A stretch of 53,481 nucleotides of DNA from a virus (lineage: Duplodnaviria > Caudoviricetes), in IMG/VR virus record IMGVR_UViG_3300044707_000344, positions 1 through 53,481 of that record; one strand, written 5' to 3'. The notes below the pieces were generated by a model that saw only the letters and a list, made by a program, of their open reading frames with translations, made no database searches and was not told the origin of the DNA. This document shows, one piece after another, positions 1 through 53,481 of the stretch (position 1 is its first letter; each line of letters begins with the position of its first letter). The translations under genes and the position numbers were made by a program.

Positions 1-236
1 TGTCGGTGGTGAGCCGACCAGACCTCCGGTACGACGTCGCGAATGGCCAATGCCTATGTGCGTCGTGCCACAGCAAGAAGACAGTGCGCGGTGGTTGACC
101 CGGGGGACGTGGAACTTTTGGAAGCCCTTAGGTTGACACAGGGTGCATATATAAAGAACGGAGGCCACACCCGACCCCATAGGGGGGGCACGGCAAAGGC
201 CGGCAACGAGGTAAACCACAGGTGATCCCTGCGCGT
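1..236. repeat. Terminal direct repeat, left copy (circular or terminally redundant phage genome)
   Basis: 1-236 is identical to 53246-53481 except T128 vs G53373. Confidence 0.97.
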
Positions 237-323
237 GCGCGGCCGGGGGTTTTCGGCCCCCCCCTCTACGAGTCTCACAACTGCGTTCTCTAGCCCGTTT
301 CCCCTCACTAATAGTTTCCCTAC

Positions 324-956
324 ATGAACATCCGAAACCGCGTCAAATCGCTCCGTATGGTGCCTGCCAGCGACCTCAAGCCCAATCCGAAGAACTGGAG
401 AACGCATCCCAAGGCTCAACAGGATGCGCTCCGCGGTGTTCTTGCGGAGGTCGGGATGGCAGATGCCTGCCTTGCGCGTGAGCTGCCCGACGGCTCCCTC
501 ATGCTGATCGACGGTCACCTTCGAGCCGAGACGGCGGCGAACGCGACCGTACCAGTTTTGGTACTCGACGTGAACGAGGCCGAGGCCGACAAGATTCTTG
601 CCACGCTAGACCCGCTCGCGGCGATGGCTGACAGCGATGCCGCCAAGCTCGATGAGTTGCTTCGCAACGTGGACACCGGCAGCGAGGCATTGCAGATGCT
701 TCTCACGTCGACGGCGGCGCAAGCAGGGCTCTATGACACTAGCAAAGACCCAGAGGCTTCTGTCGATGACGTATGGCAGGGCATGCCAGAGTGCGAGAAC
801 GAAGAGCTCGACAAATACAAGGTCATCGTGCACTTCAAGACGCCGGAGGACCGCCAGGAGTTTTTTCAGACAATCGGCCAAGAGTGCACAGACAAGACAA
901 AAGCAATTTGGTTCCCAGAAGTCCTAGATACAGACATGAAGAACTACGAATCATGA
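324..956 (+). CDS. ParB/Srx-like N-terminal domain protein fused to a short C-terminal WQGMPE...KTKAIWFP domain
   Basis: LKPNPKNWRTH and LIDGHLRAE are ParB-type motifs; first gene of the cassette before terminase; stop overlaps next start (ATGA). Confidence 0.8.
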   Translation: MNIRNRVKSLRMVPASDLKPNPKNWRTHPKAQQDALRGVLAEVGMADACLARELPDGSLMLIDGHLRAETAANATVPVLVLDVNEAEADKILATLDPLAAMADSDAAKLDELLRNVDTGSEALQMLLTSTAAQAGLYDTSKDPEASVDDVWQGMPECENEELDKYKVIVHFKTPEDRQEFFQTIGQECTDKTKAIWFPEVLDTDMKNYES

Positions 957-1813
957 ATCCGCAGCATCCGGTTTACGTCATCTCTAAGGGGCGGTGGGAA
1001 TCTAGGCTGACCGCGCGCGCTCTTGAGCTCCGCAATATCCCGTACCGCATAGTCATCGAGCCGCAGGAATACAAGCAGTACGCTTCGGTTATCGACCCTA
1101 AAAAAATCCTTGTTCTTCCATTCAGCAACCTAGGGCAAGGATCAATTCCAGCCCGCAACTGGGTGTGGGAACACTCAATATCAGAAGGGCACGCGTGGCA
1201 CTGGATTCTCGATGACAACATCAGAAAGTTTTATCGCTATCACAAAAATATGAAGTGGCGAACGACCGACGGCACATCGTTCAAGGTCATTGAGGATCTG
1301 TCGGATCGCTACGAGAACGTCGGGCTATCTGGCAAGCAGTACGCGATGTTCATTCCAAGGAAGCGAAAGCGACCTCCGCTCATTCTCAATACACGCATTT
1401 ATTCGTGCATCCTTATTCGAAATAATTTGCCGTTTCGGTGGAGGGGCAGATACAACGAAGACACAGACCTCTCGCTTCGCGTTCTCAAGGCAGGCATGTG
1501 CACAATCCTCTGCCAAGCCTTTTTAGCAGAGAAGATGCCGACGATGACTATGAGCGGCGGCAACACAGAAGAGCTTTACAAGCAGAACGAGCAGATGGAT
1601 GGGCGGCTCAGGATGGCAGAAGCGTTGCGAGCGTTTCACCCAGATTGCGTTCGCGTAGTTTGGAAGTGGAATCGCTGGCAGCACTCGGTTGACTACGGTC
1701 CGTGGAGGAAAAACAGGCTGGTCTTGAGGGACGGAATCTCGATCTCGGCAGAGCCACAGGATTATGGGCTGACCCTTAGGTACAAGCAGAAAGCTATTGC
1801 GGATGACTGCTAG
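953..1813 (+). CDS. GT-A fold glycosyltransferase, TET-associated/GREB1-like (TAGT) family
   Basis: VYVISKGR, PARNWVW, HWILDDNI (DxD-like), YSCIL, WRGRYNEDTDLSLR, MSGGNT; start placed at ATG 953. Confidence 0.8.
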   Translation: MNPQHPVYVISKGRWESRLTARALELRNIPYRIVIEPQEYKQYASVIDPKKILVLPFSNLGQGSIPARNWVWEHSISEGHAWHWILDDNIRKFYRYHKNMKWRTTDGTSFKVIEDLSDRYENVGLSGKQYAMFIPRKRKRPPLILNTRIYSCILIRNNLPFRWRGRYNEDTDLSLRVLKAGMCTILCQAFLAEKMPTMTMSGGNTEELYKQNEQMDGRLRMAEALRAFHPDCVRVVWKWNRWQHSVDYGPWRKNRLVLRDGISISAEPQDYGLTLRYKQKAIADDC

Positions 1814-2633
1814 CACGCAATCCGTAACCGCGGTGCCTCCCAAGAAGGCGCTGTTGCTATTCCTTGAATCGCTTTCCGGCCTAGGTGTGCCGGACGCTGA
1901 GGGCATCGGAAGGCTTGCGGCCAGAACGCTAGCATTGATGCAGGGCGACTCGGCGTCGCAGCAGATGCTGCGTAGCGGCCACCTAATGAAGCGATGGTAT
2001 GCGTCGCTTGATGCAGGCCAGCCGGACTACGGCGTTTACGACTCTCCTCTGTACCTCGCTGAACTGTGGGCTTGCTGGATCGTCTATTCGCGGAAGTATC
2101 TGCTCGGCCTGCATCCCACGAGAAACTTTCCGCCTGTCGGCATTGCTGCAAGAATGGCCCCAGTCAGGAGAATCGTAGACCTTGGTTGCGGCGCTGGATA
2201 CACGACATCCGCGTTTCGGGAGTTGTTCCCCGCGGCGGAAGTTGTCGGGACAAACATCAGCGGATCAATCCAGTATCGCGTTGCTTGCCGCATGGCTGAG
2301 CAGTTTGGGTTCTCTATGGTGCCAACCGTTGAAGATGCCGCCGGCCCCACGACTTTTGTTTTTGCCTCGGAATACTTTGAGCACATTCACTCGCCAATCG
2401 AGCATCTGTACGAAGTAGTGCGGAACCTAAAGCCTCGATTCATGCTGATTGCAAACGCGTTTGGCACGACGGCCATTGGTCATTTTCACACGTACAAGGT
2501 CGGCGGAAAATTGCTAGACGGCAAGGCCACCCAGCGAGTATTCAACGCCGACATGAAGCGGCTTGGCTATGTGAAAATCAAGACAAAACTGTGGAACAAC
2601 CGCCCCGCGTTTTGGGCAAGAAAGGCAGGTTGA
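1803..2633 (+). CDS. Class I SAM-dependent methyltransferase
   Basis: IVDLGCGAG glycine-rich motif I and FASEYFEHI; substrate unknown. Confidence 0.75.
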   Translation: MTASTQSVTAVPPKKALLLFLESLSGLGVPDAEGIGRLAARTLALMQGDSASQQMLRSGHLMKRWYASLDAGQPDYGVYDSPLYLAELWACWIVYSRKYLLGLHPTRNFPPVGIAARMAPVRRIVDLGCGAGYTTSAFRELFPAAEVVGTNISGSIQYRVACRMAEQFGFSMVPTVEDAAGPTTFVFASEYFEHIHSPIEHLYEVVRNLKPRFMLIANAFGTTAIGHFHTYKVGGKLLDGKATQRVFNADMKRLGYVKIKTKLWNNRPAFWARKAG

Positions 2634-2635
2634 TC

Positions 2636-3163
2636 ATGGGCAAACGCGGCCCCGCCCCCGAGCCTTCGATTCTGAAATACATTCGCGGCAACCCGTCGAA
2701 GGGGTCGCTGCCATCGAGCGAGCCGACGCCTGCCCTCGTGCCGCAAGACTTCCCGCCGCCTAAGACGCTCGACGCGAAGGGCATTGAAATCTGGAACGAC
2801 ACTGTGCCAAAGCTCGCGCGGATGCGCGTGCTGACCGAGGCCGACGTGCCAACGCTGACGCGATACTGCATCGAATCGTCGCTCTATCTTGCCTGCTATG
2901 AGAAAGTGAAAGTCGGCGGCGAGGAATACACGCACTGGGAGCCAGACCCAAACCGCACCGATGGAAAGCTCCGAATCAAATACACGCAGGTCGCCCCGTG
3001 GGCAACGCAGATGCACCGGCACCACGCCGCAATGCTGCGGATTGAGCAAGAGTTCGGCATGACGCCGAGCAGCCGGTCACAGGTAAGCACGACCAATGGC
3101 AACGCCGAATCAGACCCGATTGCAGCCTTTGTCCAAAAGCGCGGCAAAAAAACAGGGGCTTGA
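2636..3163 (+). CDS. terS: Terminase small subunit (P27 family)
   Basis: MGKRGPAP...RGNP N-terminus and EFGMTPSSRS C-terminus; directly before TerL. Confidence 0.92.
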   Translation: MGKRGPAPEPSILKYIRGNPSKGSLPSSEPTPALVPQDFPPPKTLDAKGIEIWNDTVPKLARMRVLTEADVPTLTRYCIESSLYLACYEKVKVGGEEYTHWEPDPNRTDGKLRIKYTQVAPWATQMHRHHAAMLRIEQEFGMTPSSRSQVSTTNGNAESDPIAAFVQKRGKKTGA

Positions 3164-4703
3164 TTACTGGTTCGACCCCGAGCGGGCCGTTCACGCCATA
3201 GAGTTTTTTGAGGGCTGGCTGCGGCACAGCAAAGGAAAGTTCGCCAATCAGCCTTTTCTGCTGCTTGATTGGCAGAAGGAAATGATCGCGGAGCTATTCG
3301 GCTGGGTGCGTGTCGCCGACGATCTGCGCCGCTACCGCGTAGCGTACATCTCGACAGCAAAGAAATCGGGCAAGTCTACGATCCTTGCGGGCATAGGTCT
3401 CTATCTTCTCGTCATGGATGGCGAGAATGGGGCCGAGGTCTACGGTGCCGCGGCCGACCGCGAGCAGGCATCGGTCGTGTTCCGCGAGGCCGCAAGCATG
3501 GTGCGAGCCTCCCCCCTGCTCTCGCAGCAGCTAGAGGTCATCGACTCTCGCCGCACGATTGCCTACCGCAAGGAGGCGTCGTTCTACCGCGTCCTTTCCG
3601 CCGACGCCTTCCGTGCGGAAGGATTGAATATCCACGGGCTGCTGTTCGACGAGCTTCACGCTCAAAAAGATCGCCGCCTGTGGGATGCCCTCCGCTACGG
3701 TGGCGCGGCCCGCGAGCAGCCGCTGCTCTGCTCGATCACGACGGCAGGCTACGACCGCAAGGGCATCTGCTATGAGCAGTACCAGTATGCCAAGGCGGTC
3801 GCGGCGAACTGGCGGCACGACCCGACGTTCTTCTCGTGCATCCACGAGATGGAGGAGGGAGCCGATTGGAAAGACCCCGACGTGTGGCCCCAGGCGAACC
3901 CGTCGTGGGGCGTGACGATCAAGCCGGGCGACTTCGCCCTCGACGCCAAAGAGGCCGAGCAGTCGCCAACCAAGCTCAACTCATTCCTCCGCTACCGGCT
4001 CAACACTTGGACCTCCTCTGACGTTCGGTGGCTGTCGCCGGAAACGTGGCAGCAAGGTTCGGTGCCGCTCCGCGAGTTCGGCGACCGGCCTGTGTACGCG
4101 GGCCTTGATCTTGCCACGACCTACGACCTCTCTGCCCTGGTCCTTGTCTGCCCCGATCCCGAGGACGGGAGCATTGACGTGCTGCCGTTTTTCTGGATTC
4201 CAGAATCCAACGCCGTCGAGCGGAGCCAGCGGGACAAGGTGCCGTACACCGACTGGATACGCGATAGACATCTCCGCACCACGGACGGCAACGTGACCGA
4301 CTACACGGTTCTCCACCGCGACATTTCCGCCATCTGCGAGCAATATCGCGTGCGACAATTAGCGGTCGACCTGAAGTTCAACGGGCAGATGATCGCCAAT
4401 ATGCTGCAAGGGGACGGGGTTGAAATGAGAGGATTTCCGCAGGGCGGTCGCGCGATGAGTGCGCCGGCCAAGGCTCTGGAAAACTTGGTCGGCAATTCCA
4501 AGATTCGACACGCAGGGCATCCTATCCTGACGTGGTGCGCTGGAAACGTCGCGGTGCACGAAGACCGCTACGGGAACATTTATCCGAGCAAAGCCAAGTC
4601 AACGGAACGAATCGACGGCATCGTCGCCTTATGTCAGGCGATTGGGTGCTGGGCCATAGCCGACCAAACGCCGTCACAAACGCCCGAGATCTTTTTTCTA
4701 TGA
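3096..4703 (+). CDS. terL: Terminase large subunit
   Basis: Walker A AKKSGKST, Walker B LLFDELH, ITTAG, nuclease GLDLA and RIDGIVA. Confidence 0.97.
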   Translation: MATPNQTRLQPLSKSAAKKQGLDYWFDPERAVHAIEFFEGWLRHSKGKFANQPFLLLDWQKEMIAELFGWVRVADDLRRYRVAYISTAKKSGKSTILAGIGLYLLVMDGENGAEVYGAAADREQASVVFREAASMVRASPLLSQQLEVIDSRRTIAYRKEASFYRVLSADAFRAEGLNIHGLLFDELHAQKDRRLWDALRYGGAAREQPLLCSITTAGYDRKGICYEQYQYAKAVAANWRHDPTFFSCIHEMEEGADWKDPDVWPQANPSWGVTIKPGDFALDAKEAEQSPTKLNSFLRYRLNTWTSSDVRWLSPETWQQGSVPLREFGDRPVYAGLDLATTYDLSALVLVCPDPEDGSIDVLPFFWIPESNAVERSQRDKVPYTDWIRDRHLRTTDGNVTDYTVLHRDISAICEQYRVRQLAVDLKFNGQMIANMLQGDGVEMRGFPQGGRAMSAPAKALENLVGNSKIRHAGHPILTWCAGNVAVHEDRYGNIYPSKAKSTERIDGIVALCQAIGCWAIADQTPSQTPEIFFL

Positions 4704-6532
4704 TCGCTCACGAGCACCGGATTCTCTGGCTCCCCGGCGAAGAGCGCTCGTGGGATGACGATGGCGGCGGTCGTTCGCCGGCCGGCGTGCGAATCACGCC
4801 AGAGAATGCGACCTCGGTCGCGGCGGTGTTTTCGTGCCTGCGGATTTTGGCCGAGACGGTGGCGGGCCTGCCGCTCCACCTGCTTGAGCGGACGCCTGGC
4901 GGCGGCAAGCGACTCGCCCGCGAGCTGCCGCTGTATCGCAAGCTGCACTCGCAGCCAAACGCATGGCAGACGAGCTTCGAGTGGCGCGAGCAGATGGTGA
5001 TGCACGTCGGCCTGTGGGGCGACGCCGAGAGCGAGCTTGTTCCAGGTCAGTCAGGGGCGATCGACCAGATCGTGCCGCTGCACCCGAGCCGGATGAAGAC
5101 TGAGACGCTGGAGAACGGCCGGCTGCGGTACACGTACCGCGAGGCGAAGGGCAAGCAGACGATCTACACCGACGAGCAGATTCTGCACGTCCGCGGCCCG
5201 AGCGACGACGGCGTGCACGGCATCTCGGTGGTGGAGGAGTGCCGCGACGCGATTGCCCTGGCTCGTGCGTGCGAAATCCACGGGGCGAGATTCTTCGGTG
5301 CCGGTGCCCGGCCGGGATTCATCCTGTCGACCGACAACCAGCTCAACGCCGACGCTCGCCGCGAGCTTGCAGAGAACTGGAACCGCAAGCACCGCGGCTC
5401 GTACAACGCTCACGAGACGGCCGTCCTCACGGGCGGGCTGAAGCCCTACGAGGTGCCATACGCCAGCAACACCGACTCGCAGTATCTGGAGTTGCGTGAG
5501 TACCAGCTTCGCGAGATCGCCAGGCTGTTCCGTATCCCTGGCTATCTGCTAGGGATTGAGCCGGGTACGCCGCAGGCCGAGATTCAATTCGTCACGCACA
5601 CGATCATGCCGTGGCTGCGGCGTCTTGAGTCGGCATTTATGCGCGACCTGATCGTTGACGACGAGCGGTATCTGGTCGAGTTCGACGTGCGGGGGCTCTT
5701 GCGTGGCGATGCCGCCAGCCGGTCGGCGTACTATCGTGCGATGTGGGACATCGGCGTCGTGTCGACCAACGACATCAGGGCGAGCGAGAATCTTGACCCG
5801 GTCGATGGCGGCGACGAGCGGTATCGGCCGCTGAACATGGGGACGCTTGGGGCACCACCGTCAGTCGGCGACGTGCTCGCCCAGCAGCAGCCCGGAAGCG
5901 GCATCGATGGCCAGGCTGTCGAGGGCGGCGTTGCTGCGGCCGTGGATGGCCAGCCAGCCGAGCCTGCGTCTCCCCAGGTGGCCGACGTGTCGCTCAACGG
6001 TGCACAGATCACGGGGCTGATTGCCATCCTGACGCAGATTCCGGCGGGGCTGCTGACAAAGGAAGGGGCGGCGGCACTGATCGCCGCGTCGTTCCCGAGC
6101 ATTACCGCCGCACAGATTGCGTCGATTCTCGCGGGAGTGAGCGAGGCAGCACCGCCGGCAGAACCGGCACCGGCTCCCGTTTTGCAGCCCGAGCAAGCCT
6201 CCGAAGCCCGCGCTGAGCCGGGTACCGTGTCGGAAGGTGACTTCGTGTCGTGGGATTCCTCGGGCGGCCGTGCTCGCGGGCGGATTGACCATGTGATGGA
6301 TTACGGCACGCTCGACATCCCCGGCACCGATTTCAAGATTGACGCTACGAAGGAAGATCCTGCCGCCCTCATCACGCTCTACGAAGAGGTGGCTGGCGGG
6401 TGGCGGGCGACCGAGACGCAAGTCGGGCACAAGGTGTCGACGCTCACGAAGATCGACCCGCTGCCCGAGCCGCCGCCGGTCGAGGAGAACGCCTACGGCA
6501 AGCCCAAGCGGAAGGGGCGGAAGCGTGGCTAG
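4700..6532 (+). CDS. HK97-family portal protein with long C-terminal extension
   Basis: AVFSCLRILAETVAGLP, PNAWQTSFEW, IARLFRIP, RGLLRGD, NDIRASENL; start at ATG 4700. Confidence 0.95.
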   Translation: MIAHEHRILWLPGEERSWDDDGGGRSPAGVRITPENATSVAAVFSCLRILAETVAGLPLHLLERTPGGGKRLARELPLYRKLHSQPNAWQTSFEWREQMVMHVGLWGDAESELVPGQSGAIDQIVPLHPSRMKTETLENGRLRYTYREAKGKQTIYTDEQILHVRGPSDDGVHGISVVEECRDAIALARACEIHGARFFGAGARPGFILSTDNQLNADARRELAENWNRKHRGSYNAHETAVLTGGLKPYEVPYASNTDSQYLELREYQLREIARLFRIPGYLLGIEPGTPQAEIQFVTHTIMPWLRRLESAFMRDLIVDDERYLVEFDVRGLLRGDAASRSAYYRAMWDIGVVSTNDIRASENLDPVDGGDERYRPLNMGTLGAPPSVGDVLAQQQPGSGIDGQAVEGGVAAAVDGQPAEPASPQVADVSLNGAQITGLIAILTQIPAGLLTKEGAAALIAASFPSITAAQIASILAGVSEAAPPAEPAPAPVLQPEQASEARAEPGTVSEGDFVSWDSSGGRARGRIDHVMDYGTLDIPGTDFKIDATKEDPAALITLYEEVAGGWRATETQVGHKVSTLTKIDPLPEPPPVEENAYGKPKRKGRKRG

Positions 6533-7526
6533 GTACGACCACATTGACTTCACGCCGCCCGCGGGCGTGCGGGAGGAGGCGGCGAAGGGGCTGGCATGGC
6601 GAAGCGAATACGGCCGCGGCGGCACGGCAGTCGGCGTGGCTCGCGGACGCGACCTGAGCAACGGCACGACGATCAGCCCCGAGACAGCACGCCGGATGAA
6701 GGCGTATTTCGACCGGCACGAAGTGGACAAGCAAGGCGAAGGCTGGAGTCCCGGCGAGCCGGGCTTCCCCAGCAACGGGCGAATCGCGTGGGCATTGTGG
6801 GGCTCCGACCCCGGGTGGGCGTGGAGTCGCAAACTAGTTGAGCAAATGAACGCCGCAGACGAGGAGAACCGAAGCATGATCGAGCGACGCAGTCTGTACG
6901 AGGAAGAGTCCGCCGACCTGCCGCTGCTCCGAGTGGAGTCACGCTCCGAGGAAGGTGCCGCGGAGTCGCGGTGGATCGTCGGCTACGCCGCGAAGTTCGG
7001 CGTGAACTCGCTCGATCTCGGCGACTTCGTCGAGCGTATTGACCCGCAGGCGTTTGGTATCGTCGCCGAGCGGCGTGGGCGCAAGAAAGCGCTGGAGACG
7101 CGAGCCCTGTGGAACCACGACGCAAACTTCCCGCTCGCTCGGTATCCGGGCACGCTGCGGATGAACGTGGACGACATCGGGCTGCGGTACGAGTTCCCCG
7201 TGCCAGACACGACCTACGGCCGCGACCTCGCTGCGAACATCGACGCGGGCATCGTCCGTGGCTCGTCGTTCTCGTTCCAGATCGCGCCGGGCGGCGAAGC
7301 ATGGAGCGTCGAGGACGGTCGCAGTATCCGCACCGTGACGAAGATCGACTCATTGATCGACGTGGGGCCGGTCACCTTTCCGGCTTATCCCGACGCCGAC
7401 GTGAGCGTAGCCCAGCGATCCTTCAACGCCTTCCGCAGCCAGCGTGACGCGGAGTCGTCCAAGCGGCTGGCGATCCAGGCACGGGCCGCAGACCTCCGCG
7501 AGTACCTCCGCAAGCATGGCCGCTAG
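6525..7526 (+). CDS. HK97-family prohead protease with an extra N-terminal domain
   Basis: IVGYAAKF, ALWNHD, GSSFSF, DVGPVTFPAY; GTG start overlaps the portal stop. Confidence 0.92.
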   Translation: MARYDHIDFTPPAGVREEAAKGLAWRSEYGRGGTAVGVARGRDLSNGTTISPETARRMKAYFDRHEVDKQGEGWSPGEPGFPSNGRIAWALWGSDPGWAWSRKLVEQMNAADEENRSMIERRSLYEEESADLPLLRVESRSEEGAAESRWIVGYAAKFGVNSLDLGDFVERIDPQAFGIVAERRGRKKALETRALWNHDANFPLARYPGTLRMNVDDIGLRYEFPVPDTTYGRDLAANIDAGIVRGSSFSFQIAPGGEAWSVEDGRSIRTVTKIDSLIDVGPVTFPAYPDADVSVAQRSFNAFRSQRDAESSKRLAIQARAADLREYLRKHGR

Positions 7527-7686
7527 GACGAACGACCCATGCGGTTGCCGCCGCGGCAGGCTGGAAATCGCCAGTAGCCAGCGGCACGGCGACTATCAGG
7601 TGCGGTATCTGCGGTGCCGCGCCTGCGGCTGCACTGACAAGCACGTGCTCCATGCGGTCGAGGTCCGCCGGCTGAAGGTCGGCTGA
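7516..7686 (+). CDS. Small zinc-ribbon protein (Ogr/Delta-like arrangement), possible late regulator
   Basis: 56 aa with CGC...RYLRCRAC; fills the gap between protease and capsid genes. Confidence 0.55.
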   Translation: MAARTNDPCGCRRGRLEIASSQRHGDYQVRYLRCRACGCTDKHVLHAVEVRRLKVG

Positions 7687-7711
7687 TTCGTTTACTCTCG
7701 CCGCCCTTTCA

Positions 7712-7742
7712 CTGCAAGGGTCGCGGGGTCTCTCCGTAGTTT
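7712..7742 (+). promoter_or_regulatory. Putative late promoter CTGCAAG-N16-CGTAGTTT upstream of capsid gene
   Basis: Same motif and spacing at 20308-20338; degenerate copy at 45471-45501. Confidence 0.5.
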
Positions 7743-7792
7743 TGAGTGTGCGGGCGGCAAGCGTCGCCCATCCCGTACACAGGAGTCTTCAC

Positions 7793-9151
7793 GTGGACAA
7801 GCTCAAGAAGCTGCTCGACGAACTCGCCGCGGTGGTTGCCGAGATGGAAGCGACCTCGGAAATGCCCTCCGACGGTGACGCTCCCGCGATGAGTGCCGAG
7901 CAGGAGGCGTCCCTCCGCTCGCTCGAGACCCGTGCCGCTGGCCTCCGCGAGCAGATCGAGCTGCTGCAGCGGATTGAGGCGAAGCAGGTCGAACTGCGTG
8001 CCGTTCTGGAGCGTGCCGCTCCCGCCAAGACGGTCGAGAAGACCGAAGCCCCCGAGACCAAGGAGTCCGTCGTGGAAAACCGCAACTACGCTGTCCCCCG
8101 TGCGACCGGCAAGCTCAAGGGCTTCGTCGGCCCCAACGCCGAAGAGCGTGCCTACCGTGCCGGAATGCACCTCAAGGGCTTTGTGCTCGGTGACGAGGAG
8201 GCTCGTCGGTGGTGCCGCGATCACGGCGTCGAGAGCCGTGCCCAGGCGGGCGGCATCAACTCGCTCGGCGGCGTCCTCGTGAGCGAGGAGCTGTCGAGCG
8301 AGATCATCCGGCTCGTCGAGGAGTTCGGCGTGGTGCCGTCGGAGTTCCGCCGCGTCTCGATGAACACGGACAGCATTCTGGTCGCCCGTCGCACCGGCGG
8401 ACTGTCGGCTCGGCCGATCGGCGAGAACGCTGCTCCGACGACCAGTGACGTGACGTTCGACAACGTCAACCTCGTCGCGAAGCTCTGGGGCATCGACAAC
8501 CGCGTGCCCAACAGCCTGCTCGAAGACTCCGTGGTGGACCTGGCTGACGCGATGGCCGTCGAGGTGGCGCAGTCGTTCGCGGAAGCGTTCGACAACGCCG
8601 GCCTCATCGGTGACGGCAGCAGCACGTATCACGGGACGGTGGGCGTGGCGTCGGCCATCAACGATGGCACGCATACCGCGGGCGTGGTGACGGCGACCAG
8701 CCGCACGACGTTCGACGCCCTGACGCTGACCGACTTCACGAACCTCGTGGCTCGGCTTCCGCTGTTCGCTCGGCGGTCGGCGAAGTTCTACATCAGCCCG
8801 GCCGGGTACGGCTCGTCGATGCTGCGGCTCATGGTTGCCAACGCCGGCAACAATGCCTCGGACATTGCTGGCGGTGCGAACCTCCAGTTCCTCGGTTTCC
8901 CGGTCGTTCTCTGCCATCCGCTTCAGTCGGCCCTCACCGGAACGACCGGCACGGTGGCCTGCCTGTTCGGCGACATGAGCCAGGCGGCGACCTACGGCGA
9001 GCGGCGTGCGGTCACGATCAAGACCGACGGCAGCCGGTTCATCGAGTACGACCAGACGCTGACCTTCGCGACCGCTCGCGTGGCGATCGTCGCCCACGAC
9101 CTCGGCTCCACCACCAAGGCCGGCCCGGTGGTCGCCCTCAAGTTCGGCTGA
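7793..9151 (+). CDS. Major capsid protein (HK97 fold, N-terminal delta/scaffold domain)
   Basis: Coiled-coil N-terminus, GGVLVSEE, IGEN, FGDMSQA; AGGAG RBS before GTG 7793. Confidence 0.95.
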   Translation: MDKLKKLLDELAAVVAEMEATSEMPSDGDAPAMSAEQEASLRSLETRAAGLREQIELLQRIEAKQVELRAVLERAAPAKTVEKTEAPETKESVVENRNYAVPRATGKLKGFVGPNAEERAYRAGMHLKGFVLGDEEARRWCRDHGVESRAQAGGINSLGGVLVSEELSSEIIRLVEEFGVVPSEFRRVSMNTDSILVARRTGGLSARPIGENAAPTTSDVTFDNVNLVAKLWGIDNRVPNSLLEDSVVDLADAMAVEVAQSFAEAFDNAGLIGDGSSTYHGTVGVASAINDGTHTAGVVTATSRTTFDALTLTDFTNLVARLPLFARRSAKFYISPAGYGSSMLRLMVANAGNNASDIAGGANLQFLGFPVVLCHPLQSALTGTTGTVACLFGDMSQAATYGERRAVTIKTDGSRFIEYDQTLTFATARVAIVAHDLGSTTKAGPVVALKFG

Positions 9152-9182
9152 ACAACACCCCCTTCCTAGGAGACTCTGATCC

Positions 9183-9623
9183 ATGAACCACGTTGCTGCT
9201 ACGAAGTCCGCTGCGGCCGGCAAGGGTGCGGTCTACACGTCCTCGCAGACCGCGACCCTGACGCTCGACACGCTGGGTTATGCCTATGCGTCCATTGACG
9301 TGATCGCCGGCCCTGCGGCGTCGACGTCGAGCGTGTTTCAGACCCTGACCCTGACGGAGTCGGATGCCAGCACCGGCACCTACTCCACCGTCTCGGGTTT
9401 CGCGGTCGACCTCAAGCCGGCGGCCTACGCCGGCCAGACCGCGACGGACGCGATGACCGTCTCGCGGCTGGACGTTGACCTCCGCGGCAAGAAGCGCTAT
9501 CTCCGGGTGGTGGCGAGCCCCAACACCGACACGGTGATCGTGGTCTCGGCTCGGCTCGGCCGCGGCGAGGCTGGCCCGGTCGACGCGACCGGCAAGGGTG
9601 TGAAGGTCTCGGTCGAGTCCTGA
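9183..9623 (+). CDS. Capsid-associated cement/decoration protein (putative)
   Basis: Follows the capsid gene; AGGAG RBS; beta-rich with KRYLRV motif. Confidence 0.6.
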   Translation: MNHVAATKSAAAGKGAVYTSSQTATLTLDTLGYAYASIDVIAGPAASTSSVFQTLTLTESDASTGTYSTVSGFAVDLKPAAYAGQTATDAMTVSRLDVDLRGKKRYLRVVASPNTDTVIVVSARLGRGEAGPVDATGKGVKVSVES

Positions 9624-9648
9624 TCGCTTGACACTATCGTCATTCTGG

Positions 9649-9690
9649 GCGGCTGGCAGGGAGCAATCCCCGCCAGCCGCTTCCTTTTTC
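9649..9690 (+). terminator. Rho-independent terminator
   Basis: GCGGCTGGC/GCCAGCCGC stem followed by TTCCTTTTT. Confidence 0.65.
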
Positions 9691-9703
9691 ACGAGGTACC
9701 AGA

Positions 9704-10441
9704 ATGATCGTCAAGGTGGGGAACACAGAGGCAGACATTCGCGTCGAGGCGGTGCTGTCGATGCCGCGGTTGAGCTTTACCGCCAACCACTTCGCATGGG
9801 CTCAGGCACTCATGCCGCTCGGCATTCGCCCGACGATGGGCACTGGTGCGTTCTGGGATCAGGTCAATTCTCGCATCTTCGAGCAGTTTATCGATAAGTG
9901 CGAATACATCCTCACCATCGACTACGACACGTTCTTCACGAGGGCCGATGTCGAGCACCTCTTTACGATGGCGCTCACGTTCCAGTGCGACGCACTTACG
10001 GGCTTGCAGACCAAGCGTGAAGACGGCCGTCCGATGCTCACGCTCAAGGGCACGCTCGACAATCCTCCCGAGAGCGGCAGCACGACGGTGCCTGCCAGCT
10101 GGTTCGGCGAGCCCGTGCAGGAGGTGGACTCCGCACATTTCGGGCTCACGGTAATCAGCACGGCCGCACTCAAGCGATGCAAGAAACCGTGGTTCTGGTC
10201 GAAGCCAGCGCCGGACGGCACCTGGAATGACGGCAGGTTAGACCCGGACATTTACTGGTGGAAGAACTGGCGTGAGAGCGGAAACCGCGTGTTCGTGACG
10301 CCGCGAGTGATTCTCGGCCACGGAGAGTACGTCGTGACGTGGCCCGGCAAGGATCTCAGCACGCCTGTTTTCCAGTGGACGACGGAGTTCACGAGCAAGC
10401 TGAAAGCCCCCGACACTGCATGGAGCGTGCCCCAATCGTGA
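9704..10441 (+). CDS. GT-A fold glycosyltransferase-like protein inside the head module
   Basis: ILTIDYD (DxD), HFGLTVI, DPDIYWW, ILGHGE. Confidence 0.65.
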   Translation: MIVKVGNTEADIRVEAVLSMPRLSFTANHFAWAQALMPLGIRPTMGTGAFWDQVNSRIFEQFIDKCEYILTIDYDTFFTRADVEHLFTMALTFQCDALTGLQTKREDGRPMLTLKGTLDNPPESGSTTVPASWFGEPVQEVDSAHFGLTVISTAALKRCKKPWFWSKPAPDGTWNDGRLDPDIYWWKNWRESGNRVFVTPRVILGHGEYVVTWPGKDLSTPVFQWTTEFTSKLKAPDTAWSVPQS

Positions 10442-10692
10442 AAATCAAATTCCAGAAGAACTACTCGACTTACCGGCCGGGCGACGTTGTCGATTGCGAC
10501 GAGGCAGTGGCTCGTCGGCTCATCGCCGAGGGCACTGCCGTAGCGGATAGGCAGGCCGACCTGATCGAGACGGCGGCACTTGACCCTGGCGGCGAGTCTG
10601 CGGACCTGACTCCGCGGCGGCGTGGGCGACCTCCCAAGGAGCGAAGCGTTGAATTACCGCAGCACACGGACGGTCACGCAGCCGATAGTTGA
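10438..10692 (+). CDS. Small virion-module protein
   Basis: GTG start overlapping upstream stop; YRPGDVVDC...ARRLIAEG and RRGRPPK tail typical of small genes in head modules. Confidence 0.6.
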   Translation: MKIKFQKNYSTYRPGDVVDCDEAVARRLIAEGTAVADRQADLIETAALDPGGESADLTPRRRGRPPKERSVELPQHTDGHAADS

Positions 10693-11248
10693 GCCTGTCT
10701 CGCTGGCCGAGGCGAAGGGTCACTGCCGGATCGACTCCACGACCGACGACGCCTACATCGCGTCGCTGGTGACGGCGGCCCGCGAGTGGGTCGAGGCGTA
10801 CATGGACGAGTCGCTCGTCCACCAGCAGCTGACCATGAAGATGGACGGGTTCCCCGTCGAGATCGAGTTGCCGCGTCCGCCGATGGCAACTGCCGGCACG
10901 ACGACTGCCGTCACGGTCACCTACACGCTCGACGAGACAGGCACGACGGCAACGCTGTCATCGACGCAATACCGGGTGGACCGGGACAGCACGCCGGGCG
11001 TGATCCGCACGAACTACGGCGGGGCGTGGCCTGGGCACATCATGGACTACAACGCCGTCACTGTGACGTGGTGGGCAGGCCGCGGCTCGTCTGGAAACGA
11101 CGTGCCGCAGGGCATCCGCAACGCAATACTGATGCTCGTGGGGCACTGGTACGAGCGTCGGCTGGCGGCTGATGCCGGGGCGCTGAACGAGATTCCATTC
11201 GGGGCGAAGGCGCTGCTCGACGCTCAACGCTGGGGCTCGTACCGATGA
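10649..11248 (+). CDS. Head-tail connector/adaptor (gp6-like)
   Basis: EPVSLAEAKGHCRID, AILMLVGHWYERR; TTG start after AAGGAG. Confidence 0.9.
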   Translation: MNYRSTRTVTQPIVEPVSLAEAKGHCRIDSTTDDAYIASLVTAAREWVEAYMDESLVHQQLTMKMDGFPVEIELPRPPMATAGTTTAVTVTYTLDETGTTATLSSTQYRVDRDSTPGVIRTNYGGAWPGHIMDYNAVTVTWWAGRGSSGNDVPQGIRNAILMLVGHWYERRLAADAGALNEIPFGAKALLDAQRWGSYR

Positions 11249-11562
11249 TTGACCCTGGCAAGCTCCGCGAGCGGGTGACGGTGCAGGTCGCCAGTGGCAC
11301 GACCAATGCCCTCGGCGAAACGGTGCTGACGTGGTCCGACTCGTCTGCCGTCTGGGCGAGCGTGGAGGGCGTGTCGGCACGCGAGCAGATCACGGCGGGG
11401 CAGAGCCAGACGGCGATCAGCCATCGCGTGCGGCTGCGGTATCTGCCTGGCCTGACGCAGTCGCATCGCTTCTCGTGGCGGTCTCGCACGCTGGAGATTG
11501 TCAGCCTGCTCGAGCACGGCAACCGCCAAGAGCACGAGGCTATCTGCCAGGAGAACACCTAG
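11245..11562 (+). CDS. Head closure protein
   Basis: PGKLRERVTVQ, VWASVE, HRVRLRY. Confidence 0.9.
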   Translation: MIDPGKLRERVTVQVASGTTNALGETVLTWSDSSAVWASVEGVSAREQITAGQSQTAISHRVRLRYLPGLTQSHRFSWRSRTLEIVSLLEHGNRQEHEAICQENT

Positions 11563-12363
11563 ATGGCGACAGCCGGTATCGTCATCTCGGCAGACTTTCC
11601 CGACCTCAAGCGGGTCGGGGACGCTATCCGCGGGCTGGGCGACAAGAACTTCACAGCCCAGGCGTTGAAGAATGCGCTGGAAAAAGCAATCTATCCGGCG
11701 TATCTGCGGCTGCGTGAACTGTCGCCTGTCGGTCCTACCGGCAATCTGAAGGCCGCGGCCTCGCACTTGGTGAAGGCATACCCGCGTGATGGTGCTGCCG
11801 TCGGCCTGATTGGCTATCGCCGGGCCAACAGGCAGGACTCTCGCAGTGCTGCCGGCGGCAAGGTCCGTGTCTCTAGTGCGTCTGCCGGTGACCGTGCGAA
11901 TCACCAGTGGCTCATTGAGTACGGCACGCGGCAGCGTGTGGTCGGCAAGTTTTCCAACACACCGTACCAGCGGAAAAGCCCGACGGTGCCGTTTGTGCGA
12001 ACCCGCATGGGCATACAAGAGACCGTCCGCGGCAAGGGCGTCGTGCATACGGTCAAGGGGCAGAACGCCTACATCGCGTCGAGCTTCAAGACCCTCGGGC
12101 CATTCGACACGATCCGCCAGCGAAACGGCCGGGTCCAGACTGATCCGCCGTATCCGGGGGCGTTCTTTCGCAAGTCAAAAACGCCCATCGTGATCGCACC
12201 GACGCCCGTGGGCGGTCGTGCAGGACGCCCGCCGGTTCGCACTGCTTTTGAAGAGTCGCAGAGTCAGGTGGCGTTCATCCTGCAGCAGGAGCTGCGGATC
12301 AGCCTGGAGCGAGCACTGAGCACGCTCACGTTCCGCGGCGAAGGCACCCTCTCCGGAGTCTGA
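11563..12363 (+). CDS. HK97 gp10-like neck/tail protein
   Basis: PVGPTGNLK, WLIEYGT; position between head closure and tail completion. Confidence 0.7.
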   Translation: MATAGIVISADFPDLKRVGDAIRGLGDKNFTAQALKNALEKAIYPAYLRLRELSPVGPTGNLKAAASHLVKAYPRDGAAVGLIGYRRANRQDSRSAAGGKVRVSSASAGDRANHQWLIEYGTRQRVVGKFSNTPYQRKSPTVPFVRTRMGIQETVRGKGVVHTVKGQNAYIASSFKTLGPFDTIRQRNGRVQTDPPYPGAFFRKSKTPIVIAPTPVGGRAGRPPVRTAFEESQSQVAFILQQELRISLERALSTLTFRGEGTLSGV

Positions 12364-12365
12364 CG

Positions 12366-12782
12366 ATGCCTTTGAAATCACCAGAGGCTGCCGTTCGCAG
12401 CCGCCTCGTCGCGACAGCCGGCGTGACCGCCCTCATCGGCACCCGCATCTATCCCGTCATCGCACCGGCCACGGCGGCCCTGCCGTTCGTGACGTGGCGG
12501 CGTGTGGCGGTCGAGCGGACGCAGTCCCTCAAGGGGCCGATCGGCACGCCGACAGTAAGCCTCTCGGTCGACATCTTCGCAGAGACCTACGAATCCGCGA
12601 GAGATATCGCAGACCAGTGCCGGCAGTCTCTGGATGGCTGGGGGGGCACATTGGAAAATGTGACTGTGGCGCGTGTGTCGCTCGACAACGAGAGCGACGG
12701 ATTCGCCCAGTTGGCCGGCGGCGACCTCCCGCCGGTCTACACCGTGCAGCAAATCTACGGCATCCTCTGGCAGGAGAATTGA
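12366..12782 (+). CDS. Tail completion protein (DUF3168/gp17-like)
   Basis: VTALIGTRIYP, LPFVTW, RQSLDGW. Confidence 0.85.
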   Translation: MPLKSPEAAVRSRLVATAGVTALIGTRIYPVIAPATAALPFVTWRRVAVERTQSLKGPIGTPTVSLSVDIFAETYESARDIADQCRQSLDGWGGTLENVTVARVSLDNESDGFAQLAGGDLPPVYTVQQIYGILWQEN

Positions 12783-12785
12783 GCT

Positions 12786-13166
12786 ATGGCAGTCACGCCT
12801 CATGACGGTGCGGGGACAGTGTTCACGTTCGGCGGCACGGCCTTCACCGTCACGAACATCGTTTACAACCTGGCCGATCCGGCGACCGACAACACGATAG
12901 ACGTGTCGCACCTCGGGCTCACCGCCGGCAACGCCGTCAAGACGATTGACCGCCCCCTGACCGGCAACGCCACCGACACTGGGCGGCAGGTCACGATCGA
13001 CTATCTCGGCAAGGCTATCGTCGCGGACGCCTCCAGTGCCGCCATGTCGATCTCGCACGCCGGCGTGACGTTCCTGTCGAAGGACGCCACGGTCGTCAGT
13101 TCGTCGGTGACATTCGCGACGAACGACGTCATCAAGGGCCAGGCAGTCTTCAAGGTCGCACGCTGA
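12786..13166 (+). CDS. Major tail tube protein (minimal)
   Basis: IDVSHLG tail-tube motif, beta-rich, follows tail completion gene. Confidence 0.7.
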   Translation: MAVTPHDGAGTVFTFGGTAFTVTNIVYNLADPATDNTIDVSHLGLTAGNAVKTIDRPLTGNATDTGRQVTIDYLGKAIVADASSAAMSISHAGVTFLSKDATVVSSSVTFATNDVIKGQAVFKVAR

Positions 13167-13190
13167 TCGTCGTGACGGAGGCATCCCGTC

Positions 13191-13523
13191 ATGGCTGACT
13201 ATGCTGCCGGCGTTACCGTGACGTGGAACAGCGTAGCGTTCACTGAAGTCACAGACTTCAGGGTAACGCTCGGCGGCAATCTGCCAGTGTCGCGGGAGGC
13301 TCCCGCCGGCAGCGCGTTCGCGCTTGACCTTGGCACTATAGAGATAGCGTGCCTCGGGGCCGCGAACTGTAGCGTTGCCAATTACGGCAAGCGTGCCACG
13401 TTTCAAGTCTCGGGGCCGGGCGTCGTGTTCACGCATAAGGCCATCTTCGAGCGACTCGTCGTCGAGAAGAAGGTCAACGATGTGCAGAGGAACACCGTGA
13501 CGCTGCGTCTGGCACCCATCTAG
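13191..13523 (+). CDS. Second tail tube-like protein
   Basis: Similar length and beta pattern to 12786-13166; ACGGAGG RBS. Confidence 0.55.
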   Translation: MADYAAGVTVTWNSVAFTEVTDFRVTLGGNLPVSREAPAGSAFALDLGTIEIACLGAANCSVANYGKRATFQVSGPGVVFTHKAIFERLVVEKKVNDVQRNTVTLRLAPI

Positions 13524-13532
13524 GAGACGAGC

Positions 13533-13877
13533 ATGGCACTGACGGCAGAGCAGATTCTGGCAAGCGACGACCTCGGATTGAAGAAGGTCACCGTCCGCGA
13601 GTGGGGCGGCGATGTCTACATCCGCGTGATGAGCGTCGGCGAGCGTGATTCCTATGAGCGGCTGTGGATGGGCAAGCGGGACACGGGTGTGGAGAACTTC
13701 CGCACCGAGTACCTCGCTCGCGTGCTCTGCACCGAGAAGGGCGAGCTGCTCTTCACCCGCGAGCAGGTCGCGTCACTGGCGAACAAGAGTGGAGCCGTCA
13801 TGGGCAGGCTCTTCGACGAGGCGCTCCAACACAACAACATGACGGAGGCGGACGTCGAGCAGCTGGGGAAAACCTGA
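13533..13877 (+). CDS. Tail assembly chaperone (gpG-like)
   Basis: VREWGGDVYIRVMS; ends in CTG GGG AAA ACC TGA before the tape measure gene. Confidence 0.85.
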   Translation: MALTAEQILASDDLGLKKVTVREWGGDVYIRVMSVGERDSYERLWMGKRDTGVENFRTEYLARVLCTEKGELLFTREQVASLANKSGAVMGRLFDEALQHNNMTEADVEQLGKT

Positions 13878-14185
13878 GTGTCTCGCCGACGCGGAGGTTC
13901 ATCTTCGCTTTGGCGGGGCACTTGAAGATGACGGTCGGCGAACTGTGCGAGCGAATGGATTCTCGCGAGTTGTCCGAGTGGATGGCTTACACGCGGTACT
14001 TCCAGGCATTGCCAGATCCGTGGAGACAGACAGGGCTCGAGGTGAGTGCGATGCTGGCACCGTACTCCGCAAAAGGCAAGGCACCGAGTGCCGAGGACTT
14101 CAACCCGATTGAGCATCCGCCGCAGCACGAGGATCAGATGCTCGCACAGATACGAATGCTGCAGTCGGCGCTAGGAACTGGCTGA
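13865..14185 (+). CDS. -1 frameshift extension of tail assembly chaperone (gpGT-like)
   Basis: Open -1 frame GENLSVSPTRRFIFALAGHLKMTVGEL...MDSRELSEW from the GGGGAAAA run up to the tape measure start. Confidence 0.7.
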   Translation, partial: GENLSVSPTRRFIFALAGHLKMTVGELCERMDSRELSEWMAYTRYFQALPDPWRQTGLEVSAMLAPYSAKGKAPSAEDFNPIEHPPQHEDQMLAQIRMLQSALGTG

Positions 14186-17100
14186 TGGCGAATATTCTCG
14201 GACTCGCGCTCAAGGTTAGCGGCGACGCCAGCGGGCTGGCGAAGTCACTCACGCCTGTCGATCGTGCGCTCGACAACCTCGGCAAGCAGGCCGAAAAGGC
14301 CACGGCTGTGTTCCAGCCGTTCGCTGAGAAGACGGCGGCAGCGGGCAAAGCTCAAGAGGAGTTCGCGGCGAAGTTCGAGTCGCTTGCCCAGCAGTTGCGA
14401 AACGGCGTTGTCGCGCCCAATGAGTACGCTGCCGCATTTGGGCAGTTGACCGAAGAGGCGAAGGCGGCGGCGGCGGCTTTCCAAGAGGGGCTGCAAATCA
14501 CGCAGCAGAATCAAACTGCTGATCAAGCAAGAGCGGCTAGTCTTGAGCGGCTCAACGAACTGCTGAAGATGGGTGCAATAGACGCCCGCAACTTTGGCCT
14601 TGAGTCAGCCAAGCTTTCTGAAGGATCGGACAGCACTGCCCTGGATCGCTTCACCGAAGCGATTGCCCCGCTGCGAGCGGCGTTTGAAGGCGGTGCCTTG
14701 TCTGCTGAACGCTTCGCAGAGCAGTCGCGGGAAATTGCTGCAGCGATCAGCGGATCAACGCCAACAGCAGAGCGGCAGGCAACGGCGATCCTTGAGCTAC
14801 GCGATCGCTTTGAAGCTGGGCGAATTTCTATTGAGCAGTACCGTGAAGAGTTTTCACGCATTCAGTCTGGCGACATTGCAACAACATTTGAGGTGCAGGT
14901 CGTCGGAGTTCGCGAGGGCGTTGAGGCGAGCAACGAACTGCGAGCCTCGTTAGCTCAACTGACTGACACGCAGATTACCGCAGCGTTGCAAATCGCTGGT
15001 GTCGAGGAACTGGACGATCTGCGGCAACAGTTTGCTGGCGTTGACGGTACGCAGATCGATGCGGTCCTCAAGGTTCTCGGCGTCGATTCGATTGATGCCG
15101 CACGCGAACGGTTGATCGCCCTGGGTGCTTTGCAGATCGAGCCAAAGCTGCAGGCGATCGGGTTTGAGAACATCGACGCTGCTCAATCAGCGATTGAGTC
15201 ACTAAGTGATCGCAGCGTCACGGCCACGCTTGAGTTTCTTGGGGCCGGGACTATCAGCGATGCGGCAGAAAGGCTGGCAGCACTCGACGGCACCACCGTC
15301 GAAGCGTTTCTGCAGGCAACTGGGTTTGAGTCAATAGATGCCGCCCAGGCCAAGCTTGGTGAGTTGAAAGACGTAGACGTGGCGGCGACGCTACAGCTAC
15401 TTGGCGTAGACACGATTGATGCCGCTAGGAATAGGCTTGTTGCGCTGGGCGAAGTACAAATTCAGCCAAAGCTGCAAGCCATTGGATTTGACTCCATTGA
15501 CGCTGCTCAATCAGCGATTGAGTCACTAAGTGATCGCAGCGTCACGGCCACGCTTGAGTTCTTAGGGACAGACAGCATCGACGATGCACGCGAGCGACTT
15601 GGCGTGATTGACGGCACGACCGTCGAGGCGTTCTTGAGAGCCAGCGGATTCGACTCGATTGACGCTGCACAAGCGAAGCTGGCAGAACTTCAGAGCGTAG
15701 ATGTTGCTGCCACGTTGACGGTGCTTGGCGTGGACACAATAGACGAAGCCCGGCAGCGGCTGGCGTCGATTTCTACCGTAGACATTGAGCCGGTTCTGCG
15801 GCTGCTTGGCGTTGATTCAATTGCTGATGCACGGCAGCAGCTTGCTGCTGTAAACGGCACGGAGATTGACGCGCAGCTTCGCGTGCTTGGCGTAGACGGC
15901 ATTGAGTCCGCAAAGGCACTGCTGGCCAGCGTCGAAGGCAAGAATGTCGACCTCATTGCCAAGACGCTCGGCCTTGATTCTGTTTTGAGCCTCACGCAGG
16001 CGATTGACGCATCCGAAAGCAAGACCGTCACTTTCGACGTTGCCGGAAACGCCGATGAAGAAACGAAGCGCATTGCGGAGCTTGTGACAGAGCAAGACGC
16101 CTATCAGGCTGCCATCGCCGAAGGGCTGCGTGTCACCCGCGAGGTTCGCACGGCAGAAGAACGGCGGGCAGCAGAGCTTGAAAAAATCGAGTCGCTGCTC
16201 GCGCGCGGTGCGATTTCGGAAGAGACTGCCGGGCGTGCTCGGGACAAGGCGACAGGGTCAGTAGAAGCGGCGGCTAGGGCCGAGGCTGAATCGCAGAAGG
16301 CTCGCGAAAAACTCCTGCAAGAAGGGGCGAGACTTACGGAGCAGTTTGCTTCGGAAGAGGAAAAACGAGCAAAGACAATTCAGCAGATTGATGATCTGCT
16401 AAAGGCGGGAGTGATCTCGGAGGAAACATACGCCAAAGCCAGGGGGCAGGCGACCGGCGAAGCGGACAAGGCGGCCGAAGCGGCGAGCAAGTATCAGCAG
16501 GTGATTGAGGACGGGCTACGTGTTACGGCCTCAGTGGCGACTGAGGAAGAGCGGCGAGCGACAGAGCTTGAGAAGCTGGAGAGCCTTCTATCGCAAGGTG
16601 CGATTTCTCAGGAGACGTTCGTCCGTGCGTCAGAGCGTGCCACTGGCGTCGAGAAAGAGCGTGCTGACGCTGCCGCTTCTGCGGCTCGCATCATCGCCGC
16701 GAACCTGACTCCGCAGGAAAAGTACGACCAGCAGATTCAAGAACTCACGCAGCATCTGGACGCCGGCCGTCTGACGCAAGAGCAGTTCAATCGGGCTGCA
16801 CAGAAGGCGAAGTCGGACCTCGACGGCGTCGGCTCGGAAGCAGCGAAGACCGACAAAAACATTGAGCGGCTCAACAAAAACGTCAGCATCCTCGCACAGA
16901 TTGAAATCGGCCGCTTGGTCTTCGACGGTGTGCGTGCCCTCGGCAACGCATTCACGAGCGTGACGAGCCAGATCACCAGCCTGGTGGGCTCTGTCAACTC
17001 GTCGCTCGACACGCTCAACGACTTCTCCGCAAGGACGGGCATCGGCGTCGAGGCGTTGCAGGGCTACGCCGTCGCCGCGAAGCTGGCCGGCGTGGACACG

Positions 17101-19428
17101 GAGGCATTCGGGACGTCGATCCAGCGATTGGCCGTCAACATCGGCAAGGCGACGCCTGGCGACGCTCTCGACAAGTCGCTCCGAAACATCAACTTGTCGG
17201 TGCAGGAGCTGCGTGCCCTGTCGCCAGAGCAGCAGTTTTCCGCGATTGGCCAGGCGATATCGCAGCTGCCGACGGCGGCGGATCGTGCTGCCGCTGCGGT
17301 GGAGGTGTTCGGCAAGCAAGGGGCGGCCCTGGCTCCGTTGTTCCGCGAAGGTGCTGACAGCATCGAGGAGTTGCGTGCTCGAGCCGAGCGGCTTGGCATC
17401 ATCGTCAACGAGACGCAGATCGAGAACGTCGCGGCAATGAACGATGGGTTCGACCTCGTGTCGAAGACTGTCGAGGGCATCATCGGCCAGGTGGTTGGCA
17501 ATCTTGCCCCTGCCGTGACTACCGTCACTGATGAGTTCCTTCGATTCGTCGAGGGCTTCGCAGGTGCCGAGGGGAATGGCGGCACCGGAATCGCCAACGC
17601 TATAACGGACGTGCTGCTACAAGGTGCTGACTACCTCGCGGGCGTTTTTGATTCATTCGTTGAAAACTTCGACGGTTTTGTGGTTGGGCTAAAAAGCTCT
17701 GCCGAAGTATTCGCCGCTGTGGGCAATGCGTTCACAGCAGCAGGCGAATCGCTCCGCGTCATATTCAATGCGTTTGAGATTTTCGTAAACGGAAGCCTCG
17801 GATTGACCGGCAGGCTGCTAGAGCAATTCGGGAAACTGTTCTCGACAGACGTGCAGGAGTTTGGCAAAGGGCTGGCCATCCAATCCGAAGCCGCGATGCA
17901 GCAAAACGTCGCAGAACTGCAGGACGCCGCCTCCAACGCAGCCAAGGCTGCCACGCAGGTCATTTACGGTGGCGAATCATCTGCCGGCGCTGCCGGCAAG
18001 GGTGCAGCAACGGAGTTCGTCGACGCCTTCGCGGCACGGATTCAGCAGGAGCGATCTCCGCAGTTCCAAATCGAAACCAACATTGAGAAAACGCGAGAGC
18101 GTTTCGATTCGTTCTTCGGCGGCATCGTCGACCAAAGCAGCGTCATCACTGATGCCATGCGTGGATTTGAGGCGGCCGTCGCAGACGTGCAAGATCCGCT
18201 GAAGCTAAACGAGGAAGAGATCGCCCGCATCAAGGCGGCTCAAGACAAGGTCAACGAGGCCATCACCAAGGAGCAGGCGCGGCGTCAAGAAGTGGCTGAT
18301 GCCGCCGCCAAGCAGGCCGACGCGGACGCAAAGCGAATCGAGAGCCTGACGAAGCCCAACGACGCTCAGTCGAAGCTGGCAGAGGATCTCGCAGCCGTTG
18401 AGCGTGAGCAGGTTCGCGTACAGGAGCAGCAAGCGGCAGCGCGTGCTGCCCAAGATACTGCCTCCGCAGACGCTGCCACTGCGAGGCTGGCACAGCTTGA
18501 CCAGCTGCAGGCGAAGCTGCAAGACACGCAAGCCGCCTCGGAGCAAGGCTTCTCGGACGGCTTTGTCAAAGCGTTTGAAGCGACCAACAAAAGCATTCGC
18601 GACCTTGTAGACAAAGCCGAGGTCAAATCCCTTGTTGGCGTTCCTGACGCAGTAGGGCGGGCTGCGGCAATTGCCGCCGACAATCTCCAGCAGTCAATCG
18701 ACACGCTGCAAGAAAAGGTCAAGGCTGGGATTCTCACGAAAGAATCCTACGACCAAGAGGTTGCCAGGCAGAGAGAGGTATTTGCTGATCGACTTGCTGG
18801 TGCGCAGCGAGTGGAAGAGTTTCTTGCCGCGCAGCTTGACGAGAGGCAGCGTGCTGAAATTCAGTTCCAAGACACGCTTGAACAGAGAAAAATCCAAGCA
18901 GCGGAAAATGTAAAGGCCATACAGGACAGAATCACTGCGGAACAAGAAGCAGTCCAGAACGCTCGCAATACCGGCGACCTCAAGGCTGCGAAGGAAGGAG
19001 CCGACAGGCTCAAGCAGCTTCGGCAGGCAGAGAAGATCGAGAAAGGCATCGCCGCCGGCCGGATAAACTTTCAGCAGCAGGCCGCCGGCGGCAATCAGCA
19101 GTTCGGTGCCGCGATTGCCCAGCAGCAGAGGGCCGCACAGTCGCAGCAGCGGATGCTGGATTCTGCGAACGACGCTATCGCGGCAACTGCGAGGGCCGGT
19201 GCAGAGCTTGCCCGCCGAGCGGAGCTTGCCCGTCCCGTGCAGGGGCCGGTGGCGACTGCCGACATTCGCACCGCCGAGGGTGCAAAGCTCGTGCTCGGGC
19301 TCGGCGCTCAGGCTCAAGACCCGCAGCTGATCGAGGCTCGCCTGCAGACGAAGCAACTGGCGGGTATTCGGACGGCAATCACTAATGCCGTGGCGGGCTA
19401 CCTCAACACGCCAGCGGAGATTTTCTGA
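14185..19428 (+). CDS. Tape measure protein
   Basis: 1747 aa, Ala-rich, helical, repeated; directly after the chaperone genes. Confidence 0.93.
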   Translation: MANILGLALKVSGDASGLAKSLTPVDRALDNLGKQAEKATAVFQPFAEKTAAAGKAQEEFAAKFESLAQQLRNGVVAPNEYAAAFGQLTEEAKAAAAAFQEGLQITQQNQTADQARAASLERLNELLKMGAIDARNFGLESAKLSEGSDSTALDRFTEAIAPLRAAFEGGALSAERFAEQSREIAAAISGSTPTAERQATAILELRDRFEAGRISIEQYREEFSRIQSGDIATTFEVQVVGVREGVEASNELRASLAQLTDTQITAALQIAGVEELDDLRQQFAGVDGTQIDAVLKVLGVDSIDAARERLIALGALQIEPKLQAIGFENIDAAQSAIESLSDRSVTATLEFLGAGTISDAAERLAALDGTTVEAFLQATGFESIDAAQAKLGELKDVDVAATLQLLGVDTIDAARNRLVALGEVQIQPKLQAIGFDSIDAAQSAIESLSDRSVTATLEFLGTDSIDDARERLGVIDGTTVEAFLRASGFDSIDAAQAKLAELQSVDVAATLTVLGVDTIDEARQRLASISTVDIEPVLRLLGVDSIADARQQLAAVNGTEIDAQLRVLGVDGIESAKALLASVEGKNVDLIAKTLGLDSVLSLTQAIDASESKTVTFDVAGNADEETKRIAELVTEQDAYQAAIAEGLRVTREVRTAEERRAAELEKIESLLARGAISEETAGRARDKATGSVEAAARAEAESQKAREKLLQEGARLTEQFASEEEKRAKTIQQIDDLLKAGVISEETYAKARGQATGEADKAAEAASKYQQVIEDGLRVTASVATEEERRATELEKLESLLSQGAISQETFVRASERATGVEKERADAAASAARIIAANLTPQEKYDQQIQELTQHLDAGRLTQEQFNRAAQKAKSDLDGVGSEAAKTDKNIERLNKNVSILAQIEIGRLVFDGVRALGNAFTSVTSQITSLVGSVNSSLDTLNDFSARTGIGVEALQGYAVAAKLAGVDTEAFGTSIQRLAVNIGKATPGDALDKSLRNINLSVQELRALSPEQQFSAIGQAISQLPTAADRAAAAVEVFGKQGAALAPLFREGADSIEELRARAERLGIIVNETQIENVAAMNDGFDLVSKTVEGIIGQVVGNLAPAVTTVTDEFLRFVEGFAGAEGNGGTGIANAITDVLLQGADYLAGVFDSFVENFDGFVVGLKSSAEVFAAVGNAFTAAGESLRVIFNAFEIFVNGSLGLTGRLLEQFGKLFSTDVQEFGKGLAIQSEAAMQQNVAELQDAASNAAKAATQVIYGGESSAGAAGKGAATEFVDAFAARIQQERSPQFQIETNIEKTRERFDSFFGGIVDQSSVITDAMRGFEAAVADVQDPLKLNEEEIARIKAAQDKVNEAITKEQARRQEVADAAAKQADADAKRIESLTKPNDAQSKLAEDLAAVEREQVRVQEQQAAARAAQDTASADAATARLAQLDQLQAKLQDTQAASEQGFSDGFVKAFEATNKSIRDLVDKAEVKSLVGVPDAVGRAAAIAADNLQQSIDTLQEKVKAGILTKESYDQEVARQREVFADRLAGAQRVEEFLAAQLDERQRAEIQFQDTLEQRKIQAAENVKAIQDRITAEQEAVQNARNTGDLKAAKEGADRLKQLRQAEKIEKGIAAGRINFQQQAAGGNQQFGAAIAQQQRAAQSQQRMLDSANDAIAATARAGAELARRAELARPVQGPVATADIRTAEGAKLVLGLGAQAQDPQLIEARLQTKQLAGIRTAITNAVAGYLNTPAEIF

Positions 19429-20300
19429 TGAGCGTTGCATCCTACCGCGAGCTGGGCCGCACGATCGAAGGCGCTATCGGCGAGTCGACCGTGGCGAAGC
19501 GACGGTTCGTTGTCATCCTTGACGACAACGCCACGGTCTCGCCCACGGCGAACCTGGATGTCGTCAACGCTGTCGGCGGCGGACTGTGGGGCGTCGCCCA
19601 CCCGGAGTTTTCATTTCTGAAGCTCCGCAAAATCGTGATGAATGAGACGTTCGGCGAGAATCCGTACCACGTCGAGGTCATCCTTGAGTACGCGGTGCTG
19701 ACGACGAATCAGGCACTCGGGCCGCTTGACAGAATCCCAGAGTGGAAATTTGAGGTCGTGTCGGGCGAGCAGATTCCGGCGCTTTCCTACTACGACGGGA
19801 CGGACAGGCGACCGCTCACGAACAGTGCAAACGATTATTTTGAAGGGCTGACCGTCGAGGAGTCTCTGACGCGAGCGACGATCACGCGGAATTTTGCCTC
19901 TCGCCCCGATGCAATCATCGGATCGTTCGGCTATGTGAATTCCGATTCGTTCGTCGGCACGGAGCCGTATCAGTGCAAGCACGAGGGAAGCACGATCGAG
20001 CGTATCGAGGAACTGTGGGGCAACGCGATTGTTTCCTACTGGAAAACGGAGTCGCAGGTGCTGTTCCGCCCGACAGGCTGGAACCTCCAGCTGCCTGACG
20101 TGGGGTTCAATTTCCTCTCGGGCAACCAGAAGCGTCGCGCGATGGTGTTCGACTTTGAGAACGGCGAATGGATTCCCAGTGCCAACCCCGTCGGACTCAA
20201 CGGCAGCGGTGCACAGACGGGCAGCTACCCGGCGATTCTGGAGCGGCGAGTGCTGCCAGAGGCGAGCTTTACCGGCCTTTTCGGCTCGCCGCCGGGCTGA
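19428..20300 (+). CDS. Tail tip/distal tail-like protein
   Basis: Coupled to the tape measure stop; call is positional. Confidence 0.55.
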   Translation: MSVASYRELGRTIEGAIGESTVAKRRFVVILDDNATVSPTANLDVVNAVGGGLWGVAHPEFSFLKLRKIVMNETFGENPYHVEVILEYAVLTTNQALGPLDRIPEWKFEVVSGEQIPALSYYDGTDRRPLTNSANDYFEGLTVEESLTRATITRNFASRPDAIIGSFGYVNSDSFVGTEPYQCKHEGSTIERIEELWGNAIVSYWKTESQVLFRPTGWNLQLPDVGFNFLSGNQKRRAMVFDFENGEWIPSANPVGLNGSGAQTGSYPAILERRVLPEASFTGLFGSPPG

Positions 20301-20307
20301 ATAGCGT

Positions 20308-20338
20308 CTGCAAGAATCGTACCCGCAAGGCGTAAAAC
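20308..20338 (+). promoter_or_regulatory. Putative late promoter CTGCAAG-N16-CGTAAAAC
   Basis: Intergenic; same motif and spacing as 7712. Confidence 0.5.
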
Positions 20339-20344
20339 AGAATC

Positions 20345-20725
20345 ATGGCAGACACGACATACGAGCAGTTGCCGGCCGAGCTTGATCTCGCGTTCGTCAA
20401 AGGTGACGAATTCGGGATGGTCATCTCGATGGACGGCACGGACTTGACCGGCCACACCTACGACAGCCGCATCTACGCACTCACGAGCGTCGCTGCTGGC
20501 GGCGGGCTCGGAGCCGGGGTGACGGTTGCCGCGGGTGGCACCGTGGTGGCGTTCACCGTCACGCAGGTCAATCTCACCGCCGGCCAGGTCAACGTCTCAC
20601 TCTCCGAGGTGCAGACGGACCAGCTGGCGGCGACGGGCGTGTACCGCTGGTGGTTCAAGACGATCACGCCCGGCAACGTGACGCGGACCTATCTGGCCGG
20701 TGACGTGAGCGTGAGGGTTCCCTGA
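20345..20725 (+). CDS. Fibre-anchoring/baseplate upper protein-like (module 1)
   Basis: YEQLPAELDL...GQVNVSL...RTYLAG; clear paralog of 49502-49825. Confidence 0.6.
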   Translation: MADTTYEQLPAELDLAFVKGDEFGMVISMDGTDLTGHTYDSRIYALTSVAAGGGLGAGVTVAAGGTVVAFTVTQVNLTAGQVNVSLSEVQTDQLAATGVYRWWFKTITPGNVTRTYLAGDVSVRVP

Positions 20726-22170
20726 TGGCCATCAGCGTCTCGATCCTTGGCGAGACGGGCGTCAGTGTCTCCGTCAGCGGCAACACGGGTATCTCCGTGG
20801 TCGCCAGCGGCGGCATCGGACCCGCTGGATTCCTGACCGTGCCAGGCACGGCGACGAATGCGTTCGGCACGTTCCAGCTGGTGCCCGGACCTGGCATCAC
20901 GGTCAGCACGACGAGCGGACAGTTCACGATTGCGAGCTACGACACGGCGGTCGTGGCGGGGTTCTCCCCGGTGCAGTCCGTGGCCGGGAGAGTCGGGGCA
21001 ATCGTCCTCCAAGCGAGTGACGTCACGGCTGGCACGTTCGCGATTGCTCGCATCCCGACGATCTCGTACACGGCTCTGAGCAGCGTTCCGACGACGTTTG
21101 CCCCGTCGGCTCACACGCATTCGACCACGGACGTGGTGGCATTCACGGCGGCGGCGTCTGCCGCAGCACCCGTGCAGTCGGTGCAGTCGAGGACGGGTGC
21201 CGTCGTCATCACACGGGCAGACCTCACCGCCGCCGCTGAGGTGCACACGCACTCGACCAGCGACATCGTCGGGCTCACGGCGTCGTTCTCGCAAGTCGGC
21301 CACACGCACGCAGCCGGCGACATCCAGAGCGGGACGCTCGACATCGCCCGCATCCCGACCATCGGGTACACCGCCCTGTCTGGCGTTCCATCGTCGTTCT
21401 CTCCCTCGGCACATACGCACTCCACGACCGACATCGTGTCGTTCACTGCGGCGGCGTCGGCAGCAGCCCCTGTGCAGTCGGTGGCGGGCCGCACGGGGGC
21501 GATCAGCCTGGCCGCGGCAGACGTCTCGGGTCTGGCGAGCGTGGCCACCAGCGGCTCGTACACGAGCCTAAGCAACGTGCCGCTGACGTTCGCACCGGCT
21601 ACGCACACGCACTCCACCAGCGACATCTCCGGGTATGCCGGGCTGCCGGCGCAGGCTGGCTACGCTGGGCCGCTGGTCACGGACGGCACGAATGCGACGT
21701 GGACGAGTCGCTATTCCATCGTGAGTCCCGTGCTCGTGCAGGGCGCGGGCATGGCGTTCACCCGTGACACGTCCGCCGGCTCTATCACGATTGCTTTCGC
21801 CGGCGGCACGTCCGGCCTGGCTGTTGGCTCGGCAACGCCGCAGCCGCTCGGCACGGCAGCGGCCGGTTCGTCCGCGAACGCCAGCCGCGAGGATCACGTC
21901 CACGGGTTGCCGACGGTCGGGGACATCACTGCCGCTGCCGCGGTTCACACCCATGCCGCCGCCGACATCACGAGTGGCACGCTCGACGTCGCTCGGATGC
22001 CGAGCCACGTGAGCACCCTCAACGGGCTCACGGGAACGCTGACTATTGCGGCGGGGAGTAATGTGACGGTCAGCACCGCCGGCTCGACGATCACGATTGC
22101 GTCGGGTGGTGGAAGCGGTGGCTCTGCCGCCCCGGCTGCACGTTCTCTGCATTTTGTCTTCCGTACTTGA
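20725..22170 (+). CDS. Tail fibre protein (module 1)
   Basis: Repeated PVQSVAGR, SAHTH, ASREDHVH, SGTLD motifs; Ala/Thr/Ser/Gly-rich. Confidence 0.85.
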   Translation: MAISVSILGETGVSVSVSGNTGISVVASGGIGPAGFLTVPGTATNAFGTFQLVPGPGITVSTTSGQFTIASYDTAVVAGFSPVQSVAGRVGAIVLQASDVTAGTFAIARIPTISYTALSSVPTTFAPSAHTHSTTDVVAFTAAASAAAPVQSVQSRTGAVVITRADLTAAAEVHTHSTSDIVGLTASFSQVGHTHAAGDIQSGTLDIARIPTIGYTALSGVPSSFSPSAHTHSTTDIVSFTAAASAAAPVQSVAGRTGAISLAAADVSGLASVATSGSYTSLSNVPLTFAPATHTHSTSDISGYAGLPAQAGYAGPLVTDGTNATWTSRYSIVSPVLVQGAGMAFTRDTSAGSITIAFAGGTSGLAVGSATPQPLGTAAAGSSANASREDHVHGLPTVGDITAAAAVHTHAAADITSGTLDVARMPSHVSTLNGLTGTLTIAAGSNVTVSTAGSTITIASGGGSGGSAAPAARSLHFVFRT

Positions 22171-22178
22171 GGTGAAGG

Positions 22179-22553
22179 ATGGCTGCTCCGAATGTTGCCG
22201 GTACCGCGACCGAGGTGTATCTGCGGACAGTGACGATCCCTGTCGGCACCGCCACCGGGTCGAGCGCTACGCTGGTTCTCGCCAACGGGTCCGCTAGTTC
22301 CGCCGTCCTCGAGATCAACTCGCTTACCGTCAATAACGTAGACGGAGTGAACTCTGCCGACGTGAGCGTGCTGCGATTCGTCGGCACGAACTCCACGCAG
22401 CTGTATACGACGATCTCGGTCCCGGCCGACGCCTCGCTCCGCGTGGTCGACGGCACCGCGAAGCTGGTGCTGCCCGAGGATCACACGATTCGCGTCTTCG
22501 CGAACGCTACCGGCGACCTGACGGTCGACGTGGCCTACGTCGAATACAAGTGA
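22179..22553 (+). CDS. Small beta-rich virion/fibre-associated protein
   Basis: GAGGTG RBS; follows the fibre gene. Confidence 0.6.
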   Translation: MAAPNVAGTATEVYLRTVTIPVGTATGSSATLVLANGSASSAVLEINSLTVNNVDGVNSADVSVLRFVGTNSTQLYTTISVPADASLRVVDGTAKLVLPEDHTIRVFANATGDLTVDVAYVEYK

Positions 22554-22565
22554 CGTAGGTGACGC

Positions 22566-23027
22566 ATGGAGCGGATCTCATTCACACGGCCTGCCGCGGC
22601 GAGGATCGCTCGTGCCGTTAGGGTCGTTGAGAACGCCCGGCCTGGTGGGCAGCCGCTAGAGACGCAGCGGCAGGACACGCTCGCGAAAGCGCGGGTATTT
22701 CGCGTCGCCACCTACACGGGCGCGTGGGCTATCGGTTCGGCGAAGACCGTGACGTTCAAGAATCGGACGTCGACTCCGAATACCGTCAGTGCGACGAATC
22801 TGTTCTTCCCCGTCACGTCGACTGCGGCGGGTAGCAGGGACTGCGCCGTCGCGAAAGACGGCACGGCGTGGTTTTTGATTGACGTCGTTCAGCAGACAAC
22901 GGCCGTGATTGTTCTCACGGGCGTCAGCCTCGGGACGGCGGGGCTGCAATTCACGCGAGCGTCTATCACTGTCGCCAGCACGGCGACGGAGAGCGTGTCG
23001 ACCATTACCACGACGGCCTGCACATGA
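22566..23027 (+). CDS. Hypothetical tail-module protein
   Basis: AGGTG RBS; ATGA-coupled to next gene. Confidence 0.6.
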   Translation: MERISFTRPAAARIARAVRVVENARPGGQPLETQRQDTLAKARVFRVATYTGAWAIGSAKTVTFKNRTSTPNTVSATNLFFPVTSTAAGSRDCAVAKDGTAWFLIDVVQQTTAVIVLTGVSLGTAGLQFTRASITVASTATESVSTITTTACT

Positions 23028-23863
23028 CGCCCATCGCCACGAAGAACGGCAGCATCATCGTCAAGGACGGCAGCATCGCGGAGGGCTGCGAGTGCTGCGG
23101 TGGGTGGTATTGCGACCAGCAGTACGGCGCGTGCTGCAATGGGACTCAGTGCGAAAACAAATACAAGTGCGACTGCGCAAGCACGAGCACGTTCAAAAAC
23201 GGTGTGCCCTGCGGCGCGAGCGCGTGCTATTGCGTGTTTCCAACACTTGAGCCGCTGCCGGGCGCGATTACTAGCATTGACGATCCGATGATTGGCCGCC
23301 GGCTGCCTATCTACTGCACTCTCACCGACGGCCGGCACTCATATTCTGGGAACTATACAAACATTCAAACCTTTTTCCCTGACGCCGCAAGCCTGCTTGC
23401 CGTGTATGGATCAGAAGCACAAACTTCGTTCACCGAAGCGCCCGCACTAGGTGCCAGTGGGTCTAATTACGGTGTCTCAGTAGAAGGAATCTGGAAGAAA
23501 TATCTTGCCACTCCGTTCACGCTATTCCCGCCATTCGCTTCGCCGTGCTGCGGAGATCTCACGGATGGCAACGCGTACGTACTAGCCCAACTGATATGCA
23601 ATAAACAGACGGGACAGTGGGCGATGTCGTGGTCGACTGGAATGACTTGCTTTAGGTGGACGCGTGATCCTTTCTATGGCACATACTCGTACCAGACAAA
23701 CCCCACGTTGCTCTACTCCGACAGCGGCACGATTTTGATACCGGCCGCGTCAAACGGACTTCCGGAGGAGGGAACGCACTCGCTTGCGTCGGGTGCGGGG
23801 TATGGAACTCCGTGCGAGAATTACATACTCAACGCATCTATCACAATCTCGCATTCTGCGTAG
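23024..23863 (+). CDS. Cysteine-rich putative receptor-binding/virion protein A
   Basis: CECCGGWYC, GACC, CDC, CYC N-terminus; C-terminal domain paralogous to 23870-24730. Confidence 0.7.
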   Translation: MTPIATKNGSIIVKDGSIAEGCECCGGWYCDQQYGACCNGTQCENKYKCDCASTSTFKNGVPCGASACYCVFPTLEPLPGAITSIDDPMIGRRLPIYCTLTDGRHSYSGNYTNIQTFFPDAASLLAVYGSEAQTSFTEAPALGASGSNYGVSVEGIWKKYLATPFTLFPPFASPCCGDLTDGNAYVLAQLICNKQTGQWAMSWSTGMTCFRWTRDPFYGTYSYQTNPTLLYSDSGTILIPAASNGLPEEGTHSLASGAGYGTPCENYILNASITISHSA

Positions 23864-23869
23864 CGACAC

Positions 23870-24730
23870 ATGGCCTGCCTCCAAACATCAGCCGGCAATG
23901 GCGGACCGGGCATTCGTCCGACCTACGCCACCGAAGCCGCCTGTCTCGAAGCCTGCAAAGAAGGCGCGTGCTGCGAAGGCACGACGTGCAGCGTCAAGCC
24001 GCAGTGCCAGTGCCAGGGAACGGGGAAGACGTTCAAGGGGGTGGGGACGACGTGCCAAAGCAGCCCTTGCATCTGCGTGTTTCCAACGCTCAACCCGCTT
24101 CCGGGCGCGACAGCGTCGAACGATTATCCTCTTGTTGGAAAGCGACTTCCTGTTTACTGCACTATCTCAGACGGCGCTCGGACATTTAGTGGAAATTATG
24201 CGCCTACTTACCCTGGCGGCGGTGGCGTTCAAGCAATACTAGCTGCATACGGAAATGAGTATCAAGGTGCCTCCACGAATGAACCGGCGGGTGATGCTGT
24301 CGGCGGGATAGTGAAGTTTTGCGTGACTTCTGATTGGCTTCGCTATCTAGATTACCCGGCTCCATCGCAACTCCCATTTGGAACACAGCAGCCAAAGTGC
24401 TGCGGAGATTCTCCAGACAACACCGCGAGGGTCGTGTGCTGTCTTTTCTGTAATGAACAATCGGGATCGTGGACGCTGGAGTGGTCTGTTGAACTTCAAT
24501 GTCGCCTGTGGGGGGCGGCCATCGGCGGCAATCAAACCTATCTGAGACCCAGCAGCTTGTATTTTGGAGCCAACGGAAGCATTTCTATCTCCGCAGCGTC
24601 AAACGGACTCCCCCAAGCAGGGACGTATCGTTTTTTTGACGGAACTGCGAATTATTTGAACAACAACACTCCATGCCGCGGCTACATTACGGACGCCTCG
24701 CTAACGATTGCCCATAACCCACTCCCTTGA
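23870..24730 (+). CDS. Cysteine-rich putative receptor-binding/virion protein B
   Basis: GACCEGTTC, CQC, CIC; shares CVFPTL.PLPGA, RLP.YCT..DG, SGNY, AASNGLP with protein A. Confidence 0.7.
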   Translation: MACLQTSAGNGGPGIRPTYATEAACLEACKEGACCEGTTCSVKPQCQCQGTGKTFKGVGTTCQSSPCICVFPTLNPLPGATASNDYPLVGKRLPVYCTISDGARTFSGNYAPTYPGGGGVQAILAAYGNEYQGASTNEPAGDAVGGIVKFCVTSDWLRYLDYPAPSQLPFGTQQPKCCGDSPDNTARVVCCLFCNEQSGSWTLEWSVELQCRLWGAAIGGNQTYLRPSSLYFGANGSISISAASNGLPQAGTYRFFDGTANYLNNNTPCRGYITDASLTIAHNPLP

Positions 24731-25161
24731 TTACCTGCCACCGCTCTAGCCTTGAGCAGCGATGCGCCGAGCGAGGCTACACGCTCGGCGAGGTCATGTC
24801 GTGCGTCGTTTCCCAGGACGGCGACCAGTGGATGATAGACGTTGACCACGCGGCATATCCTCGGTCGCCCAAGCCTGGCCACGAGCAGCCGCCGCCCCAG
24901 CCCGTTGGCCACGGCCCCGGCACCGAGCTATCCAAGCTCTTGAAACGCTTTGGCATCGAGCCGACGCCGACGTGCTCCTGCCGAGCCAAGGCGGCAGAGA
25001 TGGACGCATGGGGATGCGACGAGTGCAGCAAGCCGGAACGGATCGACGAGGTCGTGGCGGTCATGCGCGCAGAGGCACAGGCACGCGGCCTGCCGTTCCT
25101 CGACGCCGCCGGGAGGCTCCTCGTGCGACGGGCGATAGCCAACGCCCGCCGTCGTGCTTGA
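24727..25161 (+). CDS. Hypothetical Cys-containing protein
   Basis: TTG start overlapping upstream stop; GPGTEL...CSC...MDAWG. Confidence 0.6.
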   Translation: MITCHRSSLEQRCAERGYTLGEVMSCVVSQDGDQWMIDVDHAAYPRSPKPGHEQPPPQPVGHGPGTELSKLLKRFGIEPTPTCSCRAKAAEMDAWGCDECSKPERIDEVVAVMRAEAQARGLPFLDAAGRLLVRRAIANARRRA

Positions 25162-25200
25162 CGCGCCTGTCACGCTGTAGGCGTCACAGGAGCGACGCCC

Positions 25201-25428
25201 ATGCCACGGCCAAGGAAGCAGCCGAAGCCCAAGCCTGACGCCGTCATCCTGCCCCCGGAGCTCGACGATGACGACGAAGAAGGCGGCAGTGTCATCCCCG
25301 ACGATGACGGCTGGATCACCCTCAAGCAGGGCAGCGGAGATTCTGGCGCTGGCACAGGCGTCGGGCCAGACGAATTGGCTCACCGCCCTACCGCCAAGCG
25401 AAAAAGAACTCCTCGTCGAAATCCGTGA
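25201..25428 (+). CDS. Small acidic/basic hypothetical protein
   Basis: AGGAG RBS at ~25188. Confidence 0.5.
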   Translation: MPRPRKQPKPKPDAVILPPELDDDDEEGGSVIPDDDGWITLKQGSGDSGAGTGVGPDELAHRPTAKRKRTPRRNP

Positions 25429-25567
25429 CCGCTGGCGTGCGACTCGCGAGATGACGGGCGTGTCGGCCGCATCGCTGGCGAAGACGCTGATTTCCCAGAT
25501 GCCAGAGACACGATTCCCCTGCAAGAAGGGACTCTCGGAATGGCTGCTCCACGCCGACGCGCCGTAG
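25268..25567 (+). CDS. Small helical hypothetical protein (alternative start 25304)
   Basis: Protein-like C-terminal half; overlaps both neighbours. Confidence 0.5.
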   Translation: MTTKKAAVSSPTMTAGSPSSRAAEILALAQASGQTNWLTALPPSEKELLVEIRDRWRATREMTGVSAASLAKTLISQMPETRFPCKKGLSEWLLHADAP

Positions 25568-26739
25568 AGATCCTGGCGGCTGCGTCCGCTGGTTCCTCGC
25601 CGAAGCCAGCACCGGATGCCGAGCAAGTCACGCAGCGGCGTGATGGAGACGTGCTCGAGGCACGGTCCACGAGCCGTCGAATCAAGACGGTGGAGGATCT
25701 GCTGCGGCACATCGAGGCGGACCTTGAACGCTACGAGGTCGCCGCGAGCGAGGCAACGAAATGGGAGTGTGCGACTGCTGGAGATGACGGCGAGCCGATC
25801 GTCACCGAGTTGCATCGTGTGTTCGTGCGTCTCAAGCCACGCGGCGGCCCGACGACGAAAGAGATCGTCGAGGCGATGATTGCTGGTGCGTCGGGCGGCA
25901 TTCGCCGGCCCTTGACCAAAGCTGTCAAGGCACAGAAACGCGACGGCCTGTGGCAAGTCTTGCCGGTGAGCGACACGCACCTCGGAAACTACGCCTGGAG
26001 CCAGACGACCGGAGCGGGCGATTGGGATCTGTCTATTGCGGAGCGTGTCATCGGCCAGGCTGCTGGTGAGTTGCTCGCGGTGGGGGACACGCACAAGCCG
26101 GCCCGCAGGACGATTGCGTTCCTCGGCGACCTCTTCCACTACGATCGGGCCGAGCGTGCCGAGACATCGAGCGGCACTCCGCTAGAGCGAGACGGGCGGC
26201 TGCAGAAGATGATCCAGGTTGGTGCGGCCGTTTTGCTTGGCATCGTTGAGCGATCCGCCGAAACCTGCCCGACGGACGTCGTGCTCGTGCAAGGCAACCA
26301 CGATGAAATGCTGTCGTGGGCATTCCATCGCATCCTGATTGAGCGATTCCGCAACGATCGCCGCGTGAAGATCGACGAGCGGTACACGGGCCGCAAGTAC
26401 CTTGCGAGCGGCAAAACGCTGCTCGGCTTCTGCCACGGCCACAAGGCAAAGCGTCGGCTCCCGCAGCTGATGGCACTGGAGGCTGCGGAGGAGTGGGCTC
26501 GCTGCCCGTACCGCGAGTGGCACACCGGGCACTATCACTCGTCGGCTGCGGAGTGGTCGAGACCGATTGAGACGCTCGACGGCGTGCTGACGCGGGTCAG
26601 CCCGTCGCTCTGTGCTCCTGACGATTGGCACGCCAGCCACGGATTCTTGAACACTAGACAGTGCATGGAGACTTTCATCTACGCCGCCGAGGGCGGACTC
26701 ACAGCCATGCACGTTTCGACTCCGAAAGGGACACGATGA
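25540..26739 (+). CDS. Calcineurin-like metallophosphoesterase
   Basis: DTHLG, GDLFH, GNHD, HGH, GHYH motifs. Confidence 0.88.
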   Translation: MAAPRRRAVEILAAASAGSSPKPAPDAEQVTQRRDGDVLEARSTSRRIKTVEDLLRHIEADLERYEVAASEATKWECATAGDDGEPIVTELHRVFVRLKPRGGPTTKEIVEAMIAGASGGIRRPLTKAVKAQKRDGLWQVLPVSDTHLGNYAWSQTTGAGDWDLSIAERVIGQAAGELLAVGDTHKPARRTIAFLGDLFHYDRAERAETSSGTPLERDGRLQKMIQVGAAVLLGIVERSAETCPTDVVLVQGNHDEMLSWAFHRILIERFRNDRRVKIDERYTGRKYLASGKTLLGFCHGHKAKRRLPQLMALEAAEEWARCPYREWHTGHYHSSAAEWSRPIETLDGVLTRVSPSLCAPDDWHASHGFLNTRQCMETFIYAAEGGLTAMHVSTPKGTR

Positions 26740-27257
26740 CCACCACGCTCGACGAATCCGTATCCGCACTCCGCTCTGCCGTCGAAGCTCGACTCGCAGG
26801 CACACCTGCCAATGATCCCAAAATGCAGGGCTATCGCCTGCCCGGTGACGGCATCCTCAACGCCAGCCCCGAGACCTACGCGGAGTGGACGCCGCCAGCG
26901 TTTGCTTCTGCGAGAGTCGCGGACGTGCATCCGACGAGCCAAGCGTTCTTTGATCTGTGCGATGCCATCAAGGAAATGCACCGGAGGAAGAGCGCCGATT
27001 ACGGGTGTCCGAGCGGCACGGACCCGCTGGCGAACATCCGCAGCGGGGCGAAGTTTGTCGGCATCCCGTCGTGGAAGGGTGCGATGGTGCGGCTGTCTGA
27101 CAAGGTGACGCGGCTCGCCGCGTACAACGCGACAGGCCGGCTGGAGAACGAATCGCTCGAGGACAACCTTTTCGACCTGGCGTCCTACGCACTGCTGGCA
27201 TTGCTCTTGCACCGCGAGGAACAGCAGTGTGCCGCGACCGATGAGGTCGTCGGCTGA
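26736..27257 (+). CDS. Nucleotide modification-associated domain 1 (DUF1599, MazG-like) protein
   Basis: RKSADYG...DPLAN, RLSDKVTRL, ESLEDNLFDLASY. Confidence 0.75.
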   Translation: MTTTLDESVSALRSAVEARLAGTPANDPKMQGYRLPGDGILNASPETYAEWTPPAFASARVADVHPTSQAFFDLCDAIKEMHRRKSADYGCPSGTDPLANIRSGAKFVGIPSWKGAMVRLSDKVTRLAAYNATGRLENESLEDNLFDLASYALLALLLHREEQQCAATDEVVG

Positions 27258-27323
27258 GCCGGGCGGCGGGTTGCAGTTCGTGCGTGTTTCTCCCTTTCCA
27301 CGCGCGACTCCCCGCCTGCTCGG

Positions 27324-28181
27324 TCAGCCGATGGCAGGAAGCACATCGCACGGCGGAGGCTCGCGGTCCGTCATACGGCGGTCGAGGTACCATCGCTGCG
27401 TGATCCTCGGGCTGGAGTGGTCGAGCAGCTTCGTCGCATCGCCGCCGAGAGCTGCGTAGTGACTCGCCGCCGAGCGGCGCAGCTGGTGGAAGCCGCTGCC
27501 CCTGCCGTGGCCGAGGCCCGCACGGGCTACGATGTCCTTGTATTTCGACCACAGGTACGTCGGATGCTGCGGCCATTCAAGCAGCTTTCCGGTGCCGCAG
27601 GCCAGACGCACGGCTTCGCACGTCGCCTCGGATAGCTGATACACGCGGTCGCGCTTCCCGCCCTTCCGGTACTCGGCGCGCACCGACAGGAACGGCGGCG
27701 AGAAGTCCTCGGGCAGACACGATAGCACCGCGCCGATCCGTTCGGCCGTCTCCCACAGCACGCTCAGGAGTGCTGTGTACCAGATGCCAGCACGCACGGC
27801 CCCGACCGTGCCGCGTGTTGCGGCGGCGGCCCGCATGAGGGCTTGCAGCTGCTCGACTGACCATGCCGTCGGCACTCGCTCTGGCAGCGGAGCAGGAGGA
27901 ACGCATGGACGATCTTTTAGCACGCCGCGGTCGGCCGCGCACCGCCACAGCGACAACAACTGCGTGCGTTCTTTCTCGGCTGTGTACGGACTGCGGATCG
28001 ACGCTCGATGCTCAAGGTATCGGCTGATCGTCAGGTCTGTCAGGTCGTCGAGCGTCGGTATGTAGCCGAGCCACTTTGCAAACGCGCGGATCGTGCAACC
28101 GTACAGCCTCGTCGTGTTTGCCGAGCGTCCTCGCAGACGCAGCGGCCGGTAGAAGTCGTCAAAGAAGTTCTGAAGTGTCAT
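27324..28181 (-). CDS. int: Tyrosine recombinase/integrase
   Basis: Catalytic R (TAERIG), K (RKGGK), HQLRR, LDHSS, WY; 285 aa with no obvious arm-binding N-domain. Confidence 0.92.
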   Translation of the reverse strand: MTLQNFFDDFYRPLRLRGRSANTTRLYGCTIRAFAKWLGYIPTLDDLTDLTISRYLEHRASIRSPYTAEKERTQLLSLWRCAADRGVLKDRPCVPPAPLPERVPTAWSVEQLQALMRAAAATRGTVGAVRAGIWYTALLSVLWETAERIGAVLSCLPEDFSPPFLSVRAEYRKGGKRDRVYQLSEATCEAVRLACGTGKLLEWPQHPTYLWSKYKDIVARAGLGHGRGSGFHQLRRSAASHYAALGGDATKLLDHSSPRITQRWYLDRRMTDREPPPCDVLPAIG

Positions 28182-28272
28182 CGGCGGGCCTCTGTTGAGG
28201 TATAGGCCACGCCTCCGTGCTGGTGTTGTGCATCCTGCTTGAAGTAGTCGTAGCGGTTGTGCGGGCCTCCTA

Positions 28273-28291
28273 GAGTCCTGTCCCCGCCATT
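28273..28291 (+). other. Candidate attP core: tRNA 3'-end-like fragment
   Basis: GAGTCCTGTCCCCGCCA resembles the T-loop 3' half, T-stem and acceptor strand of a tRNA starting GGCGGGG; intergenic next to int. Confidence 0.5.
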
Positions 28292-28357
28292 TGACTCCCA
28301 GCCGTCCAACGTGGGCGGCTGGCTGTCTTTGTCACGAATACCACCGGTACGCGAACA

Positions 28358-28579
28358 ATGCAAAAGGCACCTGAGTGGATTTCAGTCCCCGTCGCCGCCG
28401 AACTCCTTGGCTGCACGGACGTTTGGGTCATCAAAATGATTGAACGTGGCGACTTAGAAGGGTTTCGGCTCAACGGCCGAGCCTGGGCCGTCAACAAAAA
28501 GAGCGTCGAGAAAAACTTGCAAGAGTACCTCAATCGCGACCCCGCCCTTTCTGGCAGAAAGAGATCGAAACTCGTGTAG
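28358..28579 (+). CDS. Excisionase-like (MerR-type/HTH_17) DNA-binding protein
   Basis: WISVPVAAELLGC...IERGDLEG...AWAV; divergent from int. Confidence 0.75.
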   Translation: MQKAPEWISVPVAAELLGCTDVWVIKMIERGDLEGFRLNGRAWAVNKKSVEKNLQEYLNRDPALSGRKRSKLV

Positions 28580-28613
28580 CGACTATTGACACGGAAGTGA
28601 ATAGAGCCTACGA

Positions 28614-28868
28614 ATGAGGGAGAACGGCGTGGAGGAGCAGCAAGTGGTCTATATTTCTGGTCAGGAAGCGGCGCGGCGGCTCGGCTGTGCGCCGATCACG
28701 GTGAGTCGCATCGCTCGGCAGCAAGGCATCGGCGTCATCGTCGAGGACGGGCGGCTGGCTGCGCTTGCCACGACGGATCTTCTGAGGATCAAGCCGTTCC
28801 TCCACCCGACCGCAGGCAATCCGCTCTGGATTGCCGCGAAGAAGAAGCGCAAGAAACGCGAAGCGTGA
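28614..28868 (+). CDS. HTH DNA-binding protein
   Basis: YISGQEAARRLGCAPITVSRIA; CTATTGACA upstream at 28583-28591. Confidence 0.65.
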   Translation: MRENGVEEQQVVYISGQEAARRLGCAPITVSRIARQQGIGVIVEDGRLAALATTDLLRIKPFLHPTAGNPLWIAAKKKRKKREA

Positions 28869-28870
28869 CG

Positions 28871-29020
28871 TTCCCAGCTATATAGGGAATTTCACACAGG
28901 GCAAAAACGCTTCGCGGCAGCACGTTTTCGCGGCACCCCCGCCTAAACGGTTGCGCCGCAATGGTTTAGACGGCCGCCAGAATTGCCGCGGAAACGTGTC
29001 CTGCCGCCCTTTGTTTTGGG
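28871..29020. repeat. 150-bp palindromic element, copy A (ori-like)
   Basis: Aligns without gaps to 37659-37808; internal inverted repeats. Confidence 0.8.
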
Positions 29021-29125
29021 GCAGACCCGGGGTACGTCGAACTTTTGACACGCCCCTGATTCGGCCAGCCCTATATAGAAAAGGGGCTTTCTCCCGCGAA
29101 ATACGCAGCAAAAAAAATTTTACCC

Positions 29126-29188
29126 CGCCCCTATTGACAGCCGATAAAGAATTGGTAGAATGAGGGGGTCAACGCGGCGGACCCCGCG
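29126..29188 (+). promoter_or_regulatory. Strong sigma70-type early promoter P1 plus leader hairpin
   Basis: TTGACA (29134)-N16-TAGAAT (29156), extended -10 TG, upstream A-tract; duplicated at 31253. Confidence 0.85.
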
Positions 29189-29214
29189 AGACGCCAACAA
29201 CGGAGAACACGACG

Positions 29215-29481
29215 ATGACCAATCGCAAAATCGAACGCATCGCAGCCACCGACGTGCAGGACGGCGACATCATCTTCACCTACGGCTATCGGTGCCGTGC
29301 CAGCGGGTGCCACGATTCGACGGCAGGCGACGGCCAGAAGGTTCGCACGTTCATCCTGACCAGCGAACCGGATGCGCTCAACGGCCAACGGCTGACCGGC
29401 GGCTTCAACGGTGGCCGGTACGGCGGCAACGCCCGCGCGACTTATGGCCGCGAGGTTGTGCCGCACACGGTCGAGGGCTGA
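29215..29481 (+). CDS. Early hypothetical protein
   Basis: ACGGAG RBS; first gene after P1. Confidence 0.75.
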   Translation: MTNRKIERIAATDVQDGDIIFTYGYRCRASGCHDSTAGDGQKVRTFILTSEPDALNGQRLTGGFNGGRYGGNARATYGREVVPHTVEG

Positions 29482-29492
29482 TTGTTCGGATA

Positions 29493-29530
29493 CCCGTGCT
29501 GCGGGCGTTCCGCAGCACGGGCGGGACTGA
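29493..29530 (+). promoter_or_regulatory. GCGTT-loop hairpin 1 followed by GGACTGA
   Basis: 12-bp perfect stem CCCGTGCTGCGG/CCGCAGCACGGG. Confidence 0.7.
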
Positions 29531-29555
29531 CGGGACTTCAACGGAGGACGGGACG

Positions 29556-29858
29556 ATGGCATTCAAGTTTCCCTGCGACATGACGGAGGACGAGCGGGAG
29601 CAGTATCACCGCCAGCGGTTCGAGGACGATCGTCGGGCCGGTGCGAAGAGGTTCGGTCTGAAGACCGACGAGGTGCTGTTCTACAACAGTGGCATCTGCT
29701 ACGACCGGATCGTCGTGACAACGATGCGGGCAGCGAGGAAGGTCGCCAAGGCGGTCAAAGGCGGCACGGTGAACGGCGGCTACCTCGACGGGATGCCGCT
29801 CGGCGGTATCAGCGAAGAGAAGCGTGAAGACAAAGTGGCCTACAGCGTGTACTGCTAA
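29556..29858 (+). CDS. Early hypothetical protein
   Basis: CGGAGGACGGGACGATG leader, identical to that of the next gene. Confidence 0.75.
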   Translation: MAFKFPCDMTEDEREQYHRQRFEDDRRAGAKRFGLKTDEVLFYNSGICYDRIVVTTMRAARKVAKAVKGGTVNGGYLDGMPLGGISEEKREDKVAYSVYC

Positions 29859-29864
29859 TCGGTG

Positions 29865-29913
29865 CCTGCCCCGGCGGGTGCGTTGCCCGCCGGGGCAGGA
29901 CTGATTGTTCGGA
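29865..29913 (+). promoter_or_regulatory. GCGTT-loop hairpin 2 followed by (GG)ACTGATTGTTCGGA
   Basis: 14-bp perfect stem plus a T-G pair closing the GCGTT loop. Confidence 0.7.
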
Positions 29914-29939
29914 AACCTAATCAACCGGAGGACGGGACG

Positions 29940-30497
29940 ATGAGTGCAAATCAGGTGTTGGCAGTATTTCACGCCGCGCTCAAGCGGCACGCGACAAACA
30001 GGGCAGGCGACTATCTAGCCGGGGCGTTTATCGCCGTCCCGCACCAGCTTCCGCCGACGTTGATGGACAACAGTTTCAGCCCGCCCGATGAGGAAGCAGG
30101 CGACCAGCACGTCCTGGGCGACCACGACTTTCACCGCTGCGTGTCGTTGGTCGACGGCCTGGACTATGCCGGGCATCAGGCCATCAAGGTGCAGGCTCTC
30201 GCCGCCCAAAGGCTGCGATTGGTACTAGGCTCGGATTGGCAGGAGCGCGTCCTGTGCGACCTCTATTCTGGGACCGCGATGAGCGACCCCGACTACCGGC
30301 GATTGGCAGAGCCGCTGCTGTGGGATTGCGTCTGGCCCGAGGTCGATGCTGACAGGTGCTTGACCGGTCGGCTTGTCGACGACAGCGAAGGCTACGCCAA
30401 CGTCATGAACGAGGCCATGATGAGTGAGGACGTAGCCAGGGCTGCCGGGCTGGTGATCGAGGACGGGTACGTTCACGACAGTCAGGAGGCGCAGTGA
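29940..30497 (+). CDS. Early hypothetical protein
   Basis: GGAGG RBS; 185 aa. Confidence 0.75.
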   Translation: MSANQVLAVFHAALKRHATNRAGDYLAGAFIAVPHQLPPTLMDNSFSPPDEEAGDQHVLGDHDFHRCVSLVDGLDYAGHQAIKVQALAAQRLRLVLGSDWQERVLCDLYSGTAMSDPDYRRLAEPLLWDCVWPEVDADRCLTGRLVDDSEGYANVMNEAMMSEDVARAAGLVIEDGYVHDSQEAQ

Positions 30498-30964
30498 TGC
30501 AGACCTTCCTCCCCTGTCCTTCGTTCAACGAGTCTGCCCGCTGTCTCGATTACCGCCGCCTTGGCAAGCAGCGTGTCGAGTGCAAGCAGATTCTGCTCGC
30601 GCTCGGCGTGCCGGTTGGCGAGCACCAACCGAAGCCGACGGCGTGGGCGAATCATCCGGCAGCGAGAATGTGGCGCGGCCACGAGTTCACGCTTGTCGAG
30701 TACGCCATCGAGGTGTGCCACGAGTGGATACGTCGTGGCTACAACGACACACTGCTGCCGCAGTTCAAAGAGTGCTGGTGGCAGATCGCGTGGAGCAGCG
30801 ACCGTCTGATGGCGTCTCCTAACTGGATCGGCTACGACGCGTTCCACGCCAGCCATCGCAGCAACCTGCTCCGCAAGGATCGCCAGCACTACGGGCGGTT
30901 CGGTTGGAAAGAGCCCGCCGACCTTGAGTACGTGTGGCCGGTCGAGAAGGAGGTGGCGGCATGA
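30497..30964 (+). CDS. MSMEG_6728-like / pyrimidine-dimer DNA glycosylase family protein
   Basis: MQTFLP...LDYRRLGKQRVE, NHPA.RMWRG, SHRSNLLRKD, YVWP. Confidence 0.85.
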   Translation: MQTFLPCPSFNESARCLDYRRLGKQRVECKQILLALGVPVGEHQPKPTAWANHPAARMWRGHEFTLVEYAIEVCHEWIRRGYNDTLLPQFKECWWQIAWSSDRLMASPNWIGYDAFHASHRSNLLRKDRQHYGRFGWKEPADLEYVWPVEKEVAA

Positions 30965-31206
30965 TCCGCGACCTTCTCCGCACCGTCTGCGTGATCGCCG
31001 CGATGGCGTCGGCCTGCTCGCTGCTCATCGAGACGCGGCTGCAACTTGCTTCGATCGACATCGCGCAGCGTCAGGCGGTGATGCCTATGGCGGGCCTGCC
31101 GACTGCGTACCCTCAGCCTGCACCGGCCTCGCCGCCGGGGCGGCTGCGGGTCTTCGGGCGGGCGGTTCTCGATCTGGCCGACGCGGGCCTGGGGGTGGTG
31201 CGGTGA
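30961..31206 (+). CDS. Small membrane-anchored protein
   Basis: GGAGG RBS, ATGA overlap, N-terminal hydrophobic segment. Confidence 0.65.
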   Translation: MIRDLLRTVCVIAAMASACSLLIETRLQLASIDIAQRQAVMPMAGLPTAYPQPAPASPPGRLRVFGRAVLDLADAGLGVVR

Positions 31207-31252
31207 AGACCCCCAGAAAACACCGGGAAAATAGGGGCAAAAAAATAATCCA

Positions 31253-31314
31253 CGCCCCTATTGACAGCCGATAAATATTGTGTATAATGAGGGCATGACG
31301 CGGCGGACCCCGCG
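31253..31314 (+). promoter_or_regulatory. Strong sigma70-type early promoter P2 plus leader hairpin
   Basis: TTGACA (31261)-N16-TATAAT (31283); 23-bp and 17-bp blocks identical to P1. Confidence 0.9.
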
Positions 31315-31341
31315 GCAGGACAACGAAACGGAGGACGAACG

Positions 31342-31554
31342 ATGTACGAGTTTGCGATCAAGACAAAAATCGGCTGGGTGGCTGGGATCAACCGGGCTCA
31401 CATGGTTGTGACTTGCACGACAGACATTCGGCTCGTGAAGACGTTCAAGACGCACAAGGCGGCGAACGCATTTCGCCGCAAGTACGAAAACACCGGAATG
31501 GGCCTGAACGCTGACGCCGAGGTGGTTCAAGTACCGTTCTTTTTTGGATGCTGA
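31342..31554 (+). CDS. Early hypothetical protein
   Basis: ACGGAGG RBS after P2. Confidence 0.7.
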   Translation: MYEFAIKTKIGWVAGINRAHMVVTCTTDIRLVKTFKTHKAANAFRRKYENTGMGLNADAEVVQVPFFFGC

Positions 31555-31594
31555 TTGTTCGGACTTCCAATCAAACCACAACGGAGACACGACG

Positions 31595-31795
31595 ATGACC
31601 CCTGCTAGCAAGATGGACTTCAAGAAGATTCAAGACGCGATCCGGATGCTCGGCCGAGACGATATGCGGACGCGGCTCACGACGAAGATCGGCGACAACC
31701 CCGCCAACGTGGACGCCACGCTGACGCTGATCGAGAACCTGTGTGCCGTGATCCGGCAGCAGGAGGGGCTGGTGGTCGAGGAGATCGAGTGCTGA
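31595..31795 (+). CDS. Early hypothetical protein
   Basis: ACGGAG RBS; leader similar to that of 29215. Confidence 0.7.
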   Translation: MTPASKMDFKKIQDAIRMLGRDDMRTRLTTKIGDNPANVDATLTLIENLCAVIRQQEGLVVEEIEC

Positions 31796-31802
31796 CTGAC
31801 TT

Positions 31803-31852
31803 GCGGCTCGGCCGCGTTGGCCGTGCCGCTGGACTGATTGTTTAGGTTCGGA
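31803..31852 (+). promoter_or_regulatory. GCGTT-loop hairpin 3 followed by GGACTGATTGTT
   Basis: GCGGC-T-CGGCC/GGCCG-T-GCCGC stem with GCGTT loop. Confidence 0.65.
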
Positions 31853-31873
31853 AACTAACGGAGGACTCTGACT

Positions 31874-32761
31874 ATGAACGAGATGATCACCTGCAACGTG
31901 GCCGACAAGGTTCGCTCGGCCTTCAATTTCAGCATCGATAAGTTCCCGCTGCGGGGACCGGAGAACATGGCCACGCCGTTCTACGGCCTGTTCCGGTCTG
32001 ATACCGGCGCGGCGGTCGGCTACGGATCGGTCAGCGACCGCTACACGCCGCACACGACTGACGACGTGCTGGCGTTGGTCGAAGCGGCCGGCGTGGCGTT
32101 CGACGGCGTGGCCGATGTGAAGTGTTATTTCGACCACGGCCACTACGTCACGGTCCAGCCGACGAAGGAGCAGCGGCTCGCGGTGTACGGCACGAGGGAC
32201 AACGTGTTTCCTCGCATCGTGATCGACGCCGGCTACGGCGGGCAGGCGTTCCGCGCCTCGCTCGGAATGTATCGCGACGCCTGCCGCAACATGATGATCC
32301 TGCGGCAAGCCGAGGGCACGAACGTGGCGATCCGCCATACGTCGAGCCTGCTGCTTCAGATGGACGAACTGATCGCGACGTTCGCTTCGCTGGAAGCGGG
32401 CTGGGGCAACCTCACGGCTGTCGTGCAGCAGATGCAGTCCCGCGAGGTTCGGATGGTCGAGTTTCTCAACGCGATCTACGGCGAGCCGAAGTCTGACGAA
32501 CGCCGCTCGGTCACGATGCACCGGCACCGCACAGAGGCCATCTTCCGCCGCCTGTCGTCGGAGCGGATGGTCACGGGCCGGGGCTCGCTCGGCTCCGACT
32601 TCGTGGTCACAGGCTGGGAAGCGTTCAACGCGGTCCAGGGATACGTCCAGCACGACAGCATCCGCCGCGGTCGGCCGACCGAGATGGAGCGGATCGTGCG
32701 GGCGCTGCACGACGGCAAGGTTGCACAGGCCGAAAGGCTTGCACTGACGATGGCGGTCTAG
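31874..32761 (+). CDS. DUF932-like domain protein
   Basis: RSDTG...VSDRY, RDACRNMM, IRHT, GWEAFNAV. Confidence 0.7.
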   Translation: MNEMITCNVADKVRSAFNFSIDKFPLRGPENMATPFYGLFRSDTGAAVGYGSVSDRYTPHTTDDVLALVEAAGVAFDGVADVKCYFDHGHYVTVQPTKEQRLAVYGTRDNVFPRIVIDAGYGGQAFRASLGMYRDACRNMMILRQAEGTNVAIRHTSSLLLQMDELIATFASLEAGWGNLTAVVQQMQSREVRMVEFLNAIYGEPKSDERRSVTMHRHRTEAIFRRLSSERMVTGRGSLGSDFVVTGWEAFNAVQGYVQHDSIRRGRPTEMERIVRALHDGKVAQAERLALTMAV

Positions 32762-32792
32762 TCCCCCGCCAGACGCCGCGTAAGCGGCAGTC

Positions 32793-32841
32793 GCCGTGGC
32801 GGGTGGGTTCCACCGTTCCCCCGCCCGCCACGGCTCTTTTC
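32793..32841 (+). terminator. Rho-independent terminator
   Basis: 15-bp stem GCCGTGGCGGGTGGG/CCCGCCCGCCACGGC followed by TCTTTT. Confidence 0.65.
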
Positions 32842-32874
32842 AAACAACGAACGGCAACCAAAGAAAGGGACAAC

Positions 32875-33180
32875 GTGGAACACATCAACAAGGGCACTCC
32901 GGTCTACAGCGCGTACATCGGAACGAACCCGGAGCTTCACTGGATCGACGAGGGAGTGATCTCGGAGATCGTCTTCAACGGCCAGCCGCTGGTGAGATGC
33001 GGCGACGCGCTAGTGCCGTATGGCAAGAAGTGGCGACTGACGAAGGCTGATGCTCGCCGCGACATTCACGCCGCGCTCATTCGGCACATCGGGAAGCTGC
33101 AGGCCGAGGCCGACAAGATGGCCGACGAGATCCTCCACGAAGACCTCGCTACGGAGGAGGTGACTCGTGGCGTGGCATGA
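32875..33180 (+). CDS. Hypothetical protein
   Basis: AAAGGGA RBS before GTG. Confidence 0.65.
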   Translation: MEHINKGTPVYSAYIGTNPELHWIDEGVISEIVFNGQPLVRCGDALVPYGKKWRLTKADARRDIHAALIRHIGKLQAEADKMADEILHEDLATEEVTRGVA

Positions 33181-34579
33181 CTCTTTCGACCGGATGAAGC
33201 AGCGTCCGCACGTGTTGGTCGTGTGTCCGCAGGCCGTGGCACCGGCATGGGGTCGAGTTCTTGTCGGGGCATCACGCGGTGAATTCACTGCGTGGCGTCA
33301 CCAGCGAGACGCAGCGGCGTGGGCAGCGGAGCGGCACGCGTCGATGCTCGCGCTTGATATGGGCACGGGCAAGACGCTCACGACGCTGCTCGCTCTCGGA
33401 ATCGACAAGCCGGGCGTCGAAGCTGTGCTGCTCCACGACGGCGAGAACAAGAAGCGTGCAGAGAGACTTCGCAACGCCCTGCTGATGGCGGCGGGCAGAA
33501 CGCTGGTGGTTGTCGTGAACTACGACAGCGTCTGGCGTGGCGAACTTGGAAAGATTATTGAAGCAACGTCGTGGGCAGCGATCGTGCTGGATGAGTCGCA
33601 CAGAATCAAATCGCCGGGAGGAAAAGCCTCGCGGTGGCTGGCAAGGATTGCGGCGAAACACGACCACGCCAAACGGCTCTGCCTCACAGGCACGCCAATG
33701 CCTCACAGCCCGCTCGACTTATACGGGCAGTTTCGGTTCCTCGATCCGAACGTATTCGGCGCAAGCTATACGAGAATGCGGGCTCGCTACGCAGAATGCG
33801 ACCCGCGGTTCCCGTCGAAGGTGCGCACGTGGCGGAACCAAGACGAACTGGCGGCGAAACTCGACGCTCATTCCTGGCGTGTTACGGCAGACGAAGTGCT
33901 CGATCTGCCCGATGCAATCCACGAAACAATCCCGGTCGAACTCAGCCCGAAGGTGTTGCGGTTCTACCGCACGTTCGAGAAAGAGATGACGGCAGAAATT
34001 GATGCCGGCACAGTCACCGCGGCAAATGCGTTGACGAAGCTCCTGCGGATGGCTCAGGCAACCGGCGGCTACGCCCGCATTGACGGCGCGGCTGGCGTGA
34101 CTGCGATCGACGGCATCCCAAGCAAGCGGCTAGCGCTGCAAGATCGGCTGGAAGATTTGTCGGCTACGGAGCCAGTGGTTGTATTCTGCCGGTTCCGCAG
34201 CGACCTCGATGATGTGGCCGCCGCGGCCCGCGAGTTAGGCCGCGAGTACGCTGAGGTGTCGGGCGAGCGGAAAGATCTCGAGCGATGGCAAGCCGGTGAC
34301 GCGGCGATTCTCGGCGTGCAGATGCAGTCGGGCGGCGTCGGGATTGACTGCTCGCGGGCGGCCTACGCCTTCTACTACAGCCTCGGCTACTCGCTAGGCG
34401 ACTACGAGCAAAGTCTGGCCCGTCTACGGCGACCGGGGCAGACGCGGTGCGTGCGGTACTACCACCTTGTGTGCCAGGGCACAGTGGACGAGCAGGTGTA
34501 CGCGGCATTGAGGGAGCGTCGAAATGTTGTCGACGCGGTGCTGCAAAAACTTTCGCCGAGGAAAGGTGCAGTGGCATGA
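33167..34579 (+). CDS. SNF2-like (SF2) helicase with rearranged N-terminal motifs
   Basis: LALDMGTGKT, LDESH, LTGTP, VVVFCRF, SGGVGID, QSLARLRRPGQ. Confidence 0.92.
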   Translation: MAWHDSFDRMKQRPHVLVVCPQAVAPAWGRVLVGASRGEFTAWRHQRDAAAWAAERHASMLALDMGTGKTLTTLLALGIDKPGVEAVLLHDGENKKRAERLRNALLMAAGRTLVVVVNYDSVWRGELGKIIEATSWAAIVLDESHRIKSPGGKASRWLARIAAKHDHAKRLCLTGTPMPHSPLDLYGQFRFLDPNVFGASYTRMRARYAECDPRFPSKVRTWRNQDELAAKLDAHSWRVTADEVLDLPDAIHETIPVELSPKVLRFYRTFEKEMTAEIDAGTVTAANALTKLLRMAQATGGYARIDGAAGVTAIDGIPSKRLALQDRLEDLSATEPVVVFCRFRSDLDDVAAAARELGREYAEVSGERKDLERWQAGDAAILGVQMQSGGVGIDCSRAAYAFYYSLGYSLGDYEQSLARLRRPGQTRCVRYYHLVCQGTVDEQVYAALRERRNVVDAVLQKLSPRKGAVA

Positions 34580-35031
34580 GTATTGAATTGGAGATCGACG
34601 GCCAGCTTGCGGACAGCCAGCAGCTTTCAAAGCTGCTAGAGCGAGTGGCCGAGTTGCAGGCCGAGAAGGAGCGGATCGCTATCGAGGCGAAGAAGGTCAA
34701 CAAGGCACTTGACGAGGCCGAGCAGATGGCAGTCGAGGTGCTGGCGGCGTCGGGCCTCGACGGCGTGCGGGCGGCTGGAAAGTCGTGGTCCACTCGCGAG
34801 TTTTTCAGCGTTAGCGTGCCGAGCGAGAACCGCGAGGCAGTTGTCGAGGCCGCGGAGGAGGCCGGGCTTAGCGACTTGATTGCGGTCAACACGACCACGC
34901 TCAAGTCGTGGCTGGTCGAGAACCGCGGCGACGGCCAGCCAGCCGAGGCGGGTTTGGCCGCCGGCACCCCATTCGAGGGGCTGATTGATGAGTACCGGGA
35001 GGTGCGGCTGTCGCACCGAACGCTGGGTTGA
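34576..35031 (+). CDS. Replication-module coiled-coil protein
   Basis: ATGA-coupled to the helicase; VNTTTLKSW. Confidence 0.7.
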   Translation: MSIELEIDGQLADSQQLSKLLERVAELQAEKERIAIEAKKVNKALDEAEQMAVEVLAASGLDGVRAAGKSWSTREFFSVSVPSENREAVVEAAEEAGLSDLIAVNTTTLKSWLVENRGDGQPAEAGLAAGTPFEGLIDEYREVRLSHRTLG

Positions 35032-35086
35032 TTGTTTGGGTACGTTCTGTTTCTATTTCTTCACTTCACGAAAGGATTGGTGGCTG

Positions 35087-35851
35087 ATGACTCCGACGGG
35101 TGAACTCATTACGGGTGCAGCGCAGAGCAAGTTTCTGGCCCTGCGTCCCGACTCGGACGTGCGTGAGGCTCTGATGGCGAACCTGGGGCCGGGTGAGACG
35201 CTGCTGGCGTCCGACCTGCCCCGCGTCTCAACGCCCGCGGCCGGCGGCAAGGTGTGGTCGTGGACGGACTCGGGGAACAACGAGCAGTCCGCGAAGAGCA
35301 TCGACGGCGTGCTCGTCTACTACGGCGTGCGGGGCACGCTGTGGGGCAGCGAGGAGCCGCAGGGCAAGGCGTCTCCGGTGCTGGTGTCCTACGACCTCAT
35401 GACCGCGGTCAGGGTCAACGAGGACATCGGCGACCTCGATGCCGACGTGCTGGAGTCGTGCCGCACTGGTGACCGCACCTACGATTGGACGAGGCTTCCG
35501 TACAACCAGTACGGCACGAGCAAGTCCGGTCGCGGCAAGCGGTGCAAGGAGTCTCGCCTGCTGGCGATCCTCCGCGGCGACGAGGCGTGGCCGCTGCTGG
35601 TGACGGCGGGGCCGGGCTCGCTGAAGACGGTGACCCCGTTCGTGAAGCGTCTGGCCGTGCCGCACTACCGTGCGATCGTGAGCCTGACGCTCGACAAGGT
35701 TGAAAACGCGGGCGGGCAGCCGTACTCGCAGATCGTCCCGAAGTTCATCGGCTCGATCACGAAGGAAGAGGGCGACATCGTGCGGCGGCTTTACACCGAG
35801 CCGCTGTCGCGTGTCGCCACGCAGATCGACGTGCCGCAGGATGCGGCGTAG
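35087..35851 (+). CDS. Putative ssDNA-binding/recombination protein
   Basis: GKRCKE.RLL, P..GSLK; located between helicase and primase. Confidence 0.55.
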   Translation: MTPTGELITGAAQSKFLALRPDSDVREALMANLGPGETLLASDLPRVSTPAAGGKVWSWTDSGNNEQSAKSIDGVLVYYGVRGTLWGSEEPQGKASPVLVSYDLMTAVRVNEDIGDLDADVLESCRTGDRTYDWTRLPYNQYGTSKSGRGKRCKESRLLAILRGDEAWPLLVTAGPGSLKTVTPFVKRLAVPHYRAIVSLTLDKVENAGGQPYSQIVPKFIGSITKEEGDIVRRLYTEPLSRVATQIDVPQDAA

Positions 35852-35876
35852 TCAGGGAAGGGCTCGTCGGTCATAC

Positions 35877-35919
35877 GCCCCCGCGCCTCGTGGAGACGCG
35901 GCGCGGGGGCTTTCCTTTC
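35877..35919 (+). terminator. Rho-independent terminator
   Basis: GCCCCCGCGCC/GGCGCGGGGGC stem followed by TTTCCTTT. Confidence 0.65.
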
Positions 35920-35943
35920 ACCGCACAAACGGAGGATCTGATC

Positions 35944-37665
35944 ATGAGCGTGGGCACGCTCGCGGCATCGTACTGCCGCCTTGGATGGCATCTAGTGCCG
36001 CTCTACGGAGTGGTCGAGCCGGAAGTCTGCACCTGCATCAAAGGCAACGACTGCGGCACGCCGGGCAAGCACCCCAGCGGCGGAACGGCGTGGCACCTGT
36101 CCGCGACGAACGACGAGGACGAGGTGCTGAGTTGGTACGAGCGCAGTCAACCTGTGAACGTCGGCCTGCTCCTCGGCCCGAAGTCTGGTGTGATCGACGT
36201 GGAACTCGACGGCGACGATGCAAAGTCGGCGTGGAACGACCTCGACCTCGGCGAGATTTGGACGCCAACTTACCAGGCAGGCCGCGGACCACATCGGCTG
36301 TTTCGCTGGCGGGAAGACCTGCCTGCCGTCGCGGTGCGGAAGGTGCTTGGCATCGAAGTTCGGATCGGCAACGGCGGCAAGGCGGCGCAGTCGGTCGTGC
36401 CGCCATCAACGCACCACACCGGCATCCGCTACGAGTGGGTGCCTGGCATGAGTCCGGACGACGTGGAACTCCAGCCGCTTCCAGAGCGGTTGCTGAACCT
36501 GCTCTGGAACGATGACGGCAGCGGGCAAACGCGGGCTATAGCAAGGTCGCCGGCCCGCGAGATGCTGCATCGGCCCGTGCAGTCGGGCGGCAGGAACAAC
36601 GAGCTGCACAGGTTCGCCGTCTCCGAGGCGTTCCGCGCGGGGCCGAACCTCGACCACGAACGGGAGCAGCAAGACCTGCTGCTCAAGATTCGGGCGGTCA
36701 ACGCGATCCAGTGCAAGCCGCCGCTCGACGATGCGGAGTGCGTGGCGATCTACCGCTCGGCCATCGGGTTCGTCCGCAAGAATCGGGCCGCGGGTGTTTC
36801 GGCAGACGCGGCGATCATCGCCGCCGAGATGGCATCGCCGCCTGCGGTCACGGCCCGCCAGCCAGGGCTGACGCCGACCGGGTGGCAACGAGTGTTTACG
36901 GAAGTCGGCTTGTCCTACGCTCCGCTGACACCGGATTCGGACAGCGACCCCGAATGGGGGCCGGGCGAGTGGGGGCTGACCATCGTGCACAGCGACCCCA
37001 TCGAGTACCGCCTGCACGTCCCGCACTGGCGGAATTACACGCCAGACCACACAGGCAACGTGACGCTGACCGTGGATCAGTACCGCTCTGCACCGAAGGT
37101 GGCGGCGCAGGTGCTGGCCGCGACGGGCCGCGTGATGCTCGACGACGACCCGAAGCGGTGGCGTCAGATTTGGGACGGCGGCTACAAGGTCCGCGACAAC
37201 GTCTCGGCTGGCGACCGGTCGACCAAGCGGAACGCCCGTGGAGTCAAGGCGAAACTCCTCGACAACGCGGGGGAGGAGTGGCCAGGAGCGTCGAGCCTGC
37301 GGTACGTGCTCCTGGCTTCGTGGCTCTACGACCGGCTAGCCCAGGCTGCCCAGCCGTCCGATGATGACATTCCCGACCCGACCGGCCGGGCAGCGTGGCG
37401 GGCAGACGGCACGTTGTGGTTCGCGTGGGGAAAAATCTGGGAAGACATCGAGCGGCAGCACCGGGTTGAGACGGGAGAGCGGCTTGCCCTCAAGAGGCGT
37501 CTGCTTGCCCGTATGGGGGCCGCAGAGGATTTCCGGCATGAGGAGCACCGGCACCTCGGCGGTGCCCGCAAATCGTACGTGGTGTGGTCTCGGAGGGAAT
37601 TCGCGGTGCTAGAAGATATGGCCGCGACACTGACGACCGCCGGGCCTGCCGACGGGACTTCCTAG
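35944..37665 (+). CDS. Bifunctional primase-polymerase (Prim-Pol) with PriCT-like domain
   Basis: CTC...CGTPGKHP, NVGLLLG, IDVELD, GRGPH, VVPPSTH, GGRNNEL, CKPPL. Confidence 0.85.
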   Translation: MSVGTLAASYCRLGWHLVPLYGVVEPEVCTCIKGNDCGTPGKHPSGGTAWHLSATNDEDEVLSWYERSQPVNVGLLLGPKSGVIDVELDGDDAKSAWNDLDLGEIWTPTYQAGRGPHRLFRWREDLPAVAVRKVLGIEVRIGNGGKAAQSVVPPSTHHTGIRYEWVPGMSPDDVELQPLPERLLNLLWNDDGSGQTRAIARSPAREMLHRPVQSGGRNNELHRFAVSEAFRAGPNLDHEREQQDLLLKIRAVNAIQCKPPLDDAECVAIYRSAIGFVRKNRAAGVSADAAIIAAEMASPPAVTARQPGLTPTGWQRVFTEVGLSYAPLTPDSDSDPEWGPGEWGLTIVHSDPIEYRLHVPHWRNYTPDHTGNVTLTVDQYRSAPKVAAQVLAATGRVMLDDDPKRWRQIWDGGYKVRDNVSAGDRSTKRNARGVKAKLLDNAGEEWPGASSLRYVLLASWLYDRLAQAAQPSDDDIPDPTGRAAWRADGTLWFAWGKIWEDIERQHRVETGERLALKRRLLARMGAAEDFRHEEHRHLGGARKSYVVWSRREFAVLEDMAATLTTAGPADGTS

Positions 37666-37808
37666 TTATATGGAAAATTTCAACACGCCCAAAACCGCTT
37701 TGCGGCGGCTCGTTTTCCCGGCAAGGTGCGTTTCGTGCCGTAAAAACAAGTGCAGAACGTGCCGGGAAAATTGCCGGGGAAACTGTTTTTGCCGCGAGAA
37801 CTTTTGGG
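37659..37808. repeat. 150-bp palindromic element, copy B (likely replication origin)
   Basis: Between primase and helicase genes; TGCCG..AAA repeats in both orientations; homologous to 28871-29020. Confidence 0.8.
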
Positions 37809-37854
37809 AACCGCGATTGTTCACCCCCCTTCTGGTTTTAGCAAGGGCAATCTA

Positions 37855-39501
37855 GTGAAGATAGCAAGACTCATCGGCGCGGCCGGCAGCGGCAAGACGA
37901 CCGAACTCCTGAAGATCATGGAGGCGGCGTTGCCTAAGTTGGGCGGCAATCCCCTTCGCCTTGGATTCGCCAGCTTCACGCGGGCCGCGCGGGCCGAGGC
38001 GGTCGGGCGGGCGGCAGCGGCGTGGAACGTCGCCCCGTCGATGCTCGACGGCGAGGGGTGGTTTCGCACCGTCCACTCGACAGCCCGCAGGTGCTTGGGG
38101 CTAGAGCCTGGGCAGCTGATCGGCAACTCCGCGGCCGACACCGAATGGATCAGCAACGCGCTCGGCGTGAAGGTTTCGACGAGTATCGACGACGACACGG
38201 GCCGGCAGAAGTTCGTCGGCGGGCAGGAGGGGGCCGCGCTCACGTGCTGGGAGCGGGCAAGAAACACGCTCCAGCCGCTCGACGAAGTCGTGCGAAAGAT
38301 GCGGCGGCTCGACGACGACGTACCAGACTACGCGGCGGTTGTTCGGATATCCGAACGGTACGAGATGGCGAAGCGGCTAGGAGATCGTCTCGACTTCTCA
38401 GACTTGCTCCTGCGGTTTTCCGGGTTCCGCCTGCATACGGTTGACGGCATCGCGAGAACGGAGCCGGAAGGCGAGCTGCCAGACGTATCCGCGTGGCTGT
38501 TCGACGAGCAGCAAGACGCCAGCCCCCTGCTCGACGCGGCCTGCAAGCGGCTTGTCTCGGCTGAGTCCGTGAAGTGGTGCTACGTCGTGGGCGATCCGTT
38601 TCAATCGATCTTCGGCTTCGCGGGGTCAAGTGCGGAGTGCTTCCTTGGTTGGCCGGCGGAGAAAGAGCGGACGATGCCAAAGTCGTATCGCTGCCCGAAG
38701 CCGATTCTTGAACTCGGCGAGCGGTGCCTGCGGCGGATGCACCGCGGCTACTTCGACCGAAAGGTGGCACCGGCCGATCACGAAGGTCGCATATTCGACT
38801 GCGAGACAGAACTTCCATTCATCCGCGCAAGGCCAGACGAGGAGTGGCTGTTTATCGCTCGCACGAATTATGAGGCGAATCGGCTCTACGCCAGCCTGCA
38901 CGCGGCAGGAAAGCCCGCGAAGTGGGTAACGCAGCAGGAGGGGGCGACGGCGCGCGGCACGGGCCTCGCCGCCCTCTACGCCTTGGAGAAAGGCCAGCAC
39001 GTCAGCGGCAGCGAGTGGGCGCGTGCGATTGAATTGTTGCCATGCACGAACAAAGACAAGGAGCCGATGCTGGACCGCGGCGCGAAGACCGGCTGGGCGA
39101 AGAAGCACTCCGACGAGTGGGACGTGATCTTCCCCGACGATCTCCCGAAGGTCGGCGCGACCGAGCCGCTCGTCGAGAAGATTCGCAGCGGCAGGTGGTG
39201 CGGCCTCGTGGACCGCGGCGAAGAGTGGCGGCGACACGCCGAGCGGTGGGGTCCGAAGCTGGTTGCCGAGACGAAGATCCGCGTCGGGACAATCCACTCG
39301 GTCAAGGGCATGGAGGCCGACAACGTAGCGCTGCTCACGACGGTCGGCAAGCGGGTCGAGCAGGGCCGCGAAGACTGCCAGGACCAGCACGATGAAGAGT
39401 GCCGGATTGCCTACGTCGGCGTGACGCGGGCACGGCGGAATCTGTACGTCGTCAACGAAGGGCGGCACGGGAAGCCGGTGCCGCGCATGGAAGTGCTGTG
39501 A
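37855..39501 (+). CDS. UvrD/Rep-like SF1 helicase
   Basis: GAAGSGKTT, FDEQQD, VGDPFQSIFGF, SYRCP, TIHSVKGME, YVGVTRAR. Confidence 0.93.
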   Translation: MKIARLIGAAGSGKTTELLKIMEAALPKLGGNPLRLGFASFTRAARAEAVGRAAAAWNVAPSMLDGEGWFRTVHSTARRCLGLEPGQLIGNSAADTEWISNALGVKVSTSIDDDTGRQKFVGGQEGAALTCWERARNTLQPLDEVVRKMRRLDDDVPDYAAVVRISERYEMAKRLGDRLDFSDLLLRFSGFRLHTVDGIARTEPEGELPDVSAWLFDEQQDASPLLDAACKRLVSAESVKWCYVVGDPFQSIFGFAGSSAECFLGWPAEKERTMPKSYRCPKPILELGERCLRRMHRGYFDRKVAPADHEGRIFDCETELPFIRARPDEEWLFIARTNYEANRLYASLHAAGKPAKWVTQQEGATARGTGLAALYALEKGQHVSGSEWARAIELLPCTNKDKEPMLDRGAKTGWAKKHSDEWDVIFPDDLPKVGATEPLVEKIRSGRWCGLVDRGEEWRRHAERWGPKLVAETKIRVGTIHSVKGMEADNVALLTTVGKRVEQGREDCQDQHDEECRIAYVGVTRARRNLYVVNEGRHGKPVPRMEVL

Positions 39502-39563
39502 TACGCGGCTGCGTCACGTTGGCGTCGCCGTGCTTTGATTGAATGGATTCAAGGAGAGCAATC

Positions 39564-40139
39564 ATGCCAAGGAAGAAGATCACGTCGAGCTCGAACAACC
39601 AGAAGTCGTTTACGGAGATTCGTCGCGTGTGGGGCGAGATCGAGGTTGTGGATTCCGACAAAGACTTGCGCGTTTTTATCCGGCCGGAAGACGTGTCGTC
39701 CGCAACGCCTAAAGACCCCGGCTGTTGCGTGTTCGCGCAAGCGTGCAAGCGGCAGTTCGCTGCGACGAAGGTCTTGTTCTGGAGAAGCGTTGCTTACGTT
39801 GAACTCCCAGGCCCAGACGGCACGCCGCGTGTCGAGCGGTTCTCGCTGTCGCCGCAAATGCGAAACCTTATCGAGAACTTTGACAAAGGGAACCCGATAC
39901 CGAACGTCGCAGGCTTTGAACTCAAGAAGCCAATCAAGTCTGAGACGCTGTCGCACAAATCAAAAAAGCAGCAGGAGTTTCAGCAGAAGCGAAAGGCCGC
40001 GCTGCTGAAAGGTTCGTACGTAAAAAAAGGCAAGCAAGGCGAAGGCGCAAACCACAATGCTCCGGCCGTGCTTGTCGATCTGCGTGTCAGGCTTGGCTCT
40101 GGCCGCGTTAGTTTCCGGAAGGAAACGACTAAATCATGA
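39564..40139 (+). CDS. Hypothetical basic protein
   Basis: AAGGAG RBS; visibly more AT-rich than its neighbours. Confidence 0.7.
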   Translation: MPRKKITSSSNNQKSFTEIRRVWGEIEVVDSDKDLRVFIRPEDVSSATPKDPGCCVFAQACKRQFAATKVLFWRSVAYVELPGPDGTPRVERFSLSPQMRNLIENFDKGNPIPNVAGFELKKPIKSETLSHKSKKQQEFQQKRKAALLKGSYVKKGKQGEGANHNAPAVLVDLRVRLGSGRVSFRKETTKS

Positions 40140-40483
40140 TCGACTTCCACCCCCACCCGGAACCGTGTTACCGCTGCGAGGCCGTCGCGTGGGATCACGT
40201 CGGCGAGTTTGTCCCACGCAGGGGCAAGCTGCAGGACGTGATCGAATGCGCGTTCTGCGGAGTGCGACTGCGGGTCGACGCCGTGCCGCGGTCGGCGACG
40301 GCTTCGCGGCCAACCGACACGGCAGAGTTCCGCTTCCAGTTCGGCAGGTTCCAGGGCATGACGTTTGCCGAGGCAGATGCCGAGCCAAATGGGCGGCGGT
40401 ATTTGGAGGTGCTGCGCGACACGAACGAGAAGCTCCGCGAACGGATCGCGGAATATCTAAGTCACGCCGCACCCTCGGCGTAG
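40136..40483 (+). CDS. Zinc-ribbon protein with FGRFQG (DUF3820-like) C-terminus
   Basis: CYRC...CAFCG; FQFGRFQGMTF. Confidence 0.65.
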   Translation: MIDFHPHPEPCYRCEAVAWDHVGEFVPRRGKLQDVIECAFCGVRLRVDAVPRSATASRPTDTAEFRFQFGRFQGMTFAEADAEPNGRRYLEVLRDTNEKLRERIAEYLSHAAPSA

Positions 40484-40568
40484 TGGCTGCTCAGAATCAT
40501 CCCAGCCACACGGGTCGCCCAGCCGGGAGTGGCGAGTAACGCCGGCCGCCAAGGATGGCTCCTATCCG

Positions 40569-40608
40569 TCGCCCCGCTGCGAACTCCGCGCAGCGGGGCG
40601 GCTTTTTG
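40569..40608 (+). terminator. Rho-independent terminator
   Basis: CGCCCCGCTGCG/CGCAGCGGGGCG stem followed by GCTTTTT. Confidence 0.7.
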
Positions 40609-40635
40609 CCTTGACAGTCCTGGTCAGGTGGCGGC

Positions 40636-41391
40636 ATGAGCGTCGCCTCTCTCGCACGGAAACCGCAGGGCCACGGCGACCTGCTTGCGCCGGACGAGAA
40701 CCCGTTCAGCACGAACAAGGTCACAGGGCACTCGCTCAACTTCCCAATCGTGGGAACCTGCACTCCGACGATTGTGTGCAGCGACACGTGCTACTTCGCC
40801 AAGGGGCCGTCGACGTGGCCCGCGAGCCTCGCCAAGCAGCACCGGCTGCTGAACTCCCTGCGGGCCGATCCGCAGCGGCTCGCCGGTCGCATCGCTGGCT
40901 GGGCGACGCGGCTGCAACTCACGTTCGTTCGTTGGTGCGGCGGCGGCGACCTTGTGGCCGAAACGCCAGCGTGCATTGACGCCGTGGCCTGCCTGCTGCC
41001 GCACGTGCCGCAGTGGGTGGTCACACGGAAGCCGGAGGTCGCAGCAACCATCCGGCCGCACCCCAGCGTCTACGTCCACTTCTCGGTAGACGGGGCATCG
41101 TGGGCAAGGCTGGAGGAGTTTCGCAGCATCGTGCCCGACGGCTTGCAATGGTTCTGGTCGTACCAGTGCGACCGTGGAGAGGTGCCGCCAGCAGCGATAG
41201 CGCCGGTCGTGTTTCGTGACGGATATGACCTTGACGGATCAGCCCCCATCGCTCAGGATTGCCCACTCAACTTGAGCGATTCGATTGTTCGGGTATGCGA
41301 ATCTTGCCGTCGCTGCTTCAACGGTGACGCCGTAGCAAAGGCAAAGGAATGCCACGCGAGTCCAACATCGTCGCGTCGATTGTTCGGGTAG
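40636..41391 (+). CDS. Gp88-like Fe-S/radical-SAM-related protein
   Basis: TC-x5-C-x3-CY, RWCGGGD, TRK, FSVD, C-terminal CP...CESCRRC. Confidence 0.65.
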   Translation: MSVASLARKPQGHGDLLAPDENPFSTNKVTGHSLNFPIVGTCTPTIVCSDTCYFAKGPSTWPASLAKQHRLLNSLRADPQRLAGRIAGWATRLQLTFVRWCGGGDLVAETPACIDAVACLLPHVPQWVVTRKPEVAATIRPHPSVYVHFSVDGASWARLEEFRSIVPDGLQWFWSYQCDRGEVPPAAIAPVVFRDGYDLDGSAPIAQDCPLNLSDSIVRVCESCRRCFNGDAVAKAKECHASPTSSRRLFG

Positions 41392-41693
41392 CCGAATCAC
41401 TGGGCTGGAAGCCCATCAAGATTCATGGCGGGCCGTACCAGCTTGCGGGCTTGCCCGACCTCCTCTGCTTGCAACGCGGGTACGCCGTGTGGCTGGAGGT
41501 CAAGCAGCCAGGCAAGAAGCCAACAGAGATTCAGCGCCGGCGCATGAACGAACTAGAGACTCGGGGAGGGACTCCGTGTCACGTCGTCACCAGCAAGGAG
41601 GAAGCGTATGCGTGTCTACGAACTCATGCGGCGAGTTTCGGTTGGCCCGTTGACGATCCGCCTGTGGATCGAAGCCGACGACGGCCTGTGTGA
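41349..41693 (+). CDS. VRR-NUC domain nuclease
   Basis: GLPDL, WLEVKQPG, TEIQ. Confidence 0.9.
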   Translation: MPRESNIVASIVRVAESLGWKPIKIHGGPYQLAGLPDLLCLQRGYAVWLEVKQPGKKPTEIQRRRMNELETRGGTPCHVVTSKEEAYACLRTHAASFGWPVDDPPVDRSRRRPV

Positions 41694-41868
41694 ACACTGC
41701 GAGGAACACGCCGACGAATTGGCGCTCTGTGCCGCAACGCTTGCCGACGAAGAAGACGATCCGATGGTGCTGGCTGAAAAACTTGCGAACACGTTGAACG
41801 GACTCAACGCGGTTGAGGTTGTTGACGCGAGCGGAAGCGGAGGTCTGGTCTATCCAGATTGGCCATGA
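41608..41868 (+). CDS. Hypothetical acidic protein
   Basis: AGGAGG RBS; NAVEV. Confidence 0.6.
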   Translation: MRVYELMRRVSVGPLTIRLWIEADDGLCEHCEEHADELALCAATLADEEDDPMVLAEKLANTLNGLNAVEVVDASGSGGLVYPDWP

Positions 41869-42023
41869 CAGTCGAACAACTTTGCTGCGTGTGTCTTGGC
41901 GTCATTGTCGAGGCGATGACATTCGTCTTCGCCCTCATGATCGGTGCGTCACTGCGAAGGAAGGAACCTTCAGATGAGACGAGGCCGCCCCCGCGAGCCA
42001 GCTGCCCCAAGTGCCCTCGATGA
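41865..42023 (+). CDS. Small membrane protein (52 aa, below the ORF track cut-off)
   Basis: ATGA overlap; MTVEQLCCVCLGVIVEAMTFVFALMIG hydrophobic stretch. Confidence 0.5.
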   Translation: MTVEQLCCVCLGVIVEAMTFVFALMIGASLRRKEPSDETRPPPRASCPKCPR

Positions 42024-42168
42024 AAGGCTTTCAATTGCTTCGCTTCGCAGCTCGCCGTGGGTTGTGAAAAGAATTAGGGAGCTTGGCTTGCAGGGAAAGC
42101 TCGTCAAGGGCTGGACGCCGCCATACGTCAAGCTCTTAGATTTCCACTTGCAGCACGTCTCCGAATGA
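41974..42168 (+). CDS. Hypothetical protein
   Basis: AAGGA RBS; overlaps upstream gene. Confidence 0.45.
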   Translation: MRRGRPREPAAPSALDERLSIASLRSSPWVVKRIRELGLQGKLVKGWTPPYVKLLDFHLQHVSE

Positions 42169-42262
42169 CAATGCTCCAGCACATCGACGCAATGCCACCT
42201 TGGCTTTGGTTTGCAAGCGTTGCAGCTCTGGCGGCCCTGCTATGCCAGGCATCAAGAGAGCC

Positions 42263-42664
42263 ATGACGAAAGAAAGACTGCCGCGTATTTCTTACTCGCT
42301 TTGCCCTCAAGTGTCGGAATATACCGACGGTATATCCGCACGCACCGAGTCAAAGCCCACGCTCACCGCCGAGGAGGAGGACGAAATGAACACCATCAGT
42401 CGCGACGCCTACGAGGGCGACATCGTCAGCCGCCTGCGCAACTGGCGTGGCCTGCACATCGCACACAGCGGCAGGCTGTACGAGGAGGCGGCAGACGAGA
42501 TTGAGCGGCTGCGAAACGGTGCACTAGAAGGACGCGCAACGGTATCGCTCACCGACGAGGAGCGAGAGGCGATCCATCGCGCCGAGGCGCGGCTGCGAGC
42601 TGCGTATGTGCCAGACGACGAGACTGCCGCCACGCTCCGCAAGCTGCTTGCCCGTCTCGCTTGA
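42263..42664 (+). CDS. Hypothetical protein (alternative start 42386 with strong RBS)
   Basis: DIVSRLR...EAADEIERLR and LTDEEREAI motifs common in small phage proteins. Confidence 0.6.
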   Translation: MTKERLPRISYSLCPQVSEYTDGISARTESKPTLTAEEEDEMNTISRDAYEGDIVSRLRNWRGLHIAHSGRLYEEAADEIERLRNGALEGRATVSLTDEEREAIHRAEARLRAAYVPDDETAATLRKLLARLA

Positions 42665-42728
42665 CGCGGCATCTACCGTGATTCGCATGAGGCCGCGCAG
42701 TGCGGCCTGGCTCACGGAGGATTAGCCA

Positions 42729-43109
42729 ATGCGTTTCGCTTTGCTTCTCGCGGTCCTGCTCTGCTCGACCGCTGCGGCCGATACGGTGTGCATCAACGGA
42801 CGATGCAGCCTGCTGCGTCCCCAGCGTGTCGTGGTTCACAGTGACGCACCCACCAGCGTCGTTGTCAGCACGCCGCGTAGCGTGACCGTCGTGTCGGCTC
42901 AGTCGCACGCCGACCACTTGGCGAGCACCAACACGTTCGTCCACTGCGGACGGCGTGGTGGCGGCTACGAGGGCTTGGGGTTCTCGACATCGTCGCCAGA
43001 CCATGCGTGCCGCTCGGCGTGCTTCTGGGGCACAAGGCGCGTCCGCGAGATCGGCACCGCGTGGTGCCCGGCGCGTCGCGGCTGGATCGCAGTGGTTCGA
43101 TACGAGTGA
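42729..43109 (+). CDS. Secreted minimal CAP/SCP-like protein
   Basis: Signal peptide ending AAA; SAQSHADHLA, YEGLG, EIG.A, GW.AVVRY. Confidence 0.6.
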   Translation: MRFALLLAVLLCSTAAADTVCINGRCSLLRPQRVVVHSDAPTSVVVSTPRSVTVVSAQSHADHLASTNTFVHCGRRGGGYEGLGFSTSSPDHACRSACFWGTRRVREIGTAWCPARRGWIAVVRYE

Positions 43110-43177
43110 CCGATAGGCAAGCCCGTCCAGCGCCCTGATGCTGGACGGGCTTGCCTCGGGCGCGAGGTGCAATCCAA

Positions 43178-44026
43178 ATGAAGCTCGTCTGGTTCCCATC
43201 GTGGTCATGCCAGAACTACAGCGCTGGCCACAGCTACGGCCGAAAATGCCCGTACTGTCCATACTCAATCGACAAGCAAACGAACCGCCTGATCTTTGAC
43301 AGCAAGATCACGTCGTCCGACGAGCGTGCCCCAGCTGCGGACCTCGTTGCGTTCTTCGCCGCCAACTACGACGCGATGGGCGGGCACCTGGAGATCAGCG
43401 GCGGCGAGGCGCTGATGCGTCTCGACCTGCCCGAGATCCTCGCGGCGATTCCGCATCGCTGGGCGATCACGAGCAACACGCTGATGAGCACGGCGATTCA
43501 GCGGCTCATCGCCACGGGTGCCCTCGAGCGATGCGTTGCCTGGACTGCGTCGTGGCATCCGTGCAGCGGCATGGAGGACTCGTACAGCCGCAGCATCCGT
43601 ATGCTCGCGGAGTGCGGTTGTCCTGCTCGGGCCACGGTCGTGATTGCCGACTCGACGGTTTCGAAGCTCGCCGAGACGCTCGCGTACCTCCGCTCGCTGC
43701 CGCTGGCCGGAATCAACTGGCACCTCGACACGCATGGCCCGGCGGACGTGTCGCACCTCAAGGCGGCGGCTGAGGAGATCCTCGGGCCGGGCAACGTCTA
43801 CCTCGCTGGACCGCCGCCGCAGGGAAAGCTCTGCAATCGGCACGACAAGCTCATGGCAGTCGGAGCGGACGGCTCGCTGTATCAGTGCGTGACGTTTGCG
43901 TATCAGGACATCGAGCCAATCTGCAAAGTCGACGGCAGCGTGCGACTGAATGAACTAGAGCGTCGTGTCGAGTGGTGCGACGCTGTCTGCTTTGCCTGCT
44001 GTGACCACGTGAAGCACGAGGGCTGA
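43178..44026 (+). CDS. Radical SAM protein with atypical CX12CX2C motif and SPASM/twitch-like C-terminus
   Basis: CQNYSAGHSYGRKCPYC, ISGGEAL, ITSN, GADGSLYQC, CDAVCFACCD. Confidence 0.8.
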   Translation: MKLVWFPSWSCQNYSAGHSYGRKCPYCPYSIDKQTNRLIFDSKITSSDERAPAADLVAFFAANYDAMGGHLEISGGEALMRLDLPEILAAIPHRWAITSNTLMSTAIQRLIATGALERCVAWTASWHPCSGMEDSYSRSIRMLAECGCPARATVVIADSTVSKLAETLAYLRSLPLAGINWHLDTHGPADVSHLKAAAEEILGPGNVYLAGPPPQGKLCNRHDKLMAVGADGSLYQCVTFAYQDIEPICKVDGSVRLNELERRVEWCDAVCFACCDHVKHEG

Positions 44027-44899
44027 GTGATGGAATCTCCACCGGATCACCTGCTGTACCCGCTGGACGTGTTCGTCGAGGACTTCAAGGCGAACTACGA
44101 GCGAGGCGTCGACGTCTTGCGTGATACCGACGTGGCATTCGTCGGTCTTGCCCGCAACTGCGACAAGTGGCTGGCGGGCAATCTTGCTCGTCTGGTGCAG
44201 CTGTGCGACGGCGTCCGCTCGTGGAGGCTGCACGTTCGCACGAACGACAACACCGACGAGACGCCGCGGGTGCTGCAGGAGTTCTGCCAGGAGTATCCGC
44301 AGGCGTCCTACATCGACCAGACGCTCGGCCGGAAACACTACGGAGCCGAATGGGCTGGACCCCGGACGCAGGCGCTTGCGGAGTACCGGACGGAGTGTCA
44401 GTCGTGGGTAAGGGAGTCCGCGCCGAATGCCAGCCTCGTCGTGGCGATCGACTTCGATATGTGGGGCGGCTGGAGCCACGCAGGATTCCTGCACGGCGTG
44501 GGGGCGCTGGCTGCCAATCCGCACGCCTACGGTATGGCGAGCGTGTCGCTGATGCGGCACTTCCAGATGGTGATGACCCCGTCTGGCGAAACGAAGCGGG
44601 AGAGAACGTGGCTGCAGTACGACTGCTGGGCGCTGCGGCTCAACTCAAGCTTCGACGACTACACGGCTGGCATCGGCGGCTGGAAACACTCGTGGCTGCC
44701 CCCCGTGGGATCGCCTGTCGTTCCGGTGGCATCTGCGTTCGGCGGGATGACGACCTACGAGACCGGCGCGTATCTGTCTGGCACCTATGACGGCAGCGAC
44801 TGCGAGCACGTTCCGTTCCATGCGTCCATCGCGGCGAAGACAGGCAGGTCGCTCTACCTCGATCCGGCGATGAGGACGGTGATGTCGTGGCTGGAATGA
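44027..44899 (+). CDS. GT-A fold glycosyltransferase-like protein
   Basis: GLARNC, NDNTDET, AIDFD, YDCWALR, SAFGG, DCEHVPFH. Confidence 0.75.
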   Translation: MMESPPDHLLYPLDVFVEDFKANYERGVDVLRDTDVAFVGLARNCDKWLAGNLARLVQLCDGVRSWRLHVRTNDNTDETPRVLQEFCQEYPQASYIDQTLGRKHYGAEWAGPRTQALAEYRTECQSWVRESAPNASLVVAIDFDMWGGWSHAGFLHGVGALAANPHAYGMASVSLMRHFQMVMTPSGETKRERTWLQYDCWALRLNSSFDDYTAGIGGWKHSWLPPVGSPVVPVASAFGGMTTYETGAYLSGTYDGSDCEHVPFHASIAAKTGRSLYLDPAMRTVMSWLE

Positions 44900-45249
44900 C
44901 GGCGACGATCAACGTGCTTTCGTTTCGTGCGGATTGGGATTCGCACATGCCGATTGCTGCACTGTGCGTCCGCTACACAATCTCCAAGGACCAGGTCATT
45001 CGCCTGCGTGACCTCTGGGATCTGCCGCTGCGGAACAATCGCCGTCTGCGGTACAAGCCTGCCCGCGGCGAGACGCGCGACCCGACGCCGGCCGAGATCG
45101 AGCAACGCTGCAAGGAAGTGCAGGCGCGATGGGATGATCGCACCAGGCAGGAGCGGTCGGTCATCAAGCCTCGGCCGGTGACGCTCAAGCGAATCGAAAT
45201 GACCGACGAGGCTCGCCAAGCGTTCGACGAGCTCCCGGTGGAAGAATGA
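44896..45249 (+). CDS. Putative HTH-like DNA-binding protein
   Basis: IAALCVRYTISKDQVIRL; DPTPAEIEQRC. Confidence 0.5.
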   Translation: MTATINVLSFRADWDSHMPIAALCVRYTISKDQVIRLRDLWDLPLRNNRRLRYKPARGETRDPTPAEIEQRCKEVQARWDDRTRQERSVIKPRPVTLKRIEMTDEARQAFDELPVEE

Positions 45250-45533
45250 GTCGCGAGCACGACTACATCGAACGCCGTATCGTCATCGAGTACGGGCGTC
45301 GGTATGTGTACCTGACGATGACGGACGCCACGGCGAAGCTCGTGCCGGGCCGGGAGGAGGTCTTCACGCAGCCGTTCCTGCTGGAGCGGCGCGACGCCCA
45401 CGACGAGGCGGACGACTGCTGGCAGGCGTGCTACCAGCACATCTCTGACGCCGTCGTGTTCCCGATGCCCCTGCAAGGGGACGGGGGGCAGGCGGCAGAA
45501 TCGACGGAGGACGATTCGCCGCCCTCTGGATGA
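45246..45533 (+). CDS. Hypothetical protein
   Basis: ATGA-coupled to upstream gene. Confidence 0.6.
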   Translation: MSREHDYIERRIVIEYGRRYVYLTMTDATAKLVPGREEVFTQPFLLERRDAHDEADDCWQACYQHISDAVVFPMPLQGDGGQAAESTEDDSPPSG

Positions 45534-45540
45534 CGCTGCC

Positions 45541-45900
45541 GTGGACGCCGCCGACAACCTCCAGACAGTCGCCGCCAAGGCCAATGCGTTCCTGGCGGCT
45601 GCCCGCGAGCAAGCATCGGACGGCCTGACGTGGGCCGAGTTCGGCAGGCTGCTCGTGCAGTTGCTGCACCTGCTCGTGGCTGGGCTCGACGCCGTGACAA
45701 CGCTGTCGGGTCCAGAGAAAAAGGCGGTCGTGCTGACGGCCGCCGCCGCCCTGTTTGATTCGTTTGCGGACAAGTGCGTGCCGATCACGTTCTGGCCAGC
45801 GTGGCTGCTGATTCGGCCGGCGACTCGCGTGCTGATCCTGTCGCTCGCCGCTGGTGCCATTGAAGCATTGCTCGCAATCACGAGGAGAGACCCCGCATGA
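45541..45900 (+). CDS. Hydrophobic protein, first gene of putative lysis cluster (holin-like?)
   Basis: LSGPEKKAVV; amphipathic helices. Confidence 0.5.
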   Translation: MDAADNLQTVAAKANAFLAAAREQASDGLTWAEFGRLLVQLLHLLVAGLDAVTTLSGPEKKAVVLTAAAALFDSFADKCVPITFWPAWLLIRPATRVLILSLAAGAIEALLAITRRDPA

Positions 45901-46166
45901 TGACGCTGCTTATCGTCGCCGCTGCCGTGGCCTGGCTCATGTGGCCTGCCGGCAAGGCGACGCCATCACAGGCGATGCCGCTGCCGTCTGACCTGTTCCG
46001 AGTGCAACCGCCTGCGGCACCAGCCACGCCGGATGCCAGGGCTGCGATCGACAGCCTGCTGGCCGTGCGTGACCGCCTGTCCGCTGGTGGCCCGCTCGAC
46101 GAGGAGAGCGGTGCTGCTGTCGACCGTCTCTGGCTGGAGCTGCTCCACGGGAGCGCCAAGCGATGA
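45897..46166 (+). CDS. Small membrane-anchored protein
   Basis: N-terminal TM segment; GAGGAG RBS. Confidence 0.6.
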   Translation: MMTLLIVAAAVAWLMWPAGKATPSQAMPLPSDLFRVQPPAAPATPDARAAIDSLLAVRDRLSAGGPLDEESGAAVDRLWLELLHGSAKR

Positions 46167-46618
46167 GCCGAGAGAAGGCAATCGTATTCGCCGCCCTGCT
46201 TGCCGTGGCGGCACTGGCTGCCGTTGTCGAGTTCTCGCAGCGTCCAGGCGAGGACGTTCGGCCCGAGCCCGGCCTGTCGCTCCGGGGTAAGTTCGTCGGG
46301 CCGTCGGCGGCCGATGACGCTGCCGCCTTCGCCGGGCTGTGCCGAGGCATCGCCGACGCCTTGCAGGCCGACGGCCAGAAGTCGACGCCACGAATCACCA
46401 CGGGCGTTCAGCTCGAGGACGTTCGTGTCGCTGCCGCCGAGGGGCGATTCCTGCCGCGGACGCTGACACGCGAGCAGCCACACGCTACCGCCGCTGCCGG
46501 CCGGTATCTCGATGAGGTGGCCGGCACATCTGGCGGGCCGCTCGACACGACGACTCGTGCCAAGTGGGTCGCCGCGTACCGCACGCTTGCCGATGCCGCC
46601 GAGGAGGCCGTCCGATGA
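46163..46618 (+). CDS. Membrane-anchored/secreted protein
   Basis: N-terminal hydrophobic segment; ATGA overlap. Confidence 0.65.
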   Translation: MSREKAIVFAALLAVAALAAVVEFSQRPGEDVRPEPGLSLRGKFVGPSAADDAAAFAGLCRGIADALQADGQKSTPRITTGVQLEDVRVAAAEGRFLPRTLTREQPHATAAAGRYLDEVAGTSGGPLDTTTRAKWVAAYRTLADAAEEAVR

Positions 46619-46860
46619 CGCTGCTCGATCACGTGTGGGAGGTCGTCGACAACGCTCTCATGCTGTGCTGCTGCATTGCCGTGCTCGTCGTGGCCGCGTC
46701 TGCCATCGCGTGCCCGGTCTACCTGCATCTCATCCACGCGGAGCTTGTCCAGATCCGCGAGCAGTCCGCCTCGTGCAAGTGCAGCGAAGACCGCGGCCCT
46801 GGCCCCGTGCTGCCGCGAGTGCTGCCACGCCTCCGCAATCTCGGGGAGGCTGACGATTGA
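46615..46860 (+). CDS. Small Cys-rich membrane protein
   Basis: GAGGAGG RBS; TM segment. Confidence 0.55.
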   Translation: MTLLDHVWEVVDNALMLCCCIAVLVVAASAIACPVYLHLIHAELVQIREQSASCKCSEDRGPGPVLPRVLPRLRNLGEADD

Positions 46861-47924
46861 GCCATCGACGCAGCGTCTGGACGATGTCAGCCATTGCATT
46901 CGTCGTGTTCGCGGCGATTGCTGGAGCCATCATTGACCACTACACGCATCGCCTACTGAAGCGCGTCGATAGCGGATTTGGCTATCAGCCGAATCCCGAG
47001 GGCGTTCGCCTGTTCCTCGGCGAGTTGGCACAGCCGACGTTCGCAGAGGCGGGTGCCGACGCGATGAAGAACGCGACCGGCCGCGACACGTTCCTCTATC
47101 GTGCGGTCGACATTGCTCACCAGCGGAAGTACGGCACGCCGTGGCGGTCGTGGGACCAGGGCTCTGCGGGCACATGCGTGTCGTTCGCGTTTGCGTTGGG
47201 CGAATACACAGCGGAAGCCGTCGACCATGTTGCGGGGAAAGTGAAGGAGCCGCCGGCTGCATGTGCGACCGAGCCGGTGTACGGCGGATCGAGGACGGCC
47301 GCCAGAATCCCGCCGATGGAGAGAAACAACGGAGGCGACGGCAGCTACGGAGGTGCCGCGGCCCGCTGGCTCACTGGGAAGTGCACCGACACGGCGCTCG
47401 GCGGCGTCCTCTATCGCCAACAGTACGGGTCGTTCGACCTGTCGAAGTATTCGATCTCCCTGTCTCGCGATTGGGGACGCAACGGCGTGCCGCTCGAGTT
47501 GGCCCGTGAAGCCAACAAACGCAAGGCGAAGTGCGTGCAGGTGCAGACCTGGCAGGAACTCTGTGCCGCGATTGAGCGAGGCACGCCTGTGGCCATCTGC
47601 TCGCAGGTTGGATACGGCCCGACGCCGCGAGTGCGTGACTCTGACGGCGCACTCTCCCGCGGCTCGTCGTGGTCCCACGCGATGCTCGTGTGGGGCGTAA
47701 GGCACAAGCACAACGGCTCGCCCGACGATATGGGGCTGATACAAAACAGCTGGAACACCAACTGGGTGTCAGGGCCGCGGTGGCCCGACGATCAGCCTGA
47801 CGGCTCGTTCTGGGCACGCCGGCGAGACGTTGAGGCGGCACTGCAACAGGGCGACTCGTGGGCGATCGGCACCAGCTACGAGTGGCGTGACCTTCAAAAT
47901 GCCGATTGGGGGCTCGCACTATGA
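46857..47924 (+). CDS. Papain-like (C1) cysteine peptidase with N-terminal signal anchor
   Basis: DQGSAGTCVSFA (Gln/Cys), WSHAM (His), IQNSW (Asn). Confidence 0.88.
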   Translation: MSHRRSVWTMSAIAFVVFAAIAGAIIDHYTHRLLKRVDSGFGYQPNPEGVRLFLGELAQPTFAEAGADAMKNATGRDTFLYRAVDIAHQRKYGTPWRSWDQGSAGTCVSFAFALGEYTAEAVDHVAGKVKEPPAACATEPVYGGSRTAARIPPMERNNGGDGSYGGAAARWLTGKCTDTALGGVLYRQQYGSFDLSKYSISLSRDWGRNGVPLELAREANKRKAKCVQVQTWQELCAAIERGTPVAICSQVGYGPTPRVRDSDGALSRGSSWSHAMLVWGVRHKHNGSPDDMGLIQNSWNTNWVSGPRWPDDQPDGSFWARRRDVEAALQQGDSWAIGTSYEWRDLQNADWGLAL

Positions 47925-48148
47925 CGCTGATCGTCTGGGCAGTGACCGGGGTGATCGCGGGCAGCATCGCGAAGGCGATCCTGCCGCTGCAGTGGCCCGG
48001 CGGCTGGGTGCCGTGTGCCGCTCTTGGCTGCATCGGCAGTGTCGTCGGTGGTCTGCCGTTTGGCCAGGGGCCGGCAGGCATGGTCGGCTCTGTGATCGGG
48101 GCTTGCGTCGTGTTGTATCTCTACACCGCATGGAGCCAGCAGCAGTGA
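47921..48148 (+). CDS. GlsB/YeaQ/YmgE (transglycosylase-associated) family membrane protein
   Basis: GVIAGSIAKAILP...LGCIGSVVGG...GSVIGA. Confidence 0.8.
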   Translation: MTLIVWAVTGVIAGSIAKAILPLQWPGGWVPCAALGCIGSVVGGLPFGQGPAGMVGSVIGACVVLYLYTAWSQQQ

Positions 48149-48426
48149 ACGCCACGCAAAAGAAACTCGCCGTCGCGGCCGTCGTCCTCGTTGGCGTGAC
48201 GTGGTGGTTCGCGACCGCACCTGACTCTCCGATTCGCCCAGAGCCACCGCGGCCCGACCGGCCGGTGCTCAAGTTCTTCGCGAAAATCGGCAAGCTCGCG
48301 GCCCGCATCGGGCTCACCGCCCTGGTCTTCATGGAGCCTGCACCGGCTGATGCCGACGAGACACAGATGGCTCACGCCGTGCTCGGCATCGACGGCCACG
48401 TGCAGCTGCGAAACGAGAGGTGGTAG
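48145..48426 (+). CDS. Small membrane-anchored protein
   Basis: GTG start overlapping upstream stop; TM segment. Confidence 0.6.
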   Translation: MNATQKKLAVAAVVLVGVTWWFATAPDSPIRPEPPRPDRPVLKFFAKIGKLAARIGLTALVFMEPAPADADETQMAHAVLGIDGHVQLRNERW

Positions 48427-48720
48427 ATGCACGCTCTGTGGCACTGGCTGCTCTATGTGCTGACGTGGTCATCCGCCGATCCCGGAGTGATTGACGCGGA
48501 GCGTGCCCGCACGGCCGGCAGCGTCAACGTCGCCTACGCTGGCCTCGCACTGGAGCCGACGAAGCCGCAGGACGTGCCGGCTGCCATCGAGCCTCCGAGG
48601 CCATGCCAGCAGTGCAGCGGCACGGGCCGCATCTACCGCCCCGATGGTGGATGGGTGAAGTGTCCGTGCGGTGCGTGCTCGGCTGATCGCTGCCAGGCGA
48701 AAGGCAAGGCGACGCGATGA
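48427..48720 (+). CDS. Small protein with DnaJ-type zinc finger
   Basis: CQQCSGTG...KCPC. Confidence 0.6.
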   Translation: MHALWHWLLYVLTWSSADPGVIDAERARTAGSVNVAYAGLALEPTKPQDVPAAIEPPRPCQQCSGTGRIYRPDGGWVKCPCGACSADRCQAKGKATR

Positions 48721-49490
48721 CTCGACCGCGTGCGGGATATGTCGGATTCACGCGGACGCCGACCTCGACGGCGGCGTCTGGGATCTGGACGCTGCGAGAA
48801 GCAGAGGCGAGCAAGCGTGCGGCAGCGTGGCCAGACACGATGCCGGATCTCTCTAGCGACCCGTTCTTCTCCAACGTGGTTCTACTTCTCCACGGCGAGT
48901 CGATGGTCGACTCGTCCAATGCAGCTCGCACGCTCACGGCAAGCGGAGCGACGATCAGCACGGCGCAAAAGAAATTTGGCTCATCGTCGATTTCCATCGG
49001 CAGCGGCCAGTACGTCAGCCTGCCAGGTGCCACAGCGTTCAATATGTCTGGCGACTTCACGCTGGAGTGGTTCCACTATTTGACCAGTGCGACGGCACAG
49101 GGCTGGATCATCGGCGGCAATGCCAATGCCAGCGGGTATTTCATGCTGGGCCTAAACCTCACAGGCTCGCAGCAGTTGTGGGTCGGTCAGGCGAACGTCG
49201 GCTGGCCGGTGCAGTTTGGCAGCGTCCCGCTCGCCGCGAACACATGGCAGCACGTCGCGATCAGTCGCAGCGGCTCAAGCAACAGGCTGTATATCGACGG
49301 CACGCTCGTCGGCTCTGCGATTACTGATTCGACTAGCTGGGTCGCGAATCCGACTCAGATATGGATCGGCTCACAATCAGGCGGCGTGTCGATGGCGGGA
49401 TACCTCGACGAGTTCCGCTGGACCGTGGGGGCGGCGCGGCACACGGGCAGCACCATCACCGTCCCAACAGCGGCATACCCAGACAGCTAG
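48717..49490 (+). CDS. LamG/concanavalin A-like lectin domain virion protein
   Basis: NVVLLLHG, KKFG, GDFTLEW, NTWQHVA, GYLDEFRWT. Confidence 0.88.
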   Translation: MTRPRAGYVGFTRTPTSTAASGIWTLREAEASKRAAAWPDTMPDLSSDPFFSNVVLLLHGESMVDSSNAARTLTASGATISTAQKKFGSSSISIGSGQYVSLPGATAFNMSGDFTLEWFHYLTSATAQGWIIGGNANASGYFMLGLNLTGSQQLWVGQANVGWPVQFGSVPLAANTWQHVAISRSGSSNRLYIDGTLVGSAITDSTSWVANPTQIWIGSQSGGVSMAGYLDEFRWTVGAARHTGSTITVPTAAYPDS

Positions 49491-49501
49491 TGGAGGTAGA
49501 G

Positions 49502-49825
49502 ATGTCGTCCTACGATCAACTGCCGGGGCAGCTCAACCTCTCCGTGCGTGGCGGCGACCGCCTGTCGGCAGAGATCGACTTCAACCCGATTTCGCTCACG
49601 GGCTTCACGATGGCGGCGACGATCTCGTCGCTCGTCGGCGGCAACACGCTCGCCGCGATGACGACGACGCTGACTGACGCGGCGGCCGGAAAGGTCAACG
49701 TCTCATTGACCGGCACGCAGACGGTCGACCTGCCGCGGGGCACGTACCGCTGGGATCTGACAGCGACCGACGCCGCCAGCGTGCGGCGTAGCTACCTCAC
49801 TGGATTCGTCGAGGTCACTCGCTGA
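49502..49825 (+). CDS. Fibre-anchoring/baseplate upper protein-like (module 2)
   Basis: Paralog of 20345-20725 (YDQLPGQLNL...GKVNVSL...RSYLTG). Confidence 0.6.
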   Translation: MSSYDQLPGQLNLSVRGGDRLSAEIDFNPISLTGFTMAATISSLVGGNTLAAMTTTLTDAAAGKVNVSLTGTQTVDLPRGTYRWDLTATDAASVRRSYLTGFVEVTR

Positions 49826-50973
49826 TGGGCATCACAGTCTCCACAAGCCCGCAGCAGGTCACGGCCTCGGTCAGCGAGGACAAGATCACGGCGGCCGTGA
49901 GTTCGCAGGCGGTCACAGCGACCGTGCAGGCGGGCTTCGGTGCCAGCGGTGCTGCCGGCTCTCCGGGTGCGTCAGGATCGAGCGGCGTCGTCACTGTGTC
50001 GGCACCGCTCACCAACAGCGGCACCAGCTCCGCTGCGGCGCTTGCCCTGTCTGTCGGGTCTGGCCTGGACGTTTCCGCGGGATCGCTCGTCGTGTCTGCC
50101 GTGCCTCTGTCGTCGCTCGCTCAAGGCGGTGCGACTGCCGGCCAGGTCGTGCGATGGAACGGCACGGCGTGGGCAGTCGGCAACGTGACGGCTGGCAGCA
50201 CGGCGTGGGATGACATTCTTGGCAAGCCGACTTTCGCGACGGTGGCCACTACGGGCAGCTACGCCGACCTGACGAACAAGCCGACCATCCCGGCCGCGTA
50301 CTCGCTTCCGGTGGCGACGAGCAGCGTCCTCGGTGGCGTGAAGCAAGGAAGCAACGTCACTATCGGCGGTGACGGCACGATCAGCGTATCGGCACCTGTG
50401 ACATCGCTGCCGTACTCGTCCATCACAGGCACGCCGTCTCTGGCAACCGTGGCAACGAGCGGCAGCTATGCCGACCTCACTGGGAAGCCGACGCTCGGCA
50501 CGATGGCATCGCAGGATGGCACGTTCAGCGGCACGTCGAGCGGCACGAACACGGGCGACCAGACGATCACGCTCACCGGAGACGTCACAGGCAGCGGCAC
50601 TGGCTCGTTCTCGGCCACGCTCTCGAGCACGGGCGTCTCGGCGGGCACCTACACGAGCGTGACGGTTGACGCGAAGGGGCGCGTGACGGCCGGCTCCTCG
50701 CCGACGGTCGCGTACTCGTCACTCTCGGGAGTGCCATCGACATTCGCTCCGTCAGCACACAAAACATCGCACGCGACGGGTGGCAGTGATGCCCTGACCG
50801 CCAGCGACATCGGTGCGGCGTCGACCAGCCACGCCAGCACGCACGCGAGCGGCGGCAGTGACCCGGTAACGGTTGCGGCGAGTCAGATCACTAGCGGCAC
50901 GCTCGAAGACTCGCGGCTCTCGGCAAAAGCAGCGGCAGCGATGAACCTGTATCTCTGGCAGACATACCGATAG
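49825..50973 (+). CDS. Tail/head fibre protein (module 2)
   Basis: ATVATTGSYADL.NKP repeats, TVDAKGRVTAG, HASTHASGGSD. Confidence 0.85.
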   Translation: MGITVSTSPQQVTASVSEDKITAAVSSQAVTATVQAGFGASGAAGSPGASGSSGVVTVSAPLTNSGTSSAAALALSVGSGLDVSAGSLVVSAVPLSSLAQGGATAGQVVRWNGTAWAVGNVTAGSTAWDDILGKPTFATVATTGSYADLTNKPTIPAAYSLPVATSSVLGGVKQGSNVTIGGDGTISVSAPVTSLPYSSITGTPSLATVATSGSYADLTGKPTLGTMASQDGTFSGTSSGTNTGDQTITLTGDVTGSGTGSFSATLSSTGVSAGTYTSVTVDAKGRVTAGSSPTVAYSSLSGVPSTFAPSAHKTSHATGGSDALTASDIGAASTSHASTHASGGSDPVTVAASQITSGTLEDSRLSAKAAAAMNLYLWQTYR

Positions 50974-50983
50974 GAGCTAGAAC

Positions 50984-51367
50984 ATGGCAACATCACCAGC
51001 ATTCGCAGTAACTCCAAGAGTTGGAGCGGTCAGCATCGCCACCGCAGACTCGTCGTACACCGCCCCCAGCAACGTCGGCACTGTGCTGACGGGCGTGGCC
51101 GCCGGCACAAGGATCGCTGAGGTGGTGGTCAAATGTGCGGCCACAAGCGCGGCGGCGATTGTGCGGCTTTTCCTGTACGACGGGACCACATACTGGCTCT
51201 TCGATGAGGTGACGATTGCCGCAGCCACAGGATCGTCAACCGTGCAGCAGACGCGCGTGTCAGTCGTCTACAACAACCTGATCCTACCGTCTGCTTCATG
51301 GTCACTACGGGCGACGACCAGCGTGGCCCAGGCCACGCACGTCACGGCCCTTGGCGCTGATCTCTAA
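50984..51367 (+). CDS. Small beta-rich fibre-associated protein
   Basis: AGGAG RBS; same position after a fibre gene as 22179-22553. Confidence 0.65.
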   Translation: MATSPAFAVTPRVGAVSIATADSSYTAPSNVGTVLTGVAAGTRIAEVVVKCAATSAAAIVRLFLYDGTTYWLFDEVTIAAATGSSTVQQTRVSVVYNNLILPSASWSLRATTSVAQATHVTALGADL

Positions 51368-52560
51368 TGAACGCTGGCATCTTTGGCTCATCGGCAGCCG
51401 TGGCGATGCCGGCTGTATCACCGCAGCCGTCGGACGGGCCGCGATCCAGTTCCGGCTTGCCCGATTGGAGGAGTTCTGCGGATCTGTCTCGCTACACTGC
51501 CGCCATCAGATTCGGCATCGCGTCGTCCGTGAGAGTAGCAGATACGCTCTCGCTCGCGGGTGCGGCAAACTCATTTCCAGGGACGGTGGGAGCGTATCAA
51601 GGCGGCGTCACGCTGCCCGACGGCAGTGTGTTCTGCCCACCGCGAAACGCTACGCAGGCGAGAATATACAATCCACGGACAGATACGGTATCGACAGCCG
51701 GACCAGCAAGCTCATTCCCGGGCTCTAACGCTTACGCCGGCGGCGTACTGATGCAGGACGGTCGCGTGTTTTGCGTCCCAAACATCGGCGCAACTCAGGC
51801 GCGAGTCTACGATCCACGCACGGATACTGTCAGCCTCGTCGGTCCAGCAGGCTCGTTTCCTACGTCGCACAATAATGGCGTGCTCCTCCGAGACGGGCGC
51901 GTGTTTTGCTCGCCCGCGCCAGTCGCTGGGTCTGCAACCTCGGTGGCGCGAGTCTACGATCCGCGTAATGACACAGTTTCCAGCTACGGCACGTTCTCCA
52001 CAGGCGCAAACGATTGGCAGGGTTGCGCGCTGATGCTTGACGGTCGCGTGTTTGTCTGCCCTCGCTCGGCAACGCAGGCGAGGATCTTTGACCCGACCAA
52101 CAACACTGTCTACGCCGCCGGAAGCCCAAGCTCATTCCCGGGCTCTAACGCTTACGCCGGCTGCGTACTGATGGCTGATGGCAGGGTGCTATGCGTTCCA
52201 CTCAGCGCCACGCAGATACGAATCTATGACCCATACGCAGACAGAGTGACGTTGGCTGGCCCTGCGACATTCCCCGCCAGCAATTCCTTCGCTTATGGCG
52301 TGCTGATGCCTGACGGTCGCATACTGATGACGCCGTTCAACGCGACCTCGTTGCGAATCTATGATCCAGTCACGGACACGGTGACGCTGGCCGCAGGCAC
52401 ACTTCCAGGGGCAAACGCTGTGCTAGGTGCATCGCTTTTGATGGATGGTCGCATGATTATCTGCGCGTACAGCGGCACGCAGGCGCGGACCTACGGCAGG
52501 GCGGGCAGCACTTATAACCAAAACGTAATACTGAGCGGTTCCTTTTACAACAGGTCGTAG
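51367..52560 (+). CDS. Kelch-like beta-propeller protein
   Basis: About 7 repeats of GVL..DGRVFC.P..ATQARIYDP..DTV. Confidence 0.8.
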   Translation: MNAGIFGSSAAVAMPAVSPQPSDGPRSSSGLPDWRSSADLSRYTAAIRFGIASSVRVADTLSLAGAANSFPGTVGAYQGGVTLPDGSVFCPPRNATQARIYNPRTDTVSTAGPASSFPGSNAYAGGVLMQDGRVFCVPNIGATQARVYDPRTDTVSLVGPAGSFPTSHNNGVLLRDGRVFCSPAPVAGSATSVARVYDPRNDTVSSYGTFSTGANDWQGCALMLDGRVFVCPRSATQARIFDPTNNTVYAAGSPSSFPGSNAYAGCVLMADGRVLCVPLSATQIRIYDPYADRVTLAGPATFPASNSFAYGVLMPDGRILMTPFNATSLRIYDPVTDTVTLAAGTLPGANAVLGASLLMDGRMIICAYSGTQARTYGRAGSTYNQNVILSGSFYNRS

Positions 52561-52561
52561 A

Positions 52562-53029
52562 ATGTATATCTGGTTTGCTGGCATTGAAGGTGCAGTCGCC
52601 ACAGTCATCTCTATCAGCGAGAGCGACTACATCCTCGCGGCCTACTCATCGGCGCAGGAGCAGCGCACCGGCGCTCCGACATCGCAATGGACGCTAATCG
52701 GGACGCCAAACTCCACCGACATCCTGTCGGCCCTTGGCGACGGATGGACGAACGAGAGCGTCGATTTGCCTGTGGAGCGGTCAGTGCCTGCGAGCGTCAC
52801 GGCACGGCAGATACGCCTGTGGCTGGTGCGGCACGGCGTGTCGCTCGCCCAGGTCGATGCCGCCATCGACGCGATACAAGACGCACAGGCCCGTGAGGAA
52901 GCAAGAGTCGAGTGGGACTACGCGCCCTATGTCGAGCGGGCGCACCCGATGCTCGTGCCGCTCGCCGCTGCCCTCGGGCTCGACGAGGCCCAGGTCGACG
53001 AGGCGTTCCGCCAGGCGTCCACGATCTAG
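52562..53029 (+). CDS. Hypothetical fibre-module protein
   Basis: VP.SVTARQIRLWL...EWDYA...VDEAF C-terminal domain common near fibre genes. Confidence 0.7.
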   Translation: MYIWFAGIEGAVATVISISESDYILAAYSSAQEQRTGAPTSQWTLIGTPNSTDILSALGDGWTNESVDLPVERSVPASVTARQIRLWLVRHGVSLAQVDAAIDAIQDAQAREEARVEWDYAPYVERAHPMLVPLAAALGLDEAQVDEAFRQASTI

Positions 53030-53037
53030 GGTGAGCT

Positions 53038-53343
53038 ATGCCGCAGCGAATCGAGTTCATCAAGGCGGCGCGTGCGAATCACCAGATCCGCAGGCGCGAC
53101 AACGGGCCGAATGCCCACGAGCGAGGCTACTGCTCGCCGCAGCACAAGGCGTGGCGGCTGGCTGTGCTTGAGCGTGACAACTGGCAATGCCGCGCCTGCG
53201 GTCGTGTGTGTGCCAAGCGACGCGAGGCCCACGCAGACCATGTGCTGTCGGTGGTGAGCCGACCAGACCTCCGGTACGACGTCGCGAATGGCCAATGCCT
53301 ATGTGCGTCGTGCCACAGCAAGAAGACAGTGCGCGGTGGTTGA
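53038..53343 (+). CDS. HNH endonuclease (packaging-associated)
   Basis: RDNWQCRACG, HADH, NGQCLCASCHSKKT; precedes the packaging module on the circular map. Confidence 0.92.
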   Translation: MPQRIEFIKAARANHQIRRRDNGPNAHERGYCSPQHKAWRLAVLERDNWQCRACGRVCAKRREAHADHVLSVVSRPDLRYDVANGQCLCASCHSKKTVRGG

Positions 53344-53481
53344 CCCGGGGGACGTGGAACTTTTGGAAGCCCGTAGGTTGACACAGGGTGCATATATAAA
53401 GAACGGAGGCCACACCCGACCCCATAGGGGGGGCACGGCAAAGGCCGGCAACGAGGTAAACCACAGGTGATCCCTGCGCGT
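53246..53481. repeat. Terminal direct repeat, right copy
   Basis: Matches 1-236 at 235/236 positions; contains the 3' end of the HNH gene. Confidence 0.97.

Follow-up and report, generated by a model that had tools for sequence, protein, structure and literature searches.

In P1 (oriR/incA) and F (ori2/incC), iteron arrays place initiator-binding repeats on either side of the initiator gene, and the SV40 core origin carries inverted pentamers and an AT tract. In the annotation of P4 (NC_001609), the alpha primase gene is followed directly by crr and the early operon is preceded by ori, and both regions contain the same octamer in both orientations. According to the excerpts of PMC4234260 on which we draw, the winged helix of the P4 alpha protein binds the P4 repeats, and RepB' of RSF1010 is a plasmid-specific primase with an archaeo-eukaryotic fold that recognises hairpins. 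The same excerpts describe a 100-nt stem-loop located 3' of orf904 in pRN1 which is needed for replication and whose interior is conserved in structure but not in sequence, and a similar stem-loop after the replicase gene of Bordetella phage BIP-1; specific binding of the pRN1 replicase to the stem-loop region could not be demonstrated (PMC4234260). Stem-loop origins of this kind are already known from a few plasmids and phages, and the two elements described here, A and B, are most likely replication start sites.

We analysed a viral DNA of 53,481 nt (the window, meaning this whole stretch), in which the original prediction had described a duplicated palindromic element of 150 bp. A profile search found exactly two copies in this genome. 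The predicted coordinates and match counts were exact, as was the placement of B between primase and helicase genes and of A just upstream of the early promoter P1. The features of the region are:

27324-28181, minus strand: tyrosine integrase (Int), 285 aa
28358-28579, plus strand: p73, HTH_17 (excisionase/AlpA-like)
28614-28868, plus strand: p84, a small, basic-tailed protein with a weak HTH match
28871-29020, plus strand: copy A, beginning 3 nt past the p84 stop codon (TGA, 28866-28868); 77.5 bits with profile R1
29134-29161, plus strand: early sigma70-type promoter P1, near consensus (TTGACA-16-TAGAAT), about 115 nt downstream of A; twin at 31261-31288
35890-37665, plus strand: PrimPol replicase, 591 aa, comprising an AEP Prim-Pol domain, a helical domain, a middle region of low confidence and, at the C-terminus (37273-37662), a probable winged helix
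37659-37808, plus strand: copy B, with the PrimPol stop codon (TAG, 37663-37665) within its first bases; 104.6 bits with profile R1
37855-39501, plus strand: UvrD-like SF1 helicase, directly downstream of B

Without gaps, A and B are identical at 89/150 positions (49/65 in the first part, 12/45 in the centre and 28/40 in the last part), compared with a mean of 39.0 (sd 5.4) and a next best match of 68 among all other 150-nt windows of the genome on both strands. Units of the GTTTTCNCGG type are common to both copies, in both orientations, and absent elsewhere in the genome: allowing at most one mismatch, all six occurrences in the genome fall within A and B, against 0.68 expected. Both copies fold as long hairpins (RNA z-scores for A and B of -3.9 and -3.6 on the plus strand, and -2.5 and -0.8 on the minus strand). 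The element has a TATAT(A/G)GG box and an A/T tract, and after these a variable centre, in most cases able to form a hairpin, that is framed by GTTTTCNCGG-type units in inverted arrangement. The arm motifs are as originally written (GTTTTCGCGGCA and TGCCGCGGAAAC in A, GTTTTCCCGGCA and TGCCGGGGAAAC in B), and the parts are arranged as follows:

28879-28898, plus strand: copy A box TATATAGG (28879-28886) and A/T tract (28887-28898)
28924-28935, plus strand: copy A left-arm unit GTTTTCGCGGCA
28936-28970, no strand assigned: copy A variable central palindrome, A-type (CTAA..TTGCG.CGCAA..TTAG)
28971-28995, minus strand: copy A inverted right-arm units, degenerate at 28971-28983, then TGCCGCGGAAAC at 28984-28995
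37667-37686, plus strand: copy B box TATATGGA (37667-37674) and A/T tract
37712-37723, plus strand: copy B left-arm unit GTTTTCCCGGCA
37724-37759, no strand assigned: copy B variable central palindrome, B-type (GGTGCGTTTCG..loop..GAACGTGCC)
37760-37801, minus strand: copy B inverted units (37760-37771, 37772-37783, 37790-37801); GTTTTTGCCG separates the last two

The box and tract of copy B form one of the genome's three most AT-rich 20-nt windows. In a set of 40 distinct family copies, the unit cores GTTTT and AA..AA are invariant, and the A/T tract, 68% AT on average, is an A-run in 21 copies but a T-run in 11. Within a genome, the identity between the two centres is only 0.28, versus 0.58-0.62 between orthologues. 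Under DNA folding parameters the centres form hairpins with a mean z of -3.1 (z < -2 in 27/40 copies), and several of the central palindromes pair poorly, having 6-8 pairs as well as mismatches. Either strand of a near-symmetric palindrome would be expected to offer a hairpin. No strand bias was seen in the palindrome appositions (66 G:T versus 59 A:C), and the 5' unit is found in either orientation among copies. This flipping of motif and A/T-tract polarity between copies points to an element that acts at the DNA level.

The A/B pair is kept within a clade of uncultured freshwater phages. Comparison with relatives for one versus two copies, as had been proposed, showed two same-strand copies 9.1-13.7 kb apart in 8/10 full records, B alone in 2/10 and three copies in none. 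B begins 0-73 nt past the PrimPol stop codon in 30/31 related loci according to the profile, and in the remaining locus (L026) it is visible by eye. A genome scan with the PrimPol protein recovered only one MAG contig of 6.9 kb, in which B is also present. The order Int, p73, p84, A, early genes, SNF2, PrimPol, B is shared by the window and its relatives, and A, where present, always follows the p84 stop codon. The complete relative G002/L006 retains Int, p73 and p84 but is missing A; the absence of A from 2/10 full records suggests that it is dispensable in those genomes. The block between A and B is mosaic among relatives, with p288 in two allele classes and variable early genes.

This distribution bears on the idea that A and B are a MITE- or REP-like palindromic repeat, selfish or neutral, or that they are a linker conserved because it aids homologous exchange of modules between phages. 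This reading would suit a palindromic, intergenic element of about 150 bp located at the edges of a block with mosaic inner genes, but it is extremely unlikely: no full record holds more than two copies, the sites are the same two syntenic ones throughout, the unit motifs are invariant over PrimPol divergence down to 61%, and there are neither terminal inverted repeats taking in the box nor evident target duplications.

The original prediction had also proposed that A and B are directly repeated recombination sites for Int, from which the 8.8-kb early/replication block is excised or amplified as a circle. The two copies do lie in direct orientation around a discrete block adjoining the int and xis-like genes, the block is mosaic, the elements are complex, with several subsites loosely resembling res or att, and a short shared core may exist within the TATAT box. 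However, the unrelated centres (12/45) offer no common crossover core at that place; G002/L006 retains Int without A, two of the ten full records are single-copy, and the 285-aa Int is without an arm-binding domain. Contigs from four DNA runs are colinear through A and B and none joins A to B, a weak point since contigs drop rare forms. The excision reading therefore found no support, and we regard it as very unlikely.

Both copies are in sense orientation directly past a stop codon, as would be expected if they acted as a structured cis-acting RNA in plus-strand transcripts after p84 and PrimPol (for instance a hairpin for mRNA processing or stability, or an element for antitermination or attenuation). 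A consensus promoter (at least 10/12) downstream of B is missing in 21 of the 22 B copies examined, so B is probably transcribed or read through, and B-type centres contain conserved tandem G.U pairs. The plus strand outfolds the minus strand in the window and slightly so in 26/40 copies (mean -40.4 versus -38.3 kcal/mol), but this edge is absent in A copies (7/13) and the copies are phylogenetically non-independent. Rfam gave no match for A or B at the gathering threshold or at E <= 1. RNAalifold found no consensus pairs in the set of all 40 copies or among the A-type copies; for the B-type copies it recovered an invariant outer stem and nothing else. The mini-hairpin of the box shows no covariation (3.4 versus 3.53 in permutations), and a terminator scan found no U-tract terminator spanning the element, flagging only a 5-bp hairpin inside B.

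The compensatory substitution noted in the original prediction, a G-C to C-G swap between A and B, is real within the window, but the pairing is not kept across the family. Among the 40 copies this position is CG in 12, GC in 4, UA in 4, GU or UG in 2 and unpaired in 18, so the base pair is not maintained. Where the left arm pairs with the first right unit, the helix shows 86.9% pairing versus 84.4% in shuffles, and only 2 of its 12 pairs change on both sides. The flips of the 5' unit and of A/T-tract polarity would change an RNA completely, and the lack of strand bias in the appositions also counts against an RNA; we consider an RNA function improbable.

Within a genome, A and B co-evolve in their 5' thirds. 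The likeness of these thirds is 0.651 within genomes versus 0.515 +/- 0.031 across genomes, the within-genome value being reached in 0 of 5000 permutations, and the centres show no such within-genome excess in the same test. This fits a shared trans-acting factor. One possibility is that A and B are non-replicative protein-binding sites which bound or control the early block, either as operators or looping sites (for p73, p84 or a repressor) or as ParB-like centromere sites. Dispersed centromere palindromes are known from the plasmid-prophage N15. Units in both orientations, co-evolving 5' thirds and a DNA-level signature would suit any factor that binds DNA sequence-specifically; the HTH gene p84 always precedes A, which lies beside int and the xis-like p73 and upstream of early promoters, and a ParB-like protein is encoded at 324-956. 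Nevertheless, the universal copy is B, which is tied to PrimPol rather than to a promoter or p84, and a strong promoter lies 87-108 nt past A in only 4/13 A copies. The ParB-like protein had no Pfam match at E <= 0.01, and neither ParA nor a CI-like repressor was found in protein scans. This makes a purely regulatory or partitioning role an unlikely explanation.

The protein encoded directly upstream of B is a candidate for the shared factor. PrimPol matches the Pfam Prim-Pol family at 2e-21, and its best structural matches are the pRN1 ORF904 and NrS-1 primases. Its C-terminal 130 aa have a confident predicted fold (pLDDT 86.5), and the top structural neighbours of this region are nearly all winged-helix DNA binders, with sub-threshold scores (Foldseek probability 0.8-0.9 at E >= 0.04; VIA Z of 5-6.9, below 8). 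A C-terminal winged helix is therefore probable. PrimPol has no Walker A motif, and residues 316-470 are unassigned; it thus lacks the SF3 helicase that pRN1-type replicases carry. A scan of 50 proteins found no other initiator.

These observations are best explained if A and B are paralogous DNA elements that act in cis and belong to the phage replication module. B would be a stem-loop origin of the pRN1/BPP-1 type beside the replicase gene, and A a second origin or a crr-like partner, a reading to which we assign a probability of roughly 0.5. It is the best supported because B is fixed to the 3' end of PrimPol in all relatives, the layout combines an AT-rich box, inverted repeats and a hairpin, PrimPol has a probable winged helix, and there are published precedents in pRN1 and P4. 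The original suggestion of two replication origins is upheld to this extent; replication itself, like protein binding, melting, priming and any A-B cooperation, is something we infer.

According to this origin model, B would be the primary element, an extended palindrome of roughly 100-150 bp directly 3' of the primase-polymerase gene, elaborated with an easily melting AT-rich box and tract and with inverted GTTTTCNCGG-type units around a hairpin-forming centre. The C-terminal winged helix of PrimPol would bind the repeated units beside its own gene, the AT-rich tract and extruded palindrome would expose single strands, and PrimPol would prime on these strands, with extension by the neighbouring UvrD-like and SNF2 helicases and host enzymes. 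A would be an ancient duplicate heading the early operon, either a second origin or a partner site, comparable to crr, for the same factor, and the early/replication block would lie between A and B much as the alpha operon lies between ori and crr in P4. GC skew, which had been suggested as a check, rises monotonically through the region with no inflection at A or B and is uninformative; contig depth is flat across the A-B region.

A stronger and doubtful version holds that A and B are obligately cooperating stem-loop origins loaded by PrimPol, that their co-evolving 5' thirds form a genome-specific initiator code, and that A-B synapsis by looping, of the kind seen with P4 ori and crr, either licenses initiation or, early in infection, selectively over-replicates the 9-14-kb early/replication block in the form of an 'onion-skin' or sub-genomic replicon. 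If true, this would represent a new origin architecture for tailed phages without their own DNA polymerase.

Among known systems, the P1 and F iterons resemble this locus in having repeats that flank an initiator gene (here a candidate one), and the SV40 core origin in its short symmetric motifs beside an AT-rich tract. These systems use other initiator families, whereas the two sites here span an 8.8-kb gene block and each is a composite palindrome. The combination of repeats, an AT-rich region and single-strand hairpins also recalls RSF1010 oriV, where the hairpins ssiA and ssiB are primed by RepB'; RSF1010 has three separate proteins and two short opposite-strand hairpins in one oriV (excerpts of PMC4234260).

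As in P4, two separated cis regions bracket the early operon, one of them directly past the primase gene, and both share a short repeat in both orientations, which in P4 is bound by the initiator's winged helix (PMC4234260, in excerpt). The P4 repeats are octamers without a large palindrome, however, and P4 alpha combines a TOPRIM primase, an SF3 helicase as well as a winged helix, whereas the protein here is an AEP PrimPol without a helicase domain. The int-proximal site is the post-primase one in P4 (crr, near int/attP) but the upstream one (A) here, and P4 needs both sites (crr is annotated as 'cis required' in NC_001609), whereas A is missing from 2/10 relatives.

B shares with the pRN1/BPP-1 type a palindrome of about 100 nt directly downstream of an AEP primase-polymerase gene, whereas A follows p84 and not a replicase gene. 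As in pRN1, conserved flanks enclose an interior that is variable in sequence yet hairpin-forming (here mostly so, and without a covarying RNAalifold consensus), and a helical domain is present in the replicase along with a winged helix at the C-terminus, the latter probable here (excerpts of PMC4234260). Unlike pRN1, most genomes here have a second, co-evolving copy 9-14 kb upstream, of which the excerpts from PMC4234260 describe no counterpart. PrimPol is without an SF3 helicase domain and a UvrD-like helicase is encoded next door, and the palindrome is built from repeated GTTTTCNCGG-type units preceded by the TATAT(A/G)GG box and A/T tract.

Two related 150-bp palindromic elements, copy A and copy B, lie in direct orientation in a complete uncultured virus record from lake water (53.5 kb, 63% GC) that carries nearly all of its genes on the + strand. 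Terminase, portal, capsid, tape-measure and tail genes come first, followed by an exonuclease gene, a tyrosine integrase gene on the opposite strand, the genes for p73 and p84, and copy A. Downstream of copy A are two near-consensus sigma70 promoters and a variable set of early genes, and next a Pyr_excise glycosylase, DUF932, an SNF2 helicase, DUF7307, p288, a primase-polymerase (PrimPol), copy B and a UvrD-like helicase, in that order. The features referred to below are:

27324-28181, - strand: tyrosine integrase (Int), 285 aa
28358-28579: p73, an excisionase-like HTH_17 protein
28614-28868: p84, a small protein with a weak HTH match and a basic tail
28871-29020: copy A
34985-35851: p288
35890-37665, + strand: PrimPol, 591 aa
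37659-37808: copy B
37855-39501, + strand: UvrD-like helicase

Among the 50 proteins scanned, we found neither a DNA polymerase nor a phage RNA polymerase, and no ParA, CI-like repressor or other initiator. The ends of the record share a 236-bp exact direct repeat (1-236 and 53246-53481), which reflects an overlap in a circular assembly or else a terminal repeat; the record is classed as linear, and three relatives are assigned to the class with direct terminal repeats. Other repeats in the window include 81/324-nt periodic repeats at 15071-15926 in a 1747-aa tape-measure-like ORF and diverged tandem repeats with a period of ~135-147 nt at 51600-52400 in a 397-aa late protein. A 55-nt direct repeat (29112-29166 and 31239-31293, 82% identical) holds a near-consensus sigma70 promoter in each copy (TTGACA-16-TAGAAT and TTGACA-16-TATAAT), together with a shared upstream A-run and CCCCGCCCC block, and may represent a common operator. 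The early gene at 30494-30964 has a Pyr_excise domain resembling the pyrimidine-dimer glycosylase T4 endonuclease V (Pfam E 1e-19).

Copies A and B align without gaps as the original prediction had described, with 49/65, 12/45 and 28/40 identical positions in the first, central and last sections (89/150 in total). When copy A was slid over all other 150-nt windows on both strands of the genome, it matched 39.0 positions on average (sd 5.4) and, outside copy B, no more than 68, making copy B a clear outlier. The arm motif GTTTTCSCGGCA, allowing at most one mismatch, occurs six times genome-wide against 0.68 expected, every time within A or B, and folding of each copy gave long hairpins.

We identified 31 IMG/VR loci encoding the PrimPol, with 61-100% identity. 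Cultured phages gave no megablast match to 28000-38500, their tblastn matches to the PrimPol were at most 32% identical and confined to the Prim-Pol domain, and TerL identity to them was at most 44%. A scan of genome contigs with the PrimPol returned a single match and no prophage. This match, a 6.9-kb MAG contig (VGYP01000148.1; locus L033), encodes an 88% identical PrimPol together with element B; it was binned in a Planctomycetota MAG and is too short for a trusted host assignment. A profile of A and B matched the + strand just past the PrimPol stop codon in 30 of the 31 loci, and the remaining locus (L026) has a diverged element there that is visible by eye and was missed by the model. In every locus that extends that far, another copy sits 8.8-11.7 kb upstream, always directly after a p84 homologue. 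A sequence model built on 40 distinct copies was run on 10 full relative records, eight of which have two copies and no more, on the same strand and separated by 9.1-13.7 kb. The other two, both complete, contain the PrimPol-adjacent copy alone, and none contains three. One of the single-copy genomes retains Int, p73 and p84, with p84 running straight into promoter-like sequence and the next gene. These copy numbers and the synteny of relatives indicate that B is the universal copy and that A arose by an old duplication and has usually been kept. At the B position, the three relatives most distant from the window have an A-type centre, which suggests that this centre is the ancestral one. The duplicated, conserved cis element is real. 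Two side observations concern neighbouring genes. Homologues of p288 fall into two allele classes, ~90% and ~50% identical to the window, that do not track PrimPol identity, implying mosaic exchange within the A-B block. In one relative (L004, 11978-14533) the UvrD-like helicase homologue is split by ~915 nt between two tblastn pieces, which may be an intein or homing-endonuclease insertion.

An alignment of 40 copies (A2; 177 columns) resolved the element into the following parts, 5′ to 3′:

Part 1: TATAT(A/G)GG box, usually preceded by CCC
Part 2: 12-nt tract with a mean of 68% A+T (genome, 37% A+T)
Part 3: short C(A)AAAC unit, replaced in one subclade by its inverse, GTTTGAG or ATTTCATG
Part 4: TTCG block
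Part 5: left arm CGGTTTTCNCGGCA with an invariant GTTTT
Part 6: centre of ~37-45 nt, wholly different between the A and B classes
Part 7: two inverted GCCGNGAAAAC units with a 12-nt period, then GTTTTTGCCG
Part 8: small variable hairpin

The box and tract of copy B rank within the top three 20-mers of the genome for A+T content. The tract is an A-run in 21 of the 40 copies and a T-run in 11. A sigma70 promoter within the element is unlikely, as no conserved -35 lies upstream of the box.

The compensatory G-C to C-G swap put forward in the original prediction is present between the arms of A and B in the window; across the 40 copies it is not maintained as a pair. The swapped position is the degenerate N of the repeated unit and reads CG in 12 copies, GC in 4, UA in 4, GU/UG in 2 and is unpaired in 18. 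In the helix formed by the left arm and the first right unit, 86.9% of cells are paired compared with 84.4% after shuffling, and only 2 of 12 pairs change on both sides. The left arm paired no better with right unit 2 than with unit 1, and a second candidate helix, between TTCGCGG and right unit 2, was just 63% Watson-Crick. RNAalifold predicted no pairs for all 40 copies or for the A-type set and the invariant outer stem alone for the B-type set, with no covarying consensus in any of them, and the mini-hairpin around the TATAT box showed no covariation. Individually, the centres are prone to hairpin formation under DNA parameters (mean z -3.1; below -2 in 27/40 and below -1 in 36/40), some being perfect 12-13-bp stems of quite unlike sequence and others pairing poorly.

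Whether the element works as RNA or as DNA can be judged from several of its properties. The + strand is slightly more stable as RNA in 26 of 40 copies (7 of 13 A copies), A:C and G:T mismatches in the palindrome are similarly frequent (59 and 66), and Rfam gave no match for A or B at either the gathering threshold or E <= 1. Moreover, the flips in unit orientation and between A-runs and T-runs keep DNA properties and not RNA sequence. Taken together, the mismatch balance, slight strand bias, lack of an Rfam match and polarity flips make it probable that the element acts at the DNA level, possibly through extrusion of the palindrome on either strand. The sole Rfam hit, a c-di-GMP-I riboswitch match at 37836-37937 that overlaps the helicase start, scored 18 bits against a gathering threshold of 35 (E 0.53) and is most likely due to chance.

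We compared A and B within and between genomes using 10 non-redundant genomes that have both copies, permuting partners 5000 times. Over the 5′ third (box to TTCG block), within-genome identity was 65.1% versus 51.5 +/- 3.1% for permuted partners, and the observed value was not attained in any of the 5000 permutations. The right arm showed a smaller excess (76.6 versus 70.8%) and the centre none (28.1 versus 29.3%). A rare TCTATG variant of the box is common to both copies within one genome. This within-genome likeness argues either for one trans-acting factor that serves both copies, with preferences differing from genome to genome, or for short-tract conversion, and the data fit either.

The proposal that A and B delimit an excisable 8.8-kb circle is unsupported: their centres are unrelated, A is missing from one genome that retains Int, single-copy relatives exist and no A-B joint was found in the contigs of four runs. 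All 22 sequencing runs consist of assembled DNA, taken from lake or freshwater metagenomes. In four independent lake runs, contigs are colinear through A and B with no joint, although assembled contigs do not reveal rare forms, starts or ends, and at the contig level these four runs show flat word depth and no variant letters within A or B. Contigs of run X2 skip 2372 bases at 29208/31581 and 4385 at 34964/39350, with flanks of 20-23 nt, and probably come from related strains with other early-gene content.

In the AF2 model of the PrimPol (pLDDT 62.8), the Prim-Pol domain and the C-terminal domain are confident; between them lie a helical domain and a low-confidence middle region (316-470). 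The structures that match the protein best are those of the pRN1 ORF904 primase and the NrS-1 PrimPol. It lacks a Walker A motif, which means that the UvrD-like or SNF2 protein encoded nearby must supply the helicase activity. Conservation within the PrimPol is highest in the last 130 residues (74% mean identity), which fold alone with a pLDDT of 86.5. Foldseek and VIA-align matched this domain almost exclusively to winged-helix DNA binders, including SSV1/STIV F93, the oriT-binding TcpK, PadR, the CRP/FNR C-domain, RTP and ORC winged helices, all with sub-threshold scores (E >= 0.04, Z 5-6.9). We ruled out p84 as a paralogue of this domain (BLASTP E = 33).

Most likely, B is a PrimPol-associated origin and A is a second origin or partner site; we put the probability of a role in replication at about 0.5. 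GC skew was monotonic and uninformative. Replication origins have hardly ever been mapped in uncultured phages, and here a conserved, sharply bounded cis element is tied to a PrimPol across a freshwater clade, which makes B a concrete origin candidate and a candidate DNA motif for the C-terminal domain of the replicase. If confirmed, PrimPol and B, possibly with A, would constitute a minimal replicon for phages of which none has been cultured, and would serve to test how two-site origins arise through duplication.

According to Berkner et al. (PMC4234260), pRN1 depends on a 100-nt stem-loop located 3′ of orf904, whose integrity matters and whose interior is conserved in structure and not in sequence, the flanks being otherwise conserved. 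The authors also describe a similar stem-loop after a related replicase in Bordetella phage BIP-1 and propose that replicases with AEP primase, helicase and winged-helix domains assemble at such stem-loops. Element B resembles these stem-loops in position and general form, but is built of repeated units with an AT-rich box and serves a PrimPol without a helicase. The proposal of a stem-loop origin 3′ of an AEP replicase (pRN1, Bordetella phages) would thereby extend to a helicase-less PrimPol with separate SF1 and SNF2 helicases. The new addition is the duplicated, co-evolving second site, which recalls ori and crr of P4. The annotated P4 genome supplies a two-site precedent: crr comes immediately after the gene for the alpha primase and ori precedes the early operon, with ~4.5-5 kb between the two sites, which share an octamer present at each in both orientations. 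The element therefore adds a variant to the known origin types and is not a new kind of system.

Follow-up and report, generated by a model that had tools for sequence, protein, structure and literature searches.

Background

The promoter-early stem-loop (PeSL) cassettes of T4-type phages are intergenic repeats in which a stop codon is followed by an A/T-rich stretch, a GC-rich stem-loop and a Shine-Dalgarno sequence with a start codon (Arbiol et al. 2010, PMC2839356; see also PMC4122927). According to the description of the units in that paper, each carries a sigma-70 promoter and a stem-loop tested as a terminator, G-T pairs are allowed in the stems, the cassettes are concentrated among small accessory early genes, and recombination between copies explains insertions, deletions and replacements between close relatives (PMC2839356).

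Start-associated sequences (SAS) and extended SAS (ESAS) are described for Cluster K mycobacteriophages (Pope et al. 2011, PMC3203893). The SAS is a 13-bp motif, GGGATAGGAGCCC, which lies 3-7 bp before the start codon and overlaps the ribosome-binding site. In the account given there, this short asymmetric motif occurs in one orientation, only in the non-structural half of the genome, near the starts of genes of unrelated families; about half of the sites have an upstream inverted repeat at a short spacer, whose arms do not covary, and the authors favour DNA binding (PMC3203893). Stoperators are known from Cluster A mycobacteriophages, where a repressor blocks elongation. For the comparison of intercistronic elements in early mRNA, RegB/RNase E processing in T4 has been reviewed (PMC3014915).

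The present work concerns an early region of a phage genome from lake metagenomes. The initial annotation of this genome reported three hairpins with different stems, an invariant GCGTT loop and a downstream GGACTGA box, and regarded them as a candidate new cis-acting system. We analyzed the conservation, surroundings and possible function of these elements.

Results

Genome and its relatives

The window (the whole 53.5-kb stretch of DNA that was analyzed) is a complete temperate phage contig. Its DNA is present in 23 sequencing runs, all of them lake or freshwater metagenome DNA; there are no RNA runs among the matches listed. Profile scans found integrase and Xis/HTH genes, with HTH proteins encoded at 28358-28579 and 28614-28868, in keeping with a temperate lifestyle, and the integrase matches ordinary phage integrase families in PHROGs. 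GenBank phages include no relative: the sole match covers 117 nt at 72.7% inside a glycosylase gene, and positions 1-25000 have no match there. A search with the DUF932 protein led to one distant MAG contig. The cassette described below is conserved across dozens of lake metagenome contigs. The phages that carry it are a clade of uncultivated freshwater temperate phages with GC-rich, siphovirus-like genomes.

Hairpins with a common loop

All three reported stem-loops were found, each with the GCGTT loop (Table 1). Each lies between an upstream stop codon and the Shine-Dalgarno sequence and ATG of the next gene (starts at 29556, 29940 and 31874), i.e., before the ribosome-binding site, as had been proposed. 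The stems of hairpins 2 and 3 begin 6-7 nt past the stop codon; among relatives the stop-to-hairpin spacing is 3-7 nt. Stem stability is very high (-21 to -36 kcal/mol). The annotated absence of a U-tract is correct in that no T run directly follows any of the three stems, and hairpins 1 and 3 are not called intrinsic terminators when a U-rich tract 0-2 nt past a GC-rich stem is sought.

Table 1. Positions of the elements of the early region in the window
Feature	Position	Strand	Description
Early promoter P1	29134..29161	+	TTGACA, 16 nt, TAGAAT; TG extension; 11/12 consensus matches
Intergenic box copy 1 (CTGATTGTTCGGATA)	29478..29492	+	TGA is the stop of gene 29215-29481; directly 5' of hairpin 1
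Hairpin 1, family A	29493-29521	+	12 perfect pairs, loop GCGTT
Leader after hairpin 1	29522..29558	+	CGGGAC repeats, Shine-Dalgarno AACGGAGGAC, ATG of gene 29556-29858
Hairpin 2, family C	29865-29899	+	14 bp plus T.G (U.G) pair, loop GCGTT
Intergenic box copy 2 (CTGATTGTTCGGAA)	29901..29914	+	immediately 3' of hairpin 2, with the second GGACTGA as its 5' edge
Early promoter P2	31261..31288	+	TTGACA, 16 nt, TATAAT; 12/12 consensus matches
Intergenic box copy 3 (CTGATTGTTCGGACT)	31551..31565	+	no hairpin; TGA is the stop of gene 31342-31554
Hairpin 3, family B	31803-31829	+	5+5 bp around T-T mismatch, loop GCGTT
Intergenic box copy 4 (CTGATTGTTTAGGTT)	31834..31848	+	immediately 3' of hairpin 3, with the third GGACTGA as its 5' edge
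Terminator-like hairpin, U-rich tail (CUCUUUUC)	32793..32846	+	closely follows the DUF932 gene, in line with the early operon
Intergenic box copy 5 (TTGATTGTTTGGGTA)	35028..35042	+	no hairpin
Hairpin, GGAG tetraloop, tail UUUCCUUUC	35877..35919	+	upstream of the PrimPol gene

The number of hairpins sharing a loop was compared with its expectation in shuffled sequence. Under a strict definition (5-nt loop, energy of at most -18.5 kcal/mol, 500 dinucleotide shuffles) the + strand has seven hairpins, three of them with GCGTT; the shuffled sequences have 1.7 hairpins on average, and neither a loop-sharing pair nor a GCGTT loop appeared in any of the 500. Under a lax definition (at least 9 pairs, one mismatch allowed, 200 shuffles) there are 90 hairpins, GTGCA is likewise common to three, and at least three hairpins share a loop in 16/200 shuffles. 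The sharing is thus beyond chance in the strict test but not significant in the lax one.

No Rfam family was matched at or above its gathering threshold anywhere in the window. At E up to 10 the region 28200-32000 gave three weak matches; the one that overlaps a hairpin (hairpin 3) is CC0196 at 31795-31830, with 15.3 bits against a gathering score of 35. The exact 16-mer GGACTGATTGTTCGGA has one chance match in IMG/VR, in a coding region. A covariance model designated R2 found, below E 1e-6, only the three hairpins in the genome, the next-best match being the reverse strand of hairpin 1 (E 0.0036).

Hairpin families and covariation

The three stems are indeed unrelated to each other. A covariance model of family B gives hairpin 3 a score of 50.8 bits and hairpin 2 only 10.4 bits (E 3.4), and hairpin 1 is not listed at E up to 10; these scores rule out one family for all three. 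The hairpins fall into three sequence families (A, B and C), all conserved in related contigs, and a loop centred on CGT is common to three, possibly five, unrelated stem families. Contrary to what had been supposed, the stems are not free to vary: each family has a conserved one, and that of family A is identical in 12 IMG/VR stretches. Family A variants have two compensatory pairs plus the loop ACGTT, or U.G wobbles, or the loop GTGTT, and both loop variants are shared with family B. Family C was found in L008, L014, L105, L130, L144 and L150, always with GCGTT and with three distinct stems. The loop of a further family, D, drifts (CGG, CAG, CTG).

Family B is represented by 35 distinct variants, a sample biased toward close relatives since an exact 17-nt downstream match was required. 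The loop had been called invariant; it is identical in the three hairpins of the window but varies in their homologues, GCGTT being present in 18/35 family-B variants. The loop consensus is N-Y-G-T-N (N-Y-G-U-N in RNA): G3 and T4 are fixed in 35/35, and position 1, changed in 11 variants, is among the most variable columns. Compensatory changes are present in the stems, with double-sided changes at 6 of the 11 pairs (21 cells), and the covariation score was reached by none of 500 shuffles. Nine cells are G.U or U.G, which would be A.C mismatches on the opposite strand. The covariation and the wobble pairs possible on the + strand only point to folding of the sense strand. Judging from these sequence comparisons, the hairpins belong to the conserved cis elements of the early region and fold in the sense strand. 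That the G-U core of the loop is conserved suggests that some factor makes contact with it.

A pseudoknot between the loop CGUU and an AACG upstream of the Shine-Dalgarno sequence was considered and rejected: L002 and L003 keep GCGTT but have ACCGG or UACGG, and in L009 the loop becomes ACGTA with AACG retained (judged by eye).

The intergenic box

GGACTGA has three + strand copies (29524, 29898 and 31831), each no more than 2 nt from a hairpin end, as annotated. The word is not enriched in the window (4 on both strands against 7.3 expected), and its position alone is non-random. It is no independent box: the copies that follow hairpins 2 and 3 form the 5' end of the box CTGATTGTT, which occurs also alone at 31551 and upstream of hairpin 1 at 29478. 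The first GGACTGA is part of the leader 29522..29558, and the word that follows family-A hairpins varies among relatives.

The box GATTGTTYRG has seven copies in the window, all on the + strand, against 0.25 expected. It is A/T-rich and often contains the upstream stop codon, also where there is no hairpin. Of 206 distinct box contexts, 115 have the stop codon of an ORF of at least 50 codons no more than 12 nt away, and in 88 of these 115 it is the TGA of the box itself; an adjacent strong hairpin is absent in 121 of 171 contexts. The region of box copy 3 has no stable fold (z -0.26), and box copy 4 is followed by the Shine-Dalgarno sequence and ATG of the DUF932 gene (31874-32761). In the relative L004 the canonical box is missing at the junctions read; the copy before the DUF932 gene is ATTGGTT, and the family-B hairpin is kept. 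Conservation of the box far above that of ordinary RNase E-type sites suggests a specific binder. A literature search for the box word returned primer lists only, and a search for similar elements in phages brought up nothing nearer than the T4 review.

Readthrough of the stop codon into the TGA of the box was rejected, because the two are in frame at hairpin 3 and out of frame at hairpins 1 and 2, and because the stop-to-hairpin spacing varies among relatives. The box shares AUUGUU with the SELEX consensus of the T4 RegA operator, aaAAUUGUUAUGUAA (PMC3014915), but RegA sites overlap the AUG. No RegA-like family was matched, and we treat the likeness as a coincidence.

Promoters and terminator-like hairpins

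P1 is followed by a conserved leader with a 5-bp hairpin at its 5' end, and cross-matches between the two regions show the P2 promoter-leader unit to be a diverged repeat of P1. The only promoter-like sites in 27.5-36.5 kb are those at 29134 and 31261, and neither adjoins a GCGTT hairpin. An ECF-type promoter with CGT as the -10 element was rejected, as there is no GGAAC-like -35 at the right distance. U-rich tails follow four other hairpins of the genome (9647, 32793, 35877 and 40568), and relatives carry homologues of the hairpin at 32793, with T tracts.

Cassette and gene exchange

The order of the unit is stop codon, box, optional hairpin (A, B or C), short spacer, AACGGAGGAC leader and ATG. 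At least 15 different genes have such a unit in front of them. Almost every early junction has a box, and hairpins may stand in successive junctions (29493 and 29865 in the window; 1432 and 1790 in L008). Cassette A, of about 80 nt, is 88-99% identical to those of L003, L008, L009 and L014, with non-homologous flanks; it is found upstream of 15 different N-termini in 22 distinct sense-strand contexts.

The suggestion that early genes are shuffled was borne out, for homology breakpoints fall on the units, which mark the boundaries of exchanged genes. In recombinant contigs from four lake runs 29541 is joined to 29926 within a 17-nt identity between the leaders 29522..29558 and 29926-29942, the site of a natural deletion joint. 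Further natural joints connect 31207 to 31580 and 31314 to 31798; several joints have short sides (20 nt) and come from single contigs aligned at 88% likeness; related phages or repeats could therefore account for them. The points at which recombinant contigs part from the window (29479, 29559, 31550 and 31876) are in boxes, leaders and ATGs. In the closest relative of the window, the first gene downstream of P1 is not conserved. The spacer cassette apparently helps to shuffle small early genes.

Discussion

Proposed role as punctuation and recombination linkers

With moderate confidence we regard the hairpins as mRNA punctuation, acting in processing, stability or attenuation, that doubles as recombination linkers in the manner of the T4 PeSLs. 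They would be optional modules of a conserved intergenic cassette between small genes of the early operon, which runs rightward. Within the polycistronic early transcript they would act as non-terminating punctuation: they could protect 3' or 5' ends created by cleavage in the adjoining A/U-rich box or, alternatively, pause or attenuate transcription, and the relative expression of neighbouring genes would be set in this way. At the DNA level the repeated box and leader would serve as short homologous-recombination linkers through which early genes are added, deleted and exchanged, the role that PeSL cassettes have in T4-type phages.

The cassettes share with PeSLs the order of elements, the G-T pairs, the concentration among small accessory early genes, and the position at breakpoints of gain, loss and replacement, for which inter-copy recombination is the explanation in both cases. 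In contrast to PeSLs, only two units here have promoters (P1 and P2), and the hairpin units have neither promoter nor U tail. The hairpins belong to a few sequence families with a common loop core, and the carriers are GC-rich temperate siphovirus-like phages rather than T4-like ones.

Like SAS, the box is a short asymmetric motif in one orientation that is confined to the non-structural half of the genome, lies near gene starts and accompanies genes of unrelated families. It lies on or after the upstream stop codon, unlike SAS with their overlap of the ribosome-binding site, and the hairpin arms, unlike those of ESAS, covary and use G.U pairs. Neither the box GATTGTTYRG nor the AACGGAGGAC leader corresponds to the SAS motif, and there is no sequence similarity between SAS/ESAS and the present elements.

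The early RNase III sites of T7 and bacterial REP elements likewise lie between cistrons, near an A/U-rich or specific cleavage motif. RNase III substrates are roughly 20 bp long, and the present stems (11-15 bp) are shorter. Copies in host genomes were not found: the family-A core has no match in 185,579 species genomes.

Besides the conservation of the box beyond that of RNase E-type sites, two observations count against this reading. A terminating ribosome would melt the stem base of hairpins 2 and 3, which is awkward for a pure 3'-end protector. A loop under purely structural constraint would be expected to drift like that of family D; its G-U core is instead fixed, a sign of specific recognition, for which a nut-like model accounts better. 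The proposed new cis-acting system holds as far as the elements are real and conserved, but they resemble known phage regulatory cassettes and are not wholly new.

Possible antitermination or two-part recognition

A site similar to lambda nut, with GAUUGUUYGG as boxA and the pentaloop hairpin as boxB, would bind a protein that lets polymerase pass the hairpins at 32793-32846 and 35877-35919. We consider this possible but unlikely. The likeness to lambda lies in the pairing of a conserved linear element with a hairpin 0-10 nt away whose 5-nt loop is constrained, both located after the early promoters of a temperate phage; here the G-U core is common to unrelated stems, and the hairpins stand downstream of two strong early promoters and upstream of terminator-like hairpins that transcription of later genes must pass. 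The anatomy is different. The lambda boxB has a short stem (about 5 bp) and a GNRA-like pentaloop (GAAAA or GAAGA), and there is one nut site per operon; the present stems have 11-15 bp, the loop is GCGUU (consensus N-Y-G-U-N), boxes are at nearly every early junction, and hairpins occupy successive junctions. The likeness to lambda boxB noted in the annotation therefore fails on stem length and loop class. The boxA word (GCUCUUUA-like), sought as GCTCTT[TA]A, has no match on either strand of the window, and the looser [CT]GCTCTT has none on the + strand in 28-33 kb. Two further points speak against such a site: the first gene downstream of P1 is not conserved in the closest relative, and L004 keeps a family-B hairpin with no canonical box at the junctions read. 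No antiterminator was named among 30 proteins by Pfam, 10 of which were also compared with PHROGs, but this is weak evidence because N proteins are small and diverse.

More broadly, GAUUGUUYGG and the adjacent N-Y-G-U-N hairpin might together be an RNA recognition module in two parts, new as a sequence class and read by a protein, a proposal which we put forward only tentatively and think improbable. A phage or host protein would then control the fate of the early transcript, either by processive antitermination that carries polymerase past the in-line terminators (32793 and 35877) or by sequence-specific endonucleolytic processing. Such a module would be portable, so that any gene dropped between two copies would come under its control.

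Improbable readings: termination, DNA operators and recombination sites

It is rather improbable that the hairpins are leaky intrinsic terminators or attenuators, in which the T-rich box is a poor U tract (families B and C) and which would stop a fraction of polymerases and so produce an expression gradient along the operon, in the way that PeSL stem-loops do. A simple scan does call hairpin 2 terminator-like (ACTGATTGTT has 5 T in 8 bases), the stems are very stable, and PeSL stem-loops terminated in a lacZ reporter, according to the experiments described (PMC2839356). Against this, family A is followed by CGGGACTGACGGGAC with no T run, the T-rich stretch of families B and C begins 5-8 nt past the stem, and the proper U tails of other hairpins in the genome suggest that the host polymerase probably needs one.

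Protein sites in duplex DNA, with the box as a stoperator-like operator whose repressor blocks elongation and with the inverted repeats bound in the manner proposed for ESAS, are very improbable. The box does match the distribution given for stoperators and SAS/ESAS in their descriptions (PMC3203893, PMC9283540), being an asymmetric word of 10-13 nt that always has the same orientation to transcription and lies in short gaps between genes of the non-structural region. Since the hairpin arms are entirely different from family to family, one dimeric DNA binder cannot recognize all of them. The compensatory changes and the G.U pairs possible on one strand only speak for folded single strands. In L5 the operator shares the stoperator motif; here no copy of the box is at P1 or P2.

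The loosely integron-like shuffling proposed in the annotation, with the hairpins as attC-like folded ssDNA sites at which the neighbouring tyrosine recombinase captures and shuffles gene cassettes, hardly deserves belief and found no support: the genes between cassettes change by gain, loss and exchange, the opposite strand carries an integrase gene at a distance of 1.3 kb, and the + strand wobble pairs would also fit + strand single-stranded DNA, but the RYYYAAC...GTTRRRY pair is absent from 28-33 kb (the lack of attC-type R boxes had been recognized correctly), the near-perfect stems have no conserved extrahelical bases, most junctions have the box without a hairpin, the integrase is of an ordinary phage type, and breakpoints occur in the box, in the leader, at the ATG and in the promoter leader, with no single fixed crossover, as expected of homologous rather than site-specific exchange within shared runs such as the 17 nt. 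The likeness to N4 hairpin promoters, which have a 5-7 bp stem and a 3-nt loop and are read by a virion-borne giant RNA polymerase, is dismissed by stems of 11-15 bp, loops of 5 nt and a longest likely gene of 666 aa.

Conclusions

Almost no regulatory elements have been described for temperate phages of uncultivated freshwater bacteria, and the clade studied here offers a grammar of box, hairpin and leader. The cassette is a handle for the annotation of early operons and gene starts, and the constrained loop core is a concrete target in the search for a binding factor. Should the nut-like or the nuclease reading be true, a new RNA-protein recognition pair would be defined; otherwise the elements would be well-documented but ordinary phage intergenic punctuation. 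Beyond the T4-type phages, the cassette would also provide a second and independent case in which regulatory cassettes double as recombination linkers for accessory genes.

Hairpins with a GCGTT loop

The window is an entire record, one contig of 53,481 bases with 63% G+C. It carries genes for the large terminase, an HK97-type capsid protein, and a tyrosine integrase, as well as two small HTH or Xis-like genes that run rightward, and its gene content shows it to be a temperate tailed phage. A rightward early/replication operon encodes a pyrimidine-dimer glycosylase, DUF932, an SNF2 helicase, PrimPol, and a UvrD helicase. The glycosylase gene (Pfam Pyr_excise, E 1e-19) has a UV-repair function, which could matter to a surface-lake phage. 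No relatives were found in the GenBank phage collection. Many are present among IMG/VR and metagenome contigs, and 23 lake or freshwater DNA runs contain DNA near-identical to the window.

The three intergenic stem-loops described in the initial annotation (hairpins 1 to 3) are present exactly as described. Hairpins 1 and 2 are among only four in the genome with at least 12 perfect pairs. With a 5-nt loop and an energy of -18.5 kcal/mol or lower required, three of the seven + strand hairpins have the GCGTT loop; under this strict definition none of 500 dinucleotide shuffles contained two strong hairpins of the same loop, and GCGTT occurred in none. A lax shuffle test was not significant (at least three hairpins of the same loop in 16 of 200 shuffles). 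A match to a known family had been named as a possible objection, and the window gave none in Rfam at gathering thresholds; with E up to 10 allowed, 28200-32000 gave just three matches, all below threshold. The hairpin observation is real and non-random.

Hairpin families

The hairpins had been regarded as one system defined by its loop. They form instead three families, each with a stem that is conserved in relatives. In family A (hairpin 1) a 23-nt core is identical across 12 IMG/VR stretches. The loop in 22 distinct sense-strand contexts is GCGTT (18), ACGTT (three), or GTGTT (one). Two compensatory stem pairs accompany the ACGTT form, and further copies have U.G wobbles or a G-C to A-U change with compensation.

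Family B (hairpin 3) was gathered by the 17 nt downstream of the hairpin, with the loop disregarded. The search gave 61 distinct contexts, namely 36 with the hairpin and 25 chance matches in unrelated A/T-rich DNA. Exclusion of one hairpin that did not fit the register (locus L139) left 35 aligned variants. Their loops are GCGTT (18), ACGTT (4), GTGTT (3), GTGTG, TCGTT, and TCGTC (2 each), and ACGTA, TTGTT, TTGTC, and GCGTG (once each). The loop is therefore not invariant: position 1 varies in 11 variants and position 2 is C or T, and only positions 3 and 4 (G, T) are constant in all 35. The covariation that the initial annotation proposed to look for was found in the stem, where both sides change in 6 of 11 pairs (21 cells), a score reached by none of 500 shuffles. 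Nine G.U or U.G cells would be mismatches if read on the opposite strand.

Family C (hairpin 2) is known from seven loci with three different stems, and the loop is GCGTT in every one. A family-B model recognized neither hairpin 1 nor hairpin 2. A mixed hairpin model found no copy in the genome beyond the three hairpins, and 73 matches in 46 related loci. The same junctions also have hairpins of other families, with loops CGG, CAG, or CTG in family D; family E hairpins at early junctions have loops GCTGT or ACAGT. CGT-centred loops occur on two further stems, at 3749 in L004 and at 2765 in L010 (both related contig loci).

The box and the repeating unit

Four copies of CTGATTGTT are found in the window. 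The more general box GATTGTTYRG has 7 copies versus 0.25 expected, all on the + strand. Two of these fall within a coding segment that is duplicated, and they probably do not belong to the cassette system. The segment has the peptide SIVRV in two copies 95 nt apart, where an ORF with Pfam GP88 meets the next ORF. It is conserved in relatives and resembles a partial duplication of the downstream gene at its 5' end.

GGACTGA, previously proposed as a box, does adjoin all three hairpins within 2 nt downstream, but it is not a box of its own: after hairpins 2 and 3 it is GGA plus the beginning of the GATTGTTYRG box, and so part of a larger pattern. Its overall count is not enriched (4 observed versus 7.3 expected), and the word after family-A hairpins varies by relative (GGACTGA, GGACGGT, GGACGAT, GGATCGA, GGACTGG). 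Both the invariant loop and the GGACTGA box had been claimed too strongly.

A box also lies upstream of hairpin 1 and supplies, with its TGA, the stop codon of gene 29215-29481; the box at 31551 has no hairpin. In the fetched loci a long-ORF stop codon lies within 12 nt of the box in 115 of 206 distinct contexts (in 88 of the 115 it is the box's own TGA), and no strong hairpin stands beside the box in 121 of 171 contexts, both totals containing some chance matches in unrelated loci. From the box to a conserved Shine-Dalgarno leader and ATG there are 30-49 nt without a hairpin and 70-89 nt with one. Thus the repeating unit is stop, box, optional hairpin, leader, start.

In the related locus L004 (3600-6010, DUF932 84% identical) the intergenic spacers are CA-rich and lack the canonical box. 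A family-B hairpin is nevertheless kept before DUF932; its inner stem is new, its loop is ACGTT, and the box there is the variant ATTGGTT. Hairpin and box can thus evolve separately.

Portability of the cassettes

Compared with the closest relative (L002), homology ends after the ATG at 29215 and resumes at 29921; in between, only the 80-nt cassette A, the family-A hairpin unit, matches (94%). This cassette is 88-99% identical to L003, L008, L009, and L014, with neither flank homologous, and the genes shared with these four loci are 66-85% identical. Downstream of cassette A we found 15 different N-termini. Mosaic joints and loose ends were read from contigs of four lake runs against positions 28900-32900 of the window. 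The joints and loose ends coincide with box, leader, and ATG, a pattern that would be expected of homologous exchange between repeated intergenic modules, as opposed to a site-specific crossover.

Positions of features in the window and in related loci
Feature	Position	Details
Tyrosine integrase	27324-28181	leftward
Conserved small proteins	28358-28579, 28614-28868, 31595-31795
Pyr_excise glycosylase gene	30497-30964
Hairpin 1	29493-29521	family A
Hairpin 2	29865-29899	family C
Hairpin 3	31803-31829	family B
CTGATTGTT copies	29478, 29901, 31551, 31834
Box-like words in coding segment	41283-41292, 41378-41387
ORFs at this segment	40636-41391, 41349-41693	GP88 in the former
P1 unit	29088-29219	early promoter
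P2 unit	31237-31349	early promoter
CTATATAG copies	28878-28885, 29071-29078
Hairpins with U-rich tails	9647, 32793, 35877, 40568
PrimPol-upstream hairpin	35877-35910
Its homologues	L003 10273, L004 10256, L006 9973, L007 10256, L009 10258
Joint	29541 to 29926	17 shared leader letters, side 49
Joint	31207 to 31580	side 40
Joint	31314 to 31798	side 33
Weaker joint	29208 to 31581	side 20
Weaker joint	29559 to 30536	side 20
Loose ends	29479, 29559, 31550, 31876

Neighboring elements

The P1 and P2 units are a diverged repeat. In each, an A-tract, TTGACA, and a -10 element come before a leader, which opens with a 5-bp hairpin (CGCGG, loop CGGACC, CCGCG) and closes with the common Shine-Dalgarno leader. 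Because of these common parts the promoter unit also looks like a portable cassette. The palindrome CTATATAG bounds, with its two copies, a 190-nt non-coding stretch upstream of P1, and the copies may be operator half-sites.

The divergent region that separates the integrase from the first HTH gene contains an 11-bp hairpin at 28298-28322 (loop ACG, one U.G pair valid on the + strand only), with conserved CCCCGCCATT upstream of it. Hairpins with very different stems are kept at the equivalent position in three relatives (L003 2307, L007 1155, L016 4457). This element may be regulatory or related to attP.

The hairpin upstream of PrimPol has homologues in five related loci; the GGAG tetraloop and T-rich tail are kept and stem changes are compensatory. 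A genuine, conserved terminator or attenuator may well be located here, at the early/replication gene boundary.

Discussion

The functionally closest known systems are the promoter-early stem-loop (PeSL) cassettes of T4-type phages (PMC2839356) and the start-associated sequences (SAS/ESAS) of Cluster K mycobacteriophages (PMC3203893). Our hairpin units differ from PeSL in having neither promoter nor terminator tail, and from ESAS in that their stems covary. The cassette is a member of neither, nor of any Rfam family. A literature search, with supplementary files outside its scope, found no published account of the motif. We regard the system as an undescribed phage intergenic cassette, of a kind that is not categorically new.

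The GCGTT hairpins fold in the sense strand and have no U tails, in a genome where four other hairpins carry U-rich tails, so ordinary terminators are unlikely. That the G-U of the loop is fixed on unrelated stems speaks most strongly for a specific binder. It leaves a low probability for a nut-like model of box and hairpin, which is weakened by the copy number of the elements, the stem length, the absent boxA word, and the finding that none of 30 proteins scanned against Pfam, 10 of them also against PHROGs, was recognizable as N-like. Reading the hairpins as attC-like or N4-promoter-like, or hairpins and boxes as duplex operators, has a low probability.

We prefer to regard the cassettes as putative mRNA punctuation and recombination linkers, the RNA-level steps being inferred. 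The A/U-rich box would be a point of cleavage or recognition on the mRNA. The hairpin, which ends 21-29 nt upstream of the Shine-Dalgarno sequence and so does not occlude it, may protect an RNA end or pause transcription and in this way set the relative expression of neighboring genes. The same conserved modules may double as linkers for recombination.

Follow-up and report, generated by a model that had tools for sequence, protein, structure and literature searches.

A phage SNF2-family ATPase gene in which a motif Ia-like unit precedes the Q motif and Walker A, with predicted return of the unit to its canonical place in the fold

The window analysed here is the whole 53,481-bp stretch of an IMG/VR virus record, rated 100% complete by CheckV. 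On its plus strand, positions 33167 to 34579 (stop codon included) hold a gene with a GTG start, whose 470-aa product, P0001, is assigned to the SNF2-family ATPases by both Pfam and Foldseek. In this protein the motifs follow one another in the linear order Ia-Q-I, which departs from the colinear SNF2 order Q-I-Ia-Ib-II. Quite probably, we are dealing with a functional phage SNF2 (SF2) DNA-dependent ATPase, in which the beta2-alpha2 unit carrying motif Ia occupies the N-terminus and is predicted to refold into its canonical slot.

The family assignment draws on several lines of evidence. P0001 is matched by the Pfam profiles SNF2-rel_dom (81.9 bits; Pfam cut-off 24.9) and Helicase_C (28.8 bits; Pfam cut-off 23.5), as well as by PHROG 62, annotated as "DNA helicase" (E 4.5e-102). 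The predicted model displays the Snf2 two-lobe fold, with at least 500 Foldseek matches in the PDB at E <= 0.001, the best of which are CSB, SMARCAD1, Mot1 and ISWI (E 1e-19 to 1e-15). Across 99 aligned homologs, H45 and Q46, G66, G68, K69 and T70, D142, E143, S144 and H145, as well as T174 to P177 (TGTP) and Q415, R419, R422, G424 and Q425, are invariant. These columns belong to the catalytic motifs Q, I (GxGKT), II (DExH), III (TGTP) and VI (QxxxRxxRxGQ), all of which are present and conserved in P0001. A megablast search of the helicase locus against the phage collection gave no match.

Read from its N-terminus, with all features on the plus strand, P0001 begins with a leader of 12 residues (MAWHDSFDRMKQ; 33167-33202), in which a helix is predicted with low confidence at residues 3-10 and of which at least 90% of the 99 homologs retain W3 and H4. 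The relocated beta2-alpha2 unit follows (residues 13-39; 33203-33283), with a strand at 16-19 and a helix at 22-36, and contains the motif Ia block VLVVCPQAVAPAW (residues 16-28), whose exact position is 33212-33250; H15, L17, V18, P21, Q22, A23, V24 and W28 are invariant across the 99 aligned sequences. Next come the Q motif W43-R-H45-Q46 (33293-33304; AWRHQ spans residues 42-46), with its invariant H45 and Q46, and motif I or Walker A, DMGTGKT (residues 64-70; 33356-33376, within LALDMGTGKT at 33347-33376). A short loop of 7 residues, GIDKPGV (residues 78-84; 33398-33418), stands at the site that the Ia unit occupies in canonical relatives, and leads to a strand, AVLLH (84-88; 33416-33430), equivalent to strand 68-72 of the canonical relative P0145. 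Further downstream lie the strand at 112-117 with NYDS (118-121, the end of VVVNYDS at 115-121; 33500-33529) and the motif II strand 138-142 with DESH (142-145; 33578-33601), which, in the co-fold described below, flank the N-terminal strand on either side, the invariant motif III, TGTP (174-177; 33686-33697), and the likewise invariant motif VI region, Q415...R419..R422.G424-Q425 (34409-34441). A preliminary description of this DNA had given motif coordinates that proved exact throughout, and its central claim, that motif Ia lies ahead of the Q motif and Walker A, holds (residues 16-28 as against 43-46 and 64-70). It had also stated that no Ia-like segment lies between motif I and NYDS, in agreement with which an Ia-segment HMM gives only negative scores elsewhere in the protein (residues 109-115 and 122-128).

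That HMM was built from 109 canonical-order relatives, with 2000 shuffles of P0001 as the control. Its best site in P0001 is residues 16-30, at 14.0 bits, while the top shuffle reaches 6.4 bits. Among the 8 permuted proteins identified in a wider set of homologs (see below), it finds the N-terminal site in 6, is weak on P0123 (3.6 bits) and misses P0122 (best -1.7 bits); in P0123, the N-terminal block is aligned by the Pfam SNF2 profile from profile position 54. When run over the full P0001 sequence, Pfam SNF2-rel_dom aligns residues 88-287 with profile positions 82-270 of 290 and, when given residues 43-88 alone, it aligns residues 45-77 with profile positions 1-38. Because these alignments cover only positions 1-38 and 82-270, profile positions 39-81, which hold the motif Ia unit, are left without an in-order counterpart. 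A Pfam search with residues 1-42 alone returned nothing at E up to 10. The main hhalign alignment with the canonical P0145 pairs residues 41-467 with its residues 2-450 (E 4e-170), leaving a 23-column gap at the Ia unit of P0145, and a second alignment pairs residues 8-39 with its residues 36-67 (E 1.3e-4, at a probability of only 53.7%), thereby covering exactly the stretch that the main alignment skips. Compared with canonical phage relatives, P0001 has about 28 extra residues at the N-terminus and about 25 fewer after the Walker A helix. In these relatives the Ia block comes about 19 residues after Walker A, and it is that very segment which is missing from P0001: Thermus phage phiLo, the best phage match, has VLAVCPKAVAPSW after Walker A, identical at 10 of 13 positions to residues 16-28 of P0001, and bajarodcaudo virus 5 has SIIVTTRKGCAVWEDE at the site missing from P0001. 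Taken together, the hhalign and HMM results show the relocated segment to be homologous to the one absent from the canonical position, and on these alignments the N-terminal block is best read as motif Ia.

The same displacement is apparent in the predicted structures. AlphaFold2 (AF2) modelling of P0001 on the 99-sequence alignment (pLDDT 82, pTM 0.67) yields the elements H3-10 (low confidence), E16-19, H22-36, H44-54, E58-63, H69-77, E84-88, H94-107, E112-117 and, further on, E138-142, and that of the canonical P0145 (pLDDT 93.5) yields H5-16, E19-24, H30-37, E43-48, H50-63, E68-72, H77-85, E93-98 and, further on, E120-124. The secondary-structure inventory is therefore equal in the two proteins, with one strand-helix (beta2-alpha2) unit displaced. 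Since strand 84-88 of P0001 corresponds to strand 68-72 of P0145, it is the next canonical strand and not a substitute for Ia, so that the suspicion that a separate internal strand fills the Ia position is not borne out.

To see where the N-terminal strand is placed, residues 1-42 and residues 43-300 were co-folded as separate chains with ESMFold2, alongside 3 controls. The co-fold had an ipSAE of 0.83 (0.82, 0.85 and 0.83 in the individual runs), the best of the 3 controls having 0.01; 58 of 80 solved complexes and 2 of 110 mismatched pairs attain this mark, counts that are approximate here because our own alignment was used. The runs share at least 87% of their contacts, the pLDDT of the partner is at least 64, and residues 13-38 form the docking segment. 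Its tightest contacts join residues 16-19 to 138-141 on one side and to 114-117 on the other, the register rising (parallel) on both. Because of these contacts, the N-terminal strand (16-20) is predicted to lie inside the sheet, parallel to the motif II strand on one flank and to the NYD strand on the other. In the ASCE core, beta2 adjoins the Walker B strand, and in SF2 enzymes it carries motif Ia. That the N-terminal strand takes up the motif Ia slot is a prediction at the level of the model, the assignment being made from the split-chain contact list and DSSP strings rather than by superposition on a solved SNF2 structure, and the identity of the canonical slot being drawn from the ASCE strand order of one paper together with the general SF2 topology. 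A passage of that paper gives the strand order of the ASCE core as 51432 (PMC9960219) and, for Chd1, a passage of another has motif Ia contacting the tracking strand, with motifs II and III intimately associated with Ia (PMC6118821).

In terms of mechanism, the beta2-alpha2 unit, which canonically follows motif I and helix alpha1, has moved to the N-terminus, before the Q motif. The RecA1 lobe therefore has its first two blocks swapped, AB becoming BA. The N-terminal strand (16-20) would re-enter the beta2 slot, parallel and between the Walker B (motif II) and NYD strands, so that the chain connectivity changes but the three-dimensional core, and the place at which Ia contacts DNA, would be retained. 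The model supports, but does not prove, the predicted return of the unit to its canonical slot. The earlier inference of a re-wired RecA1 domain gains support from homology, family-wide spread, purifying selection and the split-chain model alike.

To determine how far this order extends, we classified 151 proteins, consisting of the query and the 150 best 50%-identity cluster representatives out of 46,487 hits. In 123 of them, the automated test located the Ia block after Walker A and before DExH; in 6, query included, it located the block before Walker A. Inspection by eye added P0122 and P0123 to the permuted proteins (8/151 in total), the most distant of which are about 42% identical to the query. 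Another 15 of the 151 carry the block after GK[TS] but fail the DExH pattern used, and 5 are without GK[TS] and look like fragments. Among 120 close homologs, at 66-99% identity, the order is permuted in at least 116 (in 102 by score and in a further 14 by eye), and the remaining 4 (P0004, P0108, P0113 and P0105) are shorter gene calls. The search for the same order in homologs, as proposed in the preliminary description, thus finds it family-wide among close relatives and in 8 of 151 proteins of the broader set; the permuted arrangement is inherited and old, and selection maintains it. Two relatives, P0123 (861 aa) and P0156 (916 aa), have an insert of about 370-450 residues after motif III with a match to LAGLIDADG_3, which by this match looks intein-like. 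The permuted P0123 also has MRTGKT, and not MGTGKT, as its Walker A.

Such an order might conceivably be an artefact, arising either from a misassembled or chimeric 5' end or from a real start at M60 that leaves the upstream block untranslated, and some existing gene calls agree with the latter: the protein recorded for the window (P0004, 411 aa; 33344-34579) begins at M60 and thereby lacks the Q motif as well as motif Ia, two homologs (P0108 and P0113) begin at the equivalent Met, and P0105 begins inside the Ia block. We nevertheless regard an artefact as extremely improbable. The region was found in 22 listed runs from 21 lake or freshwater metagenome studies, 4 of them possibly the source, and in 4 lake runs without that flag the contigs covering 32900-33700 differ by substitutions alone, free of indels and joints; one independent contig spans all of 32900-33700 and another 32900-33672. 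Lack of support for the junctions, which the preliminary description had named as a ground for doubt, is therefore contradicted by independent contigs that bridge the region without indels. Furthermore, a start at M60 would delete the invariant Q motif, the N-terminus is kept open in 116 of the 120 close homologs, and a Shine-Dalgarno-like (ribosome-binding-like) run, GGAGGAGG, lies at 33153-33160 on the plus strand, 6 nt upstream of the GTG. Codons 2-42 were also compared in 13 diverged viral loci (75-80% identity), where synonymous differences number 19-24 and non-synonymous ones 11-15 (dN 0.13-0.18, dS saturated), and the remainder of the gene has an omega of 0.13-0.19; a 14th locus (L007), being 99% identical, is uninformative for selection. 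Judging from this excess of synonymous changes, the N-terminal codons are under purifying selection. Because the motifs are intact and the gene is under such selection, we infer that P0001 is an active DNA-dependent ATPase/translocase.

With the block accepted as translated, two other readings have to be weighed against an Ia unit that docks in its own chain. One holds that motif Ia was lost, that the N-terminal block is an unrelated extension resembling it by chance or convergence, and that no true Ia strand exists. The shortness of the block, the absence of any Pfam family in residues 1-42 alone and the probability of only 53.7% for the second hhalign alignment are all in keeping with this, yet that alignment fills exactly the columns skipped by the main one, and neither the HMM score (14.0 bits against 6.4 for the top of 2000 shuffles), nor the 10/13 identity to the phiLo Ia block, nor the element inventory shared with the canonical relative, nor the docking of the block between two core strands would be expected of an unrelated extension, which makes this reading very unlikely. 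The other accepts the homology but has the unit act in trans, in a 3D domain-swapped dimer, or as a regulatory gate that docks and undocks. This fits the confident docking of the unit when supplied as a separate chain, the mere 7 residues or so between helix 22-36 and the Q helix 44-54, and the pLDDT, which at 80-88 in the N-terminal unit falls below the 90-95 of the adjoining core. On the other hand, the AF2 monomer already has a DSSP strand at 16-19, which needs a partner strand in the same chain, and we consider the trans or gated arrangement unlikely. With the same reserve, an Ia strand at a free N-terminus may be exchangeable, though we doubt it, the core becoming complete only upon docking, whether within the same lobe or in the lobe of a partner protomer; if true, this would give a phage motor a built-in assembly or activity switch that is impossible for colinear SF2 enzymes. 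The preferred reading remains that of a unit refolded within its own lobe.

As to the evolutionary origin, the preliminary description had pointed to a DNA echo, gcgtggcatgac/gcgtggcgtcac, underlying MAWHD and AWRH, as a possible trace of duplication followed by reciprocal deletion. The echo is accounted for by chance: the 12-mer, with up to 2 mismatches, has 15 matches in the window against 10.1 +/- 3.4 expected, and 9 of 100 shuffles reach 15. In addition, the profile alignment matches residues 8-15 to the last part of helix alpha1 and to its loop rather than to a Q motif. No duplication intermediate, defined by two Ia-like matches of at least 7 bits, occurs in the 271 proteins examined out of 46,487 homologs. 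Duplication with reciprocal deletion itself thus stays plausible, while the echo adds nothing significant to it and the 271 proteins yield no intermediate. Were about 200 bp at the 5' end to undergo a partial tandem duplication in frame, A-B-A-B would result, after which the first A would be lost through a new start and the second, internal B deleted. Duplication followed by deletion is probably the most plausible and the simplest putative route, but is unproven. The leader would then stand where helix alpha1 of the lost first copy is to be sought, and by the hhalign offset the low-confidence helix 3-10 does sit at the alpha1 position of this putative first copy, which we regard as no more than a positional hint.

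P0122, P0123 and P0134 have a leader in common (...S[FW]..MKQRP...), and this resemblance suggests common descent. Phylogenetic trees were built on the columns matching residues 84-466, the trait's own columns being excluded, with FastTree on 150 rows (P0262, a 325-aa fragment, was dropped) and with IQ-TREE in quick mode on 36 chosen of those 150. In the FastTree phylogeny, 7 of the 8 permuted proteins fall into a 12-row clade (support 98) together with the canonical P0135, P0145, P0247, P0266 and P0271, P0134 is placed elsewhere, and 4 changes of order are needed. The permuted proteins were not recovered as one clade either in FastTree (150 rows) or in IQ-TREE (36 rows, poorly resolved). A single permuted clade was not rejected by the AU test (delta lnL 1.52, p 0.48), so one origin is permitted but not demonstrated. 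The permuted P0134 (487 aa) has a leader nearly identical to that of the window (NSFDRMKQRP and DSFDRMKQRP, respectively), and its body groups with the canonical P0210 and P0132 in both trees. A 5' end acquired by mosaic recombination might account for this, as might simply the poor resolution of the trees.

Compared with known systems, P0001 stands closest to the canonical phage SNF2 helicases (PHROG 62; phiLo_119, the bajarodcaudo virus 5 "chromatin remodeling complex ATPase" and P0145), with 35-48% identity over residues of about 80-470. They share motifs Q, I, II, III and VI, the sequence of the Ia block, the inventory of elements and a similar replication-module context, but are ordered Q-I-Ia-II, whereas in P0001 Ia is N-terminal and the internal site is reduced to a 7-residue loop. 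The eukaryotic and archaeal Snf2 cores (CSB/Rad26, SMARCAD1, Mot1, ISWI/Snf2h, Ino80 and the Sulfolobus Rad54-like 1Z63) have the same two-lobe fold, with a query-normalised TM of 0.55-0.66 for most of their Foldseek matches; in contrast to P0001, with which they share 14-22% identity, they are colinear with the SNF2 profile, and set against them P0001 is without accessory domains. Naturally permuted enzymes of the P-loop or Rossmann type include the circularly permuted GTPases (YjeQ/YlqF type) and permuted DNA methyltransferases. Circularly permuted N4-cytosine methylases are mentioned in PMC10853773. Like P0001, these GTPases and methyltransferases keep their fold in spite of a non-canonical linear order of motifs; in their case, however, it is whole domains or motif blocks that are permuted, and this in other superfamilies, while the permutation in P0001 swaps two adjacent sub-domain blocks within the RecA1 lobe of an SF2 ATPase. 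Within the literature searched (full text; most subscription journals lie outside it), no paper describing SF2/SNF2 motifs in a permuted order came to light.

To our knowledge, SF1 and SF2 helicases are regarded as defined by an invariant Q-I-Ia-Ib-II order, which is also built into profile models, Pfam SNF2-rel_dom among them. Here, a large natural family under selection departs from this order while apparently retaining the fold, which would mean that the RecA-like core tolerates the re-wiring of an interior strand. Protein design, like the study of folding and permutation, thereby gains a test case from nature, and the permuted order of the family explains both the truncated gene calls and the N-termini left unaligned in profile annotation.

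The neighbourhood of the gene (31874-37665) is a replication and recombination module. It comprises a DUF932 gene (31874-32761), an unassigned 125-aa ORF (32803-33180) that overlaps the helicase start by 14 nt, a DUF7307/Pam3 gp33-like gene (34570-35031) with a weak match to Mu Gam, a gene for a phrog_23155 protein (about 35084-35851) and a Prim-Pol primase gene (35890-37665). In this setting P0001 is most likely a putative dsDNA translocase or fork remodeller acting in phage replication and recombination. Planctomycetota were considered as the host and set aside, a single 6.9-kb contig that covers residues 270-470 being too weak a basis; this contig (L006; VGYP01000148.1), from a Planctomycetota MAG bin, is 90% identical to the C-terminal 201 residues (270-470) of P0001 and may be either a mis-binned phage fragment or a hint at the host. 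Finally, short contigs from two runs (X5 and X7) match the window only at 33093-33127, 35 bases inside the upstream 125-aa ORF, and continue on both sides into unlike sequence, the loose ends being identical in the two runs; these 35 bases are a short segment common to some other genome.
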